Shown here piece by piece: positions 1 to 21,933 of a stretch of 21,933 nt of DNA. Made by a program: the position numbers and the translations under genes. Origin of the DNA: a virus (lineage: Duplodnaviria; Heunggongvirae; Uroviricota; Caudoviricetes). The notes under the pieces are model-generated. The model worked only from the letters and a program-made list of their open reading frames with translations, did no database searches and was not told the DNA's origin. The stretch lies in the IMG/VR virus record IMGVR_UViG_3300046534_001355, one strand, 5' to 3'. Within the stretch, counting starts at the first letter, position 1. The number at the start of each line of letters is the position of its first letter.

Positions 1-54
1 ATTCTATCGATGTGGTCAATGGAAGACGGTTACCAGAGATAGGGCTTATGCATA

Positions 55-81
55 AAAAAATAAGCCCGTGTAAGGGATATT
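55..81. other. attL: attL core (P2 attP-like 27-bp core, one mismatch to my recollection of it)
   Basis: Sequence AAAAAATAAGCCCGTGTAAGGGATATT about 80 bp beyond the int 3' end, matching the P2 core AAAAAATAAGCCCGTGTAAGGGAGATT as I recall it; exact boundaries uncertain. Confidence 0.5.
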
Positions 82-160
82 TAGGGTGTCACCAGTAGGG
101 GCTTTCAACGGTACAATGCGGGTTTGAGCGGCATAAATTACCACTGAAAGCCCTTAAACG

Positions 161-1174
161 TTACTCTACTGTGGACACTGTGTGGACACTCTCGGCCTCA
201 GTACCACCTCTTAGCGGATTAAGAGAAATGGCGTCCTGAAGGTACTCTGGCGCAAAATGAGCGTAAACCATAGTTTGCTCAATCCGCGTGTGACCTAGTA
301 TCCGTTGTAGCGTGATAATACTTCCTCCATTAATCATGAAATGAGTGGCAAAGCTGTGCCTTAGTGCATGTGTGGCTTGCCCCGTTGGCAAATCCGGTTT
401 TATTGCTTTCATTGTTCGTCTGAAGCGAGGGTAATCAGCATCAGGGAATAAAAAACCTCGTTTGTTATCCGCGATCATTTTGGCAACAGCCTCTGAGATC
501 GGGACGGTGCGTGGTTTGTTTGTTTTCGTTTTAACAAACGTGACGCGGTTATGGATGATATTTTCTGCTTTCAAACGAGCTGCTTCTCCCCAACGTGCTC
601 CTGTACTCAGGCAAAGAATCGCAATCTTTTTATTGTCGCCGTCAAGTGCTGCAAGCAGTAAGGCAATTTCTTCCTGTGTGAGATAGCCTGTTTCTGGTTT
701 TTCCTCCTTAAGCCTCTTTGTCCCTCTGATAGGGTGCTCACCAAAGAATAACTCCGCTTCAATCAGGGCTGTAAACATGCCGCTAATACATGTTAAATCA
801 CGATTGATACTCGAAGGTTTAATACCCTGACTTCTTCGGGTGGCGCAGTACTGGCTGATAAGGGATTTCGTGATTTGAAATGCGCATGGGTCATTCGTTA
901 TTTTTGTGAAGATTTCAATTTTTCCAAGATTAGATTTCCCATGCTCTTCGTGTTTACCCTTTAAATCCCACCAGATCTGTGTCAGTTCCGACAGACGTCG
1001 TTTGTCTGTTGGTTTTGATAGCCATTCTTTATTGTGGTGGTTGTACAACGTGTATTTTTCGAAAGCGACAGCTTCGCTTTTCTTATCAAACTTCCTACGG
1101 ATGCGTTTTCCATTACGTCCAGTAGGGCGGATGTCCACTTCATATCGACCATCATCGAGTTTTTTGATTGCCAT
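161..1174 (-). CDS. int: Tyrosine integrase, P2 Int-like (337 aa)
   Basis: 337-aa ORF starting MAIKKLDDGRYEVDIRPTGRNGKR and ending with the recombinase region ...HALRHSFATHF...LGHTRIEQTMVYAHF (R-H-R-Y type catalytic motifs); position next to att core and C repressor. Confidence 0.93.
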   Translation of the reverse strand: MAIKKLDDGRYEVDIRPTGRNGKRIRRKFDKKSEAVAFEKYTLYNHHNKEWLSKPTDKRRLSELTQIWWDLKGKHEEHGKSNLGKIEIFTKITNDPCAFQITKSLISQYCATRRSQGIKPSSINRDLTCISGMFTALIEAELFFGEHPIRGTKRLKEEKPETGYLTQEEIALLLAALDGDNKKIAILCLSTGARWGEAARLKAENIIHNRVTFVKTKTNKPRTVPISEAVAKMIADNKRGFLFPDADYPRFRRTMKAIKPDLPTGQATHALRHSFATHFMINGGSIITLQRILGHTRIEQTMVYAHFAPEYLQDAISLNPLRGGTEAESVHTVSTVE

Positions 1175-1289
1175 CAGAAAACCCTCCGAGTGGTACTTTT
1201 TTTTGCTACTACTAATCGCTTTTTTCGTGGTGGCTGAAATTTAGCCACCAATAGTAGGCACTTGTGATGAATATATTCACGATAAATTG

Positions 1290-1589
1290 TTAACCAGTCT
1301 TTTGACCGGAGTGGGGCGACGTTGTTTCGTTTTGCCCAAAGTGTGCGAGAGCGGGCGCAATTTGCCCGGCTTCTGGAGCTACCTGATCAGTCATGAACCA
1401 CAAAGTATATTTAGTAAATCTAGGATGTTGTAAGACCTTCATTATGGCTTCAACTCCAGCGTTTTTTGACCGGCTCTCATAGCTCGAAAGTGAGCTGTAG
1501 GCTACACCAGTTAATTCACTGAATTCTTTACGGTTTAACCTTTCAGATTCACGGATTAGCTTCAACTTCTCCGAAACGTCTATTGACAT
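1290..1589 (-). CDS. C: Immunity repressor C (99 aa, HTH)
   Basis: Start taken at the internal ATG (1589) giving 99 aa, with GGAG 7 nt upstream; the 123-aa track ORF starts earlier. Small HTH-like protein divergent from cox, as in the P2 lysogeny switch. Confidence 0.75.
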   Translation of the reverse strand: MSIDVSEKLKLIRESERLNRKEFSELTGVAYSSLSSYESRSKNAGVEAIMKVLQHPRFTKYTLWFMTDQVAPEAGQIAPALAHFGQNETTSPHSGQKTG

Positions 1590-1710
1590 AATTACTCCGA
1601 TTGCGTAATTTCTTGCTGATAGTGTGAAATGTTGTGCTTCTGGAGTTATCCTTTTAGGCAATAATTAGCCATTAGGAGCCATTAGAAGCACTAAGGGAGA
1701 ATCGTAGCAG

Positions 1711-1986
1711 ATGAATAGACAGCTTGTAAGCGTGACTGATGCCGTGCCTTATCAGGAGTTTGCAAAACTCATTGGTAAAACTCCAAGAGCTGTAAGGGGC
1801 ATGATTGAGAAAGGGAAATTACCAGTTATTGAGATTACTGACCCTCAGTCAGTATCGGGGCGTGCTGGTGAATATTGGGTATACCTTCCGGCATGGAATA
1901 ACGGACTAAAACTGGCTTATGAAAGCCGTCCTAAAGAGATTCGTGACGGCTGGTTGATGTGGTTAGGTCTCGGTGAACCACGTTAA
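1711..1986 (+). CDS. cox: Cox excisionase / Pc repressor (91 aa)
   Basis: 91-aa ORF divergent from C, same length and position as P2 Cox; RBS AAGGGAGA upstream of ATG. Confidence 0.85.
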   Translation: MNRQLVSVTDAVPYQEFAKLIGKTPRAVRGMIEKGKLPVIEITDPQSVSGRAGEYWVYLPAWNNGLKLAYESRPKEIRDGWLMWLGLGEPR

Positions 1987-1996
1987 GGAGAACCGT

Positions 1997-2167
1997 ATGA
2001 ATGAGCCTCGTTGTATTGCTCAGTTATTGCGTAACGAAAGCCCTAGGGCGATTGACTTCACCATCACCCACGGTAAGGGGCGTAAGGGAATCATTATCCG
2101 CACCAAAAAACAGAGTCCGTTAAAAAAGGCTCTGACCTTTCTGAAAAGCCGGAGGGTCTGGAAATGA
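1997..2167 (+). CDS. Small early-operon protein (P2 orf78 position)
   Basis: ATG at 1997 preceded by AAGGAG at 6-nt spacing; stop overlaps the B start (ATGA). Product unknown. Confidence 0.45.
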   Translation: MNEPRCIAQLLRNESPRAIDFTITHGKGRKGIIIRTKKQSPLKKALTFLKSRRVWK

Positions 2168-2664
2168 CAGTGATGACGCTCAATCTCGTTGAAAAACAGC
2201 CAGCAGCTATGCGCCGGATAATTGGTAAGCATCTGGCCGTCCCTCGCTGGCAGGAGACATGCGATTATTATAATCAGATGATGGAACGCGAACGGCTAAC
2301 GGTTTGCTTCCATGCGCAGTTAAAACAGCGTCACGCAACGATGCGTTTTGAAGAAATGAACGACGTCGAACGTGAACGGCTGGTTTGTGCAATTGATGAA
2401 TTGCGTGGGGCATTCTCAAAACGCCGTCAGGTTGGCGCAAGTGAGTATGCATATATTAGTTTTTTAACAGTCAGTCAGCGTCGTACTTTATTTATGCATG
2501 CCGGATTGACTGAAAAAGAATTCAACCAGCCATACTGGCGAATTAATGAAGAATCATGTTACTGGCGTGATGCTTTATTCCGTGCATTACGTGAATTATT
2601 CAGCCTGTTTGAGTATGCACCGACAATTCTGACGTCGGTAAAACCAGAGCAATATCTGCATTAA
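2164..2664 (+). CDS. B: Replication protein B (166 aa, helicase-loader-like)
   Basis: 166-aa ORF in the P2 B position with identical length; translationally coupled to the upstream ORF. Confidence 0.8.
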   Translation: MTVMTLNLVEKQPAAMRRIIGKHLAVPRWQETCDYYNQMMERERLTVCFHAQLKQRHATMRFEEMNDVERERLVCAIDELRGAFSKRRQVGASEYAYISFLTVSQRRTLFMHAGLTEKEFNQPYWRINEESCYWRDALFRALRELFSLFEYAPTILTSVKPEQYLH

Positions 2665-2727
2665 ATAATTAACCAGAGTTTTTAATGCACTTAATCGTGC
2701 GGGGCTTCTTTTTGCCTGGAGAAAGTC

Positions 2728-2952
2728 ATGCATACAGTTTCTGAAAACAAGTGCGGTAAATACGCATTACTGCTGCAACAGGCCAGAGCCGAAGCACATG
2801 CCGACGCAGCGACACGCTTTTCTTCTCATCTTGACGCCATGATTCGCCATATCACAAAGGCGGAGTTATCCCGCGTGGAGATAGTCGAGCTGCTCAGTCA
2901 GGAGTCGGAAAAATTTCACAATATCGGATTGTCTCGCGGGGAGGTGCTTTGA
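2728..2952 (+). CDS. Hypothetical early-operon protein (P2 orf80 region)
   Basis: 74-aa ORF, co-directional and tightly packed between B and A. Confidence 0.5.
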
Positions 2953-3251
2953 TGTCCTGTTCTCATTCAGTTGTATTACTGAATAACGCCTTAAAAATCG
3001 CCGTTATGAAAAATGGCGATTTGTCTCTTATTCAACTTTGCCTTGATAAAGAAAAACGCGACATAACTGAATCTGTTATCGCGATTTATCAGAATGAATT
3101 AAACCTCCTGTCTGATGTGGTCAATTTACTTGTTAAACGCGCTGTATTCCACAAGCAAATTTCCTCAGTGGATGAACTGACAAAATTAACGACAGAACTT
3201 GCCAGTTATTGCGCTGATGTATCCAGGAAACTTAACGATAAAAGGAGCTGA
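2949..3251 (+). CDS. Hypothetical early-operon protein (P2 orf81 region)
   Basis: 100-aa ORF whose start overlaps the previous stop (ATGA). Confidence 0.5.
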
Positions 3252-3253
3252 TA

Positions 3254-3478
3254 ATGCCGGACAACGTAGATTTTATTCAGGAACAACAGGCTGAATTACT
3301 GGAGCGCCAGATTAACGCGGCAAGGGTAAAACATTGCGGTGCTTCTGCGCTGGTTTGCGAAGAGTGTAACGCGCCAATACCTGCTGCCCGTCGTGCGGCT
3401 TACCCGTCAGCCACGCGTTGTGTTTCCTGTCAGTCAGTCTTTGAAGCAAAAAACAAACATTACCGGAGAACGGCATGA
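3254..3478 (+). CDS. TraR/DksA-type C4 zinc-finger protein
   Basis: 74 aa with CEEC-N17-CVSC (four Cys) near the C-terminus, typical of the phage TraR/DksA family; RBS AAAGGAG upstream. Confidence 0.65.
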   Translation: MPDNVDFIQEQQAELLERQINAARVKHCGASALVCEECNAPIPAARRAAYPSATRCVSCQSVFEAKNKHYRRTA

Positions 3479-3750
3479 GTATTCGTATTGAAATTGGCGA
3501 ACGTTATGTCGTTACCAGTGACAGCTTTCAGTTTATTCTCCACGAGAAAAAGAGAGCGGAAAGCGGTAAAAACGCCGGTCAGGAATGGCTGGCGGTGGTT
3601 GGTTATTACCCGAAATTAAGCCAGCTCGTTTCCGGCCTGATGCATCACGATATTCTTACCGGAAGCGCAAAGTCTTTTGCTGATTTAAACGCGCAGGTTG
3701 AGCAACTCAGCAAGCGTTGTTCAGAGGCTTTTGGCTCATATGGCCGTTAA
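3475..3750 (+). CDS. Hypothetical early-operon protein (P2 orf83 region)
   Basis: 91-aa ORF overlapping the start of A. Confidence 0.5.
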   Translation: MSIRIEIGERYVVTSDSFQFILHEKKRAESGKNAGQEWLAVVGYYPKLSQLVSGLMHHDILTGSAKSFADLNAQVEQLSKRCSEAFGSYGR

Positions 3751-6022
3751 AGCCTCCGGGCGTTTTGTCCCTCCGTCAGCATTTGCCGCAGGCACCGGTA
3801 AGACGTTTACCGGTGCTTATGCATGGAACGCGCCACGCGAGGCCGTCGGGCGCGAAAGACCCCTTACACGTGACGAGATGCGTCAGGTGCAAGGTGTTTT
3901 ATCCACGATTAACCGCCTGCCTTACTTTTTGCGCTCGCTGTTTACTTCACACTATGACTACATCCGGCGCAATAAAAGCCCGGTGCACGGGTTTTATTTC
4001 CTCACATCCACTTTTCAGCGTCGTTTATGGCCGCGCATTGAGCGTGTGAATCAGCGCCATGAAATGAACACCGACGCGTCGTTGCTGTTTCTGGCAGAGC
4101 GTGACCACTATGCGCGCCTGCCGGGAATGAATGACAAGGAGCTGAAAAAGTTTGCCGCCCGTATCTCATCGCAGCTTTTCATGATGTATGAGGAACTCAG
4201 CGATGCCTGGGTGGATGCACATGGCGAAAAAGAATCGCTGTTTACGGATGAGGCGCAGGCTCACCTCTATGGTCATGTTGCTGGCGCTGCACGTGCTTTC
4301 AATATTTCCCCGCTTTACTGGAAAAAATACCGTAAAGGACAGATGACCACGAGGCAGGCATATTCTGCCATTGCCCGTCTGTTTAACGATGAGTGGTGGA
4401 CTCATCAGCTCAAAGGCCAGCGTATGCGCTGGCATGAGGCGTTACTGATTGCTGTCGGGGAGGTCAATAAAGACCGTTCTCCTTATGCCAGTAAACATGC
4501 CATTCGTGATGTGCGTGCACGCCGCCAGGCAAATCTGGAATTTCTTAAATCGTGTGATCTCGAAAACAGGGAAACCGGCGAGCGCATCGACCTTATCAGT
4601 AAGGTGATGGGCAGTATTTCTAATCCTGAAATTCGCCGGATGGAGCTGATGAACACCATTGCCGGTATTGAGCGTTACGCCGCAGCAGAGGGTGATGTGG
4701 GGATGTTTATCACGCTGACCGCGCCGTCAAAGTATCACCCGACACGTCAGGTTGGAAAAGGCGAAAGTAAAACCGTCCAGCTAAATCACGGCTGGAACGA
4801 TGAGGCATTTAATCCAAAGGATGCGCAGCGTTATCTCTGCCGTATCTGGAGCCTGATGCGCACGGCATTCAAGGATAATGATTTACAGGTCTACGGTTTG
4901 CGTGTCGTCGAGCCACATCACGACGGAACGCCGCACTGGCATATGATGCTTTTTTGTAATCCGCGCCAGCGTAACCAGATTATCGAAATCATGCGTCGCT
5001 ATGCGCTCAAAGAGGATGGCGACGAAAGAGGAGCCGCGCGAAACCGTTTTCAGGCAAAACACCTTAATCGGGGCGGTGCTGCGGGGTATATCGCGAAATA
5101 CATCTCAAAAAACATCGACGGCTATGCACTGGATGGTCAGCTCGATAACGATACCGGCAGACCTCTGAAAGATACTGCCGCGGCTGTTACTGCATGGGCG
5201 TCAACGTGGCGCATCCCGCAATTTAAAACGGTTGGTCTGCCGACAATGGGGGCTTACCGTGAACTACGCAAATTGCCTCGCGGCGTCAGCATTGCTGATG
5301 AGTTTGACGAACGCGTCGAGGCTGCACGCGCTGCCGCAGACAGTGGCGATTTTGCGTTGTATATCAGTGCGCAGGGTGGGGCAAATGTTCCGCGCGATTG
5401 CCAGACTGTCAGAGTCGCCCGTAGCCCGTCGGATGAAGTTAACGAGTACGAGGAAGAAGTCGAGAGAGTGGTCGGCATTTACGCGCCGCATCTCGGCGCG
5501 CGTCATATTCATATCACCAGAACGACGGACTGGCGCATTGTGCCGAAAGTTCCGGTCGTGGAGCCTTTGACTTTAAAAAGCGGCATCGCCGCGCCTCGGA
5601 GTCCTGTCAATAACTGTGGAAAGCTCACCGGTGGTGATACTTCGTTATCGGCTCCCACACCGACTGAGCATGCTGCAGCGGTGTTAAATTTTATAGATGA
5701 AGGGATTCTAAGTTGGACCGAGCCAGGCATTATGAAGGTACTTAGAGACTTATTGAGTAATGAACTGAAATGCAGTAATCGTTCACAGCAGAGCTTTACT
5801 CCTTTCAATGGTCGAAGCTACTTTCCTGCCCCATCCGCCCGGTTGACAAGGCAGGAGAGAAAGACTATCCCGAAAATTAAGGTTCTTCTTGCACAAAGTG
5901 ACATTCAGGCTAGTTATTGGGAGCTTGAAGCTCTCGCTCGCGGAGCTGTTTTGGATTTTGGGCATAAGCGTTTTAAATTTGATACCGATATCGACTTTTT
6001 TGACAGACAGCGTGAGTGGTAG
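3740..6022 (+). CDS. A: Replication initiation protein A (rolling-circle nickase), divergent AT-rich 3' end
   Basis: Start taken at MAVKASGRF (ATG 3740), not the track start 3698. HUH-like motif PHWHMMLF and two-tyrosine motif GYIAKYISK seen. The last ~110 codons (from about 5690) are clearly more AT-rich than the rest. Confidence 0.88.
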   Translation: MAVKASGRFVPPSAFAAGTGKTFTGAYAWNAPREAVGRERPLTRDEMRQVQGVLSTINRLPYFLRSLFTSHYDYIRRNKSPVHGFYFLTSTFQRRLWPRIERVNQRHEMNTDASLLFLAERDHYARLPGMNDKELKKFAARISSQLFMMYEELSDAWVDAHGEKESLFTDEAQAHLYGHVAGAARAFNISPLYWKKYRKGQMTTRQAYSAIARLFNDEWWTHQLKGQRMRWHEALLIAVGEVNKDRSPYASKHAIRDVRARRQANLEFLKSCDLENRETGERIDLISKVMGSISNPEIRRMELMNTIAGIERYAAAEGDVGMFITLTAPSKYHPTRQVGKGESKTVQLNHGWNDEAFNPKDAQRYLCRIWSLMRTAFKDNDLQVYGLRVVEPHHDGTPHWHMMLFCNPRQRNQIIEIMRRYALKEDGDERGAARNRFQAKHLNRGGAAGYIAKYISKNIDGYALDGQLDNDTGRPLKDTAAAVTAWASTWRIPQFKTVGLPTMGAYRELRKLPRGVSIADEFDERVEAARAAADSGDFALYISAQGGANVPRDCQTVRVARSPSDEVNEYEEEVERVVGIYAPHLGARHIHITRTTDWRIVPKVPVVEPLTLKSGIAAPRSPVNNCGKLTGGDTSLSAPTPTEHAAAVLNFIDEGILSWTEPGIMKVLRDLLSNELKCSNRSQQSFTPFNGRSYFPAPSARLTRQERKTIPKIKVLLAQSDIQASYWELEALARGAVLDFGHKRFKFDTDIDFFDRQREW

Positions 6023-6110
6023 TTGAAAAAACGGTTGAACGGGGTAACAATATGTTATTGTTGAGGAATTGTTTGTTATGGTTTAATTTTTATACACGGC
6101 AGAAAAGCAT

Positions 6111-7334
6111 ATGAGCATGGTTGAATGGATAAGCCACGAGAAAAAAGATAGCCTGATACTATTTGTACATGGATTAAATGGTGGTTTGGAAACATGGAAC
6201 TTTAATAAAGAAATTTCATTTCCAAAACTATTAGCAGAAGATGAAGATATTAGCAACGTATTTGATATTGCATGTTTCAATTATTTTACTAAATTCACAC
6301 AAACGTATGCTAAAACGTCAGGATTCTTGGCTCGTATTTTCTTTAAGAAAAATAAGTTAGAGAGAAATTTACCAACTGATGAAATAGCTGAGTTATTGTA
6401 TACTGAGATTAGAGTAACACTAAGTGATTACTCTCGAATTATAATAATCGCCCATAGTATGGGGGGGTTAATATCAAAAAATCTAATTCTAAAAAAAGTT
6501 GAGCATGAGGAACAATCTAATATAATTGGATTCATTTCGTTAGCAGTCCCTCACTTTGGTGCTAAATTAGCGAATATAACTTCAATGGTATCTTCAAATG
6601 CTCAGTTAGTAGATCTTGGATTGTTAAGTGAAGCGACTGATACATTGAATAGGCGCTGGATAAATTGTAGCAAAAAACTTCCTATCACTAGATATGTTTA
6701 TGGATCTCATGACACTATAGTCGATAAAAAAAGCGCATTACCGATGGATAGTGAACGACATAACTCAATTGCAGTTAATGAAGGGCATAGCTCAATTTGC
6801 AAGCCCGAAAATAGCTCGTCTACAGTGTTTGTTGCGGTAAAGCAATTTATTCAGCAGATAAATTTAGAAGCACCCAAGAAGATTTGCGTTGAGCGTTTTT
6901 CTGATGATAAACAATATGATAATGAGTATTTCGTCTTAAAAATGATTGTCGCAGATATACATCAGGATATCGCTCTGCATGCAAAGGAATATTATTATAA
7001 TGCTGAGCTTGCGAGAAATATTTTTACGAGTGATTACGATAGAAAACAACTTGGTCATTTGTATTCTAAAATAAGGGAGATTTACCAGGAAGAGTATGAG
7101 CAATACATTGCAAATTCAATTTCCCCAGATAAATTTATTGCTGCTGTTCATAGACGAATAACCCAGGAGGATAAGTCGTCGTTAGATTCTCTTATAAAAA
7201 GTTTGGAAACGATACATAAGAAAGGAATGTTGCATCAACTGGCTAACAAAAATGACAGGGATATTGTCTGGTCATCTGAAACCAGCGTAGAAACTTTGGA
7301 GCAATTACGGCGAGGTAATCATGAAGAAAAATAA
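6111..7334 (+). CDS. Lipase-like alpha/beta hydrolase fused to a C-terminal helical domain; candidate defence effector (LmuA-like position)
   Basis: FVHGLNGG oxyanion-hole-like motif; nucleophile elbow AHSMGG (Ser116, nt 6456-6458), identical to the Bacillus lipase A pentapeptide; later GSHDTIVD and EGHSSI supply candidate Asp/His. AT-rich; first gene of a 3-gene overlapping operon. Confidence 0.7.
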   Translation: MSMVEWISHEKKDSLILFVHGLNGGLETWNFNKEISFPKLLAEDEDISNVFDIACFNYFTKFTQTYAKTSGFLARIFFKKNKLERNLPTDEIAELLYTEIRVTLSDYSRIIIIAHSMGGLISKNLILKKVEHEEQSNIIGFISLAVPHFGAKLANITSMVSSNAQLVDLGLLSEATDTLNRRWINCSKKLPITRYVYGSHDTIVDKKSALPMDSERHNSIAVNEGHSSICKPENSSSTVFVAVKQFIQQINLEAPKKICVERFSDDKQYDNEYFVLKMIVADIHQDIALHAKEYYYNAELARNIFTSDYDRKQLGHLYSKIREIYQEEYEQYIANSISPDKFIAAVHRRITQEDKSSLDSLIKSLETIHKKGMLHQLANKNDRDIVWSSETSVETLEQLRRGNHEEK

Positions 7335-7833
7335 CTTGCCGTATATACCTCTTGATGAAGAGTATAGTTTGAATTTTGCTATGCTTGCCATTGCTATATC
7401 TATATTATCTCATAGCAAAAAAGGAGTGTTGTCATTAGATATTAATAAAATACAAATTTTTATGTATCTGATAAAAAATCCATCAAAAATTGATTGTGCT
7501 CTTACAGTTTCGGGGAAAAAGCCTGCTTGTGTCGAGTCCCAGTTAACTTATACAATAAAGAGTTTTTCATCAAATGTAGATATCTTATTCGACAATTCCA
7601 AAGTGAAATATCTTATAAAAATTATGTCATTGCGGGGATTGCTCTCAGCTGAGAAAAAAAATAATGAGAGTGTTAAATTATTTTTATCTGAAAAAGGTAA
7701 GGAATTTGCTAGCTCATTGACTGATGGATATTTTAAAGAAATAAAACGACTAGCCGAAGCATTGTTACCGCTACAAGCATTGCCTACCTCTAAGTTAAAC
7801 TCTGTTATAAACAAAGTCTTCAAGGAGAAATGA
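7321..7833 (+). CDS. Small middle-gene protein of the operon (LmuC-like position)
   Basis: 170-aa ORF overlapping the upstream stop by 14 nt and the downstream start by 4 nt (ATGA), implying translational coupling; no recognisable motifs. Confidence 0.55.
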   Translation: MKKNNLPYIPLDEEYSLNFAMLAIAISILSHSKKGVLSLDINKIQIFMYLIKNPSKIDCALTVSGKKPACVESQLTYTIKSFSSNVDILFDNSKVKYLIKIMSLRGLLSAEKKNNESVKLFLSEKGKEFASSLTDGYFKEIKRLAEALLPLQALPTSKLNSVINKVFKEK

Positions 7834-9800
7834 TGAAATCATATCTCAATATCAATAGTTTGATTCTTGTTGGCGTTCGTAAAAACTACGTCACTACTTT
7901 TTATAAAGGTCTCAATGTTATCTACGGAGACTCTGACACAGGTAAGTCAAGTATTCTGGAGTTTATTAATTATCTTTTAGGTGCTAGTTCTATAGATTTA
8001 GCAGATGAAATAAAAACATCAGTAAACTATGCTGCTCTTGAAGTAGTGATCAATGATACTGTATTCACAATCGTAAGAGATATCTATGATCATAAAAAAT
8101 CAATAGAAGTTTATCGTTGTAAGTTTGATGATTTACATAAACACTTTCCGAAAAAATACGCTCCTAATTATAGCCCCTTATCAAATGTTGATGGCGTTTT
8201 TTCGGAGTTTTTACTTGATAGTCTTAATTTTCCAAAAATTGAAATTAAGGTGTCTCCTTCTAAAGCACATTCACAGATGCGCAGGTTAAGCTTTAGAAAT
8301 ATATATAAATTTGTTTATGTAAGTCAGGATGATATTGGTAGTAAATCATTCTTACGATTGGAGGATTGGTCCCGTTACGCATTTACGAAAGAAGTTTTTA
8401 AATACATGTTCAATGTGTTGGATGAAAGCATCGCCAGACTCCAAGGTGAAATATCTGCAAAAAGTAGTTTAGTAACGGAACTAAATAAGAAGTATCAGAT
8501 AATATCTGAATTTCTTCGCGATACAGACTATGAAACAATTGAATCAATTGATGATGAGATTAATAGGATAGATCTTATTTTAGAAGAACTTGTTGCAGGT
8601 TTGTCTGCTCTCGATAAAAATATGAAAGCGGATTCCATGCAGTATACAGAATTGAAAGATGCCCACAATTTTATTTCGCTTAAATACAAGGAGTGCATAT
8701 TAAATATTAGCACGCTTGAGGATAAGATTGATAAATATTCGCGGTTAAAAAATGACTATGATAATGATATTGAAAAACTCAAAGCGATTAAAACAGCAAA
8801 TTCTCGCATTGGTGTATTGGATAAGGAAGTATTTTCCTGTCCGATCTGTGATAGCCACATTAAAATAGATGATTCCGATTTTCCATTTGAAATTTCATCA
8901 GAAAAAGATCTTAATGAAGAGTTGAATTCACTTAGTCGACGTAGACGAAATATTAATGACATGATCTCAGAAATGTCATTTAAATTAAAAAAAGAATCTG
9001 GTTATAAAAAAGAATTAGATGAACAACTTGACGAGTTGAGAGAGTTAATTGACGAAGAAAGCCAGTCAATGATTACACCATTCTTGACTCAGAGAGATTT
9101 TTATATTAAAGAGATATCAAAAAACGAGAAGGTTAGGGAGCAGTTAGTAAAAGATTTGAAGGTTAGAAACCAGCAAGAGGAACTGCTTGAAAAGCATCAG
9201 GTACTGATAAAAGATATTGAAACATTAACTGAACGCTTGGATGCGTTAAAGAAAAACGCACCTAGTATGGAAGGCATTTTACAAGGTTTAGGTGATAGAT
9301 TTAGTCAGTATTTGAAGGGTATTAATATCAAAAACAGAACGGGGATAAAAATCTCTGAAAGATATTACACCCCTGTTATAAGAGGAAAGGAATATTTTAA
9401 AATAACGTCCGGAGGTTTGAGAACTATTTCTTCTATTGGGTATCTTTTGTCTATTCTTGATTATGCAATAGACCATAATGTTAACCATCCTTTACTTTTG
9501 ATATTTGATACGGTTGGTAAATATTTAGGGAAACAGACCAAGGAAAAATACTCAAAAGAAACTCTTGCAGTCGAGGATGACCTTGAGGGGATGTCAGACC
9601 CGATGAAGTATCAAAATATTTATGAGCAACTATTGAATACAGTTCAAAAAGCAGAAAGAAAAAATGTTCCGTGCCAGATTATATTAGTTGATAATGATTT
9701 GCCTAATTCGTTTTCTACTGGTGAACTTTCGAATATTATCGCTCATTATAGCTCGGTTGGTGAGGATGGTTTGCCTTTAGGTTTAATTGATGACCTTTAA
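7830..9800 (+). CDS. SMC/Rad50-like ABC ATPase with coiled-coil and CxxC hook (LmuB-like)
   Basis: Walker A GDSDTGKSS (res 33-40); long charged heptad-rich middle; CPIC at res 337-340, the midpoint; ABC signature-like TSGGLRT (~res 526); Walker B-like LLLIFDT (~res 555-561). Confidence 0.75.
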   Translation: MMKSYLNINSLILVGVRKNYVTTFYKGLNVIYGDSDTGKSSILEFINYLLGASSIDLADEIKTSVNYAALEVVINDTVFTIVRDIYDHKKSIEVYRCKFDDLHKHFPKKYAPNYSPLSNVDGVFSEFLLDSLNFPKIEIKVSPSKAHSQMRRLSFRNIYKFVYVSQDDIGSKSFLRLEDWSRYAFTKEVFKYMFNVLDESIARLQGEISAKSSLVTELNKKYQIISEFLRDTDYETIESIDDEINRIDLILEELVAGLSALDKNMKADSMQYTELKDAHNFISLKYKECILNISTLEDKIDKYSRLKNDYDNDIEKLKAIKTANSRIGVLDKEVFSCPICDSHIKIDDSDFPFEISSEKDLNEELNSLSRRRRNINDMISEMSFKLKKESGYKKELDEQLDELRELIDEESQSMITPFLTQRDFYIKEISKNEKVREQLVKDLKVRNQQEELLEKHQVLIKDIETLTERLDALKKNAPSMEGILQGLGDRFSQYLKGINIKNRTGIKISERYYTPVIRGKEYFKITSGGLRTISSIGYLLSILDYAIDHNVNHPLLLIFDTVGKYLGKQTKEKYSKETLAVEDDLEGMSDPMKYQNIYEQLLNTVQKAERKNVPCQIILVDNDLPNSFSTGELSNIIAHYSSVGEDGLPLGLIDDL

Positions 9801-9928
9801 TACTATACATGCATTTTTTTGAATTAGATTGCATGTGGATAATGAGTCTATTTAGTGAAGGGAAGGTTTTGTGTGACGTGACTTTCGATAAAATTCAACC
9901 GCATTAAAACCGCCCCATGAAGCGGGCG

Positions 9929-9947
9929 GGCGAGGCGGGGAAAGCAC
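9929..9947. other. cos: cos site (19-nt P2 cohesive-end sequence GGCGAGGCGGGGAAAGCAC)
   Basis: Exact occurrence of the 19-nt P2 cohesive-end sequence, between the cargo operon and Q, as in the P2 prophage map; flanked by the GT-rich packaging region. Confidence 0.75.
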
Positions 9948-10088
9948 TGCGCGCTGGCGGTGGTGCTGATTTTATTTTTTAGCGTCTCAGCGCGTCGTGA
10001 TGGCGTTTAGATTGTGCGCCGGGGCGTTGGTGTGTCTGCGGGGTGTTTTGTGCGGTGGTGAGCGTGTGAGGGCGTGATGACGGGGTGT

Positions 10089-10110
10089 AAAAAAGCCGCC
10101 CGCAGGCGGC
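10089..10110 (-). terminator. Rho-independent terminator downstream of Q
   Basis: Stem GCCGCC / GGCGGC with loop CGCA; on the minus-strand transcript the hairpin is followed by UUUUUU. Lies 6 bp past the Q stop. Confidence 0.6.
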
Positions 10111-10115
10111 GATGT

Positions 10116-11090
10116 TCAGCCGTTGTCAGTGTCCAGTGAGTAGTTTTTAAAGCGGATGACCTCCTGACCGAGCCAGCCGTTTATCTCACGGATCCTGTCC
10201 TGTAACGGGATAAGCTCATTGCGGACAAAGACCTTTGCCACTTTCTCAATATCACCCAGCGACCCGACGTTCTCCGGCTTGCCGCCCATCAACTGAAAGG
10301 GGATGCGGTGCGCGTCCAGCAGGTCTGCGGCACTGGCTTTTTTGATATTAAAAAAATCGTCCTTCGTCGCCACTTCACTGAGCGGGATAATTTTAATGCC
10401 GTCGGCTTTTCCCTGTGGGGCATAGAGAAACAGGTTTTTAAAGTTGTTGCGGCCTTTCGACTTCACCATGTTTTCGCGAAGCATTTCGATATCGTTGCGA
10501 TCCTGCACGGCATCAGTGACGTACATGATGTATCCGGCATGTGCGCCGTTTTCGTAATACTTGCGGCGGAACAGCGTGGCCGACTCATTCAGCCAGGCAG
10601 AGTTAAGGGCGCTGAGATATTCCGGCAGGCCGTACAGCTCCTGATTAATATCGGGCTCCAGCAGGTGAAACACGGAACCGGGCGCGAAGGCTGTCGGTTC
10701 GTTGAAGGACGGCACCCACCAGTAAACATCCTCCTCCACGCCACGGCGGGTATATTTTGCCGGTGAGGTTTCCAGTCTGATGACCTTACCGGTGGTGCTG
10801 TAACGCTTTTCCAGAAACGCATTACCGAACACCAGAAAATCCAGCACAAAGCGGCTGAAATCCTGCTGGGAAAGTCGCCGAAAATCGCCAGTGTGCATCA
10901 GTTCGGTCTGTCGGAAGAAACCCGGAAAGACGGTAAGAAAATTGATTATCCGGCGCGTCCTCTGCTCGGCTTTACCGGTGAGGATGTGCAGATGATTGAA
11001 GAGATTATCCTGGCTCACCTTGAGCGTTAGTTTTATCCAGGCAGAGGCTGATGCGCAATTAAACATTGAGCGGCCATGCTGGTCGCTCAA
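10116..11090 (-). pseudogene. Q: Portal protein Q, apparently 5'-truncated remnant
   Basis: Minus-strand ORF with C-terminus next to cos as in P2. Only 324 codons (P2 Q about 344), begins with TTG inside a 12-bp-arm hairpin, and the upstream partner P (terminase) is absent. Confidence 0.6.
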
Positions 11091-11095
11091 TGTTT
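11061..11095. repeat. Inverted repeat (12-bp arms AAACATTGAGCG / CGCTCAATGTTT, 11-nt loop) at the Q-side deletion junction
   Basis: Perfect 12-bp arms read directly from the sequence; overlaps the putative Q start and lies just 3' of the membrane-protein gene stop. Confidence 0.7.
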
Positions 11096-11101
11096 AGAGG
11101 C

Positions 11102-11887
11102 TTATGAGTGATTTTTATTTGATGCTTTGTATTCTACAACCTTCTTATTGGCGTAAAGGAATTTTGTATATGACAGGAATATAACCAGACCTGAAATGAA
11201 ATAGATGAGGGATATTATTAATAATGCTTTTTTTTGGCTGTTATTATCTTTAATTTCCTGACTTAACCATTCCGAGTCCTCCTCGTTTAGCTGTAAGAGC
11301 TTATTGCAGGCGATCTCAGGAAGTGTGTCTTTTATAAATATGTTTCGTAGCCTCTTGCAATCGGCAAGGCTATAAGTTTTATTGAATTCAACTGTTTTAT
11401 TGTTGAAGGATAAAAGAACTTTGTCACTATAAACATAGTACATCATATTTTTATATGGTATGCCTATGGCATCTCTTACTATAGCGGATTGTTTGTTGTG
11501 TATATAACATGCGAAGAGAATATAAATAATGCTGGACAGAATTACAATTATTGTTTTAATTATGTGTGGTGGTTTTGTTATGTCACCCCAGAAGCGAGTA
11601 AGAAAAAAATACGATGTTTTTAGTTTTCCATCAATCAGCCCCTGCTGTATCATTCTCACATCTTCGATGCCTGATACATTGATTCCGTTAATTATTTTAA
11701 ATAGTTGAATGTCGCGCCATTTTTTGTCGAGCATTTTTAACTTTCTGTCTGAATACTCAAAATTGAAATGATGTGCAATAAACCTCATAAGATTACTTTT
11801 ACCAAAGGTAATAAATGTTAATGCTATTAATAAAAATAGATACAAAGAGATAAACCACCACGCATTAGTCACATTATCACTGAACAT
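11102..11887 (-). CDS. AT-rich orphan membrane protein (3 predicted TM helices), unknown function
   Basis: 261-aa ORF with hydrophobic segments at about res 10-28, 107-127 and 222-241; GGAG 7-8 nt upstream of ATG; composition unlike the flanking backbone. Confidence 0.6.
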   Translation of the reverse strand: MFSDNVTNAWWFISLYLFLLIALTFITFGKSNLMRFIAHHFNFEYSDRKLKMLDKKWRDIQLFKIINGINVSGIEDVRMIQQGLIDGKLKTSYFFLTRFWGDITKPPHIIKTIIVILSSIIYILFACYIHNKQSAIVRDAIGIPYKNMMYYVYSDKVLLSFNNKTVEFNKTYSLADCKRLRNIFIKDTLPEIACNKLLQLNEEDSEWLSQEIKDNNSQKKALLIISLIYFISGLVIFLSYTKFLYANKKVVEYKASNKNHS

Positions 11888-11970
11888 TACGCTCTCCTCG
11901 AATGTTGTATGGTCGTTCTACAAATGAATCCAGATAGCATAACTTTTATATATTGTGCAATCTCACACGC

Positions 11971-12606
11971 ATGAACACTCTCGCAAATATTCAGGAACTC
12001 GCGCGCGCACTGCGCAACATGATTCGTACCGGCCTTGTCGTCGAAACCAACCTTAAAGCCGGTCGCTGCCGTGTGCAGACCGGTGGCATGTGCACTGACT
12101 GGCTTCAGTGGCTGACCCATCGTGCCGGACGTTCGCGCACATGGTGGGCACCTTCCGTGGGGGAACAGGTGCTGATTCTGGCTGTGGGCGGTGAACTCGA
12201 CACGGCGTTCGTTCTGCCGGGGATTTATTCCGGCGATAACCCCGCGCCGTCTGCGTCGGCGGATGCCCTGCATATCCGTTTCCCTGACGGGGCGGTGATT
12301 GAGTATGAACCCGAAACCAGTGCACTCACGGTAAGCGGAATTAAAACGGCCAGCGTGACGGCTTCTGATTCTGTTACTGCCACGGTGCCGGTGGTCATGG
12401 TGAAAGCATCAACCCGCGTCACCCTGGACACACCGGAGGTGGTTTGCACCAACAGGCTGATTACCGGCACGCTGGAAGTGCAGAAGGGCGGGACGATGCG
12501 CGGCAACATTGAACACACCGGCGGTGAACTCTCATCAAACGGTAAGGTACTGCATACCCATAAACACCCCGGCGACAGCGGCGGCACAACCGGGAGCCCT
12601 CTATGA
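11971..12606 (+). CDS. V: Baseplate spike protein V (211 aa)
   Basis: Start at MNTLANIQELARALRNMIRTG (ATG 11971); length and sequence match P2 gpV as I recall it. Confidence 0.9.
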   Translation: MNTLANIQELARALRNMIRTGLVVETNLKAGRCRVQTGGMCTDWLQWLTHRAGRSRTWWAPSVGEQVLILAVGGELDTAFVLPGIYSGDNPAPSASADALHIRFPDGAVIEYEPETSALTVSGIKTASVTASDSVTATVPVVMVKASTRVTLDTPEVVCTNRLITGTLEVQKGGTMRGNIEHTGGELSSNGKVLHTHKHPGDSGGTTGSPL

Positions 12607-12950
12607 CAGCGCGTTATCTCGGAATGAATTGCAGTGATGGCCTGACTGTCACTGACCTTGAGCATATCAGCCAGAGTATCGGCGATATCCTGCGCACACC
12701 GGTCGGCTCGCGGGTGATGCGTCGTGATTACGGCTCGTTGCTGGCGTCAATGATTGACCAGCCGCAGACCCCGGCGCTTGAGTTGCAGATTAAGGTCGCC
12801 TGTTACATGGCGGTGCTGAAATGGGAACCCCGCGTCACCCTGTCATCCGTCACCACTGAGCGCAGTTTTGACGGGCGAATGACGGTCACCTTAACCGGCC
12901 AGCACAACGACACCGGCCAGCCACTTTCGTTAACCATCCCTGTGAGTTGA
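12603..12950 (+). CDS. W: Baseplate protein W (115 aa)
   Basis: 115 aa, overlapping start/stop with V; P2 gpW length and position. Confidence 0.88.
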   Translation: MTARYLGMNCSDGLTVTDLEHISQSIGDILRTPVGSRVMRRDYGSLLASMIDQPQTPALELQIKVACYMAVLKWEPRVTLSSVTTERSFDGRMTVTLTGQHNDTGQPLSLTIPVS

Positions 12951-12954
12951 AACC

Positions 12955-13863
12955 ATGCCGATTATCGACCTGAACCAGCTACCCGCACCGGATGTGGTCG
13001 AGGAGCTGGACTTTGAAACCATTCTCGCCGAACGCAAGGCGACACTGATTTCCCTTTACCCGGAAGCCCAGCAGGAGGCGGTCGCCCGTACCCTGACGCT
13101 GGAATCCGAGCCTCTCGTCAAATTGCTGGAGGAAAATGCTTATCGTGAGCTTATCTGGCGTCAGCGTGTGAATGAGGCCGCACGGGCGGTGATGCTGGCC
13201 TGTGCCGCGGGTAATGACCTTGATGTGATTGGTGCCAATTACAACACCACGCGTCTGACTATCACCCCGGCAGATAATTCGACTATCCCGCCGACACCGG
13301 CAGTGATGGAATCTGATACCGATTATCGTCTGCGTATTCAGCAGGCGTTTGAAGGTTTAAGCGTCGCCGGGTCGGTGGGTGCCTATCAGTATCATGGTCG
13401 CAGTGCTGACGGGCGTGTCGCGGATATCTCTGTCACCAGTCCGTCTCCGGCCTGCGTCACCATCTCTGTGCTGTCACGTGAGAATAACGGTGTCGCATCC
13501 GAAGACCTGCTGGCGGTGGTGCGTAACGCCCTGAATGGCGAGGACGTCAGACCGGTGGCCGACCGCGTGACCGTGCAGTCTGCCGCCATTGTTGAATACC
13601 AGATAAACGCCACGCTTTACCTTTACCCTGGTCCCGAAAGCGAACCCATCCGCGCTGCTGCCGTGAAAAAACTGGAAGCGTACATCACGGCACAGCACCG
13701 GCTGGGGCGCGACATCCGTCTGTCTGCCATTTATGCCGCTTTGCATGTGGAAGGCGTGCAGCGTGTCGAACTGGCTGCACCGCTGGCCGATATCGTGCTT
13801 AACAGCACGCAGGCGTCTTTCTGTACTGAATACCGCGTCGTGACCGGAGGCTCGGATGAGTGA
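12955..13863 (+). CDS. J: Baseplate protein J (302 aa)
   Basis: 302 aa, P2 gpJ length and position. Confidence 0.88.
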   Translation: MPIIDLNQLPAPDVVEELDFETILAERKATLISLYPEAQQEAVARTLTLESEPLVKLLEENAYRELIWRQRVNEAARAVMLACAAGNDLDVIGANYNTTRLTITPADNSTIPPTPAVMESDTDYRLRIQQAFEGLSVAGSVGAYQYHGRSADGRVADISVTSPSPACVTISVLSRENNGVASEDLLAVVRNALNGEDVRPVADRVTVQSAAIVEYQINATLYLYPGPESEPIRAAAVKKLEAYITAQHRLGRDIRLSAIYAALHVEGVQRVELAAPLADIVLNSTQASFCTEYRVVTGGSDE

Positions 13864-14386
13864 TTCGCGACTGCTGCCGACCGGCTCATCACCGCTTGAG
13901 GTCGCCGCCGCAAAAGCCTGTGCGGAAATTGAAAAAACACCGGTCAGTATTCGTGAGCTGTGGAACCCGGACACCTGCCCGGCAAATCTGCTGCCGTGGC
14001 TGGCGTGGGCGTTTTCGGTCGACAGATGGGATGAAAAGTGGCCGGAAGCGACAAAACGCGCCGTTATCCGCGATGCGTATTTCATCCACTGTCATAAAGG
14101 CACTATAGGTGCAATCCGGCGTGTGGTGGAGCCGCTAGGCTATCTAATTAACGTAAAGGAATGGTGGGAGACAAACGACCCGCCCGGAACCTTCCGCCTT
14201 GATATCGGCGTACTGGAAAGCGGCATCACGGAGGAGATGTATCTGGAAATGGAACGGCTGATTGCCGATGCCAAACCCGCAAGTCGCCACCTTATCGGTC
14301 TGAACATTATCCAGGACATTCCCGGCTATCTGTATACAGGCGGTGTGGTCTGTGATGGTGATGTTATTACTGTTTATCCCGGATAA
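13856..14386 (+). CDS. I: Baseplate protein I (176 aa)
   Basis: 176 aa, overlaps the J stop; P2 gpI length and position. Confidence 0.88.
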   Translation: MSDSRLLPTGSSPLEVAAAKACAEIEKTPVSIRELWNPDTCPANLLPWLAWAFSVDRWDEKWPEATKRAVIRDAYFIHCHKGTIGAIRRVVEPLGYLINVKEWWETNDPPGTFRLDIGVLESGITEEMYLEMERLIADAKPASRHLIGLNIIQDIPGYLYTGGVVCDGDVITVYPG

Positions 14387-14396
14387 GTGAGAAACA

Positions 14397-17255
14397 ATGA
14401 GCACGAAATTTAAAACCGTTATCACTACTGCCGGAGCCGCAAAGCTGGCAGCCGCCACTGTCCCCGGCGGGAAAAAAGTAACCCTGTCTGCAATGGCCGT
14501 GGGTGACGGTAATGGCAAATTGCCGGTGCCGGATGCTGGTCAGACGAAACTGGTGCATGAGGTCTGGCGTCACGCCCTGAATAAAGTCAGCGTGGATAAC
14601 AAGAATAAAAACTATATCGTGGCTGAACTGGTTGTACCGCCAGAAGTGGGCGGCTTCTGGATGCGTGAACTTGGTCTGTATGACGATGCCGGAACACTGA
14701 TTGCGGTCGCTAACATGGTAGAAAGCTATAAGCCTGAACTGGCTGAAGGCTCCGGGCGTGCGCAGACCTGCCGCATGGTTATTATTGTCAGTAACGTGGC
14801 GTCTGTTGAGCTGAGTATTGATGCCAGCACGGTGATGGCGACGCAGGATTACGTCGATAAAGCCATATCCAGTTTTCATCGTACTGTCATTGATGATGTG
14901 GTTCTTCAGCATAAAGTTGTCCACGATATTGACTACGCCGGGATTTTTGACGGTGCGGATAATATGAGTCAGGGGTTCTGTATCTGTGATACGCCGCAGG
15001 GAACCAGAATGTTTCTGCATCAGCCTGTATCGGGTGGCGTAAGGATTGTTGAAACGACATTTAACCCTGACGGAGAAAACGAAAACCCGACGGTCATTTC
15101 GTTTTCTCCCGTTTTCGCTGATATTGGTCACCAGAGTATCGGGGCTGTATGTGAAGACGGTCGCGTGATGCTGTATACCCCGACCGCTGACGGCAAGGGT
15201 GTGAATATCATCAACTGGAATGGGGCTGACACCAGTCTGACAGATGTCACCCGTACGGAGATTTTCACCTCTGACTTTTTTACCGGGGATGAAATTATAA
15301 CGGTGGCATTGTCGGTAGACGGAAGCCTGTTGATTGTTCAGTCAAGTAATGAAGCCGTCCATCTTCATTACAACAGGGATGACCGCCGCACAGTTTATGT
15401 TTTCGATCGCGCTTCTCTGACGTTTAAACACCGGATTTATCTGTCCACCCAGTCAATGGTGTCGCAGGCATTTCAGGGGATGGCCAGCGATGGTCATTAT
15501 CTGTTTGCTTATTACGGTTATACAGGCGTATTTCTGACTCACCGCATTGTTGTATATAACCTGTCAACGGGCGAAGTTGTCAGACAGTTCAATGTGGATG
15601 GCGTTCGTGCCAGGTATGGCCGCCAGAAAATGCTGGGGAATGCAGAGCTGGGGTATCCCGTTTTGCAGGAAGCCGAAGGGCTGGCTCTTCATAACGGAAA
15701 ACTGTATCTGCTCGATATGGATTTCTGGTGTCAGACAGCAGATGTGGTTTCTTTTGAGGGGGCATACTTTGCAGCACGTGCAACAAATTTTTCTGGCCGT
15801 TCCCCGGTGAATCCATCTTACTGCACGCCTACAGCATATGGAACGGCGGCTGCAACGAAATATGATGCCACGAAGTCTTATACGTGTGGCGTGGCGACAA
15901 AACGCAGCAAAGCTGTGGTTTCCGTGGAGGCTTACGACGGCACAGGCTATCTGGTGGACTCCGGCGTGGCGTTTCCTGACAGCCATGCTAGCCTTTTTCT
16001 GAGTCCCAATGCTGTAAATATTGCCCTGTCACCCAATGAAGACTTCCAGGTGGCAGCCTATGAGCAGAATCTGCGCTCGCATCGCCCGTTATTTGAGGTC
16101 AGAAAGGAGGCTCCGGATACAGACACTTCTGCTGCTGTTTTTCGTTTGTACGGGGATGCGTTCCGAACCGGAGAATACACAGGCCGCTTCGTTCAGTGGA
16201 AACACCGACTGAACACCGTGCACGATTGTCTGGAAATACGCGCTGACGTGGATTTGTTGAGCGGTGGCGGGATTAACCTTTACTCAATGAACGATACTCA
16301 GTCGGCGGGGCGCACAAGGCTTTATTGTACCGATGGCAGTGAGACCTGGTCTGTATTATTGAGTCCGGTCTCGCCGGCATTTCATCCCGACCAGGACAAG
16401 GCAATGAATCTGGGGTCATCGCCAAATCGCTGGAATGTGGCATACCTGCAGGGCGTGAATATTAAATCGGATGACGAAACCCAGAAGCGCATGGCCATCA
16501 GCACCACGCTGAAGGCGGGAGCTTTCCAGGTATCAACAGCCGGGAATCTGGGTATTTATGACGATTCTGCTGACGCTTATGTAATTGCAGCCCGTAGTGA
16601 CGGCACTGCATTCATGCAGATGGATACAGATATTAACGGTGCATTCCGGCCATCGGTTAACAATACCAGCGACCTGGGTGCGCCCAACAAAGCGTTCCGG
16701 AGCGTGTATCTCTGCAACTCGCCGACCGTTGTGTCGGATGCGACGTTAAAGGATACACCGCGCGATGCGACGGCAGCCGAAAACGCGGCATTTGCAGAAA
16801 TAGCACGGCTTCCGGGCGTGTGGCGCTGGTTACAGAGAATTGAGGAGGAGGGCGAGGACGCGCGTCTGCACGCCGGGCCGACAGTCCAGGCCGCGATAGC
16901 GGTGATGGAGAAACACGGTCTGGACTGGCGGAAATACAGCGCATTTTGTCTGGATTCGTGGGAAGCGGAGGAGGCACAGTACGAAGATATACCGGAAGAG
17001 TATGAAGATATTCCGGTTCAGCCAGCGATTTATTCGGATGAAGGGGAGCTGTTGAGCGGGACAACTCGTGTGCTTACCCGACAGGCGGAAAGGGTTCTTG
17101 TTCGCCCTGCAACCGAAGCAGGAAGCCGTTATCGCTTCCGGAAAGAGGAGCTTCTCTGGTGGTGTCTACGTGCTGTTGTCAGCCAGGTGGATTTGTTAAT
17201 GGAACGCTTTGTTGACTTAAATCGTCGTTTGATGAAGTTGGAGACTTCAGAATAA
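14397..17255 (+). CDS. H: Tail fibre protein H, extended (952 aa) with divergent distal part and possible C-terminal intramolecular chaperone
   Basis: N-terminus MSTKFKTVITTAGAAKLAAA typical of P2-type H; much longer than P2 H (about 669 aa); C-terminal region contains VVSDATLKD resembling the S-D-x-R/L-K autoproteolysis motif; no separate G gene follows. Confidence 0.8.
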   Translation: MSTKFKTVITTAGAAKLAAATVPGGKKVTLSAMAVGDGNGKLPVPDAGQTKLVHEVWRHALNKVSVDNKNKNYIVAELVVPPEVGGFWMRELGLYDDAGTLIAVANMVESYKPELAEGSGRAQTCRMVIIVSNVASVELSIDASTVMATQDYVDKAISSFHRTVIDDVVLQHKVVHDIDYAGIFDGADNMSQGFCICDTPQGTRMFLHQPVSGGVRIVETTFNPDGENENPTVISFSPVFADIGHQSIGAVCEDGRVMLYTPTADGKGVNIINWNGADTSLTDVTRTEIFTSDFFTGDEIITVALSVDGSLLIVQSSNEAVHLHYNRDDRRTVYVFDRASLTFKHRIYLSTQSMVSQAFQGMASDGHYLFAYYGYTGVFLTHRIVVYNLSTGEVVRQFNVDGVRARYGRQKMLGNAELGYPVLQEAEGLALHNGKLYLLDMDFWCQTADVVSFEGAYFAARATNFSGRSPVNPSYCTPTAYGTAAATKYDATKSYTCGVATKRSKAVVSVEAYDGTGYLVDSGVAFPDSHASLFLSPNAVNIALSPNEDFQVAAYEQNLRSHRPLFEVRKEAPDTDTSAAVFRLYGDAFRTGEYTGRFVQWKHRLNTVHDCLEIRADVDLLSGGGINLYSMNDTQSAGRTRLYCTDGSETWSVLLSPVSPAFHPDQDKAMNLGSSPNRWNVAYLQGVNIKSDDETQKRMAISTTLKAGAFQVSTAGNLGIYDDSADAYVIAARSDGTAFMQMDTDINGAFRPSVNNTSDLGAPNKAFRSVYLCNSPTVVSDATLKDTPRDATAAENAAFAEIARLPGVWRWLQRIEEEGEDARLHAGPTVQAAIAVMEKHGLDWRKYSAFCLDSWEAEEAQYEDIPEEYEDIPVQPAIYSDEGELLSGTTRVLTRQAERVLVRPATEAGSRYRFRKEELLWWCLRAVVSQVDLLMERFVDLNRRLMKLETSE

Positions 17256-17389
17256 ACAAGCCTTAATGAGTATCTGCTTAAAATAGTGTTATCTACAGAT
17301 CAAACTTTAGTTGATACGAGTCACTGTCCTCCCCGTAACAACTGGAGTTAAAAGATGTGATGGCATATAAATATAACATCAAATAATTA

Positions 17390-17427
17390 TTTTTTTTGCC
17401 CCTCACCCTTAATTTAGGGTGAGGGGC
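17390..17427. other. Strong stem-loop (12-bp arms GCCCCTCACCCT / AGGGTGAGGGGC, 6-nt loop) preceded by T8, between convergent H and GT2 genes
   Basis: Perfect inverted repeat; the T-run is 5' of the stem on the plus strand (A-run 3' on minus), so it is not a canonical hairpin-then-U terminator for either strand. Confidence 0.5.
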
Positions 17428-17466
17428 GTCAGATACAAAGTTAGGAGTATCTGTAGTTAAGTGTTT

Positions 17467-18814
<1,348 letters not shown>

Positions 18815-19092
18815 TATGCAACCTCTAACGTTAATAATGTTTATGAATATTCAGAATGCTATCTCATAACATGAAGCATTATATCTGAACATTGTGACAT
18901 GATTTAATGAAGTCATCAGCACATCATGCTGCAATGCATTGCAGTATAACTAACACGAGGGATTGTTTGCATGGTGATAGTTTTGTTGGTGATAAAATCA
19001 GCATAATTAAATATGTTGGCGTACATTTTGAACATTTTTAAGCAAAGCAAATTATAAGTATAAAAATAGTTAATGTGAAGTTGTACTCATGT

Positions 19093-19122
19093 AAAAAGCC
19101 CCGCATTCTCTCGAAGGCGGGG
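19093..19122 (-). terminator. Putative rho-independent terminator (minus-strand transcript)
   Basis: Stem CCCCGC / GCGGGG with 12-nt loop; on the minus-strand RNA the hairpin is followed by CUUUUU. Confidence 0.4.
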
Positions 19123-19211
19123 AAGATTTGAAAATTAATGGTACAAATTGACGATTTCATATTCTATTCTGTATTAGAATAAAAGTGAATATAATTATTT
19201 ATTTTAGGTGA

Positions 19212-19243
19212 TTTTTTAAAAAAAGCCCGTGGAAGCAACGGGC
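19212..19243 (-). terminator. Putative rho-independent terminator (minus-strand transcript)
   Basis: Stem GCCCGT / ACGGGC with 7-nt loop; on the minus-strand RNA followed by U7. Confidence 0.45.
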
Positions 19244-19856
19244 ATAAAACGCGGAATTGATTAAGATCTGTATAATTTAATTTTCTGATTCTATCATGCA
19301 TATCATTCACAGTGAAGTTGGTAATTTAGTAAAACTAGTGATAATGCCACTCGGTTTGATAACAAGAGAAACCACAGCGTGGTTTCGTCGAACAGTTTAT
19401 GAAGGATATTCCCCCCAAATATACACTCGCTTTGTGCTGTAGCAGCGCAGATGCTGGTTGCTATTCTTACCGGGAACTGGGCTTACAAGGCAATAGTAGT
19501 GTGACATTCTTCATCGCGCACGTGCATATCCTGGCTGAAAATCGATGGATAGAAAATATCCGCAAAGGGAAGCGGAGCAGCATACCGTGGTGGGGGCACA
19601 TGTATGGGGTGTTGGAAGTCTGATGGATTTCTTTGTACCAGACAGCTTGTATTTTCATCTTTTCTTTGTTTCTTTGCAGGTAATTATGAGTAGCAACAAA
19701 TCCTGAATGGCTGGGTATACCGCAATAAATAGAGGCGGGCAAGTTGCCCACTTTTTCTTTATCTGTTGTTTCATCCACTGCCCAGCCAGGTCAAATAGCG
19801 TCTCATGCTTCGCACAACAGAAAATAGTTGCACCCATTAACCACGGAGTTAAACGG

Positions 19857-21047
19857 ATGAGTGACTATCATCACGGCGTGCAGGTGCTGGAGATTAACGA
19901 CGGCACCCGCGTCATTTCCACCGTATCCACGGCCATTGTCGGCATGGTCTGCACGGCCAGCGATGCGGATGCGGAAACCTTCCCCGTCAATAAACCGGTG
20001 CTGATTACCAATGTACAGAGCGCAATTGCAAAGGCCGGTAAAAAAGGCACGCTGGCGGCGTCGTTGCAGGCTATCGCCGACCAGTCAAAACCGGTCACTG
20101 TTGTCGTGCGTGTGGAAGACGGCACCGGCGACGACGAGGAAACGAAACTCGCGCAGACCGTTTCCAATATCATCGGCACCACTGACGAAAACGGTCAGTA
20201 CACCGGACTGAAAGCCCTGATGGGGGCTGAGTCGGTTACCGGCGTTAAACCGCGCATTCTTGGTGTGCCGGGGCTGGACACCAAAGAGGTTGCCGTCGCA
20301 CTGGCATCGGTATGCCAGGAACTGAATGCATTCGGGTATATCAGCGCATGGGGCTGTAAAACCATTTCCGAGGCAAAAGCCTACCGTCAGAATTTCAGCC
20401 AGCGTGAGCTGATGGTCATCTGGCCGGATTTCCTCGCATGGGATACGGTTACCAGTACCACTGCCACCGCGTATGCCACCGCCCGTGCGCTGGGGCTGCG
20501 TGCCAAAATCGACCAGGAGCAGGGCTGGCATAAAACGCTGTCCAACGTCGGGGTAAATGGTGTTACCGGCATCAGCGCCTCTGTATTCTGGGATTTGCAG
20601 AAGTCCGGCACTGATGCTGACCTGCTTAACGAGTCAGGCATCACTACGCTGATTCGCCGCGACGGCTTCCGCTTCTGGGGTAACCGTACCTGCTCTGATG
20701 ACCCGCTGTTCCTCTTTGAAAGCTACACCCGCACCGCGCAGGTACTGGCCGACACGATGGCCGAGGCGCACATGTGGGCTATTGATAAGCCAATTACCGC
20801 AACGCTGATTCGTGACATCATTGATGGCATTAATGCCAAATTCCGCGAACTGAAAAACAACGGTTATATCGTGGATGGCACATGCTGGTTCAGTGAAGAA
20901 GCCAATGATGCGGAAACCCTCAAGGCCGGAAAACTGTATATCGACTACGACTATACCCCGGTGCCTCCTCTCGAAAACCTGACCCTGCGCCAGCGTATTA
21001 CTTCCAGATACCTGGCAAGTCTGGTTACCTCGGTTAACAGCAATTAA
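19857..21047 (+). CDS. FI: Tail sheath protein FI (396 aa)
   Basis: Start at MSDYHHGVQVLEINDG (ATG 19857, GGAG upstream), not the track start 19707; length and sequence match P2 gpFI as I recall it. Confidence 0.9.
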   Translation: MSDYHHGVQVLEINDGTRVISTVSTAIVGMVCTASDADAETFPVNKPVLITNVQSAIAKAGKKGTLAASLQAIADQSKPVTVVVRVEDGTGDDEETKLAQTVSNIIGTTDENGQYTGLKALMGAESVTGVKPRILGVPGLDTKEVAVALASVCQELNAFGYISAWGCKTISEAKAYRQNFSQRELMVIWPDFLAWDTVTSTTATAYATARALGLRAKIDQEQGWHKTLSNVGVNGVTGISASVFWDLQKSGTDADLLNESGITTLIRRDGFRFWGNRTCSDDPLFLFESYTRTAQVLADTMAEAHMWAIDKPITATLIRDIIDGINAKFRELKNNGYIVDGTCWFSEEANDAETLKAGKLYIDYDYTPVPPLENLTLRQRITSRYLASLVTSVNSN

Positions 21048-21059
21048 GGAGCCTGACCG

Positions 21060-21839
21060 ATGGCAATGCCGCGCAAACTCAAGTTAATGAACGTCTTTCT
21101 GAACGGCTACAGCTATCAGGGCGTTGCAAAGTCCGTCACGCTGCCAAAACTGACCCGTAAGCTCGAAAACTATCGCGGTGCGGGGATGAACGGCAGCGCA
21201 CCGGTAGACCTCGGCCTTGATGACGATGCGCTGTCAATGGAGTGGTCGCTCGGTGGATTCCCGGATTCGGTTATCTGGGAGCTTTACGCCGCAACCGGTG
21301 TGGATGCCGTGCCGATTCGTTTTGCAGGCTCTTACCAGCGCGACGATACAGGCGTAACGGCAAAGTGGTTACACACCAAAGACCCGAAACCGCAAAAGCA
21401 GAAGGTAAAACTGAAACGCAAAAAGAAAGAGAAACACCTGCGCGCACTGGAGCACCCGAACGCGAAACCGGTCAGGCAGAAGAAAGCGCCTAAAGTACCG
21501 GAAGCGCGTGAAGGTGAATACATGGCCGGTGAGGCTGACAACGTTTTTGCCCTGACCACGGTATATGCCACGAAAGCGCAGGCCATGCGCGCCGCTCAGG
21601 CGAAGTGGGATAAGCTGCAACGGGGCGTTGCGGAGTTCTCCATCAGTCTGGCTACCGGTCGTGCTGATATTTACACGGAAACACCGGTTAAAGTGTCAGG
21701 CTTTAAGCGCGTCATAGACGAGCAGGACTGGACAATCACTAAGGTGACACATTTTCTGAATAATAGCGGCTTCACGACGTCCCTGGAGCTTGAGGTCAGG
21801 CTTTCTGATGTGGAGTACGAAACAGAAGATGATGAGTGA
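21060..21839 (+). pseudogene. Chimeric ORF: tail tube FII N-terminal 98 codons fused in frame to the C-terminal part of tail protein D
   Basis: Residues 1-98 (MAMPRKLKLMNVFLNGYSYQ...SYQRDDTG) match FII; from VTAKWLHTKDPKPQKQ... to ...LELEVRLSDVEYETEDDE resembles the C-terminal third of gpD; junction at about nt 21353; ogr follows directly, as after D in P2. Confidence 0.6.
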
Positions 21840-21920
21840 TGTTTTTATTTTATCTGTTTGTTTTATAAGGATAATTTAACTAAAATGGCACCATCAACCA
21901 AACCGGAAGAGGTGCTCGCG

Positions 21921-21933
21921 ATGTTTCATTGTC
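21921..21933 (+). CDS. ogr: ogr late-gene activator, 5' end only (MFHC...)
   Basis: ATG TTT CAT TGT at the window edge, matching the N-terminus of P2 Ogr as I recall it (MFHCPLC...) and the expected position after D; only 4 codons visible. Confidence 0.45.

Follow-up and report, generated by a model that had tools for sequence, protein, structure and literature searches.

A probable short Lamassu system with a lipase-type effector between gene A and cos in a P2-like prophage of Escherichia coli B

What does the AT-rich stretch between the replication gene and the cos site of a P2-like prophage encode, and is it a defence system? We analysed the whole stretch of 21,933 nucleotides of viral DNA (the window), in which positions 6111-9800 hold three tightly coupled genes on one strand (Table 1). 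We conclude, with a probability of roughly 0.85, that these genes make up a complete Lamassu system of the short type (type II, ABC-3C) and the lipase-effector subtype, directed against phages and plasmids and carried as exchangeable cargo in the A-to-cos slot of a P2-like prophage. The analysis established to which families the three proteins belong, that their catalytic and structural motifs are intact and where in the genome the cassette lies, while a role of this locus in defence (phage or plasmid restriction, abortive infection) would be carried over from other Lamassu systems.

The original prediction, made from the sequence alone, had placed the cassette between gene A and cos of P2, and this location was borne out by a P2-type gene A on the left and an exact cos 19-mer on the right, 3' of which lies the portal gene Q, truncated and on the - strand. 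We take the 19-mer to be the P2 cos sequence, and the position between gene A and cos is the tin/old position of P2, a known cargo slot and defence hotspot of P2-like prophages. The cassette was also expected to be more AT-rich than the backbone, in agreement with a GC content of 0.33, versus 0.52 in gene A and 0.54 in cos and Q. The gap between lmuB and cos contains no further open reading frame of note, Rfam at gathering thresholds gave no match in the whole window, and the repeat search over 5950-10150 detected only short two-copy matches, as is usual for AT-rich DNA.

Table 1. Features of the cassette and its boundaries, in window positions.
Feature	Coordinates	Strand	Basis
Replication endonuclease gene A, P2-type (left boundary)	3698..6022	+	Annotated in RefSeq at the identical REL606 locus
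Putative sigma-70 promoter for the operon (TTGAAA and AACAAT, spacer 17 nt)	6023..6051	+	Consensus scan only
lmuA, effector	6111..7334	+	PADLOC, Pfam, homologue alignment, AF2/Foldseek
lmuC, small middle component	7321..7833	+	PADLOC, Pfam MC4, model superposition
lmuB, SMC/Rad50-like ABC ATPase, predicted sensor	7833..9800	+	PADLOC, motifs, family profile
cos 19-mer (right boundary)	9929..9947	+	Exact match, 0 expected by chance (shuffles)

The three predicted reading frames were found at the expected coordinates, encoding proteins of 407, 170 and 656 aa, with the expected overlaps of 14 nt between lmuA and lmuC and 4 nt (ATGA) between lmuC and lmuB, the latter with the lmuB start at 7830. 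The longest stop-free run in the cassette is 668 codons, and shuffles of the same DNA (n=300) reach only 181 codons (mean 89), so these frames are not a product of chance. A GAGG Shine-Dalgarno sequence lies upstream of lmuC. For lmuB, the second ATG at 7833 is the more likely start by sequence, giving a protein of 655 aa instead of 656 aa, because the AAGGAG at 7822-7827 has a spacer of 5 nt to 7833 and only 2 nt to 7830, the homologues begin with MKSYL and the RefSeq annotation is 655 aa long. With this start the overlap with lmuC would be 1 nt and the Walker A lysine would be K38, not K39. The start at 7830 proposed in the original prediction, together with the K39 numbering, probably has to be given up.

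Each protein matched a PADLOC Lamassu model over its full length. LmuB matched PDLC03862 (1.2e-233, residues 2-656), LmuA matched PDLC03851 end to end (1.3e-108, residues 3-406), and LmuC matched its model with 2.6e-52. With Pfam matches to CTD8 on LmuA and MC4 on LmuC, the profile search that had been suggested as a check thus supports all three assignments, and the ORF positions combined with the PADLOC assignments agree with the proposed order LmuA-LmuC-LmuB. The same gene order was detected in E. coli strain 319, Citrobacter, a Logan contig and Pantoea.

LmuB carries the motifs of an SMC/Rad50-like ATPase. In the 656-aa numbering these are Walker A with G33, K39 and S40 (GDSDTGKS), Q166, the signature S527-G-G and a deviant Walker B, LLIFD560-T561; a zinc hook, CPIC at 337-340, is the sole CxxC and lies in the coiled coil. 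The motif residues are invariant across 33 homologues, including C337, P338 and C340 of the hook. The Walker B of short Lamassu has been defined as hhhhD[Q/S/T/E] (PMC12663957), and LLIFD-T fits this definition. The LmuB family profile reached the solved Salmonella LmuB (9hqu_A, 2.9e-11, positions 4-560) with Walker A, CPxC and Walker B aligned, and archaeal Rad50 with 8.5e-05. Profiles were needed for these matches, as single-sequence phmmer searches with each of LmuA, LmuC and LmuB against all PDB chains gave no match.

Such similarity raises the reading that LmuB is a DNA repair ATPase of the SbcC/Rad50 type and that the adjoining genes are unrelated to it. Homologues carry the source names 'exonuclease SbcC' and 'Rad50', and LmuB has weak matches to Rad50, SMC and the SbcC-like phrog_77 models. 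However, the NCBIfam Rad50/SMC matches reach 14-51 bits where the cut-offs are 300-1000, the RecF match is also far below its cut-off, and the LmuB-specific models give 775 bits. The coiled coil is short, the SbcD/Mre11 nuclease gene is absent, with no SbcD-like frame within the cassette, and every locus examined has LmuB together with LmuA and LmuC and in translational coupling with them. The sub-cut-off scores, the missing SbcD/Mre11 and the LmuA/LmuC coupling effectively refute the repair reading, leaving it extremely improbable. Wadjet (JetABCD) and Gabija were likewise rejected: JetC (0.0016) and GajA (0.0074) were the only matches, no significant stretch was found and the partner genes are absent.

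One expected match was not obtained. Pfam DUF3732, named beforehand as a check for LmuB, did not match at E <= 0.01; at this threshold Pfam gave only weak SMC_N, SpoIISA_toxin and AAA_23 matches. Only the family profile reached the solved LmuB chains, whose deposited name is 'DUF3732 domain-containing protein'. The present LmuB clade is outside the Pfam DUF3732 model, and its Lamassu membership is unaffected.

By its sequence, LmuA joins an alpha/beta-hydrolase of the DUF676/PGAP1/LCAT type to an ABC-3C CTD8 domain. Residues 10-208 matched the Pfam hydrolase families DUF676 (2.8e-09), PGAP1, Abhydrolase_1 and LCAT, and the helical C-terminal part matched ABC-3C CTD8 (9.2e-36, residues 265-389). 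The hydrolase motifs comprise an HG oxyanion motif (H20-G21), the nucleophile elbow AHS116MGG, D201 and H226. S116, D201 and H226 are invariant across 40 homologues of 43-91% identity, H226 being the sole invariant histidine in its region, so that Ser116, the residue chosen beforehand for an alanine control mutant, proved to be the invariant nucleophile. Homologues of LmuA fall into 372 clusters in the protein database. Against the PDB the LmuA family profile detected a putative lipase (7x2p, 1.9e-06) and, more weakly, LPLA2, LCAT and PGAP1. In the AF2 model the hydrolase core has a pLDDT of about 90 and the C-terminal domain is of low confidence (pLDDT 35-70); the best Foldseek matches, with values of about 1e-08, were to monoacylglycerol lipases and to serine hydrolases. 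'Lipase' is used here as a bioinformatic label for a putative activity.

LmuC, a winged-helix-containing protein, matched the Pfam family ABC-3C middle component 4 (MC4). Its family profile gave nothing significant against PDB chains, and its predicted model superposes on the solved LmuC chains 9hqx_d and 9ny5_C, with which the length agreement was best. With these components the system type is 'short Lamassu, lipase effector, one Zn hook'. The original prediction had described a type II Lamassu similar to DdmABC; the type II assignment held, and the effector is a lipase-type alpha/beta-hydrolase instead of a Cap4 nuclease like DdmA.

The cassette was detected in 96 of 5426 complete E. coli genomes, always in the A-to-cos slot, and in all 96 carriers it lies directly 3' of gene A, with the cos-portal segment 3' of lmuB. 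This segment is present in about 2150 complete E. coli genomes, of which these 96 have the cassette. E. coli strain 319 carries it in an apparently complete P2-like prophage, and the same slot is occupied by the cassette in Citrobacter and in another P2-like contig. Among 50,697 deposited phage genomes no match was found by megablast or by tblastn with LmuB; the cassette has therefore been seen so far only in prophages.

The candidate promoter lies directly 3' of the gene A stop codon. E. coli 319, Citrobacter, the Logan contig and the Pantoea locus, which has a different neighbouring gene, share the upstream stretch with the TTGAAA, and a leader region of about 90 nt travels with the cassette. 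The consensus scan makes promoter function of this site plausible; in the region as a whole, promoter-like sites are fewer than in its shuffles. To judge from the low GC content and the weak candidate promoter, the operon may be expressed at a low level or silenced by H-NS in its native context.

These properties bear on whether the operon is active in its host. E. coli B has the window with 100% identity, as part of a defective P2-like prophage beside yegR that is crippled by at least two internal deletions. In REL606 a 2-bp (TG) insertion causes a frameshift that splits lmuC, and BL21(DE3) does not have the prophage. Together with the 33% GC, the weak consensus promoter and the H-NS silencing of AT-rich E. 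coli immunity loci described in the abstract of a 2026 preprint, this makes it a real, if somewhat unlikely, possibility that a genuine Lamassu-lipase operon persists as functionally silent cargo, repressed (for example by H-NS) in a non-inducible prophage, decaying and with no phenotype in E. coli B. Against this reading, at least 10 B-lineage genomes and one clinical isolate have all three frames unbroken and with 100% identity (the locus is intact in E. coli B, ATCC 11303 and AS19), a further 84 genomes have retained the cassette lineage with 95-99% identity, one copy lying in an apparently complete prophage, and all catalytic residues are conserved. E. coli B is the classical permissive host for T phages, and we found no record of a Lamassu phenotype in this strain; it may therefore be that the native copy is silent or acts on a narrow range of targets.

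The literature search likewise found no paper linking Lamassu with REL606 or with the own locus of E. coli B. We tentatively propose, as a rather doubtful hypothesis, that ancestral E. coli B, the historical T-phage host, had an intact prophage-borne Lamassu with a lipase output and not a nuclease output, for which its two most widely used descendants, REL606 (lmuC frameshift) and BL21(DE3) (no prophage), would be natural nulls. Were the native copy expressed, perhaps only after relief from H-NS silencing, unrecognised phage and plasmid differences among B strains could be explained by it. The strains would then provide an isogenic natural series for the switch from an SMC-type DNA sensor to a membrane-directed hydrolase via CTD8 oligomerisation, and for how a rolling-circle, cos-ended P2-like phage avoids triggering its own cargo. 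The value of the result lies mainly in correct annotation: the defence system in the A-to-cos slot is complete and already catalogued, so that there is no call to follow up the locus as something new, and the differences among B strains at this locus are useful to know for phage and plasmid work in these strains. For the substrate and the activation of a lipase-type Lamassu effector, the present E. coli lineage would be a convenient model.

Returning to the complete short Lamassu as the preferred reading, we infer its mechanism from the solved Cap4-nuclease Lamassu complexes and from the tested E. coli lipase Lamassu. For Cap4 Lamassu it was shown that LmuA is sequestered, that DNA ends are sensed and that LmuA is released and tetramerises, and in other Lamassu systems lmuC deletion abolished defence. 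By analogy, two LmuB protomers and one LmuC would keep one LmuA monomer inactive through its C-terminal domain, and LmuB with LmuC would detect an invading phage or plasmid by its DNA ends or its aberrant replication intermediates. LmuA would be set free when LmuB, through its Walker A lysine, binds and hydrolyses ATP, and could then self-associate via CTD8. The Ser116-Asp201-His226 hydrolase would attack an essential ester substrate, most plausibly a membrane phospholipid, so that the infected cell would die before the phage cycle ends (abortive infection). The solved complexes are of the Cap4 type with CTD7/MC3 and the present system has CTD8/MC4; the stoichiometry and the activation by oligomerisation are therefore extrapolated.

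The main target may also differ from lytic phages. DdmABC of V. cholerae, a type II Lamassu, acts on plasmids besides phages, and more distant homologues, with 55% LmuA identity, lie beside T4SS coupling protein and ArdC genes in a Klebsiella contig, indicating traffic among conjugative elements. A system directed mainly at plasmids or other replicons, with which the prophage would chiefly keep out rival mobile elements (for example P4-type satellites or conjugative plasmids), nevertheless appears quite unlikely, as protection against lambda-vir has been shown for the tested E. coli lipase Lamassu (PMC12663957). Phage and plasmid activities are not mutually exclusive, and no sequence feature tells them apart.

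The family and the subtype are already catalogued, and this related E. coli example was tested experimentally (PMC12663957). It is the short Lamassu 'Ec-Lipase' (clade H, Zn hook) of Haudiquet et al. (PNAS 2025), whose defence depends on the Walker A lysine of LmuB and on the catalytic histidine of the lipase, and whose overexpression is toxic unless this histidine is mutated (PMC12663957). The present system resembles Ec-Lipase in the species, the three-gene architecture, the lipase-type LmuA with a catalytic histidine, the Walker A lysine, the single CxxC zinc hook and the short-Lamassu Walker B of LmuB. The published mutants are LmuB K42A and LmuA H215A, whereas the corresponding residues here are K38/39 and H226; by this residue numbering, Ec-Lipase probably belongs to another lineage, or else its gene model at least is not the same.

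The solved systems, V. cholerae DdmABC (9ny5) and Salmonella enterica LmuACB (9hqu/9hqx), have the same lmuA-lmuC-lmuB order and a matching LmuC fold, and the logic of sequestering, sensing and release is presumably common to them and the present system. They differ from it in the N-terminal domain of the effector, which is a PD-(D/E)xK Cap4 nuclease instead of an alpha/beta-hydrolase, and in the partner families, CTD7 and MC3 in all solved Lamassu complexes (Cap4 nucleases) versus CTD8 and MC4 here. The zinc hook present in our LmuB is absent from V. cholerae LmuB (PMC12663957). With ABC-3C there is no difference, as this is the earlier bioinformatic name for type II Lamassu: the Pfam families that match LmuA and LmuC come from the work of Krishnan, Burroughs and Aravind, and the RefSeq names of the identical proteins are the ABC-3C CTD8/MC4 names. 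The likeness to the tin/old slot of P2 is one of position and of AT-rich exchangeable cargo, with a Lamassu here instead of Old or Tin.

The mechanical ORF list returned the three plus-strand frames that the original prediction had described as a tightly overlapping, AT-rich operon, and the 14-nt and 4-nt (ATGA) overlaps were borne out on the sequence. The GC content of the cassette (6111-9800) is 0.33, versus 0.52 in gene A before it and 0.54 in the cos-portal segment after it. Long open frames are improbable in DNA of such AT content: the longest stop-free stretch spans 668 codons, against an average of 89 and at most 181 in 300 shuffled versions. The third gene, lmuB, more probably starts at its second ATG (7833), since AAGGAG is spaced 5 nt from this ATG and 2 nt from the ATG at 7830, LmuB homologues begin with MKSYL, and the RefSeq product is 655 aa long.

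Features of the cassette and the surrounding prophage (LmuB residues are numbered for the 656-aa form; all LmuB motifs are invariant in 33 homologues)
Feature	Position	Strand	Detail
Candidate module extension	5800-6022		gene A 3' end
Weak promoter-like site	6023-6051		includes TTGAAA
Imperfect short palindrome	6046-6062		AACAATATGTTATTGTT
lmuA	6111-7334	+	407 aa; PADLOC PDLC03851, 1.3e-108, residues 3-406
lmuC	7321-7833	+	170 aa; PADLOC PDLC03869, 2.6e-52, residues 3-169
AAGGAG	7822-7827		
lmuB	7830-9800	+	656 aa, likelier start 7833; PADLOC PDLC03862, 1.2e-233, residues 2-656
LmuB Walker A			GDSDTGK39S
LmuB Q-loop glutamine			Q166
LmuB CPIC	residues 337-340		mid coiled coil, single copy
LmuB signature			S527-G-G
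LmuB Walker B			LLIFD560, then Thr
cos 19-mer	9929-9947		exact
Portal gene Q with S fragment	10116-11090	-	Q truncated per RefSeq
261-aa ORF	11102-11887	-	about 33-36% GC
Tail fibre gene	14397-17255		
Second AT-rich island	17300-19650		
Sheath gene FI	19707-21047		
FII-gpD fusion ORF	21060-21839	+	FII (Pfam match), residues 4-100; gpD part, residues 144-236

All three proteins matched their PADLOC models end to end. Independently of PADLOC, the C-terminal part of LmuA was identified as ABC-3C CTD8 (Pfam, 9.2e-36), and LmuC as ABC-3C middle component 4 (Pfam, 4.5e-27); ABC-3C is the former name of type II Lamassu. The PHROGs families, full-length for each of the three, are annotated as of unknown function. 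LmuB was not matched by Pfam DUF3732, the model originally proposed for testing it, which reflects the limited reach of this Pfam model and has no bearing on Lamassu membership. According to the profile comparison, the LmuB family aligns with the solved Salmonella LmuB 9hqu_A (2.9e-11, positions 4-560), with Walker A, CPxC and Walker B all inside the alignment, and more weakly with Rad50. The Walker B sequence, LLIFD560 followed by Thr, fits the hhhhD[Q/S/T/E] form that marks short Lamassu (Haudiquet et al., PMC12663957).

The N-terminal half of LmuA matched DUF676, PGAP1-like, Abhydrolase_1 and LCAT (Pfam). In the alignment of 40 homologues (43-91% identity), H20-G21, H115-S116-M-G-G, D201 and H226 are invariant; they form an oxyanion HG motif, a nucleophile elbow and an acid/base pair, as in serine hydrolases. 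The best PDB match of the family profile was the "putative lipase" 7x2p (1.9e-06), followed by an esterase, lysosomal phospholipase A2, LCAT and GPI inositol-deacylase. The AlphaFold model is confident for the hydrolase core (pLDDT about 90) and poorly defined for the helical C-terminal domain; in the Foldseek comparison, the core came closest to serine hydrolases, among them monoacylglycerol lipases. Judging by the nearest enzyme families, the LmuA target may be membrane phospholipid. In sequence and fold the cassette has everything that defines a lipase-subtype type II/short Lamassu with a single zinc hook, and the PADLOC and Pfam matches, the motifs and the genomic position support both the observation and the Lamassu interpretation of the original prediction.

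The window is a prophage adjoining yegR, in which the cassette is flanked by the P2-type replication endonuclease gene A on one side and by cos and then the portal gene on the other. The 19-mer beyond lmuB matches the P2 cos sequence exactly. The cassette is 100% identical in E. coli B, ATCC 11303, AS19 and several B derivatives, and was detected in 96 of 5426 complete E. coli genomes, as one chromosomal copy in every case, with the gene A/lmuA and lmuB/cos-portal junctions both contiguous in 96/96 carriers. The cos-portal segment is present in about 2150 complete E. coli genomes, so this Lamassu fills a few percent of such slots. In E. coli strain 319 it belongs to a P2-like prophage that appears complete and occupies the same attachment site, Citrobacter freundii has the same arrangement in a prophage adjoining clpA, an SRA-derived contig holds gene A, lmuACB, portal and terminase, and Pantoea has a decayed P2 remnant; in Klebsiella (LmuA identity 55%) the genes lie beside those for a T4SS coupling protein and ArdC. 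The cassette was absent from the deposited phage genomes in the collection searched.

About 90 nt 5' of lmuA, including the TTGAAA hexamer of the weak promoter-like site, are kept together with the cassette, even in Pantoea. The palindrome overlaps the candidate -10 region, and its core ATATG, plus TTGT on its right, is kept in related loci; the palindrome may serve as an operator or be no more than AT-rich leader sequence. A 501-nt query (~220 nt from the end of gene A, then the leader and the lmuA start) gave megablast matches only in the 96 Lamassu carriers, versus about 2150 genomes for the cos-portal side, suggesting that the exchangeable module may extend into the gene A 3' end.

The prophage is defective. 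The truncated gene Q directly adjoins a piece of virion-morphogenesis gene S, indicating that terminase, capsid, lysis and some tail genes were deleted, and a second internal deletion is implied by the ORF that fuses the tail tube FII N-terminus (Pfam) to the gpD C-terminal part. The 261-aa ORF, flanked by the S fragment and by baseplate gene V, has a hydrophobic-looking N-terminal region and a full-length match to phrog_2407 (unknown function), with Pfam DUF6535 sub-threshold only and no PADLOC match; 459 complete E. coli genomes contain the segment around it at >= 80% coverage, and it may be another cargo piece (moron). The second AT-rich island lies between sheath gene FI and the tail fibre gene, whose terminal domain is a Peptidase_S74 chaperone. 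In REL606 this island encodes a 370-aa family 2 glycosyltransferase (PHROGs: GtrB-like O-antigen conversion), the frame of which is broken in the window into ORFs of 231 and 96 aa; the islands differ by one base at 18289 and in length within 18308-18630.

Relative to the window, REL606 shows five substitutions, together with a TG inserted after position 7468 (7468/7469; 10419-10422 of the REL606 locus), which frameshifts lmuC, annotated by RefSeq as two ORFs. In the other genomes of E. coli B, as in other lineages, lmuC is intact at 170 aa. Since lmuC is split in REL606 and other Lamassu systems lose defence when lmuC is deleted, we predict that this strain is naturally Lamassu-null. The BL21(DE3) genome, present in the collection searched, gave no cassette match; there (NC_012971.2, 2064588-2066597; 2589-4598 of the extracted locus) yegQ is directly followed by yegR and the P2-like prophage is missing. 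The nearby gatR is interrupted by IS1. In the literature searched we found no link between Lamassu and the E. coli B locus itself.

The identity of the system, its intact motifs and its location are observed here, and we infer its mode of action from published relatives. In the V. cholerae, Salmonella and Bacillus systems, monomeric LmuA is sequestered via its C-terminal domain by two LmuB and one LmuC, LmuB and LmuC sense DNA ends or, in vivo, the replication origins of phages, and released LmuA forms the active tetramer. On this model, the system here would sense aberrant replicating DNA, LmuA would be set free and self-associate through CTD8, and its predicted Ser116-Asp201-His226 hydrolase would kill the cell. 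[quoted passage not shown] PNAS 2025, PMC12663957).

The Ec-Lipase mutants are numbered K42 (LmuB) and H215 (LmuA), whereas the residues here are K38/39 and H226. A second, more abundant LmuB lineage (database entries P0152, P0197 and P0201; about 50-53% identical) occurs in E. coli (736 member sequences), Enterobacter and Salmonella; P0152, 53% identical to LmuB here, has K38. E. coli thus has at least two lipase-Lamassu lineages, and because of the numbering mismatch and the P0152 lineage we do not equate Ec-Lipase with the system here; the two may be sister lineages. The remaining interest lies in the lipase output of the system and in the natural allelic series across E. coli B laboratory strains. 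Taken together, the family (Lamassu/ABC-3C), the subtype (short, lipase effector, one Zn hook) and the carrier (P2 cargo slot) have all been described already, and the locus is a catalogued defence system in a recognised hotspot, correctly identified; the solved Lamassu complexes belong to the Cap4-CTD7/MC3 branch, whereas the system here is of the hydrolase-CTD8/MC4 type.

Follow-up and report, generated by a model that had tools for sequence, protein, structure and literature searches.

A probable lipase-type Lamassu anti-phage system in the gpA-gpQ interval of a P2-like prophage of Escherichia coli B

Results

Prophage and low-GC island

The window (the whole stretch of DNA that was analysed, 21,933 nucleotides from IMG/VR virus record IMGVR_UViG_3300046534_001355) is a P2-like prophage integrated beside yegR, and its first 18.3 kb are 99.99% identical to the E. 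coli B chromosome (NZ_CP115178). The left part carries the integrase gene (positions 161-1174, minus strand), and a C-type repressor and cox lie between the integrase and gpA. The gene for the P2 gpA replication endonuclease (3698..6022, plus strand; Pfam Phage_GPA, E = 7e-124, and RefSeq annotation) and a truncated portal (gpQ) pseudogene (10116..10874, minus strand; RefSeq 'phage portal protein, incomplete', Pfam Phage_portal) form the left and right borders, respectively, of the interval that is the main defence hotspot of P2-like phages (PMC13586616; PMC9122126). Baseplate and tail-fibre genes follow rightward of the truncated portal, then a second low-GC insert and then the tail sheath. 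The prophage as it stands in the window lacks genes for terminase, capsid and lysis and is thus defective.

The composition profile reveals a cargo island (6023..9900) of about 33% GC that separates P2 gene A from the portal gene, with values of 0.32-0.34 inside it and of about 0.52 in the flanks. The three genes described below, lmuA, lmuC and lmuB, occupy this island, so that the operon sits inside the gpA/gpQ interval of a P2-like element, which is where hotspot cargo is located. In the O157:H7 strain SS17 the operon is found at the same position and the same yegR site, in an apparently complete P2-like prophage.

The lmuA-lmuC-lmuB operon

The first gene, lmuA (6111..7334, plus strand, with its ATG at 6111 and its stop codon included at 7334), encodes a predicted lipase-type Lamassu effector of 407 amino acids that matches the PADLOC LmuA model PDLC03851 over residues 3-406 (E = 1.3e-108) as well as the Pfam families detailed below; in E. 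coli B its PGAP label is 'ABC-three component system protein'. It is followed by lmuC (7321..7833, plus strand), which shares its first 14 nt with the end of lmuA and whose product of 170 amino acids is an ABC-3C middle component 4 (Pfam MC4, E = 4.5e-27; PADLOC LmuC, E = 2.6e-52), and by lmuB (7830..9800, plus strand), which shares its first 4 nt with the end of lmuC and encodes an SMC/Rad50-like ATPase of 656 amino acids (PADLOC LmuB PDLC03862, E = 1.2e-233, residues 2-656). Besides the PADLOC model, LmuB gives weak SMC, Rad50 and ASRP matches, and reading of its sequence identifies a Walker A motif (GDSDTGKS, with K39), a TSGG signature, a deviant Walker B motif (LLIFDT) and one centrally placed CPIC zinc-hook motif (residues 337-340). 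These matches bear out the Lamassu context with an SMC sensor that the original prediction had recognized.

RefSeq names the products of lmuC and lmuB 'middle component 4' and 'AAA family ATPase', respectively; NCBIfam has no model for LmuA or LmuC, and each of the three proteins has end-to-end matches in PHROGs, to families of unknown function. A tblastn search of LmuA against 50,697 deposited phage genomes returned no match. No nuclease domain was found in LmuA, LmuC or LmuB by Pfam, PADLOC or fold searches, nor was any other effector-like domain found in LmuB or LmuC by Pfam or PADLOC.

The locus therefore has what defines a Lamassu (ABC-three-component) system: an SMC-like LmuB, a small LmuC and a LmuA that joins an effector to a C-terminal domain, all three encoded in one operon. 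We consider it likely, at a probability of roughly 0.8, that lmuA-lmuC-lmuB is a short, zinc-hook-bearing Lamassu anti-phage system of the lipase subtype; this figure applies to the explanation as a whole, that is, to the identity of LmuA, its status as hotspot cargo and the four-step mechanism considered in the Discussion.

Hydrolase domain of LmuA

The N-terminal portion of LmuA (residues 1-255; 6111..6875, plus strand) is predicted to be an alpha/beta-hydrolase effector domain of DUF676/PGAP1-like type. Over residues 10-208 it matches four Pfam hydrolase families, all above their curated cut-offs: DUF676 (37.2 bits, cut-off 20.3, E = 2.8e-9), PGAP1 (30.8 bits, cut-off 24.3, E = 3.1e-7), Abhydrolase_1 (28.2 bits, cut-off 25.8, E = 1.9e-6) and LCAT (22.7 bits, cut-off 21, E = 7e-5). 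An HG oxyanion-hole motif, an AHSMGG nucleophile elbow and downstream Asp and His candidates in S-D-H order had been predicted for this region, and all are present: H20-G21 (6168..6173, plus strand), which follows the strand formed by residues 14-20; A114-H-S116-M-G-G119 (6450..6467, plus strand), with the S116 codon at 6456-6458; the putative catalytic acid D201 in the sequence GSHD (6711..6713, plus strand), after the strand of residues 192-198; and the putative catalytic base H226 in NEGHS (6786..6788, plus strand), after the strand of residues 219-222. In an alignment of 58 homologues, which share 42-91% identity with the query, H20, G21, H115-S116-M117-G118-G119, H148, D201 and H226 are invariant, as is a PHxG motif.

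The same alignment was used as input for an AlphaFold2 model, in which the N-terminal domain is built of blocks mostly at pLDDT 80-97. S116 lies between the strand of residues 109-115 and the helix of residues 117-132, and the HG motif, D201 and H226 come after the expected strands; the modelled residues are thus at canonical alpha/beta-hydrolase positions, where placement refers to strand order. The four Pfam matches, the invariance and the geometry of the model together show that AHSMGG and its companion motifs are no chance motif match. Two insertions of low model confidence at lid positions (about residues 60-86 and 151-171) are putative lids. No segment of LmuA is transmembrane or strongly hydrophobic in character (the highest Kyte-Doolittle value over 19 residues is 1.42), which leaves a membrane-anchored form of the protein unsupported.

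Fold prediction and structural search, named in the original prediction among the means of checking it, both returned an alpha/beta hydrolase (the AlphaFold2 model, and PDB and fold matches, respectively). Together with the Pfam results and the lack of a nuclease domain in the three proteins, they sustain its central claim that the effector is a lipase-type alpha/beta hydrolase rather than a nuclease. The assignment of LmuA as a lipase- or esterase-like serine alpha/beta hydrolase is supported, and membership of this family suggests that it would hydrolyse acyl esters.

Nearest hydrolase families

When the family profile was compared with all PDB sequences, the best matches were RavL (a 'putative lipase', 5.3e-6) and BlEst2 (1.2e-4), followed by weaker ones to lysosomal phospholipase A2 (LPLA2), GPI inositol-deacylase and LCAT. 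Together with the Pfam matches, this profile evidence groups the domain, at the level of sequence, with the lipid-acting DUF676/PGAP1/LCAT enzymes. The solved relatives RavL (7x2p) and BlEst2 (6wpx) share only 12-19% identity with LmuA in structural alignments, the cap and lid insertions of the DUF676/PGAP1/LCAT-LPLA2 clade differ from those of LmuA, and RavL, BlEst2 and the other clade members include no phage-defence effector. Fold searches give thioesterases, C-C hydrolases and carboxylesterases scores close to those of lipases, and fold likeness alone therefore cannot fix the substrate of LmuA; taken with the family matches, a lipid, presumably a membrane phospholipid, is the expected substrate.

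The original prediction had also described the enzyme as being of Bacillus lipase A type, which holds for the elbow motif and not for the family. Alignment by hhalign of the family profile with Bacillus LipA (whose sequence was entered by hand) extends over just 21 columns at the elbow, with a probability of 63%, and LipA-like structures are not among the top fold matches of LmuA. Since the likeness is confined to the elbow and does not extend over the whole domain of about 180 residues, and since DUF676, PGAP1 and LCAT are nearer, assignment to the LipA type (family I.4) was rejected.

C-terminal domain

Residues 265-389 of LmuA (6903..7277, plus strand) form a CTD8 domain (Pfam PF20284, E = 9.2e-36), which the model renders as helices, with low pLDDT. 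Over much of residues 258-407 the AlphaFold2 pLDDT is below 50. The C-terminal stretch of about 150 residues had been predicted to be helical and charged; the helices appear in the model at this low confidence, and charged residues make up 33% of the stretch as against 22% of the N-terminal domain. By analogy with the Cap4-type Lamassu structures, CTD8 is presumed to be a docking and oligomerization module. With LmuB, LmuC and the CTD8 region as queries, phmmer matched no chain in the whole PDB, so that the solved Cap4-type Lamassu complexes served neither as templates nor for a direct comparison of interfaces.

Distribution and selection

Of 5,426 complete E. coli genomes, 96 contain the operon. 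In 12 of these (E. coli B derivatives, ATCC 11303, REL606 and a few others) its identity is 100%, and 11 of the 12 are named laboratory strains of the B lineage or likely relatives; the remaining 84, which include many labelled O157:H7, carry it at about 97.4% identity. The dN/dS ratios between the B and O157:H7 alleles are 0.13 for lmuA and 0.11 for lmuB, similar to the 0.07 of gpA, and values of about 0.12 indicate that the lmu genes are under purifying selection and are being maintained. The lmuC gene of O157:H7 SS17 has a 1-nt deletion in an A8 run.

Beyond E. coli, the gene order of a DUF676+CTD8 protein, MC4 and an ATPase of ~660 residues recurs at 33-51% identity in Methylomonas, in Pseudomonas and in a gammaproteobacterial MAG. 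A scan of genome contigs yielded at least two full-length relatives among the matches listed, the others being distant and limited to the hydrolase. In an exhaustive search of 1.84 billion representative proteins, 1,937 relatives were found at E <= 0.001 and 113 at E <= 1e-30; about 40 of these relatives are full-length and LmuA-like. Many share just the N-terminal 250 residues (32-44% identity) and are 840-1,490 residues long.

Five of six long relatives that were scanned carry NACHT, NB-ARC or nSTAND NTPase domains, and every one of the 22 aligned proteins of other architecture, most of which are much longer than LmuA, retains the triad, HG and PHxG. In the STAND/NLR-like proteins P0156 (NACHT+HD), P0160 (nSTAND5) and P0162 (NB-ARC) the same N-terminal hydrolase, with triad, HG and PHxG, is joined to a STAND NTPase sensor in place of LmuB/LmuC, and there is no CTD8. 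The N-terminal position is the usual seat of the death effector in NLR-like defence proteins, and the occurrence of the hydrolase there on NTPase proteins lends independent support to its role as effector; judged by these architectures, the domain is a portable effector module. More distant PGAP1-like relatives adjoin an SNF2 helicase together with a NOV_C endonuclease-like protein, and a CHAT-TPR protein.

Discussion

Relation to known systems

Effectors of this type are already known, being catalogued in the ABC-3C classification, by PADLOC and in the Lamassu structure papers of 2025. Millman et al. extended the range of Lamassu effectors to 'hydrolase, protease and monooxygenase' (10.1101/2022.05.11.491447), and Li et al. 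name alpha/beta hydrolases as one class of LmuA effector, report AF3-predicted dimers and higher cyclic oligomers for CTD8/CTD9 lipase LmuAs, and extend to them a model of activation by release and oligomerization (10.1101/2025.03.14.643221). Haudiquet et al. (2025, PNAS; PMC12663957) describe 'Lipase' as an effector specific to short Lamassu and validated an E. coli system, Lamassu Ec-Lipase, which protects against lambda-vir and is toxic on over-expression; mutation of the catalytic His of LmuA (H215A, the counterpart of H226 here) and of the Walker A lysine of LmuB (K42A) impairs defence in both cases, and only H215A removes toxicity (PMC12663957). The novelty that the original prediction implied for a lipase effector does not survive comparison with these CTD8/CTD9 lipase LmuAs (10.1101/2025.03.14.643221) and the validated Ec-Lipase (PMC12663957).

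Ec-Lipase resembles the present operon in being a short Lamassu of E. coli with a zinc-hook LmuB, a LmuC and a lipase-type LmuA. The residue numbering differs, however (H215 and K42 there, H226 and K39 in the present proteins), and a His at position 215 occurs in none of the 58 homologues; judging by residue numbering alone, the Ec-Lipase effector would be a different, possibly more distant, lipase LmuA. With ABC-3C systems that contain CTD8 (PF20284) and MC4 (PF20290) the relation is one of direct profile membership, and no difference was found. In the literature searched there is no experiment on this particular operon, nor any paper that names REL606 together with Lamassu.

The Cap4-nuclease Lamassu systems (V. 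cholerae DdmABC and Salmonella LmuACB) share with the present one an SMC-like LmuB sensor, a small LmuC and a LmuA composed of an effector and a CTD, but their effector is a nuclease whereas the effector here is a predicted serine hydrolase, and their LmuB, LmuC and CTD are too diverged from the present proteins for phmmer to match any solved chain. Unlike the Cap4 types, lipase-type LmuAs are predicted by others to form non-tetrameric cyclic oligomers (10.1101/2025.03.14.643221).

A further parallel can be drawn outside the Lamassu family. The patatin-like CapV phospholipases of CBASS follow an analogous logic, in which an infection sensor is coupled to a suicide effector that hydrolyses lipid. 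The fold of CapV is unrelated, with a patatin Ser-Asp dyad in contrast to the Ser-Asp-His triad of an alpha/beta hydrolase, and CapV is activated by a cyclic nucleotide, whereas activation of the Lamassu type would proceed by release from the SMC complex.

Proposed mechanism

By analogy with the Cap4-type Lamassu complexes, a dimer of LmuB together with LmuC would hold monomeric LmuA inactive through CTD8, and LmuB would recognize DNA ends or intermediates of phage replication, whereupon an ATP-dependent change would free LmuA. Free LmuA may oligomerize through CTD8, as suggested by the AF3 predictions of others for CTD8 and CTD9, and thereby switch on the N-terminal domain. The Ser116-Asp201-His226 hydrolase would, as expected from its family, cleave an acyl ester, most probably that of an inner-membrane phospholipid, and this cleavage would kill or arrest the infected cell, with abortive infection as the outcome.

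Alternative explanations

One alternative concerns activity in E. coli B and is compatible with the mechanism just outlined: the operon might be inert there, either silenced (for instance by H-NS acting on DNA of 33% GC) or non-functional. The prophage that carries it is defective, with its portal truncated and its terminase, capsid and lysis genes missing; the operon is very low in GC and, being AT-rich, may be transcriptionally silent; a preprint entitled 'H-NS silences antiviral immunity through 3D chromatin compaction', which mentions BL21, a P2-like prophage and Lamassu, is a lead; and the deletion in the A8 run of lmuC in O157:H7 SS17 points the same way. Against this, all three ORFs are intact here and identical throughout the 12 genomes, the dN/dS ratio against the O157:H7 allele reflects purifying selection, and silencing would in any case change the expression of the system and not its identity. 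Inert cargo is an unlikely reading.

By a second alternative, LmuA is a genuine Lamassu effector with a target other than bulk membrane phospholipid. Candidate targets are esters or thioesters, either soluble or specific (acyl-ACP, acyl-CoA, a lipoprotein or a cell-wall lipid intermediate), or LmuA might act as an LCAT-like transacylase; arrest would then follow from a block in metabolism or envelope biogenesis instead of from membrane lysis. This appears rather improbable, however, as the profile relatives of known function (DUF676, PGAP1, LPLA2, LCAT and BlEst2) all act on membrane or neutral lipids, and the literature treats the domain as a lipase (10.1101/2025.03.14.643221; PMC12663957). 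In its more specific form, that the lipase LmuA hits a particular ester or thioester (acyl-ACP, lipoprotein or an envelope lipid intermediate) or transacylates, and is not a bulk phospholipase, the proposal is slightly more doubtful again; if true, it would mean that a DNA-structure sensor is coupled to an abortive block of a kind not yet described.

Although some alpha/beta-hydrolase folds are non-enzymatic, and NDRG2 and KAI2-like receptors are among the fold matches, a third alternative, that the domain has lost catalysis and serves as a scaffold or as a sensor of ligands, with the effector elsewhere, is highly implausible and was rejected on the strength of the triad, which together with HG and the elbow is invariant in the 58 homologues and the 22 proteins of other architecture, the more so as LmuB and LmuC offer no other effector-like domain and a catalytic-His mutant of the related Ec-Lipase loses both toxicity and defence (PMC12663957).

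Significance

The preferred reading, a Lamassu system whose effector is probably a phospholipid-cleaving serine hydrolase, brings little conceptual gain, in that lipase Lamassu effectors have already been classified and genetic validation exists for one example from E. coli. Its practical use lies in the intact native copy in laboratory strains that are in wide use, E. coli B, ATCC 11303 and REL606, the ancestor of the long-term evolution experiment, with a near-identical copy in an apparently intact P2-like prophage of many O157:H7 strains. Such a native copy is convenient for asking what the lipase cuts and how release from the SMC-like DNA sensor and oligomerization would activate it, and the presence of the same module on NACHT, NB-ARC and nSTAND proteins suggests that the answer would carry over to many NLR-like defence proteins.

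Relationship of the window to the E. coli B lineage and the CTGG repeat

Over its first 18.3 kb the window differs from the E. coli B chromosome (NZ_CP115178) by just two substitutions, one in a tail-fibre gene (15824) and one in a glycosyltransferase remnant (18289). A family-2 glycosyltransferase gene carries within its 5' part a perfect CTGG tetranucleotide tract, (CTGG)x29.8 (18542-18660), which lies in a minus-strand ORF (18536-18814), and remnants of the glycosyltransferase occupy 17467-18162 and 18249-18539 on the same strand. Read on the coding strand the tract is CCAG/AGCC and is translated to (ASQP)n. The repeat-bearing gene sits within a low-GC insert with tail-fibre genes on one side and the tail-sheath gene on the other, which we take to be the Z/fun position of P2. 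Across 30 E. coli genomes the repeat region ranges from 483 to 800 bp, and its length differs even between named laboratory strains of the B lineage (REL606, 483; ATCC 11303, 539; B, 595; B-DolR, 635); annotation likewise varies by record, the region being given either as a single fused glycosyltransferase CDS or as a "hypothetical protein" plus a glycosyltransferase. The gene resembles a phase-variable contingency locus, something uncommon in E. coli. Compared with that of E. coli B, the glycosyltransferase gene of the window also lacks 46 bp near 18308, which breaks it further. With only two substitutions in 18.3 kb, the window is thus from a B-lineage strain very closely related to E. coli B, one distinguished by a repeat length of its own and by the loss of the 46 bp.

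The Lamassu operon and other possible prophage cargo

Within lmuC there is a run of eight A residues (A8, 7654-7661), at which the O157:H7 strain SS17 has A7; the result is a frameshift of lmuC, annotated in that strain as 132 aa, and the other O157:H7 records shown have the match at full length. Either a mutation that inactivates the gene or an artefact of sequencing could account for the A7 of SS17. BL21, a P2-like prophage and Lamassu are reportedly all named in a bioRxiv preprint (10.64898/2026.09.05.749240) entitled [quoted passage not shown]; silencing by H-NS would fit the 33% GC of the operon (6023-9900). The operon is identical in 12 genomes, and no BL21 record is among them.

The stretch from the truncated portal gene to the baseplate genes contains two further low-GC ORFs, both on the minus strand. 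The first (11102-11887) has a product of 261 aa that matches phrog_2407, a family of unknown function, end to end; neither it nor the 128-aa product of the second (11887-12273) has a significant Pfam match, the former giving a single sub-threshold match to DUF6535, and PADLOC returned no match for either. The two ORFs could be additional prophage cargo.

The hydrolase module beyond Lamassu

Proteins of 840-1,490 aa encoded outside the window (the relatives P0156, P0160, P0162, P0212 and others) have an N-terminus that shares 32-44% identity with the hydrolase domain of LmuA and retains an intact catalytic triad. NACHT, NB-ARC or nSTAND NTPase domains are present in five of the six long relatives scanned, one of these NTPase-bearing proteins having an HD domain in addition. 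The lipase module is thus common to Lamassu and NLR-like systems. More distant relatives (24-30% identical) are the PGAP1/DUF676-type hydrolases of two other loci: in a Chitinophagaceae MAG (L009, 5956-11372) the hydrolase adjoins an SNF2 helicase and a NOV_C-domain protein, and in Paraburkholderia (L015, 5887-11844) it adjoins a 1,531-aa TPR-CHAT protein. These loci may be further conflict systems with the same effector.

Follow-up and report, generated by a model that had tools for sequence, protein, structure and literature searches.

A CPIC motif at the predicted coiled-coil apex of an E. coli B prophage LmuB is the probable zinc hook of a lipase-type Lamassu system

Within a window of 21,933 nucleotides, the whole stretch of viral DNA that was analyzed, we identified a CxxC motif in LmuB that very probably (about 85%) constitutes the zinc hook of this protein. 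LmuB is the sensor ATPase of an abortive-infection system of the Lamassu family, of the short ("type II," ABC-3C) kind and with a lipase effector. The motif is encoded by TGT CCG ATC TGT at positions 8838–8849 of the plus strand, in frame with an open reading frame at 7830–9800 (656 aa). Its product, C337-P338-I339-C340, is the sole CxxC in a chain that has five cysteines and falls 0.51 of the way along that chain. The same motif, at the same positions and residues, had been picked out by an earlier sequence-only reading, which proposed a probable Rad50-style hook for dimerization or for the tethering of DNA ends. The gene begins with ATGATG, and because the RefSeq start is the second ATG (7833, yielding 655 aa) and an AGGAG sequence lies just 2 nt 5′ of the first ATG, the cysteines may also be numbered C336 and C339.

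The ATPase gene belongs to a three-gene Lamassu (ABC-3C) operon of E. coli B, which lies in a defective, P2-like prophage between gene A and the cos/portal region. The cargo site is bordered upstream by the P2-type replication endonuclease gene A (3698–6022, plus strand; Pfam Phage_GPA, E 7e-124, with the same assignment in RefSeq) and downstream by a truncated phage portal gene (10116–11090, minus strand; Pfam Phage_portal, E 2.7e-13), which RefSeq treats as a pseudogene that lacks its N terminus. The effector gene, lmuA (6111–7334, plus strand, 407 aa), matches PF05057 (E 2.8e-09), the CTD8 family PF20284 (E 9.2e-36), and the PADLOC model PDLC03851 (E 1.3e-108). Its product combines an N-terminal α/β hydrolase of the DUF676/PGAP1 type ("lipase"), with an AHS116MGG nucleophile elbow and H226 as the likely catalytic histidine, with a C-terminal CTD8 domain at residues 265–389. 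The middle gene, lmuC (7321–7833, plus strand, 170 aa), encodes an ABC-3C middle component 4 protein (PF20290 MC4, E 4.5e-27; PADLOC PDLC03869, E 2.6e-52). Both genes adjoin and overlap upstream of lmuB, and RefSeq names their products ABC-three component system proteins. The Lamassu identity of this system had gone unrecognized in the sequence-only reading. A tblastn search with LmuB against 50,697 phage records gave no match, and no deposited intact P2-like phage with the cassette was found.

The product of lmuB (7830–9800, plus strand) is an SMC/Rad50-like ABC ATPase that RefSeq lists as an AAA family ATPase (WP_000844440.1). It is matched over residues 2–656 of 656 by the PADLOC LmuB model PDLC03862 (E 1.2e-233), and eleven more LmuB models match it too. 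In a Foldseek comparison with the PDB, the best matches were solved LmuB chains (E 1e-21 to 1e-14), including 9uxh_F (E 1.2e-21), 9hqx_B (E 1.3e-18), 9hqu_A (E 1.3e-17), and 9nyg_B (E 7.7e-16), with Rad50 and SMC proteins ranking behind. A single-sequence phmmer search of the PDB matched Salmonella LmuB (9hqu_A) only marginally (E 0.054), and the LmuB family profile was needed to reach a whole-chain E value of 2.5e-11 against the same protein. With high posterior probability, this profile pairs "spCPiCds" with the "sdCPmCgs" segment of 9hqu_A. By its full-length family profile, its operon with LmuA and LmuC, its split ABC head, and its fold, the protein is a LmuB.

Membership in Rad50/SbcC proper was considered and rejected. 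No family match to an Mre11/SbcD-type end-processing partner was found in the operon, where the neighbors are the DUF676 hydrolase-CTD8 and MC4 proteins, and the Walker B motif is not the canonical hhhhD-E. The scores of LmuB also fall below the curated cut-offs of Pfam SMC_N (21.3 bits versus 40) and of NCBIfam Rad50_Sulf (22.6 bits versus 1000) and SMC_prok_A (25 versus 729). A sub-profile covering 105 positions of the hook region matched 1L8D (E 0.009) and 6ZFF (E 0.04), with generic CPxC zinc knuckles (BRCA1 RING, PF0385, LysW, and TFIIE) scoring at least as well as Rad50 hooks and ranking ahead of them, and the best Rad50 stretch that it matched was coiled coil rather than CxxC. Because the sub-profile matches generic CPxC knuckles, the local sequence by itself denotes a "zinc knuckle" and not specifically a "Rad50 hook," and we set the sub-profile aside as proof of specific Rad50-hook homology.

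An AF2 monomer model of LmuB (pLDDT 86.4 overall) places the motif at the apex of an antiparallel coiled coil, as the sequence-only reading had anticipated and had proposed to check by structure prediction. Residues 1–195 form a globular head lobe with strands. These are followed by an ascending arm (residues 199–326; 8424–8807) composed of helices 199–230, 237–264, and 270–326, by an apex loop (residues 327–357; 8808–8900), and by a descending arm (residues 358–498; 8901–9323) composed of helices 358–476 and 480–498, all encoded on the plus strand. DSSP analysis of the model assigns a short β-hairpin (strands 335–336 and 343–344) around the CxxC in the apex loop, whose pLDDT of 60–66 is the lowest of the model. 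The coiled coil is about 19 nm long and comprises about 270 residues plus the 31-residue apex loop, rather than the approximately 450 heptad-rich residues first estimated. The ascending arm is broken at residues 231–236 and 265–269; in our analysis it may fold at these breaks, in the way described for the coiled coil of Salmonella LmuB (bioRxiv 10.1101/2025.03.14.643221).

With the two arms inserted between the head halves, LmuB has the split ABC head characteristic of its family. The ATPase motifs are distributed as originally described, with Walker A in the N-terminal part and the signature and Walker B motifs in the C-terminal part. Walker A (G33-D-S-D-T-G-K39-S40; 7926–7949, plus strand) has invariant G33, D34, T37, G38, K39, and S40, whereas the ABC signature motif (T526-S-G-G-L-R-T532; 9405–9425, plus strand) is invariant from S527 to T532 and at least 98% conserved at T526. 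Walker B (L555-L-L-I-F-D560; 9492–9512, plus strand) is followed by T561 in place of the catalytic glutamate and thus reads D-T, not D-E, with both D560 and T561 invariant. The motif has been reported as hhhhD[Q/S/T/E] for short Lamassu systems in PMC12663957. In this arrangement, the N- and C-terminal halves of each LmuB fold into one ABC head, and the ascending (~130 residues) and descending (~140 residues) helices pair as an antiparallel coiled coil that presents the CxxC in a β-hairpin at its tip.

Both cysteines are retained across the family. All 114 full-length homologs (43–88% identity) have C337, P338, and C340, and a mid-length CxxC is present at 0.43–0.60 of the length in all 111 of the more distant full-length representatives (50% identity) that were compared. 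A functionless CxxC might arise by chance, given that 3.0% of 100,000 shuffles of LmuB's own residues contain one somewhere in the chain, but only 0.3% of these shuffles place one within 33 residues of the midpoint. The conservation is more decisive than the shuffle figures and refutes such an accidental origin, the probability of which we consider negligible.

A second possibility is that the motif is a metal-free structural or redox element that forms a disulfide or a tight turn, while contacts made by the coiled coil and LmuC, rather than zinc, dimerize LmuB. CPxC sequences are similar to the active sites of thiol-disulfide oxidoreductases, but LmuB is cytoplasmic, and disulfides are disfavored in the cytoplasm. 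Moreover, C-P-x-C is absolutely invariant inside a loop that is otherwise variable, the 20 residues after CPIC being the least conserved block of LmuB (mean top-residue frequency of 0.32 among the 114 homologs). More distant relatives carry a second CxxC 13–24 residues downstream, which is the classic four-Cys zinc-ribbon spacing, and the best matches to the hook sub-profile are true zinc-coordinating knuckles and Rad50 hooks. In favor of a metal-free motif, none of the published cryo-EM maps of LmuB resolves zinc itself, their local resolution being too low (bioRxiv 10.1101/2025.03.14.643221), and the Vibrio protein dimerizes without any CxxC. Weighing these points together, we regard a metal-free role as quite unlikely. 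The hook is nevertheless not indispensable for the Lamassu mechanism generally, because V. cholerae LmuB works without any CxxC (PMC12663957).

A motif described as "CPxCG or similar" is carried by many LmuB proteins (PMC10586767). The CPIC of E. coli B LmuB is homologous to the hook of Salmonella LmuB, which has a zinc-hook dimerization domain whose function is required for phage defense and whose two copies lie close to each other in the complex solved by cryo-EM (bioRxiv 10.1101/2025.03.14.643221). H343 is found in only 13 of the 114 homologs, and therefore no third or fourth conserved zinc ligand is available in cis; an intramolecular site using H343 or D341 was rejected on this ground. 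Each chain of this clade supplies a single CxxC and no further conserved ligand close to it, and a tetrahedral zinc site would therefore have to be completed, as in Rad50, by the CxxC of another protomer. Since such a site would be common to two protomers, the hook would be the head-distal dimerization point of an LmuB2 dimer. The invariant cysteine pair, the AF2 apex position, the alignment with CPMC of 9hqu_A, and the Foldseek matches thus support the Rad50-style dimerization hook that was first suggested.

The other function that the sequence-only reading offered, DNA-end tethering, fares less well. It corresponds to an inter-complex arrangement, as has been proposed for eukaryotic Mre11-Rad50, in which LmuB dimers of different complexes would share zinc and thereby bridge two DNA ends or cluster Lamassu complexes. 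The motif and its apex position do match Rad50, a single CxxC per chain does call for a partner chain, and cooperative LmuA activation through local concentration has been discussed in the literature. However, in all the solved Lamassu complexes described, the hooks that meet belong to two LmuB subunits of one compact particle, either LmuA1-LmuB2-LmuC1 or LmuA1-LmuB2, with their coiled coils folded (bioRxiv 10.1101/2025.03.14.643221; PMC12663957). The LmuB coiled coil is also short at about 19 nm, and the operon provides no end-processing partner of the Mre11/SbcD type. We therefore consider tethering between complexes very unlikely.

If the hook acts within one particle, the E. coli B complex would be expected to contain LmuB, LmuA, and LmuC in a 2:1:1 ratio and to hold LmuA sequestered. 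In the solved structures, LmuC and the C-terminal domain of LmuA dock near the hook motifs (bioRxiv 10.1101/2025.03.14.643221; PMC12663957). Once DNA ends or replication intermediates are bound and ATP drives the heads to engage, the folded coiled coils would open, and this opening would release LmuA to oligomerize through its C-terminal domain, here CTD8, and become active. LmuA proteins of the lipase type with CTD8 or CTD9 have been predicted in the literature to form cyclic oligomers. The target of LmuA in the E. coli B system would probably be membrane lipid.

A different use of the same zinc site can be envisaged for the single-CxxC clade, in which the inter-protomer site would serve as a regulated latch and not simply hold the dimer together passively. 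Loss of zinc, oxidation, or mechanical strain from head engagement would open the hook reversibly, which would free the hook-proximal platform of LmuA-CTD8 and LmuC and release the lipase. Relatives with two CxxC motifs, and hence a self-contained four-Cys ribbon in each chain, or with none, as in Vibrio, would use another release geometry. We assign this proposal a low probability. It is compatible with the occurrence of zero, one, or two CxxC copies and with the unresolved zinc density in the published LmuB maps.

LmuB proteins are already known to have a zinc hook, from a 2023 review of SMC-based immunity and from the 2025 Lamassu structure papers, including one on an E. coli lipase-type system. 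Because the hook had been described for the family, the finding made here, though correct, is ordinary. What the locus adds is that an apparently intact Lamassu operon of the lipase type is present, within a defective P2-like prophage, in E. coli B, the classical T-phage host from which laboratory strains in wide use descend. This operon would offer a convenient native model for zinc binding by the hook and for the activation of a non-nuclease LmuA.

Among known systems, LmuB of Salmonella enterica (PDB 9hqu/9hqx; Li et al.) shares family, architecture, and size with the E. coli B protein (660 versus 656 aa), carries one CPxC, which aligns with CPIC, and is encoded in the same operon order, LmuA-LmuC-LmuB. 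The two proteins are only about 15% identical and differ at the hook (CPMCG versus CPICD) and in Walker B (D-Q versus D-T). The Salmonella effector is a Cap4-type nuclease, whereas that of E. coli B is of the lipase type, and the CTD and MC families of the two systems differ because of this. Ec-Lipase, an E. coli system of the short Lamassu clade H (Haudiquet et al., PNAS 2025; PMC12663957), likewise combines a lipase LmuA, LmuC, and an LmuB with a CxxC hook, and in experiments it protects against lambda-vir. The mutants described there are LmuB K42A and LmuA H215A, for which the E. coli B counterparts are Walker A K39 (K38 in RefSeq numbering) and the likely catalytic H226; going by this residue numbering, Ec-Lipase LmuB is probably a different protein. 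The accessible part of the study contains no hook mutation.

Rad50/SbcC proteins (e.g., the P. furiosus hook, PDB 1L8D) resemble LmuB in two respects: an antiparallel, intramolecular coiled coil emerges from an ABC ATPase head and bears a CxxC at its tip, and each chain has just one such motif, so that zinc would have to be common to two chains. In contrast, the LmuB coiled coil is far shorter (~270 residues in total), its partners are LmuA and LmuC rather than Mre11/SbcD, and its Walker B lacks the catalytic glutamate. The output of Lamassu is the release of a toxic effector, whereas that of Rad50/SbcC is local DNA-end processing. Finally, the short Lamassu LmuB of V. cholerae, DdmC (PDB 9ny5, 9uxh), is the best Foldseek match; its coiled coil is kinked in the same way, and LmuC and the C-terminal domain of LmuA sit at the apex (PMC12663957). 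The V. cholerae protein has lost the CxxC entirely, whereas the family of E. coli B LmuB keeps it invariantly.

The CPIC motif reported by the sequence-only reading was confirmed at 8838-8849, where tgt ccg atc tgt encodes C337-P338-I339-C340 in the frame of an ORF of 656 aa (7830-9800). It encodes LmuB, a component of a Lamassu (ABC-three-component) defense system, and it is matched over residues 2-656 by the PADLOC LmuB model PDLC03862 (E 1.2e-233). The lmuB start region (7823-7835) reads AGGAGAA ATG ATG, with the Shine-Dalgarno sequence AGGAG 2 nt before the first ATG (7830), which overlaps the lmuC stop codon (7831-7833). Note that RefSeq places the start at the second ATG (7833), so the CPIC cysteines may be numbered C336 and C339. 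LmuB has five cysteines in total. When its residues were shuffled 100,000 times, CxxC arose anywhere in 3.0% of the shuffled sequences and no more than 33 residues from the midpoint in 0.3%. The mid-chain position of CPIC alone is already unusual, and the decisive evidence is conservation.

A search of a 5.8-billion-protein collection yielded 262 homologs, from which conservation was assessed by aligning the query with 113 full-length homologs (n = 114; 43-88% identity). All 114 sequences share C337, P338, and C340; they have I, V, or L at position 339 and mostly D or E at position 341. The 20-residue block directly after CPIC is the least conserved in the whole of LmuB. H343 occurs in just 13 of the 114 sequences, and therefore a third or fourth conserved ligand is absent from the same LmuB chain. 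When 1.84 billion cluster representatives were searched exhaustively with a profile, 3,212 relatives were recovered. Among the best 150 of these, all 111 full-length proteins carry CxxC at 0.43-0.60 of their length; the nearer relatives (45 including the query) have one CPxC per chain, and more distant representatives (P0167-P0268) have two CxxC motifs 13-24 residues apart. The latter spacing, at the apex, is that of a four-Cys zinc ribbon per chain, and the two groups would differ in metal-site architecture, with a site shared between chains in the former and an intra-chain site in the latter. These counts agree with the zero, one, or two CxxC copies published for short LmuB (PMC12663957).

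The placement of the motif at the tip of a coiled coil, also proposed from the sequence, was borne out by an AlphaFold2 monomer model built from the 114-sequence alignment (mean pLDDT 86.4). In this model, the globular ABC head comprises residues 1-195 together with about 500-656, ascending helices span 199-230, 237-264, and 270-326, and descending helices span 358-476 and 480-498. The two arms are joined by a connecting loop (327-357) in which short strands at 335-336 and 343-344 flank CPIC, and thus the motif lies at the coiled-coil apex in a knuckle-like hairpin. The lowest pLDDT values, 60-66, occur at the apex, which is unsurprising for a monomer modeled with neither metal nor partner. 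The coiled coil comprises approximately 270 residues rather than the about 450 heptad-rich residues originally proposed, and at 0.15 nm per residue we estimate that the modeled arm would be roughly 19 nm long. When the model was compared with the PDB by using Foldseek, the top matches were LmuB chains, led by Vibrio cholerae 9uxh_F (1.2e-21) and including Salmonella enterica 9hqx/9hqu (about 1e-18), Bacillus subtilis YydD (9a6c), 9nyg, and 9ux7, with Rad50 and then SMC and JetC ranking after them. Assignment as Rad50 proper was rejected, as curated Rad50/SMC models match far below their cut-offs; LmuB is related to Rad50 but is not itself a Rad50.

Upstream of lmuB, lmuC (7321-7833) overlaps it by four bases and matches Pfam MC4 (E 4.5e-27) and PADLOC LmuC (E 2.6e-52). 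The first gene, lmuA (6111-7334; PADLOC LmuA E 1.3e-108), encodes a protein with a DUF676/PGAP1-type alpha/beta hydrolase at its N-terminus and CTD8 (E 9.2e-36) as its C-terminal domain. By inspection, LmuA carries a nucleophile elbow, AHS116MGG, with D201 and H226 as candidate catalytic triad partners of S116. The LmuB Walker B motif at 9492-9512 is LLLIFD560-T561 (residues 555-561), in which Thr561 replaces the catalytic Glu and is invariant in the 114 homologs. This sequence agrees with the hhhhD[Q/S/T/E] consensus published for short Lamassu (PMC12663957). In a crude motif scan, D-T dominates the single-CxxC clade and D-S/N/H are found elsewhere. The D-T motif suggests that LmuB binds ATP but hydrolyzes it slowly or not at all.

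On the best-supported reading, the single CxxC motifs of two LmuB protomers would jointly hold one zinc ion and so secure the dimer at its head-distal end. Near the hook, the coiled coil and LmuC, via MC4, would hold the CTD8 domain of one LmuA, so that the lipase stays monomeric and inactive. The folded arms would open in response to DNA ends or replication intermediates together with ATP-dependent head engagement, freeing LmuA, which would then oligomerize and act on a putative lipid target. DNA-end tethering between complexes, the other role suggested for the hook, is unsupported: the particles seen in published structures are compact assemblies (1:2:1 or 1:2) whose hooks meet internally.

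The operon resides in a defective P2-like prophage that adjoins yegR and the gat operon. The operon region (6000-10100) matches E. coli B strains at 100% identity, and elsewhere the window differs from the strain B record NZ_CP115178 by one SNP (15824) and by indels at a CTGG repeat and near 18307. The prophage comprises integrase, C/cox, gene A, the Lamassu operon, a truncated portal gene (10116-11090, without its N-terminus) followed by a virion morphogenesis fragment, baseplate and tail-fiber genes, and a truncated tail tube/gpD ORF (21060-21839) in which the N-terminal part of the tail tube is fused to the C-terminal part of gpD; it lacks genes for the head, terminase, and lysis. The prophage is mostly 51-61% GC, with 47% just upstream of the Lamassu island, whereas the operon (AT-rich island 6000-9500) is 31-36% GC versus 47-56% in flanking phage genes, as expected for cargo. 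Between lmuB and the portal gene lies GGCGAGGCGGGGAAAGCAC (9929-9947), which we take to match the P2 cos (cohesive-end) sequence. In P2, tin and old are located between gene A and cos; if the match holds, the Lamassu cassette occupies this cargo position. The operon is present at at least 80% coverage in 96 of 5,426 complete E. coli genomes, and the cassette was not found by tblastn of LmuB against 50,697 phage records.

Two other regions of the prophage were observed. A perfect (CTGG)29 repeat (18542-18657) lies in a minus-strand gene region between the tail-fiber and tail-sheath genes that RefSeq annotates in strain B as a glycosyltransferase family 2 protein. The repeat runs to 35 copies in NZ_CP115178, which also carries 46 additional bases near 18307. 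In the window the frame is broken into three ORFs (17467-18162, 18249-18539, and 18536-18814), suggesting a cargo gene prone to slippage, and possibly phase-variable, at the second P2 cargo site. Positions 11000-12000 (33-36% GC) form another AT-rich island, located at the junction where the head and lysis genes have been deleted. It holds a minus-strand ORF of 261 aa (11102-11887) and an ORF of 128 aa (11887-12273), neither of which is significantly matched in Pfam, NCBIfam, or PADLOC.

The LmuB family profile matches S. enterica LmuB (9hqu_A, E 2.5e-11), aligning 'spCPiCds' with 'sdCPmCgs' at maximal posterior probability, and the two motifs are already paired in a single-sequence alignment. 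The Salmonella protein consists of an ABC head, a coiled coil, and a zinc-hook dimerization domain, and its functional hook is needed for defense (Li et al., bioRxiv 10.1101/2025.03.14.643221). In the DNA-free complex the two hooks are closely juxtaposed, with LmuC and the LmuA C-terminal domain nearby, and zinc is not discernible at the local resolution (bioRxiv 10.1101/2025.03.14.643221); likewise, CQYC hooks are juxtaposed in a Bacillus type I structure in which zinc is not resolvable (10.1101/2025.06.23.660979). The apex position, the invariant C, P, and C residues, and homology to the functionally required Salmonella hook support the initial interpretation of CPIC as a zinc hook. Moreover, 'CPxCG or similar' was noted in many LmuB proteins in a 2023 review (PMC10586767), and an E. 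coli Lamassu that carries a zinc hook, 'Ec-Lipase', was validated by Haudiquet et al. (PMC12663957). The mutants named there (LmuB K42A and LmuA H215A) differ in numbering from K39 and H226 in the window, so Ec-Lipase is probably a relative of this operon and not the same operon. The zinc hook of LmuB has been described before in this known defense family, including its E. coli lipase subtype.

Follow-up and report, generated by a model that had tools for sequence, protein, structure and literature searches.

How did the portal gene Q of a P2-like element come to lie close to the baseplate gene V, with an AT-rich gene and an inverted repeat between them? We addressed this question in a 21,933-nucleotide stretch of viral DNA (IMG/VR record IMGVR_UViG_3300046534_001355), referred to here at its full length as the window. 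A preliminary description made from the sequence alone had proposed that the entire block of genes between Q and V was deleted and replaced by the AT-rich gene. We conclude with high confidence that the window carries a defective prophage of the E. coli B lineage with two deletions, Q-S and FII-D, that nothing was inserted at the Q-S deletion, and that the AT-rich gene, orf30, is native.

The window carries the P2-like prophage of the E. coli B lineage

Sequence comparison identifies the window as a known element, the defective P2-like (Peduovirus) prophage carried by REL606 and its relatives in the E. coli B lineage; in REL606 it is integrated between yegR and yegQ. Positions 9800-12700 match REL606, E. 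coli B, ATCC 11303 and further B-lineage genomes with 100% identity, and the REL606 prophage (NC_012967, 2.10-2.12 Mb) is the same element, with at least 99.7% identity across the whole window. Relative to REL606, the window carries 22 more CTGG units (18542-18660), lacks 46 bp at 18307 and differs at a few single bases, indicating that it comes from a different B-lineage strain. Seven blocks are colinear with P2 at 92-98% nucleotide identity (blastn), and tblastn with P2 proteins agrees with this assignment. The same protein searches find the essential morphogenesis and lysis set incomplete; judged by its genes, the E. coli B element is a defective remnant and no viable phage.

The Q and S pseudogenes are already annotated in RefSeq; the RefSeq pseudogene calls in REL606 (Q, S, FII and D) match the breakpoints mapped here. 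The REL606 and BL21 genome papers reportedly describe the defective P2-related prophage of the B strain, and no detailed account of the remnant turned up among the open-access papers searched. The P2 Hy dis immunity region presumably derives from this prophage as well. Its C protein is 65% identical to P2 C (tblastn), indicating that the element is heteroimmune. This identity, the sole computed support for the link to P2 Hy dis, is in line with the 43-63% range that PMC1904268 gives for the P2, P2 Hy dis and WPhi repressors.

A plain deletion joins Q to S

9929-9947, plus strand: cos site (P2 cohesive end)
10095-10110, minus strand: tQ, P-operon terminator downstream of Q
10116-10874, minus strand: Q', pseudogene, 3' part of the portal gene Q (codons 93-344 and stop)
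10869-10874, no strand: deletion junction 1, P2 945 joined to P2 9206
10869-11030, plus strand: 'S, pseudogene, final 53 codons and stop of the tail-completion gene S

Alignment to a complete P2-like genome, which the preliminary description had suggested as a check, maps the breakpoints to P2 945 and 9206. In blastn against P2 (AF063097), window 9929-10874 corresponds to P2 1-945 and window 10869-14858 to P2 9206-13195, with zero unaligned bases between the two blocks flanking the Q/S scar. Absent from the window is P2 946-9205, a loss of 8,260 bp rather than the 9 kb or so first estimated. With it went Q codons 1-92, P, O, N, M, L, X, Y, K, lysA, lysB, lysC, R and S codons 1-97, as well as the divergent late promoters pP and pO. 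Blastn and tblastn detect no trace of the genes from P through R in this list anywhere in the window, and none of the missing structural genes lies elsewhere in it. The proposed loss of the block between Q and V is thereby borne out for P, O, N, M, L, X, the lysis genes and R, whereas S was only partly removed. From S codon 98 the P2 alignment runs unbroken via orf30 into H, indicating a plain deletion with no insertion.

On the Q side, the two ends of linear P2, cosR and cosL, both align at the cos site, where their matches overlap: window 9901-9947 corresponds to P2 33547-33593 (blastn), and cosL and cosR are annotated in P2 at 1-19 and 33575-33593. tQ is a terminator-like hairpin, GCCGCCTGCGGGCGGC, followed by TTTTTT, and corresponds to the P2 tQ annotation at 160-181. 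Q is 5'-truncated, as had been described, and its ORF is not full length: gpQ 93-344 is all that is left, and residues 93-343, at 10874-10122, are identical to P2 at 251 of 251 aligned positions (tblastn). Q' matches the portal family phrog_68 over profile positions 91-343 of 344 and is labelled 'phage portal protein, incomplete, missing N-terminus' in RefSeq; it has no start of its own, and the P-operon promoter is gone. On the other side, contrary to the preliminary description, the AT-rich gene does not come straight after Q': the 162-bp 'S fragment lies between them. It encodes gpS residues 98-150 (identical to P2 at 53 of 54 aligned positions, with the stop codon counted), matches phrog_26 (tail completion/Neck1) and is labelled 'phage virion morphogenesis protein, incomplete, missing N-terminus' in RefSeq. 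The 324-aa ORF at 10116-11090 arises simply because the Q' frame runs on into the antisense of 'S.

Three-way comparisons of junction 1 with P2, with P24A7b and with the sister prophage of E. coli H1827/12, where both flanks are still present, resolve it to the base. The Q side reads ...CTGGGAAAG/CCA and the S side ...GCGGGAAG/TCGCCG (slash, breakpoint), and the two blastn segments overlap at a GGGAA(A)G microhomology. These features suggest a single illegitimate recombination event across 3-6 bp of this microhomology, joining a point in Q (P2 945) to a point in S (P2 9206). Such an event would have removed 8,260 bp, from the 5' end of Q through the 5' end of S, with no DNA gained. Everything to the right of the scar (the S 3' end, tO, orf30, the Ogr-dependent promoter pV and V-W-J-I-H) is colinear with intact P2. 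Because strict microhomology is just 3 bp (AAG), reaching 6 of 7 bases if one A slips, it points to this mechanism only weakly. The B deletion fully encloses the H1827/12 deletion (P2 1139-8060), and it could be a second event nested over an earlier, smaller one of that kind.

The AT-rich gene is orf30, native to P2

11060-11096, no strand: inverted repeat, P2 tO, between convergent S and orf30 (identical to P2 9397-9433)
11102-11887, minus strand: orf30, intact P2 accessory gene (786 bp, 261 aa, 32% GC, three predicted transmembrane helices)
11902-11929, plus strand: retained Ogr/activator binding site of the late promoter pV (P2 10239-10266, offset 1663)
11971-12606, plus strand: V, intact baseplate spike gene

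A 0.8-kb AT-rich gene for a predicted membrane protein does precede V, as first described; what fails is the claim that it replaced the missing block. By position and similarity this gene is orf30, native P2 cargo and no footprint of the deletion event. It lies between S and V, on the opposite strand, in P2 (9439-10224), P24A7b (9437-10222) and four other prophages. Its product aligns with P2 Orf30 at the same length and without gaps (84% amino-acid identity) and is 99.6% identical to the P24A7b homologue at the same position. [quoted passage not shown]

Of 5426 complete E. coli genomes, 464 (~9%) carry orf30. Against P2 its dN/dS is 0.42, compared with 0.02-0.15 for the flanking genes, indicating that it evolves more quickly than its neighbours yet is under constraint. 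The product matches the functionally unassigned family phrog_2407 over positions 1-261 of 261 (E 1.8e-143) and nothing else in PHROGs; a Pfam search gave nothing above the family cut-off, just sub-threshold DUF6535, and PADLOC gave no match. Homologues form 5 clusters among 5.8 billion proteins, all unnamed hypothetical proteins, and occur just in P2-like elements of enterobacteria. An AlphaFold2 model built from six aligned sequences (pLDDT 74, pTM 0.53) had no Foldseek match in PDB or BFVD at E <= 0.001, with a query-normalised TM-score (TMq) of at most 0.2 for the top-ranked entries; we judged the best hits, claudin/TARP-like membrane helices with TM-scores of ~0.15, to be meaningless. The PADLOC, Pfam and fold searches do not place Orf30 among known anti-phage defence proteins, and neither orf30 nor its locus is mentioned by Rousset et al. 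2022 (PMC9122126). A tentative idea, to which we give rather little weight, is that orf30 is an unrecognised host-beneficial gene, for example for a membrane superinfection-exclusion or abortive-infection protein, and that its intact survival in several independently decaying prophages, that of laboratory strain B among them, reflects selection rather than chance. Its restriction to these elements, its frequency among E. coli genomes, its dN/dS and its place in a variable locus speak for this idea. We single it out as an uncharacterised gene at one of the variable loci of P2, a classic model phage.

A second deletion truncates the tail genes

21348-21360, no strand: deletion junction 2, FII' joined to 'D (P2 19156-23462 removed)

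At junction 2, blastn aligns window 19733-21360 with P2 17524-19155 and window 21348-21933 with P2 23463-24048, and the alignment contains an imperfect 13-bp microhomology. Gone with P2 19156-23462 are the 3' end of FII, E, E', T, U and the 5' part of D. In tblastn with all P2 proteins, FII is represented just by residues 1-101 (of 172) and D just by 225-387, and E, T, U and G are not found in the window. This second deletion, similar to the first, took the C-terminus of the tail tube, E/E', U, the tape measure T and the N-terminus of D. Baseplate and tail fibre genes had been described as kept; this holds for V, W, J, I and H, but of FII and D just fragments are left, and E, E', T, U and G are missing.

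With all head genes between Q and V gone, the element would be unable to build capsids, as the preliminary description had stated. The head, lysis and tail gene losses together predict no heads, DNA packaging, cell lysis or tails, and particle production appears, from gene content, to be lost. What is kept comprises int, the heteroimmune C repressor, cox, B, A, cos, the Lamassu defence operon, orf30 and part of the baseplate/fibre module. The P2-like element of E. coli B strains (the REL606 long-term evolution lineage and its relatives) can be described as doubly deleted and is predicted to make no particles and cause no lysis; the importance of this is mostly limited to correct annotation.

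Ordinary decay and alternative readings

The head-block loss in the B lineage is ordinary prophage decay. Independent head-block deletions occur in other P2-like prophages, at P2 1139-8060, 1048-7484, 1458-8941 and 1503-2089 plus 2435-8945. Roughly 2,170 E. coli genomes contain P2-like Q/V DNA. At least five independent P2-like deletions all hit the P/O promoter region and capsid genes, and all five keep the TO-hotspot cargo, Q-proximal DNA and orf30. This bias would also suit a selected domestication, in which losing the lysis, capsid and terminase genes disarmed a lethal element and host-beneficial cargo was kept, an explanation that agrees with ours on anatomy and differs just on why the deletion persisted. 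The cargo in question would be the heteroimmune repressor, the Lamassu operon, whose genes are intact in the window, the glycosyltransferase and orf30, which is intact in four of five lineages with a dN/dS below 1. We consider selection of this kind possible but doubtful: the second deletion and the nesting relative to H1827/12 have the look of unselective erosion, TB06052 carries a frameshift in orf30, and the kept V-W-J-I-H has no obvious use lacking tube and tape measure. Moreover, the bias is expected regardless, because prophages keeping lysis genes are purged on induction.

Far less probable is that an incoming AT-rich cassette replaced the head, terminase and lysis block, with the inverted repeat as the Q-side recombination junction.

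11060-11096, no strand: inverted repeat, P2 tO, between convergent S and orf30 (identical to P2 9397-9433)

orf30 is strongly AT-rich (32% GC against 51-59% in the flanks) and adjoins the remnant. With a citation of Nilsson and Haggard-Ljungquist, PMC3091744 counts its locus among three variable loci of P2-like phages, which often hold genes absent from P2 and whose content is predicted to be horizontally acquired; tin/old and Z/fun are the other two. In addition, only 21 phage records carry orf30, against 73 with a gpV at 90% identity or more, indicating that orf30 was acquired at some time in P2 history. However, P2 and P24A7b, both intact, also carry orf30 and this hairpin, in each case flanked by a full S and a full V, and four other independently deleted prophages have orf30 in the same place, beside a complete or near-complete S. 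Together with the continuous P2 alignment from S codon 98, the layouts of P2 and P24A7b refute a replacement, and the true junction lies ~190 bp left of the hairpin rather than at it.

The repeat itself is real and stronger than the perfect 12-bp arms first reported at 11061-11095: its arms, at 11060-11076 and 11080-11096, are 17 nt long and 94% complementary. Its RNA fold reaches -29.4 kcal/mol on the plus strand (z = -6.4 vs shuffles) and -22.9 on the minus strand (z -5.3). It is base-for-base that of P2, whose annotation labels 9397-9433 'putative rho-independent terminator for O operon', and the 71-base spacer between S and orf30 differs from P2 at 1 of 71 positions, outside the repeat. 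The T-run is just TGTTT, inside the 3' arm, and a consensus terminator scan made no call there. The repeat is that of P2 tO, a putative and probably bidirectional terminator, and we rejected it as a recombination or junction element.

More improbable still is a tailocin-like domesticated tail device, a headless contractile particle. The element does keep V, W, J, I, H, FI, ogr and the regions of the pV and pF promoters. Yet its tube gene FII stops after residue 101 of 172, S and D are incomplete, and tblastn finds no E, E', T, U, X or R and no holin, endolysin or spanin; on this gene content we rejected the tailocin reading. An assembly or sequencing artefact at junction 1 can practically be dismissed, as we found no point in its support and the identical junction occurs in 11 independently assembled complete B-lineage genomes (11 of the 5426 complete E. 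coli genomes).

Comparison with P2, P24A7b and H1827/12

P2 (AF063097 / NC_001895) is colinear with the window at 92-98% over attP-int-C, cox-B-A, cos-Q, S-tO-orf30-pV-V-W-J-I-H(N-terminus), pF-FI-FII and D-ogr, and shares the position of orf30, the tO hairpin and the pV activator site. In contrast to P2, the window lacks P2 946-9205 and 19156-23462, carries the Lamassu operon in place of the tin/old region and a glycosyltransferase region in place of Z/fun, and has a different fibre with an intramolecular chaperone where P2 has the H C-terminus and G. The intact Peduovirus P24A7b (LR595887) is 99% identical from the S 3' end via orf30 to the H N-terminus; it differs in having the full head, lysis and tail gene set and other immunity and TO-region cargo.

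A further comparison is with the sister prophage of E. coli H1827/12 (NZ_CP013031), which occupies the same yegR-yegQ site, is 99.99% identical over 10.9 kb and shares the Lamassu cargo, orf30 and V. Its head-block deletion (P2 1139-8060, Q' to 'lysB) is smaller and nested inside the B deletion, whereas its tail deletion (P2 11397-23484, J' to 'D) is larger and encloses the B one; the larger head-block deletion is in B and the larger tail deletion in H1827/12. Whether the events were independent or nested and successive, four deletions are needed. With breakpoints resolved to the base and nested deletions between sisters, the pair illustrates how a prophage erodes stepwise at almost no sequence divergence.

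Identity of the prophage and its map on P2

Over positions 9800-12700 the window has 100% identity with E. coli B strains, among them REL606, B, ATCC 11303 and AS19, and over its full length it matches REL606 at an identity of at least 99.7%, the differences being an expanded tetranucleotide repeat, a deletion of 46 bp and a few single-base changes. The window is therefore the P2-like prophage resident in the B lineage. In REL606 the element occupies the yegR-yegQ interval, with a P2-type integrase at one end and ogrK at the other. RefSeq already annotates it together with its pseudogenes, and E. coli B has long been known to carry a defective prophage related to P2. Using blastn of the window against the complete P2 genome (AF063097) and the P2 annotation, we found seven colinear blocks, which define two internal deletions, P2 946-9205 (8,260 bp) and P2 19156-23462 (4,307 bp).

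Blocks colinear with P2 by blastn (window; P2; content)
55-1419; 24356-25720; attP core, int, part of C
1733-5703; 26027-29997; cox to A
9901-9947; 33547-33593; cosR
9929-10874; 1-945; cosL, tQ (terminator downstream of Q), 3' part of Q
10869-14858; 9206-13195; 3' end of S, tO (O-operon terminator), orf30, pV (late promoter of V), V, W, J, I, 5' part of H
19733-21360; 17524-19155; pF, FI, 5' part of FII
21348-21933; 23463-24048; 3' part of D, start of ogr

The 3' end of A departs from P2 past P2 29997 (window 5703-6022), and orf91 is absent.

Gene content

The preliminary description held that the head, terminase and lysis block had been lost from a defective prophage, and both points stand: P2 946-9205 is missing by blastn, tblastn agrees, and the capsid, terminase and lysis genes are gone. 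When all P2 proteins were searched against the window by tblastn, there was no match for P, O, N, M, L, X, Y, K, LysA, LysB, LysC and R, nor for G, Fun, E, T, U, Tin and Old, and only partial matches were obtained for Q (residues 93-343), S (92-150), FII (1-101), D (225-387) and H (1-163). The same searches covered the missing genes elsewhere in the element and a full-length Q, and found neither.

The head functions removed are the portal N-terminus, both terminase subunits, the scaffold, the capsid and the head-completion genes; the lysis functions are the holin, the endolysin and the LysA/B/C accessories. Tail genes X and R and the divergent pP/pO promoters went with them, while the second deletion takes the C-terminus of the tube protein, E/E', the tape measure T, U and the N-terminus of D. 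Because the two deletions remove the genes for these functions, the element is predicted to build neither heads nor tails and to be incapable of DNA packaging and cell lysis. A tailocin reading is rejected on the same gene content. What is left comprises int, the C repressor, cox, B, A (including the ori region), cos, V-W-J-I, a chimeric H, FI and ogr, in addition to orf30, a Lamassu operon at the TO hotspot and a glycosyltransferase region at the Z hotspot.

Immunity, cargo and fibre regions

Repressor C (ORF 1290-1661, minus strand; true CDS about 1293-1589) shares only 65% identity with P2 C, and blastn leaves the C-cox switch region (1420-1732) unaligned to P2; the prophage is therefore heteroimmune to P2. 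These observations fit, but do not prove, an origin of the P2 Hy dis immunity region in this prophage.

Between A and cos, the P2 tin/old (TO) hotspot holds a three-gene Lamassu-type defence operon (6111-9800, plus strand; GC about 32%) with LmuA (alpha/beta-hydrolase and ABC-3C CTD8; PADLOC E 1e-108), LmuC (MC4; E 3e-52) and LmuB (SMC-like ABC ATPase; E 1e-233). The middle gene is annotated as two ORFs in REL606, versus a single 170-aa ORF in H1827/12 and the window.

The tail fibre gene H (14397-17255, plus strand) is chimeric and P2-like in its first 163 residues only; the body beyond them (952 aa) is unrelated to P2 and has a C-terminal Peptidase_S74 intramolecular chaperone domain (residues 780-842). 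By tblastn of P2 proteins, the window has no gpG assembly gene. The Z/fun hotspot holds a GT2 glycosyltransferase region whose 5' end carries a perfect (CTGG) array of 29.8 units (18542-18660), read as repeated PASQ in ORF 18536-18814. The array is 22 units (88 bp) longer than that of REL606, whose GT2 gene is annotated intact, and looks like a slipped-strand phase-variable contingency locus. At 18307, within the glycosyltransferase gene, 46 bp are missing relative to REL606, and in the window the gene is broken into ORFs 17467-18162 and 18249-18539.

The two deletion scars

Base-level three-way alignments place the first scar, between the remnants Q' and 'S, at window 10869-10874. The Q side reads ...CTGCTGGGAAAG up to the breakpoint and CCA(C/T)GG... 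beyond it, the S side ...ACGGCGGGAAG and then TCGCCGAAAATC..., and the window across the scar ...CTGCTGGGAAAGTCGCCGAAAATC.... The motif common to both sides, GGGAA(A)G, amounts to 3 bp (AAG) by strict identity and to 6/7 bases with one slipped A; no foreign DNA is present at the junction in these alignments. Alignment to P2, to the intact phage P24A7b or to the sister prophage of H1827/12 (99.99% identical) gives the same junction picture, and the H1827/12 prophage retains undeleted sequence on either side of the B scar point. The first deletion may have arisen by illegitimate, microhomology-mediated recombination.

At the second scar (21348-21360), the two sides overlap imperfectly over 13 bp (ACxGGxGxAACGG). 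E, E', T and U are lost, and a single open ORF of 259 aa (21060-21839, plus strand) joins FII codons 1-101 to D codons 225-387.

Features between the first scar and V
10869-11030, plus: 'S, last 53 codons and stop of the tail-completion gene (protein matches)
11060-11096: inverted repeat, tO; 17-nt arms, 94% complementary; stable fold on both strands
11102-11887, minus: orf30 (protein match to P2 Orf30)
11888-11970: orf30-V spacer with the pV activator site, 95% identical to P2
From 11971: V (tblastn)

The 'S remnant, overlooked previously, separates Q from the AT-rich gene that had been described as directly adjoining it. A minus-strand ORF happens to be open from 11090 through 'S antisense into Q', which produces the mechanical 324-aa 'Q' ORF. 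The inverted repeat had been assigned to the Q-side junction; it is instead the native P2 tO, lies some 190 bp away from the scar and has nothing to do with the deletion. Its sequence is that of P2, where 9397-9433 is annotated as a putative rho-independent terminator of the O operon. Since it sits between the convergent stop codons of S and orf30, the hairpin probably terminates both.

orf30

The AT-rich gene, orf30, did not replace the head block but is native to that place, with unchanged position and orientation in P2 (9439-10224) and P24A7b (9437-10222, 99.6% identity); four other E. coli prophages that were examined carry it likewise. Its 261-aa product equals P2 Orf30 in length (84% identity), is a full-length match to phrog_2407, a family of unknown function (E 1.8e-143), and has three hydrophobic segments (about residues 6-31, 106-132 and 218-245); GC is 32%.

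orf30 is an accessory gene: 21 phage records carry it, against 73 that encode a gpV of 90% identity or more. In WPhi and P22H4, V lies about 850 bp nearer the left end than in P2, which we take to mean that no orf30-sized gene occupies the S-V position, and phage R18C has a different ORF there (PMC6823313). PMC3091744, after Nilsson and Haggard-Ljungquist, counts three variable loci in P2-like phages (orf30 locus, TO-region and Z-region); these commonly hold genes that P2 lacks, and horizontal acquisition is predicted for their content. orf30 occurs in 464/5426 complete E. coli genomes and forms only five 90%-identity clusters in a 5.8-billion-protein collection, the most distant (41% identity) from an Enterobacter.

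Its dN/dS against P2 is 0.42, which is below 1 but exceeds the values for Q', S, V, W, J and I (0.02-0.15), and no frameshift occurs in the aligned alleles; orf30 is therefore a real gene that evolves fairly fast. Pfam and PADLOC searches, and Foldseek with an AlphaFold2 model, yielded no functional assignment. Given its AT-richness, its place on the opposite strand behind a terminator and the variable cargo locus, our best guess is that the product would be a membrane protein of lysogenic-conversion or exclusion type.

Distribution and comparison with other deleted prophages

The exact Q'-'S junction is present in 11/5426 complete E. coli genomes; ten other named genomes are labelled B or belong to known laboratory strains of the B lineage (REL606, ATCC 11303, AS19), and one record carries the label 'strain C'. 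Prophage decay or domestication is generally expected to remove the head and lysis block repeatedly, and P2-like prophages of four other strains have independent head-block deletions.

Head-block deletions in other P2-like prophages (strain; P2 coordinates deleted)
H1827/12; 1139-8060
WCHEC020031; 1048-7484 (match pattern shared by other genomes)
FAHZZU6014; 1458-8941
TB06052; 1503-2089 and 2435-8945

WCHEC020031, FAHZZU6014 and TB06052 all keep orf30 between S and V, frameshifted in TB06052 only; WCHEC020031 also has a truncated V, joined to H.

The H1827/12 prophage (NZ_CP013031; 2362-17365 of its extracted locus) occupies the yegR-yegQ site, as in B, and differs by one mismatch in 10.9 kb (99.99% identity). 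Its head deletion (Q'-'lysB) is nested within that of B, whereas its tail deletion (11397-23484, J'-'D) encloses that of B. As the two prophages are near-identical yet oppositely nested in their deletions, several deletions must have built up within negligible sequence divergence.

Follow-up and report, generated by a model that had tools for sequence, protein, structure and literature searches.

Bacteriophage P2 orf30 in E. coli B: a predicted membrane-protein gene of the variable S-V slot and a plausible anti-phage candidate

The orf30 locus and its neighbours

The window that we analysed, a 21,933-nucleotide stretch of viral (Caudoviricetes) DNA from IMG/VR record IMGVR_UViG_3300046534_001355, carries a P2-like prophage that is heavily deleted and defective. 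Between a remnant of the tail-completion gene S and the intact baseplate-spike gene V of this prophage lies an uninterrupted gene of 261 codons (Table 1). Its product matches WP_000490543.1 of E. coli B REL606 at 100%, where it is annotated 'hypothetical protein', and shares 84.3% amino-acid identity over 261/261 residues with Orf30 of bacteriophage P2 (AAD03281.1; GenBank AF063097; tblastn) and 99.6% identity with the copy in Peduovirus P24A7b. In a PHROG search, positions 1-261 of 261 matched phrog_2407 (E = 1.8e-143), and a 1.2-kb query spanning the gene was at least 80% covered in 459 of the 5426 complete E. coli genomes searched. A preliminary description, made from the sequence alone, had correctly reported an AT-rich frame of this length but had called it an orphan, a label that these relatives remove.

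Table 1. Features of the orf30 region and segments of its product, in window coordinates
Feature	Position	Strand	Basis or remark
Portal (Q) remnant	10116-10874	minus	portal homology ends at 10874
S 3' remnant (tail-completion gene, pseudogene), 168 nt	10863-11030	plus	RefSeq pseudogene annotation
Variable S-V cassette (putative terminator, orf30, PV region), 938 nt	11033-11970		comparison with empty-slot phage L014
Hairpin	11060-11096		17-nt arms, 94% complementary; between convergent stop codons
orf30 coding sequence	11102-11887	minus	open reading frame, ATG start, 261 aa
C-terminal tail, aa 243-261, basic, predicted cytoplasmic	11105-11161	minus	K/R content
TM3, aa 221-242	11162-11227	minus	hydropathy
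Loop 2, aa 131-220, predicted periplasmic domain	11228-11497	minus	charge, cysteines, AlphaFold
Cys194 codon	11306-11308	minus	loop 2
Cys177 codon	11357-11359	minus	loop 2
TM2, aa 107-130	11498-11569	minus	hydropathy
Loop 1, aa 30-106, predicted cytoplasmic helical domain	11570-11800	minus	charge, conservation, AlphaFold
TM1, aa 9-29	11801-11863	minus	hydropathy
Shine-Dalgarno sequence GGAGAG	11892-11897	minus	read from sequence; 5 nt before ATG; conserved in P2
Ogr (activator) binding site of late promoter PV, putative	11902-11929	plus	coordinates transferred from P2 annotation
Gene V (baseplate spike), intact	11971-12606	plus	RefSeq and P2 annotation; ATG at 11971

The existence of this gene is not new. 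orf30 has long been catalogued as a non-essential P2 gene between S and V: it is marked 'nonessential' in the P2 GenBank record, is a known and annotated gene (PMC3091744, PMC6823313), and is counted in published work, together with tin/old and Z/fun, among the three variable loci that P2-like phages gained by horizontal transfer (PMC3091744). What is new here is the retention of slot and orientation at 21-36% identity, the evidence on topology, a predicted fold without structural match, and the finding that defence genes take the place of orf30 in this slot in some close relatives.

Multiple observations bear on the reality of the gene and of its location. First, orf30 is low in GC (0.32; the window has 0.46 and its tail genes 0.55), and by our arithmetic the chance of a 261-codon open frame at that base composition is ~1e-9; this long open frame and a dN/dS of 0.3-0.6 among orf30 alleles mark it as a real gene under selection. 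Second, P2 shows the identical layout, with orf30 between S and V and divergent from V, and both flanks in the window are 96-97% identical to intact P2. Third, the true portal/S deletion junction lies at 10863-10874 and is separated from orf30 by the S remnant and the terminator. The gene therefore occupies its native S-V slot, with the P2 terminator and PV, rather than the deletion junction where the preliminary description had placed it, and it survived the Q-to-S deletion of the prophage because it is located just outside the deleted segment. Given the canonical P2 position and P2-like flanks, we rejected the idea that orf30 is a product created by the deletion.

Comparison with relatives defines the cassette. 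In the empty-slot P2-like phage L014, homology to the window breaks off exactly with the stop codon of S (11032) and starts again with the ATG of V (11971), and in empty-slot relatives an unrelated 69-nt spacer takes the place of the cassette, whose sole gene is orf30. We compared 78 close P2-like loci: 50 had an empty slot, 15 contained orf30, and 13 contained other cargo. This other cargo included the Pycsar cyclase PycC (E = 1e-128), PDC-S59 AAA(+TIR_2), and PDC-S33 RelA_SpoT. The S-V interval is thus a presence/absence/replacement slot in which recognised defence genes are alternatives to orf30. We consider it almost certain that the window gene is the E. coli B allele of P2 orf30 and that it forms a single-gene, AT-rich accessory cassette in this variable slot.

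The ribosome-binding site, terminator, and upstream region of orf30 are conserved with P2. As had been described, the gene has its own ribosome-binding site and diverges from V. A hairpin does flank it just past its stop codon, as also described, but is not specific to it: the P2 GenBank record annotates the same sequence as a 'putative rho-independent terminator for O operon'. The hairpin (folding energy -24.3 kcal/mol, z = -4.1) lies between two converging stop codons, that of the S remnant (11028-11030) and that of orf30 (11102-11104). It was not flagged as terminator-like by a scanner; from its position and P2 annotation, it is likely to be a bidirectional terminator. Upstream of the gene, the putative Ogr site, transferred through a 97% identical alignment with P2, is 14 nt from the orf30 ATG, and any orf30 promoter must therefore overlap PV. 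The PV dyad, TGTATGGTCGTTCTACA at 11906-11922, is about 25 nt from the ATG, a geometry on which we rejected activation of orf30 by Ogr. A consensus scan and a relaxed scan found no sigma-70 promoter with a match of at least 9/12 upstream of orf30, the sole candidate being weak. An Rfam scan of the window matched no family and hence indicated no RNA element.

Several of these properties would fit a silent passenger, in which, for example, AT-rich DNA is silenced and orf30 contributes nothing in E. coli B, regardless of the role of its family in other settings: the prophage bears extensive deletions, the gene has a GC content of 32% and no convincing promoter, and E. coli B is broadly phage-permissive. 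We regard this explanation as improbable, as the intact frame does not vary among B-lineage genomes and is 99.6% identical to the copy in a functional phage, and the expression signals shared with P2 have been retained; it would also leave the role of the family unexplained.

A second explanation starts from the position of orf30 among late morphogenesis genes beside V, where its 5' end reaches into the PV control region, and from the retention of the slot across very divergent P2-like phages. The protein could be an accessory factor for P2's own cycle, dispensable in the laboratory, which might set lysis timing, prevent waste of progeny genomes on lysing or lysogenic cells, or act in the interplay with the satellite P4. 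The chance of this seems slim to us. The gene is missing from those 50 of 78 close relatives with empty slots, which are presumably viable; it is transcribed against the late operons, with the Ogr dyad apparently in the wrong geometry for its ATG; and homologues in Enterobacter live without any phage. A role as a holin, antiholin, or lysis regulator was rejected, as the 261-residue protein has two folded soluble domains and is encoded on the strand opposite the late operons. Orf30 matched no holin family in PHROG or Pfam. The lysis functions of P2 are encoded elsewhere, by Y, K, and lysABC, with lysB and lysC upstream of R and S.

Predicted topology and relatives of Orf30

Kyte-Doolittle analysis gave three hydrophobic peaks at residues ~9-29, 107-130, and 221-242, separated by loops of 77 and 90 residues, in agreement with the three helices and two soluble domains of the preliminary description. 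Three peaks were found in 26 of 29 family members, and TM2 occupied the same position in 26 of 29. The N-terminal tail (residues 1-8) lacked lysine and arginine in all 29 members, whereas the C-terminal tail contained 2-5 such residues in every case; loop 1 had a mean net charge of +4.3 across the family, compared to about 0 for loop 2. Loop 2 contained exactly two cysteines in 29/29 members, with an invariant C193 and a C176 conserved to at least 90% (A4 numbering, family alignment). The charge distribution and the conserved cysteines support an N-out/C-in topology. Orf30 is thus probably a three-pass inner-membrane protein with a short periplasmic N-terminus, a conserved 77-residue cytoplasmic helical domain, a 90-residue periplasmic beta/alpha domain, and a basic cytoplasmic C-terminal tail. 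The periplasmic domain is probably pinned by a predicted disulfide between Cys177 and Cys194.

Two AlphaFold models were generated, the first with a pLDDT of 74.5 and the second, made with a deeper alignment, with a pLDDT of 84.6. Loop 1 was modelled with helices at residues 47-66, 73-85, and 90-93, and loop 2 with a four-stranded beta-meander (residues 140-172) followed by two short helices (173-178 and 188-197); a single long helix (201-259) covered TM3. Across the family, conservation peaks in loop 1, which has the highest column value (0.53) and a motif of the form D-x-Q-L-F-K/R-x-x-N-G-I-N-V ... G-x-L ... F/W-G-x-I. dN/dS was 0.30 for loop 1, 0.26 for loop 2, and ~1.2 for TM1. TM1 varied most among close alleles, and the 16% of residues that differ between the P2 and window alleles are concentrated in TM1 and TM2.

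A word-index search with Orf30 returned five clusters only; a HMMER profile search of 1.84 billion representatives returned 44 representative clusters, all containing the same kind of protein from Enterobacterales. All 44 representatives are stand-alone proteins, the full-length ones have 239-271 residues, and the architecture is the same throughout. This result excludes a fragment of a housekeeping transporter, which had been named beforehand as a refutation of the preliminary proposal; with no truncation relative to homologues, and Pfam and NCBIfam matches at the level of noise, we rejected that identity. Seven distant relatives that we tested matched phrog_2407 and no other PHROG.

The family is faithful to its location. 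The same S-V slot and orientation were found in 12/12 loci of a distant subfamily and also in Sodalis, E. coli, and one Enterobacter loci; at these distant slot loci Orf30 is 21-36% identical to the window allele, compared to 64-85% for V, which is the divergent neighbour of every slot-resident member. Linkage to the P2 S-V slot is strict in ~30 loci. Homologues also occur in Enterobacter chromosomes as single-gene, low-GC islets away from any S or V, and a search of species-representative genomes with a narrower family alignment identified three loci only, all in Enterobacter. These islets, and the presence of orf30 as the sole gene of its cassette, suggest that it acts autonomously.

Orf30 diverges far faster than its neighbours; among P2 alleles, V retains 96-97% nucleotide identity. 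We infer from the slow divergence of V and the TM1 dN/dS of ~1.2 that orf30 has undergone conflict-type evolution, but the rapid divergence could also have arisen if distant homologues had replaced one another repeatedly or if the transmembrane helices were under relaxed constraint.

Possible functions of Orf30

The remote-homology search suggested in the preliminary description led to the phrog_2407 family, which has no assigned function, and a literature search found no function assigned to P2 orf30, DUF6216, or WP_000490543. No defence HMM in PADLOC-DB v2 matched Orf30 at E values up to 1; in the same search the neighbouring LmuA, LmuC, and LmuB scored 1e-52 to 1e-233, demonstrating that the search worked. 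PHROG gave no match besides phrog_2407 (E up to 1), Pfam gave nothing above cut-off, and NCBIfam gave only sub-threshold noise on the transmembrane helices. A Pfam DUF6535 match (19.8 bits vs a cut-off of 23.9) was confined to TM1 and was dismissed, and an O-antigen modification (Gtr-type) protein was considered and rejected. A PDB sequence-profile search found nothing below E = 0.06. Foldseek, run twice against the PDB and once against BFVD, found no match with E < 0.05 (best values 0.05-0.14; query-normalised TM scores of 0.21 or less), and in BFVD no viral structural relative. No relation to the exclusion proteins SieA, SieB, Imm, Sp, Cor, Llp, or HK97 gp15 was detected with PHROG or with Foldseek against BFVD.

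By location, an exclusion or defence role is plausible. The preliminary description had proposed that the gene is a prophage moron and a candidate for exclusion or abortive infection (Abi); the cargo of the slot and the fast evolution of the family favour that part of the proposal, whereas homology and structure searches lend it no support and its orphan and deletion framing was wrong. Our own reading, which we favour tentatively, is that Orf30 is an envelope protein expressed in the lysogen that acts alone and shields the host-prophage pair from other phages. As no good promoter was found, expression in the lysogen is an assumption of this reading. The most likely route would be superinfection exclusion, in which Orf30 blocks or mis-routes delivery of phage genomes at the inner membrane. 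The variable periplasmic domain and helices would meet the tail tip of an incoming phage or the host channel exploited by that phage, while the cytoplasmic domain, which is conserved, would serve to anchor or to transmit.

Two other explanations were considered. First, Orf30 might be an Abi-type sensor-effector whose cytoplasmic domain senses a phage product or perturbation and whose helices then oligomerise and depolarise the membrane, killing the cell before progeny appear. A single membrane protein with loop 1 as its most conserved part would suit such a role, as would the Abi-type Pycsar and RelA/SpoT genes that occupy the slot elsewhere and the stand-alone homologues in Enterobacter chromosomes. 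We nevertheless judge it unlikely: Orf30 has no similarity to RexB, to the transmembrane effectors of Pycsar/CBASS, or to other PADLOC models; a predicted disulfide-bearing periplasmic domain of 90 residues under purifying selection would be superfluous for purely cytoplasmic sensing; and most of the phages tested on E. coli B can infect it (PMC8594841).

Second, the predicted inner-membrane location with a periplasmic domain, the chromosomal islets outside prophages in Enterobacter, the absence of a PADLOC defence signature, and a literature that has attributed no exclusion phenotype to orf30 since its first annotation are all compatible with lysogenic conversion unrelated to phage defence. 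Orf30 would then confer immunity to, for example, a membrane-targeting bacteriocin, tailocin, or contact-dependent toxin, or would modify envelope physiology to the benefit of the lysogen. The odds appear to be against this as well, as the cassette has no partner toxin gene, Orf30 has no similarity to immunity-protein families in Pfam or NCBIfam, and the ~30 loci are strictly linked to a slot whose other occupants are anti-phage genes.

Protection of the lysogen from other phages, our tentative choice, can be extended to the family as a whole. It is conceivable, though rather doubtful, that phrog_2407 represents an unrecognised class of single-protein inner-membrane immunity determinant, kept beside V, whose fast-evolving periplasmic face and helices recognise the membrane-penetrating apparatus of an incoming phage (spike, tape measure) or a host channel that such a phage uses. 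Its targets would possibly be rival P2-like phages or satellites, and the conserved cytoplasmic domain would execute the block. Apart from old, tin, and fun(Z), no P2 gene is known to be connected with phage exclusion by P2 lysogens, which is consistent with PMC8594841. E. coli B was the original permissive host of T1-T7, and most BASEL phages lyse it (PMC8594841); Nonagvirus phages and Bas65 lyse REL606 but plaque poorly on it. As this strain has exactly the window allele, any protection by Orf30 must be narrow or conditional.

If an exclusion or defence role is correct, Orf30 would represent a structurally new one-gene membrane mechanism, the S-V slot would add to the defence hotspots of P2-like phages a third that has been overlooked, and orf30 might account in part for the unexplained residual immunity that E. 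coli B (REL606/BL21) shows towards some phages. Should it prove to have no phenotype related to phages, orf30 would be a well-conserved lysogenic-conversion gene.

Comparison with known systems

The closest known counterpart is P2 Orf30 itself, which has the same full length of 261 residues, the same S-V position and orientation, and the same terminator and PV region (96-97%); the window allele differs in residing in a deleted, defective prophage. More distantly, Pfam DUF6216 (PF19723) is of similar length (a 270-position profile) and gave collinear weak matches to 9 of 29 Orf30 family members. One of these, from the S-V slot of a Sodalis P2-like prophage (P0029), passes the gathering threshold end to end (28.9 vs 27.3 bits); the other eight score below the cut-off, and the window protein gave no match at E up to 10 and fell short of the 27.3-bit threshold. 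As judged from these profile scores, the DUF6216 link is a bridge at the level of the family and does not make the window protein a member. DUF6216 itself carries no functional information, and its sole mention in the literature concerns an unrelated topic.

Among structures, the top Foldseek matches were claudin/TARP-like four-helix proteins (E ~0.1, TM of 0.21 or less, rmsd >20 Å), which we treated as chance; like Orf30, these proteins combine transmembrane helices with a small outer-face beta-sheet, but they have four helices rather than three.

Both temperate and lytic phages encode proteins that bring about superinfection exclusion at the inner membrane, among them P22 SieA, T4 Imm, and HK97 gp15. 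Orf30 resembles them in being a single, non-essential, phage-encoded protein of the cytoplasmic membrane that is specified by an accessory gene. It differs in its larger size, its two folded soluble domains, its conserved cysteine pair, and the lack of any detectable sequence relation.

[quoted passage not shown] The S-V slot is not among the hotspots discussed in the two P2 hotspot papers that we searched, and Rousset et al., 2022 (PMC9122126) name neither orf30 nor gpS/gpV. Like the defence-hotspot cargo of P2 at old/tin and Z/fun (Rousset et al., 2022; PMC9122126), orf30 is AT-rich, horizontally exchanged, and located in a presence/absence/replacement slot. Unlike those two loci, the S-V slot is one in which a single protein family recurs across very divergent phages.

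P2 orf30 and the deletions of its prophage

The gene that the preliminary description treated as an orphan is an already catalogued one, orf30 of bacteriophage P2 (WP_000490543.1), which a specialist would recognize instantly. The encoded protein is 84.3% identical over its full length to P2 Orf30 and reaches 99.6% identity with that of Peduovirus P24A7b. It is found in 21 phage records and matches the PHROG family phrog_2407 end to end (E = 1.8e-143). Of 5426 complete E. coli genomes, 459 covered at least 80% of a 1.2-kb query spanning orf30. The P2 GenBank record labels Orf30 'nonessential', published work gives the gene as 'unknown' (PMC3091744; PMC6823313), and its locus is one of three sites of horizontally acquired genes in P2-like phages, with tin/old and Z/fun (PMC3091744).

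The descriptive elements of the earlier account were all correct. The ORF is real: it runs for 261 codons from an ATG that a GGAGAG Shine-Dalgarno sequence precedes by 5 nt, and we calculate the chance of such an open frame at this base composition as ~1e-9. It is AT-rich (GC 0.32 versus 0.55 for the adjacent tail genes), divergent from V, and followed by a hairpin, which in the P2 GenBank record is the O operon's putative terminator. Hydrophobic stretches at residues 9-29, 107-130, and 221-242 are separated by loops of 77 and 90 residues.

Placement of orf30 at the deletion junction, by contrast with these elements, did not hold. E. coli B strains (REL606, BL21-type, and others) carry a defective P2-like prophage beside ogrK/yegQ, to which the window is identical. 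The true junction is the join between the remnants of portal gene Q and tail-completion gene S (10863-10874), where minus-strand portal homology stops at 10874 and the S remnant starts at 10863, ~230 nt past the orf30 stop codon; the 12-nt overlap of the two annotations suggests microhomology. Lost in this deletion were the 5' portion of Q (its N-terminus is absent from the remnant), most of S, and all of the genes between them in the P2-like loci L008 and L009, namely those for terminase, scaffold, capsid, head completion, lysis, and R. Both intergenic flanks of orf30 are 96-97% identical to P2. The surroundings of orf30 are native, and the gene escaped the deletion rather than being its product.

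Main features of the prophage, in window coordinates
Feature	Position	Strand	Remarks
Integrase, C-type repressor, cox, early genes through replication gene A	left part		
AT-rich block	6111-9800	+	GC 0.31-0.36; between replication gene A and portal remnant
LmuA	6111-7334	+	PADLOC E 1e-108
LmuC	7321-7833	+	PADLOC E 3e-52
LmuB	7830-9800	+	PADLOC E 1e-233
Portal gene Q, 3' remnant	10116-10874	-	
Tail-completion gene S, last 168 nt	10863-11030		fused to Q remnant
Hairpin	11060-11096		past orf30 stop; 17-nt arms, -24.3 kcal/mol, z = -4.1
orf30	11102-11887	-	
V, W, J, I, H, then second AT-rich block, then FI, truncated FII and D, ogr	right part		
Tail-fibre gene H	14397-17255		952 aa
Second AT-rich block	17000-19500		GC 0.33-0.43; after H, before sheath gene
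Family-2 glycosyltransferase	about 17467-18579	-	RefSeq
FII/D deletion	about 21018-21797		5' FII (tail-tube) fragment joined to 3' gene D fragment

Three other regions of the prophage deserve comment. The first AT-rich block corresponds to the P2 old/tin hotspot and encodes a Lamassu system complete with all three of its genes. The RefSeq annotation of the middle gene begins at 7468 and gives 122 aa, but the 170-aa LmuC form from 7321 looks correct, as it aligns with the LmuC model at positions 2-166 of 168. The second block lies where P2 has its Z/fun hotspot and contains small hypothetical ORFs beside the glycosyltransferase gene; between H and the sheath gene, the annotation lacks a tail-fibre assembly gene (G). 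A third internal deletion, at FII/D, removes gpE, tape measure, and other tail genes found between these two in intact P2-like prophages such as L008 and L009, and ogrK follows the fusion in REL606.

A conserved family of three-helix, two-domain membrane proteins

A word-indexed search recovered only five 90% clusters, comprising four E. coli/Yersinia-phage alleles (75-98% identity) and one Enterobacter protein (41%); a HMMER profile search of 1.84 billion representatives recovered 44. Every full-length match was a stand-alone protein, 239-271 aa long. The named members belong to E. coli, Yersinia, Pectobacterium, Sodalis, and Enterobacter and are annotated 'hypothetical' throughout, and every distant member tested matched phrog_2407. 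In an alignment of 29 sequences, with identity down to 17%, Q60, G67, D75, G86, C176, C193, I211, and K253 were invariant or nearly so (the cysteines are Cys177 and Cys194 of the window protein). Collinear matches to Pfam DUF6216 occurred in 9 of the 29 members, and a Sodalis member (P0029) scored above the gathering threshold (28.9 versus 27.3 bits, over residues 10-255 of 267), identifying the family as a sister to, or divergent wing of, DUF6216; the window protein itself had no DUF6216 match in the Pfam search.

Hydropathy peaks fell at the same three positions in 26 of the 29 members. Disulfides form in the periplasm. Loop 1 has a mean net charge of +4.3 across the 29 members, the N-terminal tail lacks Lys/Arg and the C-tail has two to five in every member, and loop 2 is neutral with exactly two cysteines in 29/29. 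Based upon the positive-inside rule and the periplasmic formation of disulfides, the best predicted topology is N-out, with loop 1 cytoplasmic, loop 2 periplasmic and carrying a Cys177-Cys194 disulfide, and C-in. An AlphaFold model built from the deeper alignment was confident (pLDDT 84.6, pTM 0.75). Its N-terminal half consists of a long TM1 helix, three helices assigned as cytoplasmic (47-66, 73-85, 90-93), and TM2; a four-stranded beta-meander (140-172) and short helices (173-178, 188-197) follow, and a single long helix that includes TM3 (201-259) completes the model. Conservation is highest in loop 1 (0.53), compared with 0.42 in loop 2 and 0.36-0.42 in the helices.

Chromosomal homologues with 37-41% identity occur as single-gene islets in three Enterobacter genomes (L091 4962-5753, L092, and L007), in at least two different contexts. 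Islet GC was 0.35-0.36 versus 0.59-0.60 in L091 and L092, the two measured. Because neither S nor V is nearby, the protein is evidently able to work without P2 partners; an accessory role in P2's own cycle appears improbable. Translated neighbours in L091 resemble an ECF-sigma gene, a small membrane protein, and a chemoreceptor, and the L007 homologue adjoins an outer-membrane beta-barrel gene (Pfam). A lysogenic-conversion function in the envelope, unrelated to phage, we consider unlikely.

Slot fidelity, fast divergence, and defence genes between S and V

The context of the S|V slot across phages is our most informative new result. In P2-like prophages, the DUF6216-matching Sodalis protein and a distant E. 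coli relative (17% identity in the family alignment) are each encoded between V and S, divergent from V, and the same slot and orientation were found for all 12 IMG/VR loci of a distant subfamily and one Enterobacter MAG locus. Orf30 in these distant slot loci is 21-36% identical to the window protein, whereas V is 64-85% identical; the slot gene therefore diverges far faster than V or is repeatedly swapped for distant homologues. Among close alleles, in a small sample, dN/dS was 0.3-0.6 for orf30 versus 0.06-0.21 for V. Both loops are under purifying selection (0.26-0.30). For six close alleles, again a small sample, dN/dS was ~1.2 for the N-terminus plus TM1 (window 11801-11887, residues 1-29) and ~0.7 for TM2. 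Two TM1 types, MFSDNVTNAWWF... and MVSYNVTNVWG/EL..., occur among close alleles, a hint that the helices undergo recombination or diversifying selection.

Among 78 P2-like loci with V at least 87% identical, the slot was empty in 50 (a 69-nt spacer), held orf30 in 15, and held other AT-rich cargo in 13 (IMG/VR contigs L016, L018, L045, L077-L081, L083-L086, and L088). This cargo included a Pycsar cyclase, PycC (L081; E = 1e-128), PDC-S59-type AAA proteins (L016, L077; TIR_2 on the former was borderline, at 27.6 bits versus a cut-off of 28.0), and, in L078, a RelA/SpoT protein of the PDC-S33 type. L079 and its relatives encoded a protein of 357 aa with two TM segments, L045 and L083 an uncharacterized one of 247-268 aa, L018 a Cys-rich one of 251 aa, and L084 a 180-aa HExxH protein together with a DUF7480 lipoprotein. 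With defence genes among its alternative occupants, the S|V slot behaves as a defence hotspot; it is unnamed in the main text of the two hotspot papers examined. Between empty and occupied slots, homology is lost right at the S stop codon (11032) and returns at the V ATG (11971), which delimits an accessory, single-gene cassette (11033-11970) composed of the terminator, orf30, and a PV region of its own. Of 11 family-bearing slots inspected, 6 had an activator-type dyad ~62-68 nt upstream of the V ATG.

Candidate anti-phage function

Envelope-level anti-phage protection by orf30 is our preferred, though tentative, reading. We favour exclusion over Abi, and an Abi-type sensor-effector seems doubtful. 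The likeliest form would be superinfection exclusion at the inner membrane, in which the variable periplasmic face and helices may touch the injection apparatus of an arriving phage or the host channel of that apparatus, with anchoring or transmission as the putative role of the conserved cytoplasmic domain. The exclusion/Abi idea of the preliminary description is reasonable and somewhat better motivated than before, but orf30 is still a candidate.

Several observations count against an anti-phage role. First, there is no homology to known exclusion or defence proteins. PADLOC left Orf30 unmatched while scoring the neighbouring Lamassu genes strongly in the same run, Pfam and NCBIfam gave no match above cut-off, a PDB sequence profile search gave nothing usable (best E = 0.06), Foldseek searches of Orf30 models against PDB and BFVD reached only E 0.05-0.14 with TM-scores of at most 0.21, and Rfam found zero families over the whole window; no search returned a relative of known function. 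Second, no convincing promoter was found upstream of orf30, where a sigma-70 search gave zero matches of at least 9/12 (best candidate GTGAGA-19-TATGCT). The P2 GenBank record places the Ogr activator site of late promoter PV 14 nt upstream of the orf30 ATG. Expression in lysogens is inferred, as is any activity; that the gene is a silent passenger in the E. coli B strain is improbable in our estimation. Third, E. coli B, with the same allele, was the original T1-T7 host and is lysed by most BASEL phages (PMC8594841).

Slot fidelity, hyper-divergence, predicted topology, and same-slot defence genes nevertheless make a clean, cheap experiment worthwhile. Finally, E. coli B REL606 is lysed by Nonagvirus phages and by T7-like Bas65, yet these plaque poorly on it, which the BASEL authors explained by unidentified immunity in B-specific cryptic prophages (PMC8594841); the Lamassu system and orf30 of the window are both candidates for that immunity.

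Follow-up and report, generated by a model that had tools for sequence, protein, structure and literature searches.

The window (the whole stretch of viral DNA that we analysed, 21,933 nucleotides in length) carries near its right end an uninterrupted open reading frame (ORF) of 259 codons (21060-21839, plus strand), which starts with the ATG at 21060 and stops with the TGA at 21837-21839. What does this ORF encode, and how did it come to exist? An earlier note on this DNA, made from the letters and their translations, had read the first 98 codons as the tail tube gene FII of phage P2 and the remainder as the C-terminal third of gpD, joined by a deletion. Comparison with the proteins of an intact P2-like prophage in Escherichia coli strain 2D confirmed that the ORF consists of FII residues 1-98 followed in frame by gpD residues ~226-387. 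Residues 1-98 matched strain 2D FII at 98 of 98 positions, and residues 96-259 matched gpD residues 224-387 at 164 of 164, so that the protein alignments place the breakpoint where it had been proposed. The size of the gpD share had to be corrected, as ~42% of the protein is retained rather than a third. At the nucleotide level, the FII-derived part of the window was 99.0% identical to FII nt 1-301 of phage P2_4B2, and the D-derived part was 99.5% identical to the D-ogr region of strain 2D.

The domain matches agreed with this composition. Phage_tube (PF04985) matched ORF residues 4-100 (profile positions 1-95 of 165, E 4e-26) and Phage_GPD (PF05954) matched residues 144-236 (profile positions 214-304 of 305, with 27.7 bits, just below the cut-off of 30.1). 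From these profile spans, the ORF comprises the first ~57% of the tube family and the last ~30% of the GPD family. No single Pfam family matched along the full length. That the ORF arose from an error of assembly or annotation, or belongs to one natural protein family, has a negligible probability and is already refuted: the junction has the same sequence, at 100% identity, in 11 complete genomes that were assembled independently, the exact 259-residue protein occurs on at least 1000 contigs, and the two halves fall into unrelated families and match separate proteins of intact prophages.

The surroundings of the ORF are those of FII on one side and of D on the other. It lies directly 3′ of the intact tail sheath gene FI (19857-21047, plus strand; "phage tail sheath protein" in RefSeq, with Pfam matches to Phage_sheath_1, Phage_sheath_1C, and Gp18_domIII_N), the first gene of the P_F late operon that holds the fusion. 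The native FII ribosome-binding site, AAGGAG (21046-21051, plus strand), is positioned 8 nt before the ATG and is the same in intact relatives. Downstream, as the earlier note had recognized, the late-gene activator ogr (ogrK) follows directly; it starts at 21921, or at 21886 on a longer reading, and runs past the end of the window at 21933 (plus strand; from RefSeq, which annotates this same sequence in REL606). Near the fusion ORF in the identical REL606 region, RefSeq shows none of the genes E, T, and U. In GenBank, the 259-residue protein is a single hypothetical product, ACT39646.1, "putative phage protein (D protein)", while RefSeq splits the ORF into two pseudogene fragments, a tube protein "missing C-terminus" and a D protein "missing N-terminus".

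In origin, the window is a P2-like prophage that E. coli B carries in defective form at locI, a P2 attachment (att) site. It was 100% identical to the corresponding region of E. coli B strains (REL606, B, ATCC 11303, AS19, and drug-selected B derivatives), which in REL606 lies between the integrase gene and yegQ. The attL core, AAAAAATAAGCCCGTGTAAGGGA, is the P2 locI att core and marks the left end of the prophage (55-77, plus strand) as a 23-nt exact repeat of the region after ogr. In REL606, the second copy follows ogr at position 21182 of the extracted locus, with the full 27-nt core at attR. Both this 27-nt core and the P2 gene order identify a P2-like prophage at locI, and identity to Peduovirus genomes was 93-97% at the nucleotide level. 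By the RefSeq annotation, int-C-cox-B-A, V-W-J-I-H, and FI are present, and the head, lysis, and tape-measure genes are gone; the gene set is not that of a viable phage. Given the complete identity to B strains and the position at locI beside yegQ, we identify this element with the long-known, defective, P2-related prophage of strain B from which P2 Hy dis arose. Descriptions of it were reportedly given by Cohen in 1959 and by Studier et al. in 2009. The literature on E. coli B, P2, and Hy dis that we covered, which comprised sources other than these two and Liu & Haggard-Ljungquist 1994, contained no description of the FII::D junction.

Among 5426 complete E. coli genomes, the exact FII::D junction occurs in 11, all of B lineage by name or by identity; the separate FII and D halves are found in intact prophages of about 2100 genomes. 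One of the 11, NZ_CP029371.1, is labelled "Escherichia coli strain C, cow's milk" and matches E. coli B at 100% identity over both the B-specific junction and the cargo region, which may mean that a strain of the B lineage has been given a different name. In BL21(DE3) (NC_012971.2, 2064588-2066597), yegQ lies directly beside yegR with no prophage between them. Thus, B-lineage strains differ by the presence or absence of the whole ~22-kb element.

Two other features of the prophage were seen along the way. Just after the replication gene A (3740-6022), at the position of the P2 old/tin cargo hot spot, lie three to four genes at ~6111-9800, including an AAA ATPase, that RefSeq names an "ABC-three component" system; going by these names, the system is probably anti-phage defence cargo. 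Between the tail fibre gene H and FI, a family-2 glycosyltransferase gene on the minus strand contains in its 5′ region a perfect tetranucleotide tract, (CTGG) x 29.8, at 18542-18660. For the same 2401-bp query, the region with this tract ranged from 2359 to 2567 bp across sequenced B strains, a pattern that looks like slipped-strand phase variation of a prophage-borne glycosyltransferase. The window and REL606 are not collinear base for base, as their offset is +1019 to the left of the tract and +1059 to its right. From this difference, the window has ~10 more CTGG units than REL606.

We aligned the window with intact relatives to define the deletion. Against phage P2_4B2, it resolved into two collinear blocks, FI-FII up to 21360 and D-ogr from 21346. 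The blocks share 15 nt of the window, and 4320 bp separate them in the phage. The gap was 4321 bp in the intact prophage of strain 2D, which is likewise at the yegQ site. A deletion had been predicted at ~5 kb; it is present, and is smaller than that. Relative to the intact genomes, FII codons 99-172, E and its E′ frameshift extension, the tape-measure gene T, U, and D codons 1-~225 are lost, which bears out the proposed removal of the tape measure, the tube C-terminus, E, T, and U.

Both endpoints share a short string, which in P2_4B2 is ATACCGGCG (FII, GAT ACC GGC G; D, TAT ACC GGC G) and which in strain 2D matches at 8 of 9 positions, so that its general form is ATAC(C/A)GGCG. This is the short TG-containing microhomology that had been suspected in both genes, since it carries Thr-Gly codons, in equal codon phase in FII and D. 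The copies lie at FII codons 96-98 and D codons 224-226, and an extended match covers 13 of 15 nt. Where the FII parent reads GAC GAT ACC GGC GAA ACG G and the D parent reads GCC TAT AC(C/A) GGC GTA AC(A/G) G, the window reads GAC GAT ACA GGC GTA ACG G. Since the G at 21345 is specific to FII and the T at 21355 is the first base specific to D in every comparison, the crossover falls within 21346-21354 (plus strand), the interval ATACAGGCG in our junction alignments to P2_4B2 and strain 2D. To its left, 21060-21345 (plus strand) is FII-derived (codons 1-95 unambiguously, with FII identity continuing through codon 98 by way of the common string); to its right, 21355-21839 (plus strand) is gpD-derived (D codons ~228-387 and the stop, encoding a Lys-rich linker and the C-terminal domain). 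Positions 21346-21349 (ATAC) were identical in both parents in every comparison, and the A at 21350 is the D allele of strain 2D. Identical parental alleles in this interval would make the crossover span 9 nt; a difference at 21350, of the kind seen with strain 2D, would shorten it to 4 nt (ATAC). The window retains one copy of the string, with contiguous flanks and no filler DNA. A direct repeat at the endpoints, a single retained copy, and the lack of filler are the hallmarks of microhomology-mediated deletion.

A model that accommodates these data, and that we hold to be very probably correct, is that the ORF is the relic of one spontaneous deletion, 4.32 kb long, within the tail operon of a P2-like prophage carried by the E. 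coli B ancestor. A P2-like prophage would have integrated at locI in that ancestor, and a deletion would then have joined the two copies of ATAC(C/A)GGCG, exact over 4-9 nt, with one copy kept. Judged from the sequence of the junction, such a deletion is what recA-independent illegitimate recombination or replication slippage would be expected to yield. The outcome would be an in-frame FII(1-98)::D(226-387) fusion that remains in the FI operon and is preceded by FII's own ribosome-binding site. As exact 9-nt direct repeats are abundant in the operon (281 pairs in 6.6 kb), a deletion by slippage or illegitimate recombination needs no special cause. The intact reading frame is also accounted for. 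A random deletion has a 1/3 chance of being in frame, and here, because the repeat copies share codon phase, the in-frame fusion was automatic and is not evidence of selection. The fusion ORF is a deletion-derived chimeric pseudogene, a case of ordinary prophage decay that is already known and is present in public annotation.

The prophage contains a second deletion at 10869-10874, where a fragment of the portal gene Q (minus strand) meets the 3′ end of S, with G.GAAAG as the microhomology. This deletion removes the capsid, terminase, and lysis genes. It is unrelated to the FII::D event and shows ordinary microhomology; with two such deletions, the prophage is decaying in general.

Could the fusion protein do anything? 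The tube family has a profile of ~165 positions and P2 FII has 172 residues; the FII part of the fusion keeps ~57% of the tube fold, lacks its C-terminal 74 residues, and is a fragment unable to form a tube. The gpD part reaches neither the full PF05954 profile at its gathering score nor the N-terminal hub domains. The R2 pyocin baseplate protein 6u5h_C, a solved gpD homologue, aligns to D residues 14-230 and 270-371, which makes D 231-269 a linker. The fusion lacks D residues 1-~225, the stretch aligned to 6u5h_C residues 2-215. By this alignment, all that is left of D in the fusion is the P2-specific Lys-rich linker together with the C-terminal domain, without the 225 N-terminal residues that form the hub; the AlphaFold model of intact D is confident only at residues 12-189. 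Since neither half is a complete domain set, the fusion protein is in all likelihood a relic without function. The loss of T, E, and U, which takes away the tape measure and its chaperones, together with the portal/S deletion, leaves the prophage unable to make particles or tails, and because BL21(DE3) lacks the whole prophage, the fusion ORF is dispensable. Transcription of the ORF could occur if Ogr were active, as the region 5′ of FI is collinear with intact phages. The exact pattern TGT-N12-ACA of the Ogr site is absent upstream of FI in the window and in intact phages alike.

We considered whether the fusion protein might instead be a domesticated product, for example, a dominant-negative decoy against the assembly of tails or baseplates by superinfecting P2-like phages, or an aid to ogr expression. 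The frame, the ribosome-binding site, and the operon context are intact, many other remnants likewise keep the C-terminal segment of D together with ogr, and both halves are 100% identical in protein sequence to functional alleles, so that no decay after the deletion is visible that would prove neutrality. However, the phase of the common string dictates the in-frame outcome, and out-of-frame joins at the same D site exist, as in strain MB06022 (described below). Moreover, the junction is confined to one laboratory lineage, BL21(DE3) thrives without the prophage, and neither part is a complete fold. E. coli B also supports the growth of P2, given that P2 Hy dis originated in this host. Domestication is thus improbable, with only a slim chance of being right.

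What remains of wider interest is that both breakpoints of the B fusion belong to a small set of positions that recur in P2-like prophages. We catalogued chimeras through two protein searches, the first with the fusion protein and the second with the C-terminal 105 residues of D. The catalogue is ORF-based. The second search, which returned mainly short proteins and is not an unbiased sample, revealed a hot spot at D codon 319. The start of the D segment was mapped for each junction and a left partner assigned, with 16 junctions read at the DNA level. Among the matches listed were dozens of chimeras in which differing P2 genes are fused to the C-terminal part of D; they comprise ~50 distinct junction types ending in D, of which ~36 use D codons 135, 226, 233, or 319.

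The left partners at these four positions varied widely among the matches listed. D135 (^ASRN, where the caret marks the break) had five: V121, FI127, cox (out of frame), L, and one of no assigned gene. D226 (^TGVTAKW) had seven, namely, FII98 (strain B), FII49, J279, FI~250, FI~118, U133, and T153. Twelve were joined to D233 (^HTKD): FII49, V121, FI127, E50, E61, J113, an ASCH gene, A53, G75, two antisense points in a terminase gene, and one of no assigned gene. D319 (^AEFSIS) also had 12, which were ASCH, the same two terminase points, Cox, holin, A~45, D25, three of no assigned gene, the T gene (strain EC3), and the att core (K-12). Thus, the 225/226 endpoint of D is common to the B deletion and a minimum of six further deletions, which arose independently and have other left partners. 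On the window, D226 corresponds to the step between 21348 and 21349, D233 to that between 21371 and 21372, and D319 to that between 21629 and 21630; of the left sites, V121 falls between 12333 and 12334 and FII49 between 21206 and 21207.

Left endpoints were reused with different right endpoints. V121 was joined to D135 and D233; FI127 to D135, D233, and an internal FI site; FII49 to D226 and D233; and FII98 to D226, D237, and, in a divergent phage, D~67. Three further left sites were joined to both D233 and D319. In strain MB06022 (seawater, Galapagos), a prophage at the yegQ site has FII codon 49 (ending GCACCGGTA) joined out of frame to the D226 position (beginning CCGGCGTAACGG). Prophages bearing such junctions occur at the yegQ, fieF, and pflB-focA sites, which have unrelated att cores. 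Since the chromosomal sites differ in this way, the junctions are independent events; new pairings of left and right endpoints cannot arise through homologous recombination between deletion derivatives. Most of them fall at a TA step that is present in both parents, mostly in the form G-N-T-A^; the left sites read CGGTA^, CGATA^, or GCTTA^ and the D sites read GCGATA^GCC, CCTATA^CCGG, or TGGTTA^CAC. The exceptions are D319 (GCGTT^GCGGAG) and two of the partners. As the portal/S deletion has ordinary microhomology and no TA step, this signature is not a general property of the B prophage.

The other chimeras resemble the B fusion in that the N-terminus of a late gene is joined to a C-terminal part of D followed by ogr (for example, V121::D233, FI127::D135, U133::D226, T153::D226, and J279::D226), and MB06022, at the same locus as B, joins FII49 to the very D endpoint used in B. 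They differ in their left partners, in their prophage alleles, and often in their chromosomal sites. They also differ in microhomology, which is mostly 2-3 nt (the TA step) in the other chimeras and 8-9 nt at the B junction.

Another remnant is the cryptic prophage PR-X (yegZ-ogrK) of E. coli K-12, which lies at the same chromosomal site as the B element and, like it, keeps the 3′ end of D, ogrK, and attR. Unlike the B element, PR-X retains only 219 nt of D (yegZ), and everything between attL and D319 is gone. At its left junction, the att core is broken after CCCGTGTA and joined to D codon 319. Thus, PR-X is the product of a different event, with a different breakpoint and extent. In the 2167811 region of MG1655, the break follows AAGCCCGTGTA and D319 begins GCAGAGTTCTCC; in strain EC3 (~5146 of the extracted locus), the same D319 endpoint is joined to the T gene. 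Single deletions that create in-frame hybrid ORFs in E. coli have also been described in evolution experiments, where interstitial deletions between paralogues gave rise to the chimeras cpsG-manB (in the REL606 long-term evolution experiment, LTEE) and icd-icdC (through loss of e14) (PMC13626634). Those deletions involved long homologous paralogues and yielded functional enzymes, whereas the B fusion joins unrelated proteins at a 9-nt string (PMC13626634).

We examined several explanations for the hot spots. Microhomology alone does not account for them, since most junctions share only the TA step. Among the matches listed, three of the 22 TA steps in D nt 1-705 take nearly all the events, and D sites with 5-6 nt of identity to the CGGTA left sites (TCGGTA at nt 539 and GCGGTA at nt 594) are unused. 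A filter at the protein level, by which only breaks at gpD domain boundaries would survive, seemed plausible for D226 and D233, which lie at the end of the N-terminal block just before the Lys-rich linker. However, D135 is at the end of a helix inside the confidently modelled domain (AlphaFold; the model is poor beyond residue 190), and out-of-frame and antisense partners use the same endpoints, which rules out such a filter.

Recombination by the integrase at secondary sites was rejected because the P2 att core is unlike the recurrent sites. Prophages at the fieF and pflB sites, whose att cores have at least 12 mismatches in 27 positions, nonetheless use the same D endpoints, and no complete E. 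coli genome has the locI att core joined to D135, D226, or D233. At the B junction, neither FII98 nor D226 is an att site, and the similarity to the core is limited to TA..GG.G. As the att core takes part only in the K-12 D319 junction, integrase is attractive as the cause of that junction and not as a general cause. Hairpin or stall potential was also unhelpful, as DNA folding energies around the 22 TA steps did not separate hot from cold sites. Pseudo-nick sites of the P2 A protein, an HUH nickase, may be a further candidate; the annotated cleavage site of PM2 (which is not P2's own ori nick sequence) was unlike the hot sites and had no match in gene A.

Recurrence of the breakpoints is real in the data sampled, and its mechanism is unexplained. 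One interpretation is that a site-preferential process, mediated by an enzyme or driven by DNA structure, deletes parts of P2-like prophages at a few positions, and that the B deletion (FII98 x D226) is one product of it. Such an undescribed process would act in independent lineages, at different chromosomal sites, and in any reading frame, with D135, D226, D233, D319, V121, FI127, FII49, FII98, the att core (GTGTA^), and others as sites that are joined in pairs. The concentration of ~36 of ~50 D-ending junction types (among the matches listed) on four positions, the reuse of left endpoints, the spread of the junctions over prophages at no fewer than three chromosomal sites, whose att cores are unrelated, and the out-of-frame and antisense partners all argue for it. 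So do the disuse of better-matching sites at nt 539 and 594 while only three of 22 TA steps are hot, and the joining of the K-12 D319 endpoint to the att core itself. Against it, no enzyme or motif emerged among the candidates examined: the att core is unlike the sites, prophages with other att cores use the same sites, attL is joined to D135, D226, or D233 in no genome, and hairpin energies fail to discriminate. The catalogue, being ORF-based and drawn from the matches listed, is a biased sample, and the 9-nt microhomology of the B junction (8/9 in strain 2D) is enough alone. We therefore regard this reading of the B junction as a tentative one, with appreciably less than an even chance. As the recurrence of D225/226 and of FII98 exceeds what random slippage at abundant microhomologies would give, a site-preferential process may have contributed to the spontaneous deletion that we consider the origin of the ORF.

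The fusion itself carries little wider weight, although from it one can see precisely how the tape-measure module disappeared from the classic defective P2 prophage of strain B. The 259-residue "D protein" ORF in annotations of REL606 and the LTEE is a chimeric relic, which RefSeq splits into two pseudogenes, and knowing its identity is useful for annotation and for reading mutations or expression at this locus. The recurrent D breakpoints, the only element of wider interest, could matter more. That they reflect a specific mechanism is a minority possibility in our estimate. If so, either a specific DNA-breaking or strand-transfer activity, of host or phage, or a strong structural hot spot would be at work; the decay of E. 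coli prophages would be partly directed rather than random; and it would be clear why many strains, including K-12, end with the same remnant of a D fragment and ogr.
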